Part shown: positions 1 to 64,000 of the stretch, in pieces | How the letters are laid out: every line of letters starts with the position of its first letter | Position numbering within the stretch: position 1 is the first letter of the stretch | Assembly: GCF_018977255.1 (NCBI RefSeq) | Contig: NW_024704743.1 | Location: 17,486,001-17,550,000, forward strand | Source: Callorhinchus milii | Taxonomy: Eukaryota | Reading direction: 5' to 3' | DNA: 64,000 nt | Made by a program: the position numbers and the translations under genes | The notes under the pieces: generated by a model | Seen by the model: the letters and a program-made list of their open reading frames with translations, nothing else | Told to the model about the DNA's origin: nothing | Database searches by the model: none

Positions 1-660
1 CCATGATCCGATCTGCCTTCCCCCACCTCTGCAAAGTCGCCCAGCTCCGCCACTGTCTCACACCGCAGGCCACCGAAACCCTCATTACATCGTGGCTTAA
101 CTATGCAAACTCACTGCTTGTCGGCCTCCCCAACTCCTCCCTCCATAAGCTGCAGATCATCCAGAACTCTGCAGCCCATGTCCTCTCCCGTACCAGGCTC
201 CGTGACCCTATCACCCCCATCCTTGCCTGATTCCACTGGCTTCCCATCACACAGAGGATACAGTTCAAGTTCCTGGTCCTCACTTTCAAAGCCCTCCATG
301 GCCTTGCTCCCCCCTACCTCTGCGACCTCCTAACCCCCTACCATCCTGCTCGCTCCCTCCGCTCAGCCTGCTTCACGTCCCCTGCCTCCCTTGTCCCACT
401 ATTGGCGGGCGGGCCTTCTGCCACTCTGCCCCCAACCCTTTGGAACTCCATCCTGCAGTGCCTCCGCCTCGCCCCCTCCCTTGCCTCCTTCAAGACCATC
501 TCAAGATCCTCCTCTTAGAGCATGCTTTCGATCACCCTGCTTGCCCCCTCCCCGATCCTGACCCTCCAGCTCGGGTCCAAACTCTGACTGTCCAGTGTCT
601 TGGGACAACCTTCCGACATGAAAGACGCCACACAAATCTAATTTTGTTGTTGTTGTATAT
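1..660 (+). mobile_element. L2 (LINE2) 3' fragment, decayed
   Basis: RT C-terminal peptide ...LNYANSLLVGLPNSSLHKLQIIQNSAAHVL... followed by the L2 tail and (TTG)n. Confidence 0.9.
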
Positions 661-1554
661 TAATATTGATTTCTCCAGGTGCAGATTTTCTTTTGTTCTA
701 GTTGGTGAGACTTAATATTTATGTCTAATGGGGTGATGTAATACAAGGCGAGCTAATAAATGGCCGGTTTCTGGGTCAAGAGAACATCACTAATATCACT
801 TACTGTGCTTTGCATATGTGCACAGTTCATGCAGGAAGCACTGCTGACATAATTTCCTTCACAAAGTGACATCAACAGTGCTTCACGTATAGTGCGCAGG
901 AGACCTTGCTCAAGACTCCACTCAGTCTCCGTAAATACTTTTGAGATTTTGTTCTATGCGAAAGAACAGTAAGCTCTCTAGTAAATGCAAGTTGTTGTGG
1001 AAAGGCATTATGTAAATACAATTTTTGGGGGGTAATGTCAAACATAGGTTTCAGCTGTCTTTTAACAAATACAATGGAATCGTGTTATAAAGTCCTTCAG
1101 TAGAATGCAGGTTCTCTTATTGGGATTTGGTCTCTGATATTTTCTTGCCTAAAATGCATGGACTGTTGCAGCTTTGTCAAATACGTGCTGAGAGAAAATG
1201 TTGTCCGGCCCGGGGATAACAAAATGGCAATCTTCTGAGTCATCAAGGTCGCTGTCGACATAATTTTCTGCATATGTGCAAGCCACAGGAAGTGATATTG
1301 GCGATGATACAACGCCTAGAAAGTCGGTCAAATGGCTTACCCTGCACCAGCCAGTGTTTCATCCAGAAACTCTGACCGCCAGTCACACCCTGTTCTGAGA
1401 TTTTATTAATCCGATTACTGTGTTATAACGGTCCTGCAGTATATGGTGTTCAGAAACCTCCTCTTTGACAAGTGGAATGAGACCCGATGTTGGAAGACCA
1501 AGGACCTCAGATTTTTGGATAACACTGCAACACATCTTTCATTAAATTGTTGTT

Positions 1555-1885
1555 GTGAGCTCACAATCCAGGCGACGCTCCAATGCAGTGCTGGAGGAAT
1601 GTTGAATTGTCAACCGGTGCCGAACCTAGGATGAGACAATAAACCTGAGGTCCCATCTACCTGTTCTGATGGACTTTAAAGATTCCACAAAGTGATCGAA
1701 AAGAGAAGGGAGTCTCTTCCAGTGAGCTGAGCAACAATGCTACAGCTTAATCATCTGTTCACATCATGGCTGTTTGCGGGACCTTGCTGTGTGTAAATTG
1801 CCTTCTGTAGTTACCTACAAATTACCTACCTTGACAGCAATTATCTGTGAAACACTTGGAGATGCTTTGACATTCTAAGAATTGC
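1555..1885 (+). mobile_element. Ancient Deu-domain SINE (SacSINE1/AmnSINE1-like), decayed
   Basis: gatgagacaataaacctgaggtccc...aaagattcca...gctgtttgcgggaccttgctgtgtgtaaattg resembles the recalled Deu core. Similar copies at about 2835-3032(+), 4048-4370(+), 12290-12640(+), 27060-27222(-), 39430-39690(+), 52695-52970(-) and 57690-57965(-). Confidence 0.65.
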
Positions 1886-4499
1886 TTATTTTTACTATTT
1901 AAAATTAGTACTCCCAATTTGCCAGTAAAATAAGATCCCAAACTGCAGATTATGTAGATAATTTACAATCTGAATGTTCACTAGTGTCTTCAATCTTGCT
2001 TAATTAAGTCGGAGAATTAGGCCATTGCTCTTGATCAGTGCAATTTAGGCAGGTGTCTCCCAGCAATAGCATACATAGAACTGAGAAATTGAGGAAGATT
2101 GTTGCATTATTATTATTTTCTTTGCAGCAGGCGGAGATTTTTTTCTCTGACATCAATTTTGAGAGCAGCCTAGGAAAAGACCACAAAATAAAATTGTTAT
2201 ATGGTTATGAAAACAATATGATAATAATCCTTACGTTTTGTAGCCTCTGCACATCATCGAGGCGCCTGAAAAGCACTTCACAAGATATTACTGTGAAATT
2301 TAGTGACTGTATTTGTAAATAAACACGGCAGGCAATTTGCTTACAGAAATGTCCCACGAAGAGTGAAAGGAGAGAGCCCATAATGGAGAGATGATCTTGT
2401 CTTTTCTTGGGTTTTAAAGCCTTAAAATGGCTGTAGAAATGTGCGTTGCTGTATATTTGCATGCTATTTTTCAGCACAGTCAACCCTTTTGCAGGATTCT
2501 TTCCCAGCCTCTTTTCTTGACTATTGTACACTTATTTCTGTACTCATTTAAATAACTGTTTGCTTCACATGAGTCGGGTTTAAAGGCTGCACATTAGATT
2601 TGAGGTTACTTCCACATTTGTTGAAATCCTAGCTTTTTCACATTTATTAGGTAGCTACGAAGTGCTCCTGCTTATTGGGCAATTGAATGGAAATTCGGAT
2701 GAAAATTGCAACTCGTGATTTAGATATCATTGATAGTAAATGTCACAAGATTCTGCTGTTTTATGGAATACCAGTCCATTTTTTGTGCTCAAATTAAGCT
2801 GATATCCTCCTAACGATCGTTTAGTTTCATTCTTGGTATCAGCCTGGTTGGGCTGGTAACACTCTCACCTCTGAGTCCGAAGGTTGTAGATTCAAGCTCC
2901 ATGTTGGGACATTGAGCTAATAGTCTAACTGATACTCCTGGGGGAGCCCTGTAATGTTGGAGGTCTCGTCTTTCAGATGATATGTTAAGCACTTTCAGAT
3001 GTCCTCCTGATATGAAAGGTACTATATGAATATATATGAAAAATAATGTTCAAATATACAGTGATGCACATTTCTACAACTATTTCAAGGTTTTAAAATG
3101 CAAAAAAAGACAGGGAGACATGAAAATAATATTTGGCATTCCACATCACATCTCGCTATTACATGCTCTCCCTCTGAAGGTAAACCAAGGCCTCATCTGC
3201 TCGTATGTTGAGAATCTCATGGCACCACTTGAAAAAAGAGAGCTTTACTTTGGAAACTCTACTGACTTATGTGTTGAACACATGCTGACAAAACTGGCCT
3301 TTTCACATTTATTTAGGAAGCTGCAGAGAGGTGCAAGGGCCAGCACCTCCATTGAGCAGCAGGAGGCACAGCCTAAACCCTACAAATGTGGAGTTATACT
3401 GTACATGACATCCCACTGTAATGCGCTCATCTAACTTTACACAGTTGGTTACGCTGCATTAATTCTACTCATGACTTGCTTTTGGAATACTATTTAAAAA
3501 AATCCTATTCACTACCTGCAGGTTTTTAGAAACTGTCACAATGCTGCTCTGGTAATGTGAATTTTTTTTTGCTATTGTAGTATACTAGATGAAACAGAAA
3601 TATTTTTATCATAGCAACTACAACAACAACTTGCATTTATATAATGTCTTTCAAGCAGGATAGCGTATCGGAGAGCTGAGCACTTTGACGCTGCTGTATG
3701 CAACCTCTTAAAAATAACTATATGGTCAGAAAAATGTGAGGATTCCCCCCTGCTTGAGCAGGTCTGGGAAGTTCAGAAAATTGCAATGACGGTTGCCTAG
3801 TCCTGAGTGTAATGTAAATAATGTGGTTATTCAATTAGGAATCATTGGGTGAAAATGGTGACCTGTAACATGTTAGTTATCACTAGTGATCATTATCACA
3901 TCAATGAGTCAGAGCATTAAAGGCTTCAGGTGTGATATCGACCCCCGCCCTCCCAACCACCATTATAATAATCTTTTCATTTGCTGTAAAACCACATCAC
4001 ATTTTTAAAGCAGGATCCGACAATGCAGCTCTTATTATTGTATTAGAGTGTCAGCCTGACTCAGTTGGTAACACTCTCGACTCCGAGTTAGAGTCTTGGG
4101 ACGCCCTCCCGACGTGAAAGGCGCTCTATAAGTGGAATCTTGTTGTTGTTGTTGAGTCAGAAGATTGTGAGTTCAAGCCTCACAACAAGACTTAGAACTC
4201 ATGTAGTCTATCCTGACACTCCAATACAGTGCTAGGAGTGTGCAGCATCGGTGCTATCTTTTGCTATCACAAAATAGATAGCAGCTTCAATTTACAGTAA
4301 TTCCTATGAAATGTTTTGAGTCATCCTCCTGGTGTGAAACGCACAATATCAAATGTATGGATTATTATTATCAGGGTATTAGCCTCGATCAGGGTGGTCC
4401 AACCTTTTGATGAAATTAGCTCATGGACTGCCAGTAGGACAGTGAGAGTGCTACTAACTGAGCCAGTCTGACATATGTTTAGCATTGGCCAATCTTATG

Positions 4500-4863
4500 T
4501 TACAATAATAATAATCTTTGCATTTGATACAGCGTCTTCGAGACGGCTCAAAGCGCATCACAGAATATACTGTAAAGTGAATTGACTGTATATTTTGTGG
4601 GCGACAGGCGGCAGCCAATAGTGCACAGCAGTGCCCCACAAACAGTCATGGATTGAAGTGACCAATTTATTATTATTTTTTGAAGGAATAATTATCCTCG
4701 GAAAAACAATCCTCCAATCGACTAACAACTGGGTTCCTACTTACTGCTAGGTAAACAAAGCTGTGTGGAGTAAGGAAACTTGCCCAACATTTCATCCTGC
4801 TGGGAATCGACCCAGGTCTCTCGCTTGTGAGGCGAGTGCTCTAACTGTTGAGCTACAGGACTA
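4500..4863 (-). mobile_element. SINE, long subfamily
   Basis: Same head and body plus internal block gtttacctagcagtaagtaggaacc...gattgg. Confidence 0.88.
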
Positions 4864-7298
4864 CAACAAAAGCAACTTGCATTTATATAGCACCCTTCAC
4901 GCTGGACAGCGTCTCGGAGCGCTATGACCTGGGTTTGTTAGGCTGACATTGGTGAAGGTTTATTGAATAATGAGCAGGTAAAAGATTTTGTTTATAAGCC
5001 TTTCCAACTCTGGCTGTTGCAGTGACATTGTATATATTATGACAATTTTCCTGAGATAATGATGTTCTCTTCTGGTTGCCTGGAATAAGCATTTTTGGGG
5101 CCTGTCTGCTAAATAAAGGGGCATTATAAAAGAAGAGGTGAGAATTGAGATGCAAATTGGCTGCCGCATTCACCAAGATCTGCACATTTCGTCCACAAAA
5201 TAGACCGTGAAGCACTTTGAGACATCTTGAAGACGCGATACATTAAAATCTCTGCACTATGCTCATTCTGCCAGACCAATCTGTTACGTTTTTAGTAACA
5301 TGAAAGGTTCTACTGTAGCTTAATAATATGGTGTTTAGATCTCTTTGGTTCTGATCTCTGAAAAGCAAAATTTAAAAAGACAAAAGCTTTGCCTAACCAT
5401 TTGAGGAGAGATACCGCTTTTATAGTTTTAGTGATTTTTATTTTAGTCTTTTACAGAATTCCTTATCTGTATTGTGGATTTCAAATGTAGAACAACAACT
5501 TGCATTTGAGCAGTGTCCTTCACGCGGGATAGCATCTTGGCTGCTGTGTTTTTAGGCGTCACTAATATCAGACTATATAGCGATGTCACTGTTAATATCG
5601 ACTATATAGAGGTGTGTGCAATCTGCTTTGGTGTGTTTTAAATATAGAGTGGCATGAACATTTTTAGTACTTACAAAGAAGTTACAAGAGTTAACTTATT
5701 TGATTCACTCTTGTATTTAGTTTCATTCCTTTTAATACATTTCTGCGAACCTTGGATTTCTTTACTGACGAGGAGCAATGTAATGGGGCCACCCATCCCA
5801 TCTCATTACATGTGTAGCCAGGTTTTCTTCTGTCCCTCAGCAAACCAACTGAGTGCTTAAACTCACCCTTTAGTGGAAATCTGAGCAACTGATGCTAACA
5901 CAGTCTTATGGAGCATTCTATGAAAAGAGGATCCACCCACTATCTCCCAGCCTTAGCTACAGGACTTACAGGAGCTTCCATCAAAGGCTTGAATGTGTCA
6001 AGAGAATGAGCTGCTGTGTAATATTACGATTAATTTGCAATAATAATTATCAGAATGGAATTGCCCCCATGCTATCTATCATGCATTTGATCTGGGACAT
6101 TATAAAACAACATTGAAATGTCTCAAAGCTCTTCAGGATTTTGTGTAGTCACTGTGTGTTTCCAGGCAAACATGGCATTAAATTTGCAGGATTTCATAAG
6201 GAATCTAATTAGAATTCACGCCAACTGGAGTTCAGTCAGTTGGCAGAACATACATACTTCTAATTACCAGAAAGAGTCCCATTTGCACAACTTTGATTCC
6301 TTATTAAGAAATCCTATTAAATACCAAAGTTTCAGTCCCATGATTTGCTAAATTCAGCATCACAGATCCTTTTGTTTGAAAGGGTGGAAGAAGCTCTTAC
6401 ACGATGCTGTTTTTCACTCTGGCCATTATTAATATAATTGCTTGTTACTATAGAAAGCAGCAGCTGAACTCTCACCACAAACCGTATAAATTTTTCGCAT
6501 GCAGTTATAGCAAATCTGGCATTTCTATGCAGAGCTTCTCTAAGCTGTAAACGTGAGCTGGTTTTAAATGTTACTTTGTCTGGTGTTTTAATGGTGGGAA
6601 CAGCCTCACAGATATGAAGTAATTCATTTGCTGGCTTTTAGTATGATTGAATGTGTAATTTTCCAGCACTGTAAATGTGCCTTTTAATGAGGTGGTATAG
6701 ATCATAGTACCGTCTACTTGTAATGCTGCCGCTTATCTTTGAGCAGCCCCGATTCTGGCTGTTATGTTCACATATTTGTAACTCAGGGTTTGTTGAAAGA
6801 GTTAATGAAGAATTTGTCAAAATCTGAAGAAAATGGTTCCTATCCTTTTTGAAAGGAGAGAGGGAGGTAGCAGTGCAGTGGGGATTAGGAAGAGAATACC
6901 AGAGAGCGCAGACAGAGTGGCCAAACAATTGAGGATTTTATGTTGATTTATTGTGAAATAAATTAATAGGTCGCAAAATCAAATCTTGGAGAAAGATTCA
7001 TTATTGATCGCTCATCATCAGCCAAGAAAAAGGGACCAGGGAATGGGGTAGTTACCTCTGTTTAGTTGTTAGTGTTCTCTTCCTCCTTCTCAGACAGCTT
7101 GCTAAGTCCCTCTTTCTCCAGGCCATTTACCCACCAAATATACCTTGTGCTTGAATGCCTTTGCCAAGTGTTGCTATTTATTGCCTCTCATCCTCATGCC
7201 CTTTCTGTCTGCGCCTCTGCCATCCCTTTCTCCTGGGGGGGGGGGGGGGGGGTGAAACTCCCCAATACTCATCCTTCTTCCAAGGACACAGTTAATTG

Positions 7299-7810
7299 AA
7301 GTCCTGTAGCTAAGTGGTTAGAGCACTTCCCTTGCAAGCGAGAGGCCTGGGTTTGATTCCCAGCCAGGGTGAAATGTTGAGTATGTTTCCAGATTGCTTT
7401 TCAGAGGGGTAATGATTTCTTCTTCAAAAAATAATAATAATTTGGTCACTTAATCCACGACTGTTCGTGGGACACTGCTGTGTGCAGTTGCCTGCTGAGT
7501 TTCACCCACAAAATATACATTCAATTTACTTTACAATATATTCTGTGAAAGTCTTTGAGACGTCTTGAAGACGTGATAAGTTTCGATTCCCAGCAGGGCG
7601 AAATGTTTGGCACGTTTCCTTATTCCACATCCCTCTGTTTACCTAGCAATAAATAGGAACCTGGTTGTTAGTCAATTGGCAGATCCTTTTTCCGGGATTA
7701 ATAATTCCTTCAAAAATAATAATAATAAATTGATCACTTCAATCCACGACTGTTTGTGGGACACTGCTGTGCGCAATTGGCTGTTGCATTTCACCCACAA
7801 AATATACAAT
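7299..7810 (+). mobile_element. Two tandem SINE copies, long subfamily
   Basis: Head at 7299; second partial copy from about 7582. Confidence 0.85.
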
Positions 7811-8108
7811 ATTGAGAAGCCAAAACATCTTAAAAGGGAGTTGGTTAGATTCTTGAAGAGAAGTCATATTAAAGGGAATGGGGAGCTGTGACAGGGGGAT
7901 AAACCTTGTTACTGCCTTTCATGGTTATTCAAGATCAACCCATGTGTAAAGGGAGCTAACAAGTTTGTGATAATTGGGAACCAGCCCTATGGGATAATTG
8001 ACTACCAATATAAAGTTGGGGGCTTTGGCGTGTGAGAGGAGAGTCTGGAGAAGACTGATGTACAGAGGTATAGCTTTGTTTTTTTGTTAGAACTATTCTA
8101 ACTATTCG

Positions 8109-8440
8109 TGGAGTCCTGTAGCTCAGTAGTTAGAGCACTCGCTTTGCAAGCGAGAGACCTGAGTTCAATTCCCGGCAGGGGGCGAAACCTTGGGCAAGTT
8201 TCCTTACTCCACACAGAGCCTAATAATAATCCCTCCAAAAAAAAAACAATAATATATTGGTCATTTTCAATCCACGACTGTTTGTGGGACATTGCTGTGC
8301 GCAATTGGCTGCCGCGTTCGCCCACAAATATACAGTCAATTCACTTTACAGTGTGTTCTGTGAAGCGCTTTGGGACGTCCTCCCGACGTGAAAAGCGCTA
8401 TATCATATGCAAGGATTATTATTATTATTATTATTATTAT
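8109..8440 (+). mobile_element. Young tRNA-derived SINE (Deu-like body, L2 tail), short subfamily
   Basis: tRNA-like head with A box (tagctcagtagt) and B box (gagttcaattcc), TGC anticodon-like loop, body ctgtttgtgggacattgctgtgcgcaattggctgcc, L2-type tail and (TTA)n. Confidence 0.92.
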
Positions 8441-9162
8441 TCTGCCAGGTTTTTTTTTGGGTGTGATCCACTCCCTCCTACAGGAGCAACCTAGATAGGA
8501 TTATGTGGGGAAAACAGCAGTGTAGAATTGATGGCCTGTTTGGCCTGTTTCTGTGCTGTAATATTACATGATTTTGGGAGTCTAGTTAGGCAGACAGTTT
8601 AGGGTTTCATTTGGTCAACCAGGTGTCTGCCACATGCAGAAACCCATCACCATGCGTAGAGTATCTACACCAGAGTTTCATATAAGTATGCAACTTATAT
8701 ATGGAAATTACTGTGTCGGGAATGGAATGCGCACTCACCTGACCCATCAAGGCTTTTGCTTGCAGGCATAACGGGAGCTGAGTGGGAAGAATGCTCACTC
8801 CAAGTAACTCATCTGCCATCCCAAGTCCTGTTGATGAACCAGGCTGGCTCACCTATCATCTGAGCCTCCCTGGAGTATTTAAGGTGCACCTGACAACCAA
8901 GATCACCACGGATTCACTTGATTCTGATTATGTAAGGATTGTACTTTGTTACAAACAAAGTTGGACTTTTCAACCCATTTCTCAGTACGAAATGTCCCCG
9001 AAGCAAAATGCCAACTGTAATCATGACTTCCTGTTTGTGATTGCATCTGACATTGTGCTTTTGGGATAAAGCCTTAAGAAGCCCAGCAAGGCAGAAAGCA
9101 AAGTGGTGTCTAGAGGCCTAGTCTTAAATAATAATAATAATATTCCTTACTTGGAGAGTCTG

Positions 9163-9601
9163 GGAGTCCTGTAACTCAGTGGTTAGAGCACTTGCCTCAC
9201 AAGCGAGAGACCTTGGTTCGATTCCCAAGCATGTCACCTTGGAGCCAGTTCAGCTCTAAGGAAGCTCTGCTTACCAATCTCCTTCGCCCCACTCCCTGCC
9301 CACCACCTGAAATGTTGGGCAAGTTTCCTTACTCCACACGTCTCTATTTACCTAGCAGTAAGTAGGAATCCAATTGTTAGTTGATTGGCTGATCGCTTTT
9401 CCGGAGTAATAATTTCTTCAAAAAAAATAATAATAATAAATTGGTCACTTCAAAATAATAATAATAAATTGGTCACTTCAATCCACGATTGTTTGCCACC
9501 AATTGTTTGTCAATTCACTTTACAGTATATTCTGTGAAACGCTTTGAGATGTCTCAAAGACGTCATAAGGCGCTACATCAAATGCAAGGACTATTATTAT
9601 T
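9163..9601 (+). mobile_element. SINE, long subfamily, with foreign 75-bp insertion
   Basis: Head interrupted at 9230-9304; internal tandem duplication at about 9425-9481. Confidence 0.85.
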
Positions 9602-9831
9602 GTAGTACTTTTCCCATCAGGAAGATGCCTTAAGTGCTTCACTGGATACACTGAAAGCGCAATGGCTGTGTGTTTTGTGGACTTGTCTAAAGGCTGGCAA
9701 TATATCATTAAGCATGCTAGCGATGGACCAGATAATTGCTCTATGGATGCTTTCCATTACACTTTCCTTCCTACAACAGCCGCATAGCTGTTTGCTGACC
9801 TTATTTAAACATTCCATTTCACTGAGATAAC

Positions 9832-10236
9832 TGGGCTTGAATCGATTGTACTGCAGTAAACTTCCTGAATATCTTGCTATCAAAGTCAGATCAATGGTCA
9901 GAAGTGACTTCCTCAAATATCCATATCAAGCGAGTTGGGGCTCGCACAGTGTTGTAACTTTGTTTTTTGACTGCACTTTCGAGCATCTTTCCCCTCCTCA
10001 TCCTCTTCGGATCTCTTCCCCCACCCCACCCAACCTCGGGTGCCCAGCTAGCGGCGCGAAGGACTTTTGAGAAATCCTTCTGATATGAAAGGCGTTATAT
10101 AAATAAATTGTATTGTATGTGGGCTTGAATCGATTGTACTGCAGTAAACTTCCTGAATACCTTGCTATTAAAGTCAGATCAATGGTCAGAAGTGACTTCC
10201 TCAAGTATCCATATCAAGCGAGTTGGGCCTCGCACA
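9832..10236 (+). repeat. 117-bp direct repeat pair (9832-9948, 10120-10236) flanking an L2 3' end
   Basis: 4 mismatches by eye. Confidence 0.92.
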
Positions 10237-11629
10237 ATAACCCAATTTGTCCCCTAACCCAATTTGAAACTTTCAATCATTATCAGTTTTATGGCTTCGT
10301 GAGATTTCAAAGATCTCTTTGGGTTTTGATATTTTGTACATCTTGCATGTTATACATGTATCTCTTTCTGAGCAGGCAGTTTTGGCTCATATAGTACTTC
10401 TATAATTTAGTTTTTTCTTTTCATTCCCCAATGACATTCAGATCTCATTTCTCTCAGAAGTTGCTGTAATTCAAATTCTCTTCAAAAGTCATAGTTAACA
10501 GGGAAATCCTGTAACTTAACCTGTGTTCTAAATAAGTTTACCTACAAAATACACACTTCTCAGTAAATCCAGTGCATCATTTTGAGATGTCCTCTTGAGG
10601 TGACCGGTGCGATATATCAAATGCAATGATTATTTATTATTATTTGTGTTGCGGATTGTATTCCTGAAGTATCTTTCCAGAAATTTGTCAACACGCTATT
10701 AGGGTCTAATTTGTGGAACAGATTTCTTAATAGAAAATGTGTAGTTATTAAACTTGTAAAACATTACTTTCCTGGGGAAGGGGTGGGCAAGGGGTGGGGC
10801 GAGGGAGGTTGGTAAGCAGAGCTTCCTAAGAGCTGAACTGGCTCCAAGGTGACATGTTTAGCAACGGAATGTGGGAATTGAGTCGATTCTGTCGGAGTCG
10901 AGTTGTAGTGGTCTCATTAGTCCAGTTCTCAAGCCAGGCAGGTCCGCAGTACCCTAGGCCACACTCTGGGGGCCCCACTATGTCTTGCCAACCTATACCC
11001 AATATTCTCCAGAAATATTCTCCAGAAATTCCTTGTGTACCTGCAGGGAAAACATGTGCATTCCATTTCGGGAAATATCACAGGAAACTTCATAGAAATT
11101 TCCATTTGCACGTGTCAGGTACCTGGCAGCACCAAAGTAATAGTAAAACATTGAATGTACCAAGTGAAGTCTTCTTCAGCATAAATGATGCTTAAAAAAT
11201 TAAATAATTTCTATTAAGAAATCTGTTTAAAAATACCTCAAATTGGTCTTGTATGTCTATGACTTTCCCTGTTTCTGTTGTTTTATTCATAAATGTTTAT
11301 TTTGTTATCTATCTCCTTTCCAACTTTGTGACTTGCAGCTGGTAGTTTCTACAACTTCAGGGAGTCCTTGGTACGTAAGATCGAATTACTGCTGTTTTGT
11401 TTTAAAATAGCTTCTAATGACATTAGTTTGTCCCCTTGTTAACTTGTCTGAATTTATATTGCTCAAGTCTCTGAAAGATGAACATTAGGACTATAATTTC
11501 TCTAGTTTTTGCTTTTTTGATGCATCTTAACAAGGGCTTTAGATAACTGTACAGTTGTTGTCTCTTTAGAAATATGGGCTCCAGTCAACTCATTTAAATG
11601 GCATGGGAACAGGTCCTGACACCGTATGT

Positions 11630-11965
11630 TCGAGAGGACCCAGGTTTGATTTCCGGCCAGGGCAAAAACTTAGGCAAGTTTCCTTACTCCACACGCCACT
11701 GTTTACCTAGCAGTAAGTAGGAACCTGGTTGTTAATTGATTGGTGGATCACTTTTTCGGGGTTAATAATCCCTTCAGAAATAAATTCATAATAATTTGGT
11801 CACTGAATCCAAGATTATTTGTGGGTCCCTGCTGTGTGCAATTGGCTGCCGCATGTCACCCACAAAAATATACACACAGATCAATTTACAATATATTCTT
11901 GAAGCGTTTTGAGACTCTCGATGACTTGATAAGGCTTTATATCAAATACAAGGATTATTATTACA
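11630..11965 (+). mobile_element. SINE, long subfamily, 5'-truncated
   Basis: Homology to other copies. Confidence 0.85.
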
Positions 11966-13189
11966 TGCAATATCATTCTTTTCAGATTATTGGAAAAAAA
12001 TTCTTCCTGTTTTTTTTGCTCCAATGTCATGCTGGCCTGTCGTAACCTCTATCTCAATGATTTCTGAGGTATAGGATGGCCTGTTTAAAGTAGTGATTTA
12101 AAGCCACAAACTCAATCTATGTTATTCAAAAATGGCATTGATCAGCATTTTAGGTTGCTCCTGACGTCACATTAAGTGTAGGATGGTGTTCAATACAATA
12201 CAAACTTACATTTATATAGTACCATCTCCCAAGGACATCAGTGTACCGTGCTTCTGGTATAGCGTGATCCACAGTAAACATAGTCCTGGCTCATAATCAA
12301 TACAGTGCACGTTGTTGGAAGTGACGTTTTTCAGATGAGACATTGAACTGAGATTCTGTCTGCCTGTTCATGTGGACGTCAAAGATCCATGGCACAATTC
12401 AAAAAGAGAACAGAGTTTCTCTGCCCTAGCCAATAATCCCTCAAAATAAAACTGGGCAGTCACTCTGTGGTTGTTTGTGGGACGTTGCTGTCGCAAATTG
12501 GCTGCCACGTTCGCCTACAAAAATATACATTCACAACACTTTATACAATAAATCCTATTGAGCACTTTGAGACATCTTCCTGATGTGATAGGTACTATAT
12601 CAAAGGCACTATATCAAATGCAAGAATGATTATTATTATAAAATGTCTGGTTTTGGGTCACCAGGTGGTTACTGACAACACTTTCTCCTTTGTTCATCAG
12701 CAGCAAAGAGGAAGTGACTTCAGTGATGGCACCATGAATTGGAAGTTGGCTGTTTTTCTTGTAGCACAGGAGCTGGTGAACTCCTGGGGAGCGAGCGGTT
12801 TCCATCCTAGGAAATTCCTATATTTATTTGGAAAGAAACAGTCTTATTACCAAGTCTAAAACCACCAACTCTTTGGGGATTATCCAGCCTAGCTTGACTT
12901 GCAAAATGCAATTTTGTGTTTTGCAGAAACCAGATTGAAATTCTGTCCAATATACAGAACTTTTTTCAGAATTTCTGCAGCAAATTTGATTTGGAACACG
13001 CTACAGCATATCTTATCGTGTGATAAATGTTTTCTAATGATCCAAGTTCTTCAAAAATCAATTTGGAATCCATGATAAAAGGTAAAGCAACTTGTCACCT
13101 GGAGAAAGGGAGTATAATTAGGGCTTCTGTGTTTTGGAACTTTTTTTATCAGTGTTTATCAGTTAAAACCGAAAATCAGAAGCCCTAAA

Positions 13190-13340
13190 TATAATTAAGA
13201 GCAACCACCAAGCGTTTATGAAAGGGAAGTCATGCTTGAAACCTTATCAAATTCTTTCAAGATGTAATTAATAAAATAGACAAGGGAAATGCAGTGAATG
13301 TTATGCATCTTGGCCTTTGATAAAGTGCCACATGAGGCCC
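13190..13340 (+). mobile_element. CR1 RT fragment
   Basis: aaagggaagtcatgc...gcctttgataaagtgccacatgag (GKSC...AFDKVPH motif). Confidence 0.7.
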
Positions 13341-13544
13341 ATGACTTGGGCCAATAGAAAAGTGCGGTCGCAATTTTTCAGCGCAATCTGCTATAAACCC
13401 GCTTTAAAATGAAGTTTCTGGCCCCGGGCCTCTCGTGATGTTTAGCCAACGTCTCTGTGTGCAGAGTGGCTCCAGAAGCGCACGCCCAGTGCGGCACAAG
13501 CAGGAACTGGGCTTCACTCCACTCGGAGGACCCCCTGTTGAGAT

Positions 13545-13576
13545 TGTCTGTGTGTCTCTGTGTTTGTGAGGGTCTA

Positions 13577-13612
<36 letters not shown>

Positions 13613-13725
13613 TCTGTTTGTGAGTGTCTCTAAGCGAGTGTGTGTATTTTGTGTGTGTCTCTCTCTCTCTCTCTGTGCCTGTGAGTGTGTGTGTGAATGT
13701 GTTTATGTCTCTCTGTCGCTGTGTA
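13545..13725 (+). repeat. (TG)n/(TC)n compound microsatellite
   Basis: Directly visible. Confidence 0.95.
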
Positions 13726-13964
13726 TGGTGCAGGGCCCTGGGAGGCAGGAGGTGGTGAACTTCTGTAGCCGTGCAGTCAGGACACTGGTCCTGAGTGCGT
13801 TGTTTGGTGGATCGCCAGGCCCTTTCGGCCTGAGCTGCTGTTGTCCACCTCCCCTCCCCCTACCCCGACCCACAAATGGGAATCCCCAGTTTTTGTTAAA
13901 GACGAAATTAATAATTTGGGGCAAATATTTCCACATTTTTGTATTGGCCCAGCTCTTGACTCTC

Positions 13965-14090
13965 TTACATCTATGTCTTCTCATCACTGACTCCCCTACC
14001 AGTGGAAATAGCTTCCACCTATTTACCCTGTCACAACCCCTCATAATTTTGTATACTTCTTTCATGTTGCCGCCTCAAGCTCTCTGCTGA
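13965..14090 (-). mobile_element. CR1 3' fragment
   Basis: MKEVYKIMRGCDRVNRWKLFPLVGES on minus. Confidence 0.75.
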
Positions 14091-16254
14091 CCTAATTTCA
14101 GAGAGTATTAGGCTCAGGTTTGCAAGAGCCAAGGCTTGGGGACCCCAGAGTGTGCATTAGGATGCTGCTAGAGTTTAACCACAGCTAAAACCACATTAAC
14201 TTGCCATTGAAAGTACTGTCTGTCAAGTTTAATAACCCTATAATCTTACATTTAATACAGTGCCTTTCATGTTGGAAAGTTTTAATGGCTCATTGTCATC
14301 TGAATCAACGTCCTGATGCTTGTCCAGCTGGGAACACCCTACCCATGAGGGCTTTGGCTTGCAGAATTAATTGGAACTGAGTGGGAGGAATCTTTGACCA
14401 AATAATCTGTCTGTCTTTCCCTCCAGCTGCCGTTGATGAGTCAGGTTGACTTGTCTGTCATTGTGAAGTCAACTCATGTCTCATTCCAATGGAATAATTG
14501 GTAACTGCTTATGAACTTTCTAAACATAGTTCTGATGTATGAAACTATTACATCCACATATTTTTGAGTTTTTCTACAATGTACCTGTATAACATGCAAA
14601 GTAATTCAATATTTAGTCATTGGTTAGTGTGCAAAAGGTTGTCATTCCAAGTCGGATGCTGTTTCAGAGATTGCAATCAAGAAGATATTAACCTAAGTAA
14701 ATCTGAAGTGGGCATTTTTAATGCAGACACAGAGCAGTTTTTGTTAATGTCTCCATGTCCCAAAGCAAGTTGTAAAAAGATTAGAATCAATCTTTTTTAA
14801 TGTGTGTGTGAGTGTATGGAACATTAACCCTCTAGCACTTGAAGTAAATGCGGGCTTTGGGAGATCATTGGGAGTTGAACAATCTAGCATTTGGTGATTT
14901 TGTGCTTCAGAAGGGTAGGAAGAGTCAAACGTCCTAAGAATGAAACGTGATGTTGCTGTGAACACTTGGACTCAATGAGCCAATTATCCCTAAGGTACCT
15001 TTCCTGCTGAAAACAAAAACAAGTCAGAAGGATTGTGAAGCCTCACTTGAAGAACATATTTGGTTAAGTGCAGAATATGAAGCTTCAGAACTTATTGAGT
15101 TGTTTAAAAAGAAAACAGACAGACACAATAGCGTAAGTAGATACATAGATATTCTGTGAAGTGCTTTCACATGATAAGGCGCTGCATCAAATGCAAGGAT
15201 TATTATTATTAGAAGTTGAGGATATGGGGAAATGTTATTAAAAAATCTGCCACAGTCTTAAAGCATCTGTAGATCAGGCTTGATGGATCTGTGCCAATGT
15301 AGGAGTAAAAATAATCATCTTTGCCTTTGATGTACTGTCTCTTATCATATCTTTGAAACATTCTCGAAGCGCTTAATAAGATTTATTGTAAACTGTAGTA
15401 ATTGTATATTTCTAGGCAAACCTAGCAGTCAATTTGCGCGTAGCCACTTACCACAAACCGCGATGATGTGAATGACCAATTTTAATTGTAGGATTGTCGG
15501 CCAGAACAGAGTGCAACTGCCAACAAAGACCAAAACAGTCAAATTCATTTGAATTGATTCTCCTCCGGTCAAGAACATTTACTGCCCTTGATGGGGCGAA
15601 CACATTGCCTTTTAGTGATATATTTACTATCAAGAGGAAAACTGCCCTTGTAATTCTCCCCATTTATGATACGTTATTGTATCACATTTAATAAGGCAGT
15701 AAATTTTGCTTTATTTTGGGAGAACGTCAGTCTGTTAGCTGGTGAATGTCTGAATAGCTGTGACCCTGTGTTTGAAATCATAAGAAAACTGAAAACTATC
15801 AATTGGTGCCAAACTCTGCAATGGGCTTGTTCTTGTGAGCTGCTATCACTTGACTGTCAAAGTACATGCACTCAAAGTACATGCACTCACTCCAGTCATA
15901 AGCATAGAGCTGTAGTAGTATTTTGCTTGAGTGAAAGCGTTCCTAAGTGCTTCCTGTCAACTGGTGTGTATAACGGAAACAACACTCCCTGGAATTGGAG
16001 GTAGGTTTTGTTTCAATCTAGAACACTGCCCAGTGTTGTCAACTATCGAGTGCAAATGAACATGTTTGGTGAATCCCCCCTTCCCCCCGCCTTTACTGTT
16101 TGTAGGGGAAAAAGGGAATATTTTAAGGATTGCTCAAATTTTGAAAAATTCAATGTTTTAATTAATTTCTGTTCTGAAGCTTTTAAAATTAATATATTAT
16201 TTTAAAAAAACAAAACTTCTAACCAGAAATCAGCACATTTGTACTTAATGTATT

Positions 16255-16527
16255 ACTAGAAATTTACAGCACAGAAGAAGCCGTTCAGCCCATTGTGTCA
16301 CCTTCAACCTTCACTGTCTTTACCCATCACATGAAGTGATGGGTAAAGACAGTGAGGAGGATTGTAGCAGACTGCAGAAGGACATAGACAGGCTGGTGAA
16401 ATGGGCAGACACATGGCAGATAAAATGTAATGCAGAGAAGTGTGAAGTGATGCATTTTCAGAGGAGGAATGAGGAGAAGCACAACTAGGCAAATGGTCTC
16501 CTTCTGTGCTGTAAGATTCTAGATTCT
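16255..16527. mobile_element. Short CR1 pieces (minus tail at about 16255-16300, plus RT fragment and tail at about 16330-16527)
   Basis: gacagtgaggaggattgtagcagactgcag...aatgcagagaagtgtgaagtgatgcatttt; tail ccttctgtgctgtaagattcta. Confidence 0.8.
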
Positions 16528-17172
16528 AGGACTACATTTCCCGCGATTCAGTGCATCTTGACCCGTCACCACATGGGCACTTACTGACAAAAGTTGGAAT
16601 CGCATTGAATTGCGGGAAATGAAGTTTTTGTGCGATACATTGACAGATGAAGACTAGGTTTCCTGCAAATCAGTGCAGCCAGCCGGGCCGGTAAGTGAGC
16701 ATGTGTCTACAGGACAGGATGTCATTTCCCATGACTCAAGTCCTGTGGCAAGCGTAAGAGTAATAAAGAATAAGGGAATGACATTACGAATTAGGAGGTG
16801 AGTAATACAAGTAGTGTAAATAAATCTAAGTGGTTTTGATAAGAAACTGAATGGGACTTGGGTGAATGTATGGCTCAGGCGTTTATCCGATTTATAAAGA
16901 TAAGACTTATGTGAGTTTTACCATAAATACAAGTTGTTGTATTGGATGAATTGGAGTCCACCGTATTTAATAGTAAGGGGAGGGGATTGTTAAGACCAAT
17001 ACAGAAGAGGACAACTTGGAAGATCGTTGCAGAAAAGATTAATAGAAACTGTGGAACAATCTGCACCAAGATCCTCACACTGTCCATGTAGTGGCTGCAT
17101 TTAAAGAGATTATTAGTATTGAAAGCAAATGAAAATGCTAAACAGTAAAGCAAAGACACAGTATTTTTATGA

Positions 17173-17346
<174 letters not shown>

Positions 17347-17509
17347 TGAATGCATCCTGATAATAATAATAATTCTTACGTTTGATATAGTGCCTTATCA
17401 CGTTGTTGAGATGTCTTAAAGTGCTTCACAAAATTTTGTTCTTTAGTTTGTAAAAATGGAATCACACATTTTCCTATATTAGTTATATATGTCCCAAGGT
17501 TTTCTCAGA

Positions 17510-17910
17510 CTTATTGGGTTCTGTCTGCTGAATACTATCTTATGCTCTAACCTCTGTCTACAAATCCATTCATGCCCTGGCACCTCCCTACGTCTTCGAT
17601 CCGCCACTCCCCGACCCGCTACCTCCGCTCGGCTGGCTCCGGCCTCTTGCTTGTCCCTCATCCCCTCCACTCCACCATTGGTGTTCGTTAATCTTTCAGC
17701 CACCATGTCCCGAAACATTGGCACTCTTTCCCTCAAACCCTCCACCTTGCCCCGTCCTTCCCCATTTTCAGATAACACCTGAAGACCTTCCTCTTCGATC
17801 GTGCTTACGGTAATCTAAACTGGGGCTGTGTAAGGCTCTGCCATTGTTAAGTGTTTGGAGAAGCTACACTGCTTGAAGGGCGCTATATAAATACAAGTTG
17901 TTATTGTTAC
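17510..17910 (+). mobile_element. L2 3' fragment
   Basis: Decayed homology to L2 3' ends (acctgaagaccttcctcttcgatcgtgc...gggcgctatataaatacaagttgtt). Confidence 0.75.
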
Positions 17911-18714
17911 AAAATACATTAATGTTTCAGGTTTCTTACTTTGAGATAATTCAAATGGCCCATTGTTAATCATTTCAGTATTAAATTGTATTATAGTCTC
18001 TGTTGATAGTTTCATTGACTTCCTGTTGGAGAGAGTGATGCTTGGCTGCATTTCCTTTGAGGAAGAGAACAAGACTAGCTATGTTTGTCTGTCTCCCTGG
18101 ATCCACAGATATTCTGACCTCATACCAGAGCAGAGTAGTGTGGATTCATGTGGCTGTCAAAGTATTAAGAAGGAGAAAAATGTACAGTATGAATTATTTT
18201 TATCATACAAATTCTAAGAAAGTTCCAGTCATACCTCTACCTATGTCATATATTGTGATAAGAATAATACACAAACACATATAAACACTTCCTATGTTAT
18301 TTCCATAAAGTATCATTGCAGATTGGATTGAATTAAATTGTTAAGGAATCATAGGGTGTTACCACACAGAAATGGGCCACCATGTTGGTGTTTTTCTCCA
18401 TATGAGCCACTTAATGTAATGCAATTCTCCGTGTCACTCAAGATAGTTACCCAAACAATCTATTTAACTCCATGAAGCAGAACTTCCTTTCCACACATTC
18501 AAACAGTGATGCTTTGAGGGTTAATGTCTGTCTTCAGACAATGTATTGTACATTTAATAGAGTTTGACAATATCTGCTTATAATGGGATATCCACACATG
18601 TCACTCCTCTGTACCTGTTGCATTTGTATTTATTTTCCGTCGTCATGTTGATTTGCTGGAAAGGATGTTATAAATTTAGCTACAAACAAGTGCATCAGAA
18701 CCACAGCTTGAACC

Positions 18715-19062
18715 TTCTCTGACCTGCTGCCTCCCTACCAACCTCCCCACTCCCTCCGTTCATCGAGCGCCGGTCTGCTCCATGTCTCCCGCCCTACCAT
18801 CGGTGGCCAGGCTTTCAGTCTCTCTGCCTCCACACTCCATCTCACAGTCCCTTCGCCTCGCTTCCTCCCTTGCCTCCTTCAAGGCCAGTCTCAAGACCCT
18901 TCTCTTCAACCATGCCTTTGGTCTCCCTCCCACCTCTCTGCCTTCCCTCCCCCCTACACCACCCCTCTCCCATGCTCGGGCCCCGACACGTGACTGTTCA
19001 GCGCTTTGGGACGTCCTCTCGACATGAAAGGATCTATAAATGTAATGTTGTTGTTGTTGTTA
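18715..19062 (+). mobile_element. L2 3' fragment
   Basis: Very similar to 57045-57400. ASSLASFKASLKTLLFNHAF, tail and (TTG)n. Confidence 0.88.
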
Positions 19063-19832
19063 TTAAGAGTTATGAAGAGCAATTTCAGGACAGACACCAG
19101 GAAATGTATCTTTACCCAGAGGACAATCAATGCCTGAAATGGGTTGTTAAGATGCGTAGTTGAGGCGAGGACATTAGATTCATTTAAAAAGAAGCTTGAT
19201 GCTGTAATGGGAAGATGGTAGAGTGGGTGTTCTGGAGGGTTAGGCTGAAGAGCCTTCTTCATTCAAATGAATCATGTGATCAGTGTAAAATAATAATACA
19301 CGCTTCTATAAATTAATGGGAGTTACCTGTTTTTTTCAGAAACACATCCTTCTCCAATGTTCCCCTCTCCAGAAGATGTTCATTTAGGATCAATAGATGT
19401 CTTCGCTCAAGTGACCATAATTCATGTATTTTTAAAAAAATCTGTGTTTGCTAACACTTTCTAAAATTTAGATGTAAATGTTTGGGGTCATTTTCTATAC
19501 AGACAGACTGAGTATTGCAGAAGATGAGAGGAGGAGGAGTTGAAAGATATTGGCTCTGCTGTTAGAAGCTGCCCTGATCAAATTAGTGTGCGTTATTAGT
19601 TGGATTCCAGCAGCAGAAGTTTATTTCTTGTCATTGTAACTATTACCTTGGCAAGACTGCAGCATGTGTTGCCTGAAAGACGTGTATACCACTGACTCCT
19701 ACATGTCTGCTCAGATGTGTCTGGCCCTGTCACCATGTGCAGTTGTTAGTATGATGAACAGAAGAAGACTGCAGCTGCTGATTGAATGAAGTTTAATATT
19801 CCGATGTTTCACTTTTTGCTCTTGTAATTTGA

Positions 19833-19928
<96 letters not shown>

Positions 19929-19986
19929 TGAATTTCAGTGTTCTATAATACCTGCATTACAGCAGTACAAGCAAATAAAGATTCAG

Positions 19987-20337
19987 CGTAAACAAAACAC
20001 AAAATACTGCAGATGCTGGAAATCTGAAACAATAACAGAAGTCGCTGGGGACACTCAGCAGGTCAGGCAGCATCTATGGAGAAAGGAAAGTGAGTCAACG
20101 TTTCAGGTCCACGACCCTTCGTCAGAACCGAGGCATGTTGGCTGACTCAGTTTGCTGACTATTTTAAGACAGTTAATTTGCAAATTTTAAGTTCCAATTA
20201 ACCATCTTAAAGCCTCTCCCTCCCAACATGCCCCAGTTCTGATGAAGGGTCATGGACCCAAAACGTTGACTCACTCTCCTTTCTCCATAGATGCTGCCTG
20301 ACCTGCTGAGTGTCCCCAGCGACTTCTGTTTTTGTTT
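19987..20337. mobile_element. Penelope-like (PLE) derived foldback with inverted pseudo-LTR arms and hammerhead cores
   Basis: Arms at about 20025-20128 and 20236-20338 are inverted. CUGANGA...GAAAC cores present. 15-bp flanking duplication CAAATAAA(G/A)ATTCAG at 19972-19986 and 20338-20352. Confidence 0.75.
20094..20128 (-). ncRNA. Minimal type I hammerhead ribozyme motif
   Basis: GUU-CUGACGA-A-GGGUC(GUG)GACCU-GAAA-CGU-U-GAC: intact core, stem II, palindromic ACGU in place of stem III, 3-bp stem I. Confidence 0.65.
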
Positions 20338-20704
20338 CAAATAAAAATTCAGTTTGGAAGGACTCTTTGGAATAAATAAAACAATTTATCTGCTGCTTGC
20401 CAGTGGTAATGAAAGATGCAAATAAACATTTGTTTCACGAAGCATAAAACTTGTTGAATAAAAAGCCGGTATTAGCTTGACGTGCGCTACAAGGCTTAGA
20501 ATTTCTCATGATCTCAATGAAAACCTTAAAATTTTGGATTCATTCTTAAATTCAGTCTTGATTGCCAAATTTTAATTTCAAAATTAACCACCTTAGACTT
20601 AAAACCATGATAACTGGACTAAAACCCTGTCACTTTTCAGGCCCACAGATCTACCTGCCCAGTGGTTTCATACAGAGCATTAAGTTGGCAATGCCACTGA
20701 GTGA

Positions 20705-20866
<162 letters not shown>

Positions 20867-21366
20867 TAACTGGTTGGATTTATTTTCGGGAATTCTCTTT
20901 CCTTCAATTTAGACTAGATATTATTACAATTTGAGATTTGTGTGCTTTATGAGGAAAGCATGAAAATTGTCTTAATATTTGACCCCACAGCGAGTAAGTC
21001 TAATCGATGGAATAAATTGGCATCTAAAATGCCTTTAACGGCGTGAACGGTGATGGAAAAGCACCTGTGATGTAAAGACCCCTTTCTTTGGGGAACCTCC
21101 GCTGTTTGTCACAGTCATGGACTTTGGCTTCGACCCGAGATCTCATCGGAGCCAAAGCCTTGCAACTCTTAATGCAGTGTAAATGGGTTTCCCTGGAGAA
21201 AACTGTTTCAGTTGCAGGGAAATTGCCAGTCACCATGCAGCAGCTATGAAGTCAGAGCACTGTTTAGATGCCAATATTTTTTCCACCTTCAGGGTTGATG
21301 AACTTGACATTCAGTGTTCTTGGAAAGCAGCCCCAGGAAGCCATTTCTTATTGCAAATGCAATGTG

Positions 21367-21698
21367 GAGTCCTGTAGCTCAGTGTCTAGAGCACTCACCT
21401 CACAAGCGAGAGGACCTGAGTTCGATTACAGGGCAGGGGGAGCATTGGGCAGGTTTCCTTACTCCATGCATCTCTGTTTATGTAGCAGTAAGTAAGAATC
21501 TGACTGTTAGTCAATTGGTGGAATGCTTTCCGGGGTAATAATCCCCCCACCTCCCCCCCACCGTTGTGCACAATTGGCTGCCGTGTTTCTCCCACAAAAT
21601 ATACAGTCAATCCATTTTATAGTATATTCTGTGAAGCACTTTGAGACTTCTCACCTCGTGTTAAGGCACTACATAAAATGTAGGACTATTATTATTAT
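21367..21698 (+). mobile_element. SINE, long subfamily
   Basis: Head ggagtcctgtagctcagtg through tail ggactattattatt. Confidence 0.87.
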
Positions 21699-22483
21699 GT
21701 AATTGAGAGTAAAATGGGGGAAACCTAGTAGCAGAAAATCTATAGCTGCCAAGGAAATATCACACATTGCATCCTACATAGGAAAAGTAAAATACAGAAA
21801 ACATTTCTGCTGCTGACACAAGACGCTTACTTATTTTATTCTAAAATAATCCTTGCATTTAACATATCCTGAGAAAATCTCAAAGTGTTTGTAGGGGTTT
21901 TACTGTGAAGTTTATTGACTATGTGTTTCGTAGGCAAAATGCTATTAGTTATGTATTGCTAGCTGGAACTGAGATGACCACATGATTCATTGATTTCATC
22001 TGAATTATGTCATTCACTTATTTTATAAAATATGTTCAAATCAGATCACCCCTAGAAGTAAATTTGATCTAAAACTCTTCTGTTGCAAATATCAAATTCC
22101 ATGATTTGAATGCAAGTATGGTCCTTCTGTCCCTCTCCCCACCAAGTGCAGGTTTTCTGTCAATTGTGTGAAGTGTTTTGAGACATCCTCTCAACATGAA
22201 AGGCGTAAATTGTTGCCGTATAAAATTCTTGGATTTGAATTACATTAAGATAACTTGGTATGTAACCTACTGTGACCTACTGCATCTAGCAATATTCTTT
22301 CAGGAGCCCAAGCATTCCATGTGAAAATAGCATCTAATAGATTTGGTAACATACTGGAAATCTTGCCCAAGCATACATGTTGTTTGTGTCTCTGTTTGAA
22401 GGAGAACATTAAGATTGTCATTAGTCCCTAAATCCTGTATCTCTACATTTTGTGTATAGATATCAATGTAAAGTAGATAAGAC

Positions 22484-22835
22484 GAGTCCTGTGGCGTAGT
22501 GGTTAGAGCGCTCACCTTGCAAGTGAGAGGACTTGGGTTTGATTCCTGGGCGGGGCGAAACCGTAGGCGAGTGGGCTTAACCCACACGCCTGTTTACCTA
22601 GCAGTAAGTAGGAACCCAGTTGCTAGTCGATAGGTGAATCGCTTTTCGGGTCTAATAATCCCTCCCTCAATCCATGACCGTTTGTGGGACACTGCGGCAC
22701 ACAATTGGCTGCCGCAGTTTCTCCACAAAATAACAGTTAAAGCCACTTTACAATATATTCTGTGAAGCACTTTGAAACGTCACAACAGAATGATAAGGAT
22801 GTATATCAAATGCAAGGATTATTTTTATTCTTATT
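22484..22835 (+). mobile_element. SINE, variant subfamily
   Basis: Same architecture but variant head (gagtcctgtggcgtagtgg) and post-head block cgtaggcgagtgggcttaacccacac. Confidence 0.85.
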
Positions 22836-22892
22836 ATAAATGCTGTGTATATTTTTTTTAAATGTAATAAATATACTTCATAATGAGTCTAA

Positions 22893-23051
<159 letters not shown>

Positions 23052-24273
23052 TAAATTCCTAATCTTCTTCGTTTTGCCAACACCTTGCAATAGCATTACA
23101 GGGTTAAAATCCCAAGGATAAAATAAATAAAATATCCATGGTTCAATAGAAATTCTCAACTCGGTGTGAAATAGCAAAACCTAAACTCTGTTCAGCTTTC
23201 CTTGAGTGTGTGTCCCCTTGCTATGGTTTCTAACCTTCAGTTTAACTAAAAACTTTAAGGATCTTGAACAGTTAAATAGATTTCTGTGCCTTCTCTTCAG
23301 TGTGGCTCTTCCCAGTTTATGTAGCGTCTCCTCATAATGTTAGATACCAAATTCCAGCGATTATTTTAGTTGCTGTTCACAATGACAAAATATCCCTGCT
23401 TAATACAGCAACCAGCAATGCATGCAGAACTCCCCAAAAATCCAGAATTTGAAAAAAAAAANCCTGCAGTGTTCCACGTCCAACCACCCGCTGTTTCCTA
23501 TAATTTAGTCTGTCTTGTATCTGCTCCAGAACCGCTCTCTAGTTTTCCAACCTTGTGGTCTAATTTCCTTATGGCATTGTGTGAAAACATTGTCAAAGTC
23601 AAAATATATAATATATACTAATAAAAATATACAATGTATGATATGTACTAAGATCCTGTTCAGCAGATTTTTCATTCACAAGGCCATGATGAATTCCTCA
23701 TATAATTCTATATTTACACTCCCGCCCCACCGCCCCGCCCCACCGCCCCAATCTATTCAGAGCCTGTTTATTCAGAAGCAGTCACTGTTTAGCTCAGAGC
23801 TATTTCCCACAGGGGTCTGACTTATAAGTGGTAAAGTATTGGGGTGAAATATGTAACCTTTTGTAAACATGAACATTTAACTAATCTAATCCCATTTCTC
23901 TGCTCATTTCCCATAATATTTTTAGATTGTTCTTTTTCAATTGTTTGAATAATTCCCTTTTAGACGTTCTTATGGTCACAGCCTCAATAGCGAGTTGTGG
24001 CAGACCAATTCACACTCTAATTAACATCTTCCCCTTCCTAAGCTTTCTCATTAATAGTTCTGGTTTTATGCATCGTGGTTGCACAAAGAGTAATATTTTA
24101 TTTCTTGCTTAAAATTCTCTGCTAAATGAAATGTGCTTTAATGAGATGAGGGGCTGTTCTATAGGCACATGATAAGTTGAACTTTTTCCAGCTTTCTGTC
24201 TCATTGAGCTAATGTTATAGTTAAATTATAGCTGGTGTTTGGCCTAATCTAATTCATGTTGTGTGGTCTGTGA

Positions 24274-24498
<225 letters not shown>

Positions 24499-24666
24499 TG
24501 ACTTCCCACATGTTTCAGCTCAAAGTTGTGTCCTTCATGTAAGTTGTCAAGCAGAGGTTACAGACTGCTGTCTGCTCCCTCCTTCAACTGAGAGGGATAG
24601 GGGTAGAATTGAATGGCATGTCACTTTGAACCTCTTTCACACTGCTCCACACCCAGGAGCAGATAG

Positions 24667-24982
24667 TAATAACCCTTGCATTTAATATAGCGCTTTATCA
24701 CATCTTCGAGACGTCTCAAAGCGCTTCACAGAATATACTGTAAAGTGAATTGACTGTATATTTTGTGGGCGAAACACAGCAGCCAATTGCACACAGCAGT
24801 GTCCCACAAACAGTCGTGGATTGAGTGACCAATTTATTTTTGAATTTTTTTTGAAAGAATTGTTACCCCCAGAAAAGTGATCCACCAATCGACTGACAAC
24901 CGGGTTCCTACTTACTGCTAGGTAAACAGAGGTATGTGGAGGAAGAAAACTTCACCCTGCCCAGGAATCGAACCCAGGTCTC
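24667..24982 (-). mobile_element. SINE, long subfamily
   Basis: Reverse-complement homology to other copies. Confidence 0.87.
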
Positions 24983-26556
24983 ATTAAATGAAATTTGCAG
25001 AGTCCTGGGAGCAGGGCATCTCCCCATCCTCTTACTGGGGAGTAATCAATCAATGTGAATCTGCACCGAATACTCTCCCAGGACTAGGTGGGCAGGATGC
25101 TTTCCTCCAGGGAGAGTGTGGATTCCATTCCAGATGCGGGGAAAATTCAATGCATAAATGACATACATATGTGGAACTCTTTTTGCTTTGGGTATTCCTG
25201 ATTGGGGATAATAATTCCAAAATTGGTACTTTTGATTACATGCGATTACTTGTGTGGAGATGTGCGAGAGAAAGCCTGACTGTGGTGTCAGACCAAGTGC
25301 TTGTTTGAAAATTGAGGCTTTATTGGTGAAGGTGTTAAAGCAGTTCAGTCGAACAAAAGTGGACTTTGTGTTTGTCTAACGTGTTTAAAGGAAATATTTT
25401 CTGAAAAATTGCAGTTAATAATAATTAATAATCATAATAATGGTCTAACAAATCATGGAATTTAAGCCAATATACAGATCTTTTCATGTGTACCTGTTGC
25501 ATATGTTACAAAAATTCCAATTACAAAAGTTACTGAAGTTTGTTTTCGATCAGCTAGATGTTTGACACATGCACATACCCATTGCTATGCTTAAGAGTCA
25601 TTGAGAGTTCCACATATGTACAAAACCATGTATAAACAGTGATCATGTATATTTTTGAAGATTATCCATACAGTAAATCAGTGTTGACAAATGCATTACT
25701 GTATCCCAAAAGGGAAACAACTGAGATGTGAAACATTAAGGAATATAACAACAATAATAATGTAATTAGTATATATAATATGGTTTTATTGCTTAATAGG
25801 ATTGCAATTTTATATACATAATATATCTATTATATATAACTTGGCTTCTTTATATTTGAAAAATGGCTCGAGTGTGTTAAGGCTATAATACAAATGTGAT
25901 AGTCTCAGAATTTTATGTAAATAATCCGTTCATTTGACATAGTGCCTTAATACGGCATCAAACCACTTCACAGGTTTTGGGCCACCTTTCAACATCAATG
26001 AATGTGAATCTGCACCTAATACTCTCCAGAATTAGGTGGCAGAGTCTTTCCTCCAGGGAGAGTGTGTATTCGATTCCAGACACCGGGAAATTATTGATTC
26101 ACTGTAAAGTGCAGTGACTGTGTATTTCTAGTTGCAATCTGACATCCTCATATCCTGTGAATTCTAATAGCTTGTTGTAGTGTTTAAGATTCTGACTGTC
26201 CTGACAATATGTGGTTTGCTCCTGATGCAACCCCAGACTGCAAATAAGCACAGATCCAGACACGAGTTGCAAAATTAAATGGTGCCAGTGGAAAAAGTGA
26301 AACTGATCAGTAAAACAGGAAAGAATAATCGAACCAAAATGTCAAAAGAGCAATTTAGACATATAATAGCTGTCTTGGATTTAGGTTTTAGACTGTAATA
26401 CAATCCTGAGTTTCCGATTAGTGTATAAACTGATCTTTGGTTTTGTGGTTTGTAGCATCCTTTGAGTTGACTGTGTTGTAACTATAACTACTCCAAGCAA
26501 GCTGCTGTTCTACTTCGTTGGATCTACACTTCCCACGAAACACCAGAATTCATCTT

Positions 26557-26860
26557 AATCCTTGCATTTGATATAGCGCTTTTCACGTCAGGAGGAAGTC
26601 CCAAAGCGCTTCACAGAACACACTGTAAAGTGAATTGACTGTATATTTGTGGGCGAACGCGGCAGCCAATTGCGCACAGCAATGTCCCACAAACAGTCGT
26701 AGATTGAAGATGACCAATTTATTATTGTTTTGTTTTGGAGGGATTATTATTAGGCTCTGTGTGGAGTAAGGAAACTTGCCCAAGGTTTCGCCCTGCCTGG
26801 AATTGAACTCAGGTCTCTCACTTGCAAAGCGAGTGCTCTAACCACTGAGCTACAGGACTT
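26557..26860 (-). mobile_element. Young SINE, short subfamily
   Basis: Near-identical reverse complement of 8109-8440. Confidence 0.92.
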
Positions 26861-27354
26861 CATCAAAAGTCTGTTTTATGCTAACATTTAATGGTTTGTT
26901 CAACAAACCCAGAGGAGCACAAAGGCAAAATCTAAGATCCAAATAATACAAGTGTACAGTTTTTGACCTTTGGCATTCTCAATGTACAGATGTGTAGAGA
27001 GAAATGAAAGGAAAGGTGTAATGCGCTCTCTGGAGTAAAGCATATACACAGTAACTACACTTTACAGAAATCTCGGTTTAACATCTCATTTTAAGGATTG
27101 CACCTTTGACAATGCAGCACCCTTACTGCACTGGAGTGTCAACATGAACTAGGACCTCAAAGGCTGGAACTCACAGCCTCCTCTCCCGTAGGTGATAGTG
27201 CTACCAACTGAGCCAAGCCTCCTTGATGGCATTTTTCCTTTCCCTAGTTTCAGATGATTAAATCTCCCACCTCCTTGGGTGTAATATTGTGCTTGCTTTA
27301 ATTGCATAACAAAAAAATCTTTTCATCAAATAGCTTGGCGAATAAAACAAGTCA

Positions 27355-27590
27355 ACTCTGTAGTTGGTCGATTGGTGGATTGCTTTTCCAGGGTTAATGA
27401 TTCTTAAACAAAATTGATCACTTCTATCCACAACCATTTGTGGGGACACTGCTGCGCGCAATTGGCTGTCGCGATTCGCCCACAAAATATACAGTCAATT
27501 CACTTTACAGTATATTCTGTGAAGCGCTTTGAGTTGTCAAGAAGACATGATAAGGCGCTATATCGAATGCAAGGATTATTGTTATTAATA
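27355..27590 (+). mobile_element. SINE, long subfamily, 5'-truncated
   Basis: Body and tail homology. Confidence 0.85.
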
Positions 27591-30014
27591 TTGTGTAAGG
27601 GAACAGGAATCTCACATTAGGAATTTACTAAAGCTGTACATTGTGCTAACTGTACCTATCTTTTTTTATTATACATCATAAATGACCAAGAACACACTAA
27701 AGTGAATTTGATGATGTAAGATGTTCATTTTCCCCATTTATCTGAAAAGGCCTTTCGATATCCCTCCTTCCTCCCCGACCCCCAGCTCGGGTCCGAAACT
27801 CTGTCTGTCCAGCACCTTAGGACGTCCGCCCGACGTGAAAGGCGCTACACAAATGTATTTTTGTTGTTGTTGGTAGCTCTTTCTGAGAGGATTTAAAAAG
27901 TATTTAAATTACTTTTTCTTGACATTTTGTTTGTGCGTGCAGTGAGTGTTGAGATGCAGTCGAAAGAGTGGTGGAGTGCTCTTTAGAGGGTATATGTGGG
28001 TCAGGGGAGGAGGAGGAATGGGAGAGGGGCAGGAATGGGGAGAATGGTGGGTGTAGGTTTGATTTCTAATCCTTTTCTGAATAGTTGCTTATTTTAATGG
28101 AGACCAGGTTTGACCTGAATGCAAAATTGGCTGCTGCATTTACATACAGTCACTACACTTAACATTACAATCCTGTAAGACTTCTTGATGATGTGATAAG
28201 ACCCTTTACCAAATGTAAAAGTAATTATTATTTATTACTGTTATAGTTTCTGACCACTCCTTTCACTCGTGTTTGTGGAAGGTCAATACAGTGCATCAAA
28301 TCACCACCGTGGCGGAACTAACAAAGTCAGTCAGTCAATCCACTGAAGGCCGGCGGTAACTCCAGCAGCATGGATAAGAATTGTGGTCAGAGTTGTTACA
28401 ACCTCAGGAAATGCTGACAAAAACAAACTCTCTATTGATGAGCTTCTCAGTCTCCAGAGTCAGCAGCTGTAAAACAGATAAAGTAAAAGATCGGATGATA
28501 CTGAGTCTCGGTGGATTAACGCTGCCCCTAGATAATAATAATAAGCCTTGCATTTGAAACAGCGCCTTATCATGTCCTCAAGACATTTCAAAGCGCTTCA
28601 CAGAATATACTGCGAAGTGTAGTGACTGTATTTTGTAGGCGAAAATGTGATTAATGTGTTAACTCATGTTTTGACATGTTACATGTTTTGACACAGTGAT
28701 TCATCACAGCCATTTCTCTCCGCCCCCCACCCCCATGATGTGATTAACATTCAGCATTTAGACTAGAATGCAGCCGAGAAATCACTCAAGAAACAGAATA
28801 AGATAAAGGTGTTTAATCGTGTTTCTTCTAATTAAACTTAAAAAATGTTACTAATCAGTGATATAAGATCAGATTTATAAGATTATTATAATAATCTTTG
28901 CATTTGATACAGTACCATTCTTGTCTAGAAGACGTTTCAAAGCACTTCACAGTGTTTTACTGAAAAGTGTAATGATTGTGTAAGCAAAGGTGGTAACACT
29001 CAATTTGCACACAGCAGTGTCCCACAAATGGCCATAAAGTCTTGCCAAAATTTCGGCCCCTGCTGAGGTTCATAACCTCAGGAAGAACCAGGAATCGACC
29101 CTGCAACCTTTACTACTGCGAACTTGGCCATAGGAAAGGGAAATAAAGAGATGATATGAAAGCAATTATGGAATAATTAACTCTTTTGTCACATGGGTGC
29201 CTACTTTCTCATTTGGCTCTTACATTCGGGCAGCTGGTAATATAACTAACATATTTATATTAAATGGAGGATATTGCTTTGGCAGGATTTTATTATACTG
29301 TAATTGGATTTAGTTTATTCAAAAAGACTCATAAATCACCTAGATTTGTGACACTGTGATTTCAATTATTTCACAATTATGAAATAATTAAGTCAAGTAA
29401 CACTATTGATGCAGTGACCTTTCAGTGAATCTCCACCTGTTTGCTGTTTATTGACTTGTAGATAGGAAAGGGCAGGATGCTGTGTTTATTTCAACAATAA
29501 TCCTTACAACAACGACAACAACAATTACATTTATCTAGTGTCTTTCACGTCAGGAGGATGTCCCAAGGCGCTGGACACGGTGCTTTTGTAAAGAGCTCTG
29601 GATTATTTACAGACAGCATGGAATCAGCCAACATTGATTTGCAACATTTTGTTGGTGTGAGGTGTTTCTAAGGAAACCGTGCCTTTTCTTGAGGAAATGT
29701 AATTTACAACAATATCTATGGGCCAGTGGGCGAGGATAGCACCTGGTGCAATAGTTGGCAGTAACAAAGATTGCAAGCTTGATTCCTGGTCCTTGCAGAG
29801 CAAGAGTACCTCAGATGTAATTTACAACATAAATCCCAATATCTAACTCCCTTGATCCCATCCCCACATTGCACAGATTCCCTTGTTTGCTCCCTTGCTA
29901 GCTGACCTGATCTAATTGCCTCGCAAGCGATAGACCCGGTTTTGATTCCCAGGTGGGATGAAACATTTGGCAAGTTTCCCTACTCTACACGCCTCTGTTT
30001 ATCTCGCAGTAAGA

Positions 30015-30640
30015 GTCCCCAACGATGTTCTCTTACTCTATGATGAGGGCTCCCTTTATATTCTTGTTCTCCTCGGCCTCTCTGCCACCTTCAACACTGT
30101 CGACCACTGCATCCTTCTTCATTGTCTCTCCTTCCCGCTCCTCCTACACGGTTCTGTTCCCTCCTGGTTTTCACCCGGTGTCTTCACTTCGTCTCTTCCA
30201 ACAGCTTCTCCTCCCATTCCTGCAGTCACTTGTGGCATTTTCAAGAGCTCTATCCTCAGTTCTCTTCTTTTCACAAATACAATGCTCCCCTTTGGTGACA
30301 TCATCTGTGGCATGTGGTTCACTTTCACATATCCTCCCAATGTGAAAGATGCTATACAAATGTAATTTTGTTGCTGCTGCTGTTATATGTGGGTGACACC
30401 CAACTCTATCTCTCTGCCTCTTCCCTCGATTCTAGGACCACTGCTGGTCTGACCAATTTTTCCATCAGACAGCAAGTCCTGGATAAGTTCCAACTTTCTA
30501 CAACTCAATGTCGACGAGACTGAGGCTCGTGACCCCTCTCAGATTCCCATCACCCCCATCCTCACTCGACTCCATGGGTTTCCCTCCCCTAACATATTGA
30601 ATCCCCATTTTAACTTTCAATGTGTCTATGGCCTTGCCTC
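30015..30640 (+). mobile_element. Decayed L2 RT fragment with internal L2-tail insertion
   Basis: LVLLGLSATFNTVDHCILLH and YVGDTQLYLS peptides; inserted tail at about 30325-30385. Confidence 0.8.
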
Positions 30641-30644
30641 ACTA

Positions 30645-30966
30645 TAATAATAATAATAATCCTTGCATTTTGATATAGCGCTTTTCACGTCGGGAGGACG
30701 TCCCAAAGCGCTTCACAGAACACACTGTAAAGTGAATTGACTGTATATTTGTGGGCGAACTCGGCAGCCAATTGCGCACAGCAATGTCCCACAAACAGTC
30801 GTAGATTGAAAATGACCAATTTATTATTGTTTTTTTTGGTTTTGGAGGGATTATTATTAGGCGTGTGGAGTAAGGAAACTTGCCCAAGGTTTCGCCCTGC
30901 CTGGAATTGAACTCAGGTCTCTCACTTGCAAAGCGAGTGCTCTAACCACTGAGCTACAGGACTCCA
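30645..30966 (-). mobile_element. Young SINE, short subfamily
   Basis: Near-identical to 26557-26860 and 47812-48126. Confidence 0.92.
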
Positions 30967-31605
30967 CAACTCCACTACTTCTATTTGTGGGACAATATTG
31001 TGCGCAATTGGCTCCCAAATTCGCCCACGAAACATAATAATCAATTCACTTTACAGTATATTCTATGAAGTGCTTTGAGACATCTAGAAGACGTGATAAG
31101 GTGCTAAATCAAATGCAAGGATTATTATCTTTTCCACTGCAATTTTTGGCCACCTTCCTCTCTCTCCTCAGCTGCTCTGCTCCCCACCGCCCCAGCATGA
31201 GCTTCTAGACAACTATGTGAAGCACTAGCACTTTTGAGATGTCCTTCTAACTTGAAAGACGCAAAATAATTGTAAATTATAATGACCGTATTACAGTGTT
31301 TACCTGTCTGGGCTTTCCTTGTTCACTTATAAATGATCTTCCTTTCTTTCTGCCAGATCCCCAATTTCAGCAGATTACGCCAAGCTGAAGTTGCTGATAT
31401 ATATCAAATCAAATTATTGTTATTATTCATTACTCAACTTTGACAGTTTGGATGATGATTGCTCACAAGCCATCAAAATTAGTTAACATTGCTTGGGTTT
31501 GACTCACTGCTGAGTACTACAGTATCCAATTAGAAAGAAAGCTTTAATAACTCATTGCAGCTGACGTTAAGAGTTAGCCACTACAGGATTACTTGCGAGT
31601 TGTAA

Positions 31606-31782
<177 letters not shown>

Positions 31783-32374
31783 TAAGGAGCCCAACCATGC
31801 GAGTGTGTCTAGATCCCATTTTGGAAAGCAGCGATAGTGAGGCCTTCTCTTTTGATGCTGCATTTTACTGGGAAAATGCTGATTCTGCTCACTCAGCAGC
31901 ATCCAGCCATCTGTCAGGTTTTACTTTATTGTTATGTAAACAGTGGGTTACACTTATCTGACATTTAAAGGCCAAACATTACTAATTATATGCGACATTT
32001 AAATACTAGGTGAGCTGACGAGGAAGAAGGCGGAAGAAATTTCAGGTGTTATATTGTTAAGTAGCAAAAGCGGGTCATTCTGAAGGATGGAGCTGTGCGT
32101 AAATTCTTCTAATTAATCTGAAATCATCAGTTTTAAGAGAGAGTAAAACCAGCACAAATTATTTTTGACATTTTCTGCTGCATTGATTCATAGCTACATT
32201 TGCAATTGCAATTCGTACATTTGTAATCCAAAACTGTTTTCATATATCTGTATAAATTCAATGTGTGTATGTGTACACTTGGGAAGGCAGGGACTTCCTT
32301 ATTAATATGCTTAAAGACCCAACCTTTAAATGCTGAATAATTTATTATTATTATGTTTTTTTTGCTATTTTTAA

Positions 32375-33719
<1,345 letters not shown>

Positions 33720-35419
33720 ATCTACATTTGTAAAAGTTTTTGTATTTTTGTTAGCTCTACTTGTAGGTGTCGTTACAGGTCTCCCCAATGGATCAACAAG
33801 TTTTGATAGCGAGTTGATTCAAAGGGAATGCAAATGCCTAATTTTAGTGCTTCTGATGGGATGGCACTAGCAGCCCGAGCAACAACAAATTACATTTGTA
33901 AAGTGCCTTTCACGTCGGGAGGACATACCAAGGCACTGGACACTCAGCGCAACCTGAATTAGGGAGTGTTTCCACTTCAGAGAGCTGTTCTGTGATTTCC
34001 TGCTGATGTTGATTAAAACATCTGATTAACAATGGAGTGGAACTACGCTGTGATGCTGTCTGCCTTGGCCCCTCCACCCCCATGATCTTCCACTTCTCAG
34101 TGATTGAACGACTTGCTGATACTCGCTGTGAAAGCTCACTGATCAATAATTGTCTAGTCAATAATTGTTTTGGGGCAAGCTTCTGGAGGATGACCATATC
34201 CCAGCAGAAGGAAAAGAGAATCAATCACGTTGTGTTCAGTTGAGGAACAGAAAAATTAACACAATTTTAAAAAAAAAATCAATTGCTCCTTGTTGACAAG
34301 TGTTTTTTACATTGCTTTATTTGATTAATATATAATAATAATAATGTTTCCCAGAGTGCTAGCTTTCATTATCCTGTGTTCAAATATTTTGGGTGTTTGG
34401 TATGCGGCCAGTGAATTTGAGTCACCAAACCCATACCTAATAGTCTAGTAGATTATTCTATTTAGTAACTGGTCATCTTAGTACCAGATCCTAACCCCCA
34501 GCTCGAGTCGAAATCCCTGACTGTCCAGTGCTTTGGGACATCCTCCTGATGTGAAAGGCGCTATACACATGTAATTTGTTGTTATAGTTATTGTTGGTGG
34601 TCATTTTTAAAGAAACATTTTGATCAACAACACTTTTTTCCCCTCCAGTTGCGTTTTCCCTATTTTCTTTGTCCCTCTCAGTAACCCTCAAACTCCAAGC
34701 GTTTTGTAATCGAGAATGAATACTTCGACTTCTCCTGATGTTGTTCTGAACCATCCACTAGGAAGTGCAATTGTGAGAAATCACTGCATTTTACATTGTG
34801 TAGGAGATGATGCTGACAGTAGACTATGCTTATGAGAAGATTGTGCCTTGTTTTTAATTTGAATACATTCCACAAATGAGAAATATTGCTCTTCCCAATG
34901 TGGAGTCATATTTATCGGCCGACATCAACAAATCTTAAAATATTGATTAGAATTTTCATAGGACAGAAGAGCACACAACTCCTCACAGTCTTTATATTTT
35001 GAGACACCGGTTCAAAGGCTAAGGTTGAGCAGAATATTGAAAAATTCTTAAATTCAACCTTAATTTGGTAGCCTGGTTCCTCGAGCCTTTGTAAAAGCAA
35101 CACAAAACTGGCTTCCAAATTAAAATCAAATCTGAAGAATTTTCCAAAATTCTGCACCATCTTAAATTTTACGAGAATGCTCTTCAGGTTAATACCATAA
35201 AGAATTGTGGGCCTCTGCTATCCAAATGAAGCCCCAAAATGACTAGAATTTTTGTTTATTTTCTAATTGATCGTTAATTTGTCAATGGCATAACTGCATG
35301 CAGTCGCTTTCGATCGGCACCTTCCGAACAGCTACTTAATTGACCAGTTTTAGTGAATTAATGGCAAGACATCCTCACTCTGCCACTGCATTGCATAGTA
35401 CAGTGAACTAGTTAATATT

Positions 35420-35620
35420 GTAATAATAATAATCCACGCATTGGATGTGACGCCTTATCACGTCATTGAGACCTCTCAAAGCGCTTCACAGAATACACTG
35501 TAAAGTGGATTCACTGTAAATTTTGTGGGCGAAACGCATCAGCCAATTGTGCACATCAGTGTCTCAGAAACAGTTGTGGGTTGAGTGACCAAATTATTAT
35601 TATTTTTGGAGGGATTATTA
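35420..35620 (-). mobile_element. SINE 3' half
   Basis: Body and tail homology. Confidence 0.8.
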
Positions 35621-36427
35621 AACTATGAACTTACTTTACATTTATTATTGACCATAAGGAAATATTGACCACAAGAATCCACAAATACAATCTTTACATG
35701 AATAACAGGAAATCCAAAAAGCTTCCTCTCCATTCTCAAACTGTTTTTCTCTGTTTTATCAGGTCTACAATGGTCATTGGTAATTTGAACTTGCCTCTTG
35801 TTCCCTCCAAGCACCAAACTCGCCTTTCCTTACACTCTGTATCGTCACTGTGTTAAAAATCAAATTTTCGCCATTTGCTGGCCTACTTCATTCTTTCCCA
35901 AATCTTTAAAAATGCAGAGCATCATGTTTTGTTGGTCTTCCCTTACTCCTGCTTGACATTGTCTAACCTCTACCGTTTGATTTATTATCGCTCTGCCCTG
36001 TTCAACCTTGGTAGTGTTTTGCACTGCAAGATTCCTTTGATTAACCATTTGAGCAAGCCAACATTTTTTGCATTTGTAACACAGACTTTTTTGTAATTAC
36101 TTGGTCATGAACTACAGAATAGATAAAAGAATATATAAATATTCCTTTTTTGAATTTAGCAGATAAGTAGTCTGCACTGAGTGTAATAATTAGACTGTAA
36201 TTTTAACACAGAATTTGTGGAAAGTTTTTAATTTGAGCCTTAATTTGGAAGCCAATTTTCAAAGTTGATAAAAAAAAATTCAGGTTGAATAATTTTTTTT
36301 AAAAAACAATTCTGATTGTTCTTAAATTTTAAGACAGAATGGCCGAATAGGCAAAAACCCAGTGGGATTTTGGGCCTAATGTCTTGGAAAGCTTCTTGTA
36401 TGGTGTTGTGATTCTTTTTATTGGCAG

Positions 36428-36546
36428 GCAGAGTTTTCAAAGTCTGGAGCAGCTATCAACAGAGATCAGTCTTTCTTCAACTTCATTAGATCCATTGCAT
36501 TCTCAAAGAGATGGGGAAGGAAAGCAAGAACACTCGAAAAATGATG
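36428..36546 (+). CDS. RUNDC3B: RUNDC3B coding exon
   Basis: ggcag|...|gtaaga. QSFQSLEQLSTEISLSSTSLDPLHSQRDGEGKQEHSKNDG. 119 nt, phase 2-1. Confidence 0.92.
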
Positions 36547-37544
36547 GTAAGAAATAAAAATTAAATCCTCATCTAAATCATTGCAAAGTCATCTAACATA
36601 TTTTCTCTCTGACCCATGTGCACTTGAATTCAAAGCTTTGGATGCGAACTTTGTAAAGAACAAAAAAAAGTTGTTGTTTTAGCTCTAAATAGACAACTGT
36701 ATGTTGAAAGATGTACTGTTTGATCAATATTGAGCACTGGACAGTCTCCACAAGCCGAGTCCAAATTAAAGCTTTTATATTTATAAATGACTAGCTGTAA
36801 AACAAGCTGAACCTATTATTTTCGAAGAATTCAGCCACAAACGTTGCCCTGTTTGGCCGGCCAGGAGTTTTGAGCACACAAAAATGTGGCTGCTGAGAAC
36901 TCGCAAGACATCAGGTATTTGTTTTTCCAGCAGTTTGGGAATAGAAACAACAATAAAATTACATTTGTATAGTGCTTTTCATGTTGGGACGACCTCCCAT
37001 GGCGCTGGAAATATCTTGTGGTTGGAATGGGAGGATAAAACAAAAAATTCCCTTTTTGCCAGGGTCCAGAGTCTAAATCATTGCAAAGTCATCTCCTAAC
37101 ATATTTTCTCTCTGACTTATGTGCACTTGAATTGAAACTGGCAATAAACCAAAGCATTTGAGACCCCAAAGTATGCTCTGGAGTTCTGCTGAAATTTTAT
37201 CCAACTACAACCACAGTTAAAGTCTTCACTGCTTGTCTGGTTCAGACATTATCTTGTTGCCATTGTTTTACTGGGTTACCAAAGGACCAAATGGCAAGGA
37301 GAGGGAAACATCATCCCCTTAACTAGATAATCTGCTAAGTCTATAAGCACAGTAGTTAATGCCTAAATCAGACAGTGTACTTTCATCAGCCCTGTTGTTT
37401 TTTAACATATGTACAGAACTGATTCAATTATGTAACATTGTAGGTGTAACTTACCCATTTCACAATTAAGTTTTTTTTATTTCTTGCATTGATCAACATT
37501 ATTCACTTGAATTTTGCTCACTGATTCAGTTTGATCTTTTTTAA

Positions 37545-37694
<150 letters not shown>

Positions 37695-39290
37695 GAATGT
37701 GCAATTAGGAATCTTTTGTGTACTAGACTTAACATTCAAATCCATTGGTCAGATCCTGAGAACTAAGGTGAGACTTGACTTTAAGTCCAAATTGAGTTCT
37801 TCAAATTGAATAGAAAACCAACTGAGATGCACTTGCTTTGTGAATCCATTCTGCTTTCTGTGTCTGCGGAGGGCTTTGCCTATTTGGGCAGGATGCTTTA
37901 CTATAGTGCACTATGTATAGTCTTACATGTTTGCAAGACATCATCTATTTCAACAGGATTGGCTTATGCCAAGAAGTCCAAGAGGATGTTCAAATGTACA
38001 ATGAATTCTGTTTTCTTTAGGGAAAAATCTCTTATTTTATGAGAATTTTTAAAGTGGAAACATTCCTTGTTTGTGTTTATAGCTAAAATTGGCAATTTTC
38101 TCAGTGCTTCATTAGTTGCTCTATCAGGCCTTTGGAGAAAGTCTATGTTGTTCCTTAGAACATTCTGATTGCTTGAAGCAAAATAATTTCCTACAGAATG
38201 CAAGGAAAGATGGTGGTGGATTTCTGCTGTTCTGAATTATTTGACTACTTCATATAGGATTTAATGTTCTGACAAAGCTGAGGGATGTGACTGGGTTTGT
38301 GACTGCCTATGTGCCAAGTTTCTCTCTGTTAACGGAATCATGAATGAGAAGTGGCATATTTTCCATTAGTGATTTTTGCTGTTCATATCATCAATCTGTG
38401 TGCACCGACTGGGACTTGATCTCGCAATGTGGAATGGGCTGTCCCTATATTCCAAACAAGAACATGCACCGTTCTGTAACCGAGCCTATTCTGCACTGAT
38501 TCAAATGAAGACCTTAACTTTCATAGTGCATTTGTTAATAAAAAGGATATGGACTCAAAGCTTCCTCTCTTTGTGGAAGAAAAAGAACAAGACATTAACT
38601 TGTATCATCTCAGTAATAATTAAATGTATATTGGAAAACAAGTTTATCAAAATAATTGTAAAATATGTTAAATGAGTGCTTGTGTGCCAATTGTTTTAAA
38701 AAAAAGTACAATGATGATAAAGCTTTGAAAGACTCTTTCTATAGGTGTGGCACATCCCTGGAGCTAATGATTGTTAAATAATCAAACGGTTCTTTTCATT
38801 AACCAGGTATGAATTTTCTAAAATATAGCATTGGAGATTTGTGTCATTTTGGTCGTCTTACATGTATGTTAATTACTATGTTGATCGATATGTGGTCTAA
38901 TGTCACGGTGAATTCACACTAGTTTTACTTGGGGCTACTTTGGTTTATTCACAAGACTCCTTAACCACTTGGGGTCATAACACACATTTGGTTTACTTAA
39001 GAGCTTAATGTCTCAATTATGTGGCCCCATTTTTAACTTTTAAACATTACCACTGTGGCAGCAAGTGTTTGTTTTATGCTGTATTGAACTAGTGTTCAAT
39101 GCTTGTGCTTTGTACATATGCATGATGAAATTTTCTTCCAGCATCAACCTATGTACATCAGGTCTTAAGTAAATACCAAAATCCAATGTCAAACTTCCTT
39201 TGTGTGCGTGTGCGAGCATGTGTTTTGCTGTTCATTTTTGTCTTGATGTAAATGATTTATCATGTGAACGTCTTCAATAACTGCATGTGT

Positions 39291-39296
39291 AATAAA
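39291..39296 (+). terminator. RUNDC3B: Probable RUNDC3B polyadenylation signal (3' UTR about 1.6 kb)
   Basis: AATAAA preceded by TGT at the end of a repeat-free AT-rich stretch after the stop. A second AATAAA lies at 39364-39369. Confidence 0.55.
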
Positions 39297-40044
39297 GTGA
39301 AAAACAATAGATTCTGCAATTGAGATATTTAATTAAAAATCTTGAAGTTTCAGGTGCAACATGAATAAAGCGCGACTGACTTTATTATTACTTCAAAGTG
39401 TGATAAGTGGACTTTTTTTTAATTGGTCCCTGTCAGAAGCTGGCACTCCAGTACAGTACCGGGGAAGGACTGTGTTAATGCACTTGTGGTCATTCAGTTG
39501 AAACATGAAACAGGTCTTGTCTCTCTGTTTGGGTGGTTGTAAAAGATCCCATGACACAATTCAAAAATAGTAGTCTTAGTAATCAAAAGTACAATCTTCC
39601 AAATAAATTGGTGCGTTGACTGTCTGGAGCACCTCGGTAAAACACAAAACAATTACATTTGACAGTAATTACTGTAAAGCCTTGAAAGTCTAAGTTCCTT
39701 CTATATACAGGGTCAAGGCGTAGAGCAGAAATCTACTAAGGTTGTAAACAAGAAAATAGACATGCCCCCTAGGTCTAAATTTACTCTCATTTTCTTGGCA
39801 TTTTTAAAAATCCAATTTCTTACTCTTATTTTGAATGCAAGTTATTTTAACTACAAAAAACTGACTTCAAAGTTAAGACTGAATTCAGGGATTTTCCAAA
39901 TTCTGTACTTTGAAATGCTAGCAAACCAGTAAATCTAGACCTGGGTGGAATTTCTTTCCTGTAGAAATAAAGCAAGAACTTAAGACCCAAACTTGAGTTT
40001 CAAAAGCTTATAGATTTCACTCATTGAGTTGTTAGATAACAAAA

Positions 40045-40330
40045 CAATCCTTGCATTTGATATAGCATCTTATTACGTCTTCTAGATGTCTCAAAGCGCT
40101 TCACAGAATATACTGTATTTGACTGTTTATTTTGTGGGTGAAACATAGCCGACAATTGCACAAAGCAGTGTCCCACAAATAGTTATGAATTGAAGTGACC
40201 AATTTTCTTTTGAAGGAATTATTACACCCAGAAAAGCGATCCATCAATCGATTAACAACTGGGTTCCTGTTTACTGCTGGGTAAACAGAAGGGTGTGGAA
40301 TAAGGAAACTTGCCCAACATTTCACCCTGC
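40045..40330 (-). mobile_element. SINE, long subfamily
   Basis: Body and tail homology; lies between the two genes' 3' ends. Confidence 0.85.
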
Positions 40331-40653
40331 AACCCTGTTAAGTGTACACAGCATCGGTGGCCTACTTTATTAAAACCTATAATCCTCTCCCAAGTGCAGT
40401 CGGTTTGCAATAAGAACATAATCTTTGTTTCTCTAGTATGCATGGGAACTTGTTTTGTGTAAATTGTCCAGACACAAGAGGGAATCACATTTTGCACACT
40501 TATATTAGGACTGAAATATAACATCTAAAATATCTACAGCCCACCCGTTCTCAAATCTGAATGAGTGGCTCTTGTTAGAGGTTTAAATTTGTAATTTAAC
40601 TTGAAATTTTGCAAAACAGTTGATCAAGTAACAGCATACTATTAAAACACAAC

Positions 40654-40659
40654 TTTATT
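40654..40659 (-). terminator. SLC25A40: Candidate distal SLC25A40 polyA signal
   Basis: TTTATT on plus (AATAAA on minus), with TGTA motifs upstream on the minus strand. More proximal candidates lie near 44259 and 42652. Confidence 0.4.
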
Positions 40660-41931
40660 AAGGCAATTGTTATAATACAGTACAAGGTGTACTTAACAGT
40701 ACATACAATTTGTACTATCAAATTGAAAACTACAAGTTATATGAAACATTTAATGAGTAATGGTCAGAAATATATTAAGTCTCTCTCTTTAAAGGGCCTT
40801 CAAACGTCCATGAATAAATTGGCCATGTGTACTAAGTTGTGGTTTTGGTGTACTGACCTATAAGAGGGTTCAAATGGATGTTAAGACATTTTCCTATTGA
40901 AAAGACAATAGAAACCACTTATCATCCATTTTCTAGTGGCAAGTTTTACTGCAGAATTATCTCCATGCTTTCTTGCTCAGTGAATAAATGATTCATGCAA
41001 CTTGAGGGACTCGGTGAAGGAAATATATTAGAAAATGGGCACTATGAACAATTCAAGGCAGGAACAATGGACACCTATATGTCCCGGGAATTTTTTAGAA
41101 CTTCTCTAAAACTCAATTCCTTTGCATTTCAATAAATCCTAGAACACCCATCTAATCCCAAGAACTGAAGGACAAACTCCATCTCAAATGAGGATGTTAA
41201 AAACATCAACACTTTCTAGACATACTCAATAGGTAACTTATGCACGTATTCTATGGCCAGGCCTACATAAAAGCAATATACGAGACTAACATGAAAAATG
41301 TTAAATTGTTTTGTTCATAAAAAACAGCCAGAACAATTGAGAACTTTTTGAAATGTAGTTGAATAATTTCACATTTAACATATATGTTAATATATAAAAC
41401 TACGAGGCAACCCATGTATACTGTACTAATCAACATGAGTCAGGAATGTTACTTACATTGACATCCAATGCAATATACTGAACGTGGCAGTTGCTTTCTC
41501 TCTTTCATCATACATTTTGTAACATAAGCAATTACAGTTAAGATTTCAAAATTTAAGCTGGGTTGTTGGCCAATTTGTTGATGAAGGACATTTCCAAAAA
41601 ATTATACAGTTTCAAATAATCTAGCTGGTCACCAAACAATAACTATCTAAATCAAATTAGAATTTTTTGTCAATTGCTTCTGAACCCAAAATATGCAAAC
41701 ACTAATGATTTTTTTTAAAAAAGAGGAAAAGAGTGGTTAGGAGCAAAAAAAAACTTATAATTGTTCAGGCACAAATAGCTTAATAACAATGAGAAGTAAA
41801 ATACAAAATAAATTGCTTTATAGATTTCTTATAATCACCTGTAGTTTCATTGAGCTCACTTTCACATTAACAACCTCATTTAAAATGAAGTGGAATAGCT
41901 GTACTTAATTGTTTGATGAACAGTTAAAGAG

Positions 41932-42160
41932 AAAAACAGAAGTCCCTGGGAACACTCAGCAGGTCAGGCAGCATCTATGGAGAAAGGAAAGTGAGTCAAC
42001 ATTTCAGTTCTATGACTCTTCGTCAGAACTGGACGAAGAGTTGTGGATCCGAAATGTTGACTCACTTTCCTTTCTCCATAGATGCTGCCTGACCCGCTGA
42101 GTGTTCCCAGGGACTTCTGTTTTTGTTTTCAGATTTCCAGCATCTGCAGATTTTGTGTTT
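41932..42160. mobile_element. Second PLE-derived foldback, almost spacer-less palindrome
   Basis: Same family as the 20 kb element. AGTTAAAGAG duplicated at 41922-41931 and 42161-42170. Confidence 0.75.
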
Positions 42161-42459
42161 AGTTAAAGAGAAAACTTTGATAGTCATACTTTAAAGTACT
42201 GTTAAGTTTTCTTGTGTAATGGAATTAAGGAATAAATAATTTAAATGGTTGGCAGTAAAACATTTGCAAATATTCAAACAAGTACACTTGTAAATGTAGC
42301 ATCTTCATTGTGGAATCCCGATTGAAACATTAGTAAATTATCTTGGGACACATGGGATGTAACTGCTTTTTTAAAAAAAAACTGCAGTTCTTTGTCTTGC
42401 TAATGGTTATTTGAACTGCGAATCTTTAACTCAAAAATAGGACTGAAATGCTTTAACAG

Positions 42460-42960
42460 AAAGTTTCACCCACAAAATATACTGTCAATCCACTTTACAA
42501 TATATTCTGTGAGGCACTTTGAAATGTCTCAGTGAAGAGATAAGGTGCTATATCAAATGCAAAGATTATTATTAAACCTAAAAAGCAATTTGCTTTAAAT
42601 GGACTTCATCTTCTGATAAGCCTAGTTATGAGATGAAACGTTCATCAAAACTTTATTTTAAAAAAAACAGATTTTGCAGATACAAAGAGAAGCAATCAGT
42701 GGATGCAAATAAATAGGTTAAGAAATATCTGGACTCTGAAGTCATTAAAACCTTTCCCAACAACAGGGCTCATATAATAATCCTTGCATTTGAAATAGCA
42801 CCTTATTAGGTTGTTGAGATGCCTCAAAGTGCTTTGCAGAATACACTCTGAAATAAATTGACTGTATATTTTGTGGGAGAAACGTGGCAGCCAATTGCGC
42901 ACTGCACTGTCTGACAAGCAGTGGTGGATTGAGTGACCAAATTATAATTTTTAAAAATAT
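42460..42960. mobile_element. Two SINE 3' fragments in opposite orientation (+42460-42575, -42775-42960)
   Basis: Tail homology. Confidence 0.75.
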
Positions 42961-44956
42961 TATTACAAAGCCCTTCCCAAAAAATACAATACCTAGCATG
43001 AATTAAAACAGTAGCAGAGAATTAGTATTATTAAAGACAGAGTACAGGAGAGCCCATACCCCTTAATGTAGGTGTAAAATGGCTCAGACACACATTATTT
43101 CTGTTTGTAACCAAAGTACAATATTTTATAAAGTCATCTGAATTATAAGCAGGGTTACGTATGGCTAATATTGAAATCCTCCCCAGGGCTCAGCACGCCA
43201 TCAATAGCTTGATTTATTTCTGCTTTGATTTCGAAAGGGTGAGTAGGAGTAGACGGATAGGATGGGAAACAAGAGGGTGGGATCTCTGCAATTCGTTTTC
43301 CTCCAGACTCTTGATTTAGAAGGACATAACAACGGTCTACGGTTTACTCCTTAAGTACATCGTTTTATATAAGTATATTGCACACTCTCTTTATGCTAAT
43401 ATGACATCTCCACTTCTAATAGCAGTTATCCTTGTGGCTTCCAAACTTCAAAATTATCACGGTAATTTTACTTTTCTGAATGAAATATTACTAGAATGAA
43501 TTGTTTTACACTTTTCTACCCATTGATCTTTTTCAGTGGAAGATTTTTAAAATCTTCTTTGCTAAATATCAGAAGAGGTACATTTACGTGAATACGACGT
43601 GGTCTACTACAAGGTACAATCGAGGCTTAACAAAGGAGGCCTAGGATCTACATGTCAGTCTGTTTCCTCCACAGAAGCTTGTTCTATGACATAGGTGTAT
43701 TTTGTTTACATAAAATTTACACAAGCAGCTGAATGCAGTTTGCAACATAAAACTCGTTCTGTGTTCCCACAATACTTGCTTTTACACAATAGCTTCCACA
43801 TCCAGCTTCAGAAATTGTGCTTGCCAAGGTTTCCACTTTACAGCACCTGTTTTACTGTCCTGTTGCTCTGATAATTGCAAATAAAGTACAATAGTTCTCT
43901 TATCCACTTGAAGATGTCAGTCAATTCTCTCACCTCCAGAGTACTCTCCATCTTCTGAAACAGTGCTTGCACTAACTCAGTTGAAATGCCACCTAAACAA
44001 TAGTTTGCTCTCCATGGCTCTATTCTGCATCAAGAGAACACGACTGACCTAAAACCTCCAGTACCTCAATTCCTTCCCACCAAAGGTACACATCTTATGG
44101 ATAAATAGCTATAATATTTATTATAATAATCTGCAAAATTTAGCCAAGGACAGAGTGGAAGGTATGAGAAAATCATTGAAAGCAAAGCAAACAAAATCAC
44201 CCCTCACAGATGCATCTTTCTCCCAAGATAGTTCAACCAGTGTGATATTAAAAAGACATTTATTTTAAAAATAATAAAAGCAGCTATTTTACTGGACACC
44301 CAACAAGTCACAACATTTCAACATAAACTGCAAAAGTGCAACAAATTATTTGTTTTAGAAATTAGTAGATGAAATGTTCAAATAAAGGATTCAAAACTGT
44401 TCAACAATTTGACAACTCCATTTTATGTCTACAATTTTTATGTTTTCTCTGTACCAGTGGTAGAATTTGTCGTTCTTATAACACTTTAAATTGCTAGAGC
44501 TCCATTTTGATCACCTGCTCCTTTTTAGATGTACTCCCAACAACATCAATGCAAACCTTTTCTTGATGTGGATTCATAACTTTACAAAATCAACGTAAGA
44601 AGTGATCTTCTAAACCAAGACAATAACAACAGTACAAACTGGTACTAGAGGTAAATGTTATCTCTTTCATTTGTCTATCAGATAAGTTTTTACATTTCTA
44701 TAGCTTCGACATCCTTTCAATCTGAATTACAACTGCGACATTTTGCAGTACGAACATGCTCTGGAAACAGAGCTTAAACAGATTTCTTAATAGCAATATT
44801 TGTGCCAGCTCTTTAGACTTCCAATGCCATAATTCCTTTTATTTCAATGGATAAATCATCTACCAAGATTTTCTTCTGCATTTGAAAGAATATTATGGCA
44901 AGAACCTAGTTTTCAAGGGCTTGTTTTCCTTTAAGAGTCATCCAGTATGGATTTCT

Positions 44957-45081
44957 TCAGGTTTTAACCTTTTCCAGCTCTCGCTCTTTGTTCACTTTAC
45001 GGAAAAAGGACTTGCCAAATTCATAGGAACTGATCATTATTGCACAGGCTGGGGCTACCTTCATTAATCGAGGGAAGAAAC
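44957..45081 (-). CDS. SLC25A40: SLC25A40 last coding exon to TGA
   Basis: cttcag|GT TTC TTC CCT CGA... [40 protein letters not shown]. Confidence 0.93.
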
Positions 45082-46012
45082 CTGAAGAAGAATAAAGTAG
45101 GAAAACAATTTAGCCCCAAGACAAACAATGCTCTCTCAATGAGAAATCGCTTACACCTTTAATTTTACAATCTATGAAGCACATATCTATCACTTTAGAT
45201 TAAACCCAAACCTGGAAACAGCATTCTAGACATGTGCTTTGAAATGGTTTTACTTTGGCAAAAAATAGTTTAACTACTTAATTTCAACTAACTTTCCTGA
45301 TTGTCATTGAATGCAGATGATTGGGAAACACTGTGACCAGAGACTGGACCAACATTTGCATTTTAGATCACTTCTTTGATTTTAATAACTGCTTGGGTAG
45401 TGAACAAGGCACTCAGAGGAGAAAATGGATCTTAAGAGTGAAATAAATAAAATGTACCCTGTTGTACTCAGAAGCCATATGGTACATGTTTAATTTATAC
45501 TGAAGCCATAGTATAAAGGCAGTTAGGGTGACTTTGAGTACAACAGAAGGCTTCTGAAGAGAGCATAATTTCTATACACAAAACAATCCACGTATCCAGG
45601 TGCTATTCTAATGATGGATCAGTCACAGCACGTGTCTAGATTGATGTTAATGGGTTTGGCTCAAATGGGTTAATGGGTTTGGCTCTGCTGATTTAAAACA
45701 TACAGCAGTCTGCATTCACATATCCACCGGCATCAACATTATTTTAACCCCATGTTAGTACACTGAAGCAGCACCAAAATTGGAAATGGCCGCTCCATGA
45801 GCAACTTACTGGAGGATCAAATATCCACAATTTAAACTAGCTGTTAATAAAATGTTTTAAAAGAAGAAATTGTAATAAATAACTCCCAACTTTTCTGCAA
45901 GAGCTCAATATAAACTTTGCTTCAGGAACTTTATTCGTTAGCTAATGTATTCATTCTGTACGTAGTTGAAAATGCTCAGCGAGTGCTTCAGGAAGCTCAT
46001 GATTGGACTCAC

Positions 46013-46090
46013 CAACAAATAAACCTGAATATCCAGATTCCTTAACGATTTGACTCATTATTACCCAGGTAGACATAGATGTTTTTGGTT
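46013..46090 (-). CDS. SLC25A40: SLC25A40 coding exon
   Basis: tttaag|...|gtgagt. QPKTSMSTWVIMSQIVKESGYSGLFVG. 78 nt. Confidence 0.9.
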
Positions 46091-46896
46091 CTTAAAAAGA
46101 AAATCAATCATTACAAAACTTCTAGATGATTGCACAGCATTGGACTTGACAATTATTTCTTCCTACAATTCTATACCAACAATTGATAATTTTTATCAAT
46201 GTACATAATGATTATTACAGTAAAGTTCTGTTCTTTAAAGATAAATGTTTCTCATTTGTGAGACAAGAGAAATGCACACAAAGCGAGTACAGTACTTCAC
46301 AAACTGAACGCTCAATTGGTAAAGTCTCAAATGGAACAGCAGTAAGAACAAGAGTAGCCAAAGTGAGAATGTCCATGTGTGTAGATGTTGACAAGTACAA
46401 GAGCATGCTTGTAGTAACCCTCTTCCCCCCATGGTCCTACGGACGACTAACACCCATTTATAACAACAACTTTACTTTTATCTAGCGCCTTTCACAAGGT
46501 ACTGGACAGTCCAGGCTTTGCACTAGGCGGGTGGGCGGGGGGGAAAGAGCCAAAGGGGCTACTTGCTCAAGTTACATTTGTTTGAATAAATGAATAGCCC
46601 GTTTGTTATATGTATAGCTAAATGCTAAATATTAGCTATAAATATCTTTAAAAAGCTATATATGTTTAATATATAAAAATACAAATATACATACTGTGAA
46701 AAGCTATACATTTTTAAATAACTTTATTAAATGTAATTTTAGCTAAAACTAAATAATTTAAAAAATCTAATTTTTCTTTGATTATCTTTCAGAGCTAATT
46801 ATTTTAAGTAAGATTTTAGAAATCTGTATAAATTTCACACCACATATAGTTCTAAATAATGAGTTTCAAAAGAAACATTTAAGAAATTACAAGTCA

Positions 46897-46953
46897 TAGA
46901 ATCACAGAATTATACAGCACAGAAGGAGGCCATTCGGCCCATCGTGCCTGTGA
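46897..46953 (-). mobile_element. CR1 tail-only insertion with TSD
   Basis: tagaatcacagaattatacagcacagaaggaggccattcggcccatc flanked by AAGTCA at 46891-46896 and 46954-46959. Confidence 0.85.
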
Positions 46954-46982
46954 AAGTCAAATTTCAAAAACAGAGAACATAC

Positions 46983-47064
46983 GAGTTAATGCTTCCAGCT
47001 CTCCAAGTGCAATCTGCCGTCGTGTTTTCACGACATCAAATGGTAGGGTGATGGTAGCTGCAAT
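46983..47064 (-). CDS. SLC25A40: SLC25A40 coding exon
   Basis: tttcag|...|gtatgt. [27 protein letters not shown], with carrier signature PFDVVKTR. 82 nt. Confidence 0.93.
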
Positions 47065-47077
47065 CTGAAAAGAGATT

Positions 47078-47570
47078 ACAATTTACATTTACGTAGCCAC
47101 TGTCATGTCAATAAGTCATCTCAAAACATTTCACATCTGGGCACCTGAGCTTGGGAGGGGGAGAGGAGAAGAAAGGGAACCGAGGAGGGTTTGGGGGTAA
47201 AGACTGAAAATGACCAAACCAAAAGCTCGGTTGAAAAGATAGGTCGCAAGGTGAAATTTAAATTGGGGAAATGGGCAAGACACAGGGAATCTGGGATGGA
47301 GTTCCAGCGAGCAGAGCTGGGATCGCTGAAAGCTCGCCCACCAATGGTGAGCGGATTGGGTGAGGAATACAAATCAAGCTATTGTTAGATGAGGGGGTGT
47401 ATGAGATTGCAAAGTTAGGGGTGAATCCATGGAGGGGATTTAAATGCGAAGACAAGGATCTTAAATTCAAACTGTTTACAGGATGGGAAGACAGTGGAGC
47501 TGCATGAGGGCAAGGGCACGATAGGATGAAAGCGTCTGATGTGGGAGAGGACATGGCCTACAGTTCTGGT
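47078..47570 (-). mobile_element. Old L2 3' fragment
   Basis: FEFKILVFAFKS and TIGGRAFS...RWNSIPDSL peptides on minus. Confidence 0.8.
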
Positions 47571-47811
47571 CGGTTTGCAACTTGTGTAGGAAAGTGCTTT
47601 ATTAAAAAAAGCTGATGTACAAGAGGTTACGACAGAAGGCAATAATTGAATTTTAATTTGATTAGCATGGTCTCATACTCTATTAAACACAGCAATTTCT
47701 TTATGGTTGGGAGGATGGAATGATCTAGTGTGGAAAGTGGTGAACATTGTTTTTTTNATAATGTTAGACAAGATATTCTGGAATTTCACAATAGAACTAG
47801 GAGAAAAAAAA

Positions 47812-48126
47812 TTATAATAATAATCCTTGCATTTGATATAGCGCTTTTCACGTCGGGAGGACGTCCCAAAGCGCTTCACAGAACACACTGTAAAGTGAAT
47901 TGACTGTATATTTGTGGGTGAACGTGGCAGCCAATTGCGCACAGCAATGTCCCACAAATAGTCGTAGATTGAAAATGACCAATTTATTATTGTTTTTGGT
48001 TTTGGAGGGATTATTATTAGGCGTGTGGAGTAAGGAAACTTGCACAAGGTTTCGCCCTGCCTGGAATTGAACTCAGGTCTCTCACTTGCAAAGCGAATGC
48101 TCTAACCACTGAGCTACAGGTCTCCA
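47812..48126 (-). mobile_element. Young SINE, short subfamily
   Basis: Near-identical to 30645-30966. Confidence 0.92.
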
Positions 48127-48244
48127 CGGCTTTACCTTCAAGAGATAAGCTAGGTAAAACCCATGATGAGGCAAATTGTATAAAGCCTCCACAAAAAGCA
48201 TGCTTTTCCTCATTCTAGTTTTTCTTATGTAACATTTTATCTAA

Positions 48245-48670
48245 TAAGATTTACATTTCGTATAGTGCTTTTCATGTCAGGAGGATGTCCTAAAGCGCTT
48301 CATAGGATATACTGTATTGGAGTGACTATGATTTGAGGGTAAATGCAGCAGCTAATTTGTACACATAAAGTCCTACAAACAGCCATGAAGTGAATGACCA
48401 CATTTTATTTGGGGATTGTTGACGAGGACACTGGGAGAAAGTCCCTTCTCTTTCGAATAGTGCTACATTTTAACATACGCCTGAACAGGCACAGAGGGCC
48501 TGGATTTAACATCTCATCCAAAGGATGGTATCTCCCAACAATGCAGCATCTTCCCCCCCCACCCAGCATTCCATTGGAGCGGAAACAGACAATTTGGGTG
48601 GCAAGTCCTAACATGGGGCTTGAATTCATAACCTTTTGACCCAGAGGAAAAAATGCTGCCAATTGAGCCA
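48245..48670 (-). mobile_element. Ancient Deu-domain SINE, near full length
   Basis: Minus strand reads tggctcaattggcagcat...tctgggtcaaaaggttatgaattcaagcccc...ggatgagatgttaaatccaggccc...cccagtgtcct...gctgtttgtagg, then the L2 tail. Confidence 0.75.
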
Positions 48671-49268
48671 TTCTGATTTATAACAGGCACTTTAAAAATC
48701 AAACTTGACTTTCTTATTAAGTCCTACTGCACTAATAAATCATCTTGAGCCAGAGGTGCATTTGTTTCTAAAAAAAGCTGTAATTCAATTGAAATTTAGA
48801 AAAACCTGAATGTTTAAGGAAAAGTCATTATTATAATACACTGGAGCCATCAAACAATTTTAACTTGTACACAAATATGAGCAAAAAACAATTTACATTT
48901 ATACAATTAAGATGTCCTCCTGATGTGAAAGGTACAATATAAATGTAAATCTTTATTTTATTGTACTACTAGCATTAATATATTAAAATGTGCCCATAAA
49001 ACACTTTACAATATATCCTGTGAACCTCTCTGAGATGTCGCAACAACGTGTTAAGGTGCTATATCAAATACAAGGATCATTTTTATTATTAAATATTGAT
49101 TACAATTATTCTACAATAAAATAACATTAATAATTATTATGATTCAGTGCCTTGGGATGTCCTCCCGACGTGAAAGGCGCTATACAAATGTGATTTTTAT
49201 GAATTTCTGGTTCAAATGAACTACTTAAAATCACCTAACAGCAGAAGGTTCCGTTACTAGAAACTTAC

Positions 49269-49378
49269 AGAGCCTGATGCTGCTCCAGAAGCAAAACTTA
49301 TCATGAAGGTTGGCTCACTTAGATTGCGCTTCTTGCACAACGCATTCTTCATCAGTTCATAGTTAAACCAGTAAGTTG
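49269..49378 (-). CDS. SLC25A40: SLC25A40 coding exon
   Basis: ccacag|...|gtaagt. ATYWFNYELMKNALCKKRNLSEPTFMISFASGAASGS. 110 nt. Confidence 0.93.
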
Positions 49379-49589
49379 CTGTGGGGACAGACAGTGGAAG
49401 TAAAAGTCTGCCGCATGGCTTTCCATTTGCAGCAGTACAGCTTCTCATTACTAACCAATAATGCTTCAACAAGACCCGAAAGATAGAGTGCAAGGGGAAG
49501 GGTTAATTTTGTTTCAGTAACTGCAGTTTTAAAAACAGTAAATTTTCAGGCAAGATGAAAGAATACGTTTTGAGCAAACACAGATGATA

Positions 49590-49960
49590 ACAATGCCAAC
49601 TTGCATGTACACAGCGCCCTTCCCATGGGGTAGCGTCTTGGAGCATTTAACAAAGGCAGAACCTGATGCCAAGCGGGGGAGAGAAGAGGTGGTCCTAAGC
49701 ACAATCGAACAGGAAGGTCTTCAGGTGTAATCTAAAAAGAGGATAGGACGGGGCAAAGCAGAGGCATTGAAGGAGAGAGCTCCAAAGTTTTGGGGCGTAC
49801 TGGGTGAAAGCACAGCCAACAATGGTGGAGAGGGGAGGGATAATCAGGAGGCCAGAGCCAGCCGAGTGGAGGTGGTGGGTGGTGGAGTGGGGAAAAAGAA
49901 GGTCAAAAAGGTAGAGAGGTGCCAGGGTGTGAAGGGATTTGTAATGAGTGTGAGGATACA
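49590..49960 (-). mobile_element. L2 3' fragment with second tail type
   Basis: KSLHTLAPLYLFDLL...APKLWSSL...LKTFLFD on minus; tail ends tgcaagttgg. Confidence 0.8.
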
Positions 49961-51493
49961 CACTCGTTTGCAGCTTTTTAAACAGGACTGTTCCAATAGA
50001 TAATAATTGTAAGATGGTTCTGGGGTTGTTCTAGTTTTGGAGTGAATAGACAGGTCTTTCTTACAATTCTTACATTTTTCCCAGTAGCTCACGGGTTCTG
50101 CTAAATTTAGTACAAATATTCAAACAAAATTTGGCACACATTAATTGTGCTATTTTAAATTGAAAATAATTTACATTTCAGAAGTACAAGTAATCAGTTA
50201 ACTGCAGTTGCGTATCAAACGTTGAACAGTAAACTCCTAATAACTCATCATTCCGAGGGTAAACTGCTCAGTGATGAGTTATGAGGAGTGGTGAGTTAAG
50301 CGTATGTATAAAAACATAAATAAATGCAGCCGGGATGCTGACAGCACAATGACAAATTAAACCAGAGTCGTGTTATCAGGAATTTATTTTGTTACAAGAT
50401 TTCAGCAGTTTGGGGAAAATAGCTGAATGGGAAACATTTGTATTGAAATGTTAACCTTGCATATATTACCGATTAAACGATAATCTGTGTTATAATGAGA
50501 ATCCATTGTATTACATTAATTGAACGGCTTCAAAAACGCCCCAATACTTATTTTATTTAAACCTTTGCATTTCTGTAAAAATGCAATGATTATTATTATT
50601 TGTTTTCAAAGAGAATATTAACTATCAGAAGAATATTAAATAGTTGGGGAGCGAGTGGAAGAGTAGGACTAGGCTGGATGACTCATGTGGAGAAAAAACA
50701 CCAGCACACAGGTGATAATCCGTTTCTGCATTGTAACCTTTCACATTTTATAGAGTAAATTTGTTTGCAAGGTTTCATATTTTCTGATTTCAAGTTATTC
50801 TAAAATCCCACTAATATAAAAAAAATCCATTGCTCCATATATTAATACAATACTTCTTTTTAAAATTATAAATCTGAACAGGAATTCTCAATAAACATGA
50901 GAAATGGAACAATGTCAACTGATCAGACTGGAGGGAAATTTTAAAGTGTGGATTTAAAAATTACTCGGTAGCAACAGCATTTTTGAGATGGAATCATTCC
51001 AATAACCTTCAGAATGAATGAATGGGATTGAACTGTACATACATTGGCCTGAAAATATTTAAATTCAACATTTTTGTACTTTTGCAGTAAATCGTGTCAT
51101 TATCTTCAAGTTCAATTTGTGAATAAAGCAGGCCTTCGAGTTTCTACCATCCCCTGGTCTGAAGCTGACAGTCAGCAGTGGTTCAGATCCTGCTCAACAG
51201 GATCTTTACATTAAGACCAGCCAACTAACTATTTCTTTTAATAGTCTAGATCCAGTGAAATGGATTAAAGGTAAAATGAAAATTTAAATTTTGTGGATTT
51301 TCAGTATTATGGAGCCACTTATTTTAGCACAACTGACCCATTCAGTTAATACGCGAGTATCTATTAGAATTAGACTTTTTTGTATTCCAAGATACTTTAA
51401 ACAAAAAATAAAGTTAAGTTGCTAATTTTATCATTACTGTGCAGACCTTTGCTGGTAAAGCGCACAGATGTTCTATTAAAACACATGACTGAC

Positions 51494-51667
51494 CTGAGAA
51501 AGGCACATCTCGAAGTACTGTGGGACCCCACCCCCTCCAGAGGGAGAGCCAGCCATCCTGCCGTACAGCAATCCGAACAACAGTACCTAGTTGCTTATAT
51601 GTCAGTTTACGAGATTGCAATTTTGTCCTCATCAGCTCCAATGGACTTATAACAGACACTGCACCCA
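51494..51667 (-). CDS. SLC25A40: SLC25A40 coding exon
   Basis: tttcag|...|gtcagt. [58 protein letters not shown], with carrier signature PLELMRTK. 174 nt. Confidence 0.93.
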
Positions 51668-51949
51668 CTGAAACAAACAACAACAAATTGCATTTATTAT
51701 AGCATCTTTCATGTCAGGAGGATGTCCCAATGCCCTGAAACATAAGAAACAAAATGTGTTCAGTTCTTAAAGCAGTACCATATCTGTCCGAGCTGCGGAC
51801 AGGAAGATGGTGGCAATCCTCTCATGCATATCACGCTGGGGTGTGTTGCCAACCAGAAAATTTGGAGTGAGTTCCTGGTAGTTACCATCCTCTTAGTGAG
51901 GGCTCAAAACCGTGCTTGTCAGATGCCAAATGACCAACTACTGACTATC

Positions 51950-52360
51950 CTCCTGATGGGGGGGGAAGTATGTAGATATTAAAGAGGACAGAGCCCTGAG
52001 GCACGTCACAAGTGACGTTGGGAGGACGTCGCAGGGGTAATAATGAAACAGGCAAGGATAAAAACGTGAAGGTGGAATTGAGAAGATGATGGAGAAGAAT
52101 AGAATGGTCAACAATATTGAAGGGGGCAGAGAGGAGGAGTTCATACAGGAAGAGGAAAGAGCGAAGCCGGGAAGCAGTTACTCATCCAGTCTTGTTCCTT
52201 GGAGAGGAAAGGGAGGTTGGAGGTGGCACAATCAGGGTAAAGGGATAGGTCAAGGGAAAAAATTTTGCGGAAGAGGGCTGTTTTGAAGGGATGGGAATTG
52301 GCTGGTGGACAAAAAGAGTTACGATGTCTGCAAGCAGGGTGGCAAGGAGGTGGAGGTTTA
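51950..52360 (-). mobile_element. Decayed internal L2 fragment
   Basis: Purine-rich plus strand homologous to the reverse complement of the long L2 (about 62130-62520). Confidence 0.55.
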
Positions 52361-53394
52361 CAACCTTACCAACCTGCTCAGTTAATTCTGTTCTAGCTTT
52401 CTGAAGTTCTCAAAATAAATGTAAAAGCAGTAAAATCTTCTCTGCAGCAGACTTCTTATAGTTTCCTAACCTTTCCAATGGTGCCACCTTGTGGCATTTC
52501 CTTTGCTAAATTCCTATTATCCTGAACTATACACTAACTGGGTGACTCTCACAATCCTCTGCCAATGGTTCTCTGAGTCGCCAATATGAAGTATATAGGA
52601 AAGGGGGTAAGGAAATCTCCCTTTTGGGAAGCCAAATCTCTATAAGGCTGGAAATTCCACAGAATTGAAATTCAGCATCAGGAAAGTAGAAACATAATAA
52701 TAATGCTTGCATTTGGTATAGTGCCATTCATGTCAGAAGTCCCAAAGTACTTCACAGGAATCGAATGACTACATTTTTATAGACAAACACGACAGCTCAA
52801 TTGTGCACAGCAATATCCCACAATCAGCCATATAATAAATGACCAATTTTATTGGGGGATTGTTGGCCAGGATATAGGAAGGAACTCCCTCTCTTTTCAA
52901 ATAGTGCAATGGCATCTTTAACATCCACTTAACAGGCAGACAGGATCTTGGCTTAACAACTCATCTCAGCACTCCTAGAAGGGTGCTATGTAAGTTCAAG
53001 TCGTTGTTGTTGTTGCTGGGTTTGTGCATGCAGCAGACATAAAACTGACCCCAAAAAACCTTGGTTTTGATTAAAAACTTGTTATGAACAATTACCTAGT
53101 TTAACAAGTAAACACATCTTAATTGCCTACCACCTTTTTACCCTATTACATGTTGTATTGTATGATGTATAATTATTGTGCAGGTCACTTCTCTATTCAC
53201 TGAGTCATGGCTTGTTGCTTGAGTTAATATTTAACACTTTACCCCTCTTGGGAAGAGAAAGTTAGGGAATGTAATTGAGAAAGTATAGGTTAGTTTATCC
53301 CATCACTCACATAGCAATTGAATCAATTATATTAAAAACAGGAAGAAATCTAATGAATTGTGACATCTGTAGATCCTGTTTCCTATAGGGTAAT

Positions 53395-54590
53395 AATAAT
53401 CATAGAATTATACAGCACAGAAGGAGGCCATTCGGCCCATCGTGCCTGTGTCGACTCTTTGAAAAGAGCTATCCAATTCAATCCCACACCCCGTGCTCTC
53501 CCCATAGCCCGGCAAACTTGTTCTCCCAAAATAATTATCTACTTCTCTCTTAAAAGTTGTTATCGAATTGGCTTCCACCCCCTTTCAGGCAATGCATTCC
53601 AGATCTGAACAACTCTCCGTGTGAAATAATTTCTCCTCACCTCCCCTGTTTCTTTCAACAACTATTTAAATCAGTGTCCTTGGGTTACCAACCTACCGGT
53701 GGAAATAATTTCTCCTTGTTCATCCTATCAAATCCCCTCATAATTTTGAAAACTTCTATTGAGTCTCCTCTTAACCCTCTCTTCTCCAAAGAGAATAATC
53801 CTAGCTTCTCTAGTCTCTCCTGATAGCTGAAGTCCCTCATTCCCGGTATCATCCTGGAAATCTCCTTTACTCCTAAATCTCCTAAAGATTCTTCATAATT
53901 TCCTGACTTTTATATTCTATGTTCCTATTTATAAAGCCTAGTATCCCATAAGCTTTTTTATTAAAAAAAACAGCTTTATCTACCTGTCCTGCCATCTTCA
54001 AAGATTTACTTATATGACCCCCAGATCTCTCTGTTCCTTCACCCCCTTTAAGATTGTACCATCGGCTTATATTGCCTCTCCTCATTCTTCCTCCAAAATG
54101 CATCACTTTGCATTTCTCCACATTAAACTTCATCTGCCACCTGTCTGCCCATTTTACCAGTCTGTCTATGTTCATTTACAGTCTGCTACCATCCTCCTCA
54201 CTGTTTACTACTTTTCCTAGCTTAGAATCATCTGCAAACTTGGAAATTGTACTCCCTATACCCACATCCAGGTCATTTATATAGATCAAAAACAGCAGTT
54301 GTCCCAATACTGACCCGTAGGGGACATCACTGCACACTTCCCTCCAGTCAGAAAAACAACTGTTCACCACCACTCTCTGCTTTCTGTCTCCCAGCCAGTT
54401 CGGTATCTATGCTGCCACTGTCCCTTTAATACCATGAGCTTCCATTTTGCTTAGAAGTCTCTTATGTGGCACTTTATCAAACGCCTTTTTGAAAATCCAT
54501 ATAAACAACATCAACTGCACTACCTTCAACCACCCTCTCCGTTACTTCATCAAAAAACTCTATCAGGTTTGTTAGACATGATTTGATTTG
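53395..54590 (-). mobile_element. CR1 LINE 3' fragment, same subfamily as 32648-33719
   Basis: ISKFADDSKLG and WADRWQMKFNVEKCKVMHFG. Long near-identical stretches shared with the 32.6 kb copy. Confidence 0.93.
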
Positions 54591-55500
54591 ATACCTAGAC
54601 TATATGAGGCAACTCTCCACATGGGTATCATTGAAATCAAGAAGTTACTGTGTGGTGAATGAAGCAAGACCCTGTTCAGAAGTGCTGCCTTTGTCAAAAA
54701 CGTAAGCAAGCACTGGCTAAGCACGAACACTATAACCCACTAAAGGCCTAAACATTATTTGGCTGGTAGAGTAATCAATATAATTTGGAGAATATTTTTG
54801 CCACTATGCAAACTTACTCCTGAAATTAAATAAGCATATTTTAAAACTGTTCAAACGTCAAATATACCTAATTAATAGTTATCTCCCCAACTTCAATGTT
54901 TTTAAAGCAGGGAATGCTGTGCATTTTACAGCAGAATTATAAGACACATGGAAATACCAAAGCGGGTACAAATACTTTAAACGCAATCAGTGGAAGCTTA
55001 TGTAGTGGAAATGGCCCTTGAAGTCTTAGAAACAATAAATGGCTAACTGCATATCTTATCAGCAGCCAATGTTGGTAACTAATTATGACAACCCACTACA
55101 AATTCTAAGAAAACAGTTTGTAATAAGTAAATAATGCAGCAGACATAAAACTGACCTTTGAAATAGTTTGAAATGTCAAAATAGGGCTATTCTAAAACCT
55201 TGAGAAAGGAGGTATGATATAAATCTGAAAATAAATTATTTCTAACACATTGGCACAGTTGTTTGAAAGTGAGGGAACATACACACAAGCCCATCAAATC
55301 TGAGCAGAATTGCAACATCTTCACTGCAATGGTCCATTTGTTAAGAAAAATTCTAGGGCTATACATTAAAAGCCTACTACAAACATCTTGTCCATGGAAT
55401 CTTTAACTAAATTAATTCAAATGTGGTTTCCAGCATTTTGGACCTGTGGAATAAATCTGATTGCATCTCTGATTTTGTAATCTGAAAGCAGCCCCAGGCC

Positions 55501-55829
55501 CATTTGCAAGGGCAGCAGATCCACAAAAAAATGACAGCTTCTGTAGCCAGCTATCCACTGGTACCACCAACCACCTCACCTAAGGCAGCGCCCACTATTA
55601 ATGAGTAAGAGCAGGGGCAAGCTGTCTCCTTCTACCTCAACAAGCAACACTGTCAGCCTTCAGTTGTGCCAGAAGAGCATCATCAAGGAATAGCAGCTTT
55701 GTTGAGGTAGAAGGAGACAGCTTGCCCCCTGCTCTTACGCACTGCCTTAGATGAGGTAGTTGGTGGTACCAGTGGGTAGCTGATTACAGAAGCCTCCATC
55801 TTGTTTATGGATCTGCTGCCCTTCAAATG
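55501..55829. repeat. Long inverted repeat, MITE-like foldback
   Basis: Arms at about 55501-55643 and 55699-55829 are complementary along most of their length. Confidence 0.85.
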
Positions 55830-56496
55830 AATGCATTAGCACCTTTTACTTTGGCCAAGATAATGGCTTTGATGTGGTCGAGAAGGAACAACACCACTTT
55901 GGGCCCCTAGGAGTTGAAAAGGATATTAAATGGAGCTAGAAAGAGCTCCATTTAATATAAGCATTACTAAAGCTTGAACATAAGGAGCCATGCTTCTATA
56001 TATTATTTCTTGCTGTGTTTTGCTGATTTTTTTTAAACAATAGATATAATTGTCCATGAACTTATTTACTACATTTACTTTGCTGTGTAGTGACAAAGGA
56101 GTTGCTGATTTGATGACTTTTGTGCACTGAGACAATTCTACCACCAATCAGTACTATCTTAATTTACTCAAACTGAATATTTTTTGACCTACAATATTAT
56201 GATGTCTTGTCATACGTTAATCCTGCACTATTAATTAGGTAGTGGCTTTATTAATAAAGGTCAGATCACCCCTAGAGAACATTAATAGTTGACGTCACAA
56301 CATTTACTTTAAGAATCAATCCAATTAAAGCTCATTGAAGAGCAGACAACTATCTTTCTATTTACAGCTTTAGTAACTTTTCACCATTCATTCCGCAGAT
56401 GTCAACAGGTGTGGAGGGGCTGCATGAAGGACAAGAAGGCACCAGAGTGTCAATTCATTGCCTTACAGTACATGTCATTAACATAATATACAGTAA

Positions 56497-56810
56497 AAGT
56501 CCTTGCATTTGATATAGCGCCTTATCCCGTGGTTAAGACATCTCAAACCACTTCACAGAATATACTGTAAACTGAATTGACTATTTTGTGGGCAGCCAAT
56601 CGCGCACAGCAGTGTCCCACAAACAATCGTGGATTGAGTGACCAATTTTTTTTTGAGGGATAGCAATCCGCCAATCGACTAACAAACAGGTTCCGACTTA
56701 CTGTTAGGTAAACAGAGGGGTGTGGAGTAAGGAAACTTACCTAAGGTTTTGTATCACCAGGTAATTAAACCCAGGTCCTCTCACTTGCAAAGTGAGCGCA
56801 CTAACCACTA
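56497..56810 (-). mobile_element. SINE, long subfamily
   Basis: Head-to-tail homology. Confidence 0.85.
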
Positions 56811-56889
56811 CATATTAATTTCCAGGTGAACTCGACGAATGGTTTCCAGTCTTCCGTGGCCACCTTCTCTTTTGTAAATGCTATTACTG

Positions 56890-57410
56890 GGCAGATTGTT
56901 GAGCTGTACTCTCGCACACCAGGCTCCACGACCCCATCACTCCCACCCTCGCCTGACTCCACTGACTCCCCACTCCCCCCGGAGGATCAATTTCAAGATC
57001 CTTGTCCTCACTTTCAAGGCCATCCATGGTCTTGCCCCTTACTACCTCTCTGACCTGCTGACTCCCTACCAACATGCCCGCTTCCTCCATTCAGCGGGCT
57101 CCGGTCTGCTCAATGTCGCCTGCCCTACCATTGGTGGCCAGGCTTTCAGCCACTCTGCCCCCACACTCTGGAATTCCATCCCACGGTCCCTTCGCCTCGC
57201 TTCCTCCCTCGCCTCCTTCAAAGCCGGTCTCAAGATCCTTCTCTTCGATCATGCCTTTGGTCGCCCTTCCACCTCTCTACCTTCCCTCACCCCTACACTA
57301 CCCCTCTCCCATACTTGGGCCTTGACACCTGACTGTTCAGCACTTTGGGACGTCCTCCCGACGTGAAAGGTGCTCTATAAATGTAATTATGTTGTTGTTG
57401 CTGCTGCTGT
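56890..57410 (+). mobile_element. L2 3' fragment
   Basis: RINFKILVLTFKAIHGLAPYYLSDLL...APTLWNSIP plus L2 tail. Confidence 0.9.
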
Positions 57411-58072
57411 CCAAATATCCTGGATATCGGGACTCCATGCAATGACTGGTTTAGGCCATTGCTGGTTCCTATATTCTGCAAATATTATGAATGGAATTTG
57501 ACAGCACCCAGGGCTAAGATTTTTTAAAAATTGCATTACTCTCACAGTGTTTCGTTACCTGGCATCCCACCATGGAAAAAAGGCACAACCTTGATCTTGT
57601 TCAGCACATGGAATCCTACTGCCAGTAGGTCAGGAATCAGACCTACTCAATTTACTTGATTATTAATAATTATTATAATTTTACAAATGATGACTAATAA
57701 TTATAACGAATATGATTCCATGCCATATTACAATGGTGAGATGTTTCAAAGTGATTTTCAAAATTTACTGTAAAGTGTAGCGAATGTGTATTGTGTAGGC
57801 AAATGAGGCAGCAAATTTGTGCAGCTTCCTACAAACAAATAGCCATGAAGTGAACAACCAATTTTATGTGGGGGATTCTTGGCCAGGACACTGGGAGAAA
57901 CTCCCATCTCCTTTCCAATAGTGCCATAGGATCTTTAACGTCCACCTGAAGATAGACAGACCCTAGGTTTTTGGTACTATTTCAAGGAGAAACTGGATGT
58001 CAAAATGAGCAGGAACAAAAATAAGAGAGATTTGTACAAGTTTAGAAACATGCACAGTGAGATTCAACTTAC

Positions 58073-58197
58073 CTCGAGCTACAGCTCCTGCTATCAGCGG
58101 GATATAGATGCCATTGTAACCCAGTTTATGCTTTATAAAAACCCGTAATTGATCATAAGTAGTAAAATAAATAACTGTAGCAGGTACAGCCATTATT
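58073..58197 (-). CDS. SLC25A40: SLC25A40 coding exon
   Basis: ttcag|...|gtaagt. IMAVPATVIYFTTYDQLRVFIKHKLGYNGIYIPLIAGAVAR. 125 nt. Confidence 0.93.
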
Positions 58198-58239
58198 CTG
58201 AAAATAAAAAAACACAATTAAAAATGAAGAACTGTATAT

Positions 58240-59520
58240 AAAAAAATCACACTATTCACATCAGGAGGATATTTCAAATGACTTCATACAACTGTGAGCT
58301 CAAGCTGGTGCAAGAGTGCATTGGGGTGGGGGAAAGGGACACGCGGATGAGAGTAAGGTCAAACATTCGGCCTAAAGTTGAGTTTTCCAGATGGACAGAG
58401 GGGTCAAGGCAGAGGGAATTCCAAAGAGCAAGGCAGAATGGTTGAAGGCATGACCAATAATGGTGGGGCGGAGAATGTGAAACAGACTGGTGATTGCAAA
58501 GCGAGAAGGCAGCGGTTGGGGCGGCAGGGCTGCAGGAAGCCGCAGACATTGGCTAGGGAGAAGCCATCCAGACATTTCAAAATGAGGAGGAAAATCTTGA
58601 ATCTGATCTGTGAGGGGACAGGGGTCAAATGAGGATGGGGCTGAACCTAAGAGGTGATAAAAGCATTGAGGATCTCAGCAGCCTTGGGTGAGAGATAGAA
58701 ATGGAGGAGAGTGGTGTTGTAGAGGGAAAGCAGAGCTAGTGAAAGCCTGGATGTAATGTATAAAGGATAGCCGGAGTCAAAGAAGACACTGAGGCTCAAT
58801 GAAATAGAATGATCACCCGTGTAGGTTGATGTGGTCAGTGCCTAAGGTAAGAACCCACTGACTGGAGCCAGCAGGAGAGTCTTAGTCTTAGCCACATTGA
58901 GCTGCAGAAAGATAAAACTCACACAGATGTCTGACAGGCAACCTGTCAGAACAGTGGCCCTGGAATCAAACGAACAAGCAGAGAGATAGTTTGGATGGAT
59001 GTCATCCACAAACATGTGAAAGTGGACTCCATGCTTATGTTTGATGTCACCAAGGTGGAGCATATAGATGGTGAAGAAAGGAGGGCCAAGTAAGAGCCCT
59101 GAGGAATGACACATGACTGAGCTGTGGCAGGAGGAAAGAAGCCATCTGAGGAGACAAAGTGAAGACACCGGGATGGTAATAGTGAAACCAGGAACAGACA
59201 TAGACATGAAAGTGGAGCAGGATGGAAAGAAGGTGAAGAATGATGGAATGGATGATCGATAAGGACAAGGATCCCTGGTTGCAGATGGGGAGAATGTTGT
59301 TGGTGAAATTGACTAGGGCAGTCTTTGTGCTATAGGGAAGACTGAAAACCAGATTGGAAGAACTAAAAGAGTGAGTTGTGGTAGAGGAAGAAATAAAGCC
59401 GAGTCATCTCAGCTATCAGCACCTTGAAAAGGATGTTAGAAATTGGGTGGTATCTGGAGAGCATAGAGGGTCCGGTAAGAGTTTCTTGAGGAGGGGATAA
59501 CGAATGTAGGTTTGAGAGGA
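58240..59520 (-). mobile_element. Older L2 fragment (RT to 3' end)
   Basis: Minus-strand peptides LGPPFFTIYMLHLGDI...FHMFVDD and QIRFKIFLLILKCL. Degenerate tail near 58250. Confidence 0.85.
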
Positions 59521-59769
59521 AATAACATCAATAAAACACATTTAAATAAATTCAGGCAATAGATTCCTTTATAAAAAAAGCTAATAAAAGGCTTGTCTTT
59601 GTTTGATTCATGTTTAAAAATTAATTTACTCTATATGTTACACCATTTACCTATGAACTAAACTGTATAATTTTTTTGAATAGACTTTTTTTCTACCCAT
59701 CAATTTCTGCAATTAATTATGAAAACCTAAAAGGAATGGTCACAATTACCTGCAATTGAAGTCCTTATC

Positions 59770-60200
59770 CCCAGCAGGTTCCACAAGCCCTTATCCACAC
59801 TCAACTCCACTTTCCAAACCCTAGCAGATTTGATTCAAGATTCTCGTCCCCACTTTTAAATGTCTCTATGGCCTTGCCCCACCTTGCAATTCTACTGCCT
59901 TGGCCACTCCGCTCATCAAACACTGGCTTGCCTTTACATCCCCGAACCGCTCCACCCACTATTTGTCGGTGGGCCTTCAATTATCTGTTCTCTGGAACTC
60001 TACCCGGGGTCCTTCTGCCTTGCTCCTTCCCTCTCTGCCTTGAAACCCCATCTTACAACCAATTTTTTGGACCATCTATCAGCCATCATTCCCCTCTTCT
60101 GTTTAGCTTCCCCATGCCCTAGCTTGGGCTCCCAGTGAAGCCCTTTGAGATGTCCTTCTGATGTGAAAGGAGTTGTATAAAGATAAATTATTGTTCTTGT
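59770..60200 (+). mobile_element. L2 3' fragment
   Basis: Homologous to other L2 3' ends in the window; tail tgagatgtccttctgatgtgaaagg. Confidence 0.8.
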
Positions 60201-60499
60201 ATTATTCACATCATTAATTTCAAAACAGTCCTGTCAAAAACATGGGAGCAGGTCACCTTCTGCCAGAGTAGAAGGAATGGGCAAGATGGAGGATACGACC
60301 AAAAATTAGCTCCTATTCAATCTTTGGCTAATTTGCATTCATTTGTTCTTTTGAAACTGACCTCAGTGCCCCAAATTGATGCGTCTCAATTAGCCTCGCT
60401 TATATCGTGAAGAGTTTAGGAAATAAAACATGATTTTAATTGCAGTTTTGAAGTTCAGATCTATAATTCCCTACCCTTATAAACATTAATTAAACTTAC

Positions 60500-60567
60500 A
60501 GAGTTGGTGGCAGTCCACTCCAGAGTGATTTTATACCCTCAAAACGAATAATTTGGAAGAGTGCATC
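60500..60567 (-). CDS. SLC25A40: SLC25A40 coding exon, first one found in window
   Basis: ttgcag|...|gtaagt on minus. DALFQIIRFEGIKSLWSGLPPTL. 68 nt. Confidence 0.92.
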
Positions 60568-61619
60568 CTGCAAGACAATAACATTTTTTTCACATAAATT
60601 CATTCTTCGTGAATAAAGAACATTACAAATAGGAAAAATGCAATACAATATCAATTTATATAGTGCCTTTCATGTTGGGAGGATGTCTCAAAGCTCTTGA
60701 TAAGGTTGGCTAAGCACCTGATCTAGGGTTGATATGACCAAAAGTACAGCCAAAGAGGTACAAAAGGAACATTCTGAGATAGATATTTGTAATGTGCTTA
60801 ATAAAATTTGTTTTAGCAAAAATAAATCTGGTACATTGTGAAATCAATTCAACAGGACATTCACAACACTTTTGTCTGCCATGGGCCTATGGTCACCCCA
60901 CCCCCAGCATCTAATTCTGCCACAATGCAGAGCTTCGAGACCCTATCCAGCATGAGCTACGCTATATAACTGGAAGTTGTTGAACCTTAAACAATCTTTA
61001 CATTAAAAAATCTTGCATTTCATATAGACCCCTTCCGCTAAGAAAACATCTTAAAGTACTTCAAATGATATCCTGTAAACTGTATTTTGTAGATGAATGC
61101 AGCAGATTTTGACATTAATGGAAACGTGGGCCTCTGCAAGTATTTTTGACATGAAGTGACCAAGACATCCAAAGACAACTTAAAACATGCCTTATTCTAC
61201 TCAGGAAAGAGTCTGAACTTATAACCAAACCTTATGTCCTGCTGCTATCGCCTTGATAATAATACTTGCATTAGATATAGCGCTTTTCACATCTAGACAT
61301 CTCAAAGCGCTTCACAGAATATACTGTAAAGTGAATTGACTGTATATTTGTGGGGAAAATGCATAAAATGTAATAAACTTAAATTTAAACAAAATTTGAT
61401 AAATTTAATAAATGAATAAACAAAAATTTACTTTCAAATACAGTCACTTCACTTTACAGTAAATTCTGCAGGGCGCTTTGAAACTATCTGACAACAACAA
61501 CATTACATTTATAGAGCACCTTTCACGTCGGGAGGATGTCCCAAGGCGCTGGACAATGTAATATGGCACTATATCAGTGCAAGATGATTATCATTATTGT
61601 TTTATAGTTGACAAATATT

Positions 61620-63930
61620 CTACATTTACGCTCCTCCACAACACTCTCTCCACCACACTCAATGCCCTTGCCCCCATCAGCTCCCGAACTGCCTCCTATT
61701 CCCGATCCTCACTCTGGTTCACCAGTCACCTCCGCTCACTCAAGGGCCAGGTGCGGTCTGCCAAATGCACTTGGCTCAAATCGGGCCTAACGGTCCACCG
61801 GCACACCTGGCTGGACCACATCAAAACCTACCGCTTCACTCTCGCCTCGGCCAAATCAACAACAACAACAACAAGATTCCATTTATAAAGCGCCTTTCAC
61901 GTCAGGAGGACGTCCCAAGGCGCTGCACAGTTGGGTCATGACCCGAGCAGGGGGGAAATGGTCAGGGTGAGGGAAGGGAGGGAGCAAGGAGGGGGGAAAT
62001 GGTCAGGGTGAGGAGAGGGAAGGGAGGGAGCGAGGAGGGGGAAGAGGAGGAGAAATCATTCGTCTCGGGGAAATCATTCGGGGAAATCATTCGTCTCCTC
62101 CAGGTTAATCCTGGAGGTGCAAGGGCAACCCGAGGCTCCTGTTCTCTACCACCAACAGGCTTCTCCGCCCTCCCCGCCATGCCTTGCAGATTCCTTCCTC
62201 CGACTCCCACTGCGAGGAAATGCTGTACTTCCTTGAGTCCAAAATCGAGGGAATCCGCTCAGTTGCCACTGCCCTCCCAACTTCCACCTACACCCTCCCA
62301 CCCCACTACCCATCCCTCCTTCCACACCTTTGAACCTGTCACCCCTCCACTATCATCACCACCATATCCTCCATGAAGCCCACCACCTGTTCCCTGGACC
62401 CCATCCCCATCCTTAAATCCCACCTCCTTGCCCCACTACTCACCGATATCATCAACCTCTCTCTGTCATCTGGTACTGTTCCTTCCCCCCTCAAAAAAGC
62501 CACTATCACCCCCACCTTGAAGAAACCTTCCCATGACCCATCACAGCTATCCAGCTACCGGCCCATCTCCAACCTTTTTCTGTCCAAGGTCCTGGAGAGC
62601 TATTGCCTCCCAGGTTTGCTCTTTCCTCTCCTCCTATTCCCTCCATGAGCCCCTCCAATCGGGTTTCCCTCTGGTCAAGGTCACAAATGATATCCTGACC
62701 ATGTGTGATCAGGGCTCCCTCTGCCTCCTCATCCTCTCCTCTGCTTTTGACACTGTGGAACATTCAATTCTCCTCCACTGCCTCTCATCCTACCTCAATT
62801 TTCAAGGTTCTGTCCTTGACTGGTTCAGGTCCTACCTCTCACACCGCTTTCACTTTGTCTCAACAAACGGCTTCTCCTCCAGCCCCTCATGCAGCGTTCC
62901 TCAGGGCTGTCCTCGGTGCCCTCCTCTTCACCCTCTACATGCTCACCCATGATGACATCATCTGCAGACATGGGGTAAATTTCCACATGTATGCGAATAA
63001 CACCCAACTCTATCTCTCTGCCTCCACCCTCAACTCCAGGACTACTGGCATCCTGACCGACTGCCTGTTCGACATCAAGTCCTGAACCAGGGACAACTTT
63101 CTCCAGCTGAATGTCACCAAGACCGAGGCCCTCCTGATTGGCTCGCGCCAGTGTCTCCGCACCTCGGGCGCTGGCAGCATCAGAATCCACGGCTGCACAC
63201 TCAACCTCACTAAGCCAGTCAGGAACCTGGGTGTCTTGCTTGACCCTGAACTGTCCTTTCTTCCCCTCACATCCGCACCATGACCGACACTGCCTACCAC
63301 CACCTCCGCAACATTGCCAGACTCCGCCATTGCCTCACCCCTCAGGCTGACGAAACCTTTACCGAAGCATTCTTCACATCAAGGCTCGATTATGGAAATT
63401 CCCTCCTCATCGGCCTTCCCAACTCTTCCCTTTGCAGGCTGCAGATCATCCAAAACTCTGCAGCTCGTGTACTCTCACACACCAGACTCCGTGACCCATC
63501 ACTCCCACCCGTGCCCCACTGGCTCCCCATCACTCAGAGGATTGAATTCAAGATTCCTCATCCTCACTTTCAAGGCCATCCATGGCCTTGCCCCCTCCTA
63601 CCTCTCTCACCTGCTGACTCCCTACCAACCTGCCTGCTCCCTCCATTTAGCAGGCTCAGGCCAGCTCCATGTCGGCCGTCCATTGGTGGCCAAGCTTTCA
63701 GCCTCTCTGCCCCCACACTCTGGAACTCCATCCTACAGTCCCTTTGCCTCACTTCCTCTCTTGCCTCCTTCAAGACTGGTCTTAAGGCCCTCCTCTTCGA
63801 TCGTGCCTTCGGTCGCCCTCCCACCTCTCAGCCTTCCCTCACCCCATGCTCTGGCCCTGACCGCTGCCTGTCCAGCGCCTTGGGACGTCCACCTGACGTG
63901 AAAGGCGCTCTATAAATGTAATTTTGTTGT
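61620..63930 (+). mobile_element. Long 5'-truncated L2 with frameshifted RT
   Basis: Peptides MKPTTCSLDPIP, YRPISNL, SAFDTVEHSILL, FHMYANNTQLY (decayed YADD) and SRLDYGNSLL. Ends in gggacgtccacctgacgtgaaaggcgct...(TTG)n. Confidence 0.93.
61858..62052 (-). mobile_element. L2 3' end nested antisense inside the long L2
   Basis: (CAA)n plus the reverse-complement L2 tail interrupts the host L2. AAATCA occurs on both sides. Confidence 0.8.
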
Positions 63931-64000
63931 TTATTCATGAAATGTCTATTCACCTCACACTTTAATAAGCAATCATTTTTATGGATATTCTTCTTCTGTG

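Follow-up and report, generated by a model that had tools for sequence, protein, structure and literature searches.

An L2-like retroelement tail in the splice acceptor preceding a coding exon of SLC25A40 in Callorhinchus milii

Insertions of L2-clade retroelements have been described for ZfL2-1 and ZfL2-2 (PMC4245944). According to the available part of that report, target-site duplications (TSDs) of L2 elements peak at 3–5 bp, those of ZfL2-1 comprise 1–8 bp, and microhomology at the 5' junction is frequent. The retroelement copy addressed here, which precedes a coding exon of SLC25A40 in Callorhinchus milii (elephant shark), shares with these insertions a likely duplication in the range of 1–8 bp, 5' microhomology, strong truncation and a microsatellite tail. 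Unlike them, it has a working 3' splice site as target, and the TGTYCAG of the element is itself acceptor-like. For the genome of C. milii, the available sections of PMC5499810 describe L2-2_CM and CmiSINE/SacSINE1-CM at very high copy number, with an L2 LINE tail common to two SINE families of more than 500,000 copies in the genome; related LINE and SINE 3' ends are likewise found in the DNA analysed here. The SINE matches treated in these sections concern 3' UTRs and miRNA precursors, whereas splice acceptors, at issue in the present case, are not discussed there.

Retroelements also enter acceptors in NF1, where, in the excerpt at hand (PMC3219598), 4 of 14 Alu insertions are located in the AG or the pyrimidine tract, likewise with a TSD. 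These insertions arose de novo and cause exon skipping and disease, whereas the SLC25A40 insert is old, occurs in a further sample and is accompanied by normal splicing. In introners and transposon-derived introns, as portrayed in the accessible text of PMC11282704, the TSD supplies the downstream AG, so that the element is spliced out and tolerated, as here. In contrast to introners, our retroelement extends an existing intron, is not a TIR DNA transposon and makes no new intron. Finally, mammalian L2 and MIR elements serve as sources of polyadenylation signals (PMC2553571, available portion). A sense L2 tail with AATAAA near its end is shared with our copy. In the latter, however, AATAAA is private and only a candidate signal, and an internal exon begins 25 nt further on. 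Every part of the account given below is already known from other systems; among the titles listed by literature searches mostly outside subscription journals, none concerned the SLC25A40 insertion locus.

We propose, with a probability of roughly 0.7, that a LINE tail was pasted in front of the exon long ago by target-primed reverse transcription, that the downstream splice site is used, likely by means of a branch point and a pyrimidine tract provided by the LINE, and that the upstream site is an unselected leftover.

Locus, layout and identity of the insert

The analysed stretch (the window) comprises 64,000 nt of C. milii contig NW_024704743.1. Translation of exon 51494–51667 is 100% identical to C. 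milii SLC25A40, all five members of the protein cluster carry this name, and the protein possesses three Mito_carr repeats. Seven SLC25A40 exons could be placed at 44960–60567 on the minus strand. RUNDC3B adjoins the gene at 17203–37691 on the plus strand, an arrangement that mammals have as well. Protein identity and this neighbour uphold the gene assignment of the first-pass annotation, which had been made from the sequence alone. RUNDC3B comprises nine coding exons and is convergent with SLC25A40; its exon 32476–32623 is missing from the annotated isoform P0127.

The insert resides inside a 6405-nt SLC25A40 intron, and exon 51494–51667 is preceded by two acceptor-like sites at a distance of 67 nt from each other (Table 1). 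The octamer TGTTTCAG occurs twice on the minus strand with 59 nt in between, and a third TGTTTC directly precedes the first of the two copies. The first-pass annotation had reported the pair of octamers, a 59-nt insert, a spacing of 67 nt, an in-frame stop codon and an AATAAA, all of which were recovered from the sequence as described. Counting from the used acceptor, positions -1 to -8 belong to the host and -9 to -67 to the LINE, with the upstream octamer beyond.

Table 1. Positions of the insert, the two acceptor-like sites and associated features in the window.
Feature	Position	Strand	Remark
Upstream TGTTTCAG	51735..51742	-	AG at 51736-51735 is the orphan acceptor; duplicated target, or 5-nt duplication plus the element's own CAG
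Displaced pyrimidine tract, presumably the original one	51743..51762	-	only weak branch-like motifs upstream: CTGAA (A 51760), TTTAA near 51767
5'-truncated 3' tail of an L2-type LINE, sense to the gene	51676..51734	-	relative to the window majority, 9 of 47 nt substituted and an additional A
In-frame TGA, reached only via the upstream acceptor	51709..51711	-	from translation
CTGAC, branch-point candidate (A 51714, -47 from the used site)	51713..51717	-	from family CCGAC by CpG decay
One extra A making AATAAA (51698-51693) and TAAT, branch-point candidate (A 51697, -30)	51693..51699	-	
(TTG)n microsatellite tail, distal part of the working pyrimidine tract	51676..51686	-	
Downstream TGTTTCAG, used acceptor	51668..51675	-	contigs and annotated proteins
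SLC25A40 coding exon	51494..51667	-	174 nt; approximately P0121 residues 153-210
Upstream SLC25A40 exon, donor side	58073..58197	-	protein mapping and spliced contigs
Next SLC25A40 exon	49269..49378	-	spliced contigs
Degenerate long family copy that contains reverse-transcriptase remnants	62414..63935	+	reference for family identity

The insert resembles many repeat tails in the window, with best BLAST matches at 83–85%. Profiles built from the window copies yielded 89 matches, 43 of which reach at least 30 bits, and the tails form two related groups ending in (ATT)n or (GTT)n, respectively. The insert scores 48.8 bits for the (GTT)n group versus 40.3 bits for the (ATT)n group. Long copies of the (GTT)n group extend upstream into degenerate frames resembling reverse transcriptase. 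One of five LINE frames matched RVT_1 (E=6e-4; 20 bits, i.e. under the curated Pfam cutoff of 29.6), and no Pfam match was obtained for the other four. Two long copies contain sequence reminiscent of an ORF2 end, presumably that of L2. L2 LINEs terminate in a stem-loop followed by a microsatellite tail. Indeed, (TTG)n tails are present in the family copies, and the sister copy at 63860–63935 forms a 3' stem-loop in folding predictions (z -1.69; 14 of 200 shuffles equally good), while the corresponding stem has decayed in the focal copy (z 0.45). The previous assignment to an L2-type tail is supported by window copies that have the same tail and continue into a long element with reverse-transcriptase remnants. 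The insert corresponds to the 3' terminus of a retroelement that is very common and appears L2-type by sequence, in keeping with the L2 LINE whose tail two SINE families share in this genome (PMC5499810).

Relative to the window majority, 9 of 47 sites of the insert differ (95% interval 9–33%), about half of them at CpG, and one A is additional. This divergence marks the insert as old, with an interval too wide for finer dating. The insert is also present in another sample: in the DNA-like run X4, which differs from the window elsewhere, a contig (50907–51727) extends from the exon across 60 nt of the 67-nt segment. A decayed SINE body upstream of the tail (51743–52300) was considered and rejected, as no match there was continuous with the tail; the matches at 52044–52258 represent a separate part of a long LINE copy.

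Several other repeats of the window deserve mention. Short (GTT)n copies are located at 29516–29582, 33880–33949, 36948–37009, 46462–46513, 49143–49196 and 61492–61558, and approximately half of the examined (GTT)n copies measure only ~55–70 nt, their 5' ends coinciding with the base of the 3' stem-loop. Truncation may be favoured at this point, or the copies may represent a mini-element consisting of the tail alone. At 61464–61594 and 9527–9649, inverted pairs of retroelement tails are arranged end to end and are capable of forming hairpins. Another LINE family, presumably CR1-like, is represented by two copies of a ~1-kb repeat with frames resembling reverse transcriptase (32647–33716, 53398–54410).

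Origin of the doubled octamer

The first-pass annotation had interpreted the two octamers as an 8-bp TSD that includes the acceptor AG. At the 3' side of the insert, the (TTG)n register is broken exactly at 51675, as expected of target sequence, and in 48 contigs derived from other repeat copies the match ends at 51676. The 5' bracket is 3–7 nt short or ambiguous, with element-like sequence entering the upstream octamer. At the corresponding position, CAG is found in each of the 13 sister copies and TGTNCAG in 11 of them. The upstream AG may therefore derive from the element rather than from the host.

The duplication was assessed by a junction-anchored test comprising eight short copies, picked by eye and evaluated according to our own junction rule, with 56 mismatched pairs of 5' and 3' flanks as controls. 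The focal copy exhibits a repeat of 8 nt, whereas none of the 56 mismatched pairs reached at least 7 nt (maximum 6). The seven other short copies displayed repeats of 4, 5, 5, 4, 6, 0 and 4 nt, i.e. at least 4 nt in six of seven versus 19 of 56 controls (P=0.008). Short duplications and 5' microhomology thus characterize the focal family, within the published range of L2 elements. The picture was less clear when the test was not anchored at the junctions: matches of at least 8 nt to the focal 5' flank were obtained for 3 of 40 unrelated 3' flanks, and repeats over 41 copies of both tail families were like the null.

Alternatively, the insertion could have been blunt, with the upstream octamer consisting of the element's TGT(C/T)CAG plus an extra T, or of CAG following a chance TGTTT. 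Such an origin would be in line with the motif in the sister copies and with the outcome of the loose test. Moreover, TGTTT is common (63 in 17 kb of the gene strand), and in seven other copies the truncation point lies no more than 9 nt from CAG, with TGTCCAG retained in four of them, indicating that truncation near CAG is a habit of the family. However, a blunt insertion requires an additional indel or a chance 5-mer that is the same as the downstream site, and the anchored controls, the register break at 51675 and the short duplications left by the family elsewhere speak against it. We consider it unlikely and the duplication quite probably real. The simplest reading of the sequence would be either a 5-bp duplication (TGTTT) combined with CAG microhomology or a full 8-bp duplication, and the upstream AG may accordingly stem from the host or from the element. 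Hence, the TSD itself is likely to hold, and it is the assignment of the upstream AG to the host that is weakened.

Under target-primed reverse transcription, the first nick would have occurred just before TGTTTCAG, and the (UUG)n tail of the element would have primed on TGTT. Reverse transcription presumably stopped after ~60 nt, where the element's TGT(C/T)CAG resembles the target overhang TGTTTCAG, and annealing at this motif could have joined the 5' end, leaving a duplication of 5–8 nt. In the resulting arrangement, as seen in the sequence, the old tract ends in an orphan AG, and LINE sequence occupies the acceptor of the exon from -9 to -67.

An independent insertion with its empty site is found at 4076–4165, where the head of a SINE-like element harbours a short L2 tail with the 4-nt repeat GAGT; the uninterrupted version of this SINE-like element is located at 2864.

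Splice site use and strength of the two acceptors

Splicing was followed in contigs from 3 of 10 RNA-like and 1 of 4 DNA-like runs, out of 24 runs of the one organism. The RNA status of runs X5–X14 is a prediction, backed for three runs by GT..AG joints over introns of 2.1 and 6.4 kb. Joining of exon 58073–58197 to 51667 produces the open carrier frame ...AVAR-VGAV.... Indeed, the spliced joint 51667–58073 was present in all three RNA-like runs examined, which originate from two studies, at depths of 35.9, 114.1 and 17.1. It reads CT..AC on the plus strand, corresponding to GT..AG on the gene strand. In each of these runs a single contig extends across 58073–58197, 51494–51667 and 49269–49378, and the GT..AG joints of the three exons had a depth of 0 in the DNA-like run examined. 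The sequence AVARVGAV, reflecting the downstream junction, is contained in 5/5 annotated C. milii proteins, and no insertion at this exon junction was detected in the five shark proteins compared. The agreement of annotated and shark proteins at the junction identifies 51667 as the ancestral exon boundary. The donor in use is the old one at 58073, and the insert has made no new intron. In the assembled transcripts seen, splicing is normal at the LINE-backed downstream site.

Neither a 58073–51734 joint nor an exon-skipping joint nor a 67-nt deletion was among the rows listed, which comprise 15 joints and leave aside 438 further joints, 16 indel rows and 1737 loose ends; since contigs also lose minor forms, use of the upstream site may have escaped notice. 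Seven further RNA-like runs exhibited a word share of 0.23–0.27 (exon-only 0.33; 67-nt extension 0.49) and were not counted as evidence. Short joints at 51697–51730 were dismissed as cross-matches among repeat copies. At window position 51606, inside the exon, run X14 shows T>C at full depth; as the third base of a codon is concerned, the allele is likely synonymous.

To compare the two sites, acceptors were scored with a crude model trained on the 15 other acceptors of the window. The acceptor at 51734 obtained 11.0 and ranked first of 905 intronic AGs (next 6.5); the used site scored 7.6, and the leave-one-out maximum for the 15 other true acceptors was 10.3. The top rank argues for a displaced original tract, as expected of a displaced real acceptor, and agrees with the earlier proposal that the upstream site retains this tract in orphaned form. 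Together with the earlier position of the site in the transcript, it leaves room for leaky or even substantial upstream use that is hidden by nonsense-mediated decay (NMD). It is no sign of selection, because the neighbouring insert has changed at less than one fifth of its sites. According to the available part of PMC7951965, it is common for strong sites to remain unused next to authentic sites that are weaker.

For the downstream site, the annotation had postulated that the (TTG)n tail acts as the pyrimidine tract. Indeed, positions -9 to -20 of the used acceptor are LINE tail, and the tail plus host TGTT provide 12 pyrimidines among the 16 positions from -20 to -5. Between the two sites, YTNAY/TNAY motifs are restricted to CTGAC and TAAT, at -47 and -30, respectively. 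The upstream site has no YTNAY/TNAY at the usual distance, but TNA-type motifs only. Both the candidate branch point and the tract of the used site are likely LINE-derived, judged by their sequence. Preference for 51667 might then result from the retained ancestral exon and the better branch-point candidates, consistent with the contigs, in which 58073 is spliced to 51667. The idea that the L2 tail family as such constitutes an acceptor cassette was discarded, as 13/13 sister copies score only -6.4 to 0.8.

A structural explanation for a silent upstream acceptor was also considered, according to which the first 13 nt of the insert pair with the upstream acceptor and form a 9-bp hairpin that hides its AG, hence tolerance of the insertion. 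The isolated hairpin is predicted at -6.3 kcal/mol, only 14 of 945 AG-centred windows fold equally well, and it appears in the MFE and centroid structures of the 101-nt region. However, its pair probability amounts to merely ~0.25 in a 240-nt context, and the used site is predicted to be equally paired (0.13–0.15 unpaired vs 0.03–0.16). Moreover, a stronger fold is predicted for 1 of 15 true acceptors, sister copies form a like hairpin (-1.7 to -6.2), suggesting that it is inherited, and the z-score of the 101-nt region is 0.08. As modelled, folding does not separate the two acceptor sites, and silencing by the hairpin appears improbable.

Stop codon, AATAAA and the meaning of the insertion

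A premature stop located more than 50 nt before a junction triggers NMD. In agreement with the first-pass annotation, translation from the upstream acceptor runs into the TGA at 51711–51709, which is located 215 nt before the next junction and thereby exceeds this distance. The AATAAA at 51698–51693 is followed by CA ~23 nt on (51670–51669) and then by the GU-rich start of the exon, and is predicted to be unpaired. It is present as noted before, but it is a private one-base insertion rather than a family feature: 0/13 sister copies contain it, their counterpart mostly being TATAAA or TACAAA, and seven contigs of other repeat copies have one base fewer at 51697. AATAAA occurs about once per 1.2 kb on the gene strand.

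The annotation had gone further and proposed an exapted tail with a built-in switch, in which the upstream acceptor (leading to NMD) or the AATAAA (leading to intronic polyadenylation) would be used, regulated and selected to lower SLC25A40. The intact upstream site, the strongest acceptor-like site of the gene's introns, would suit such a switch, as would the position of the stop codon, the AATAAA with its downstream elements and the polyadenylation signals that mammalian L2 tails provide (PMC2553571, available portion). Against it stand the use of 51667 in the spliced contigs and in all annotated proteins, the privacy and commonness of AATAAA, and the modest change of the insert, about half of it at CpG, which lets the orphan site survive without selection. 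Additionally, the accessible part of PMC1876488 describes conserved alternative 3' splice sites as depleted of extensions that shift the frame. We regard the switch as very improbable. The normal splice form is the sole one shown, nothing here indicates regulation or selection, and the terms exapted and switch are unsupported. Use of the upstream site, with about even odds of being detectable, would yield mRNA with a premature stop that is cleared by NMD as noise.

Most likely, the insertion is an accident that has been tolerated; a switch is not demonstrated. In a constitutive coding exon, the branch-point region and most of the tract appear to have been swapped for LINE sequence with splicing kept, and the case poses the question how the downstream acceptor prevails although the upstream one looks stronger. 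The import would be larger if L2 tails favoured acceptors genome-wide or if the upstream site were regulated, neither of which is shown.

Repeated donation of 3' splice signals by L2 tails in C. milii, with the displaced SLC25A40 acceptor as an NMD-coupled dial on a mitochondrial carrier, would be a far-reaching extension for which we see very little probability. In such a scenario, (UUG)n would prime on T-rich tracts, TGTYCAG would anneal to acceptor ends and thereby truncate the copy, and CpG decay would convert CCGAC to the branch point CTGAC. Within the window, four of seven SLC25A40 acceptors have a sense tail ending 11–79 nt upstream, and no such tail lies within 100 nt of any of the nine acceptors of RUNDC3B. 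Enrichment within 100 nt of acceptors amounted to 4/16 (P=0.017), or 3/15 when the focal site was removed (P=0.065), and to 1/15 (P about 0.5) at two stricter score thresholds. This weak enrichment near SLC25A40 acceptors is only a lead. The tails at the other three acceptors, 47064, 58197 and 60567, are degenerate sense L2/SINE tails on the minus strand at 47081–47135, 58250–58288 and 60646–60700, which end 17, 53 and 79 nt upstream, respectively.

A further structure was noticed in an SLC25A40 intron, where 55501–55829 forms a 329-nt imperfect palindrome with a self-identity of 74%. In run X11, for which there is no matched DNA, nine plus-strand T>C differences (A>G in gene orientation) are located at 55552–55784 at a depth of 5–6, and X4 is devoid of them. 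The pattern looks like A-to-I editing of the hairpin, with alleles as the alternative.
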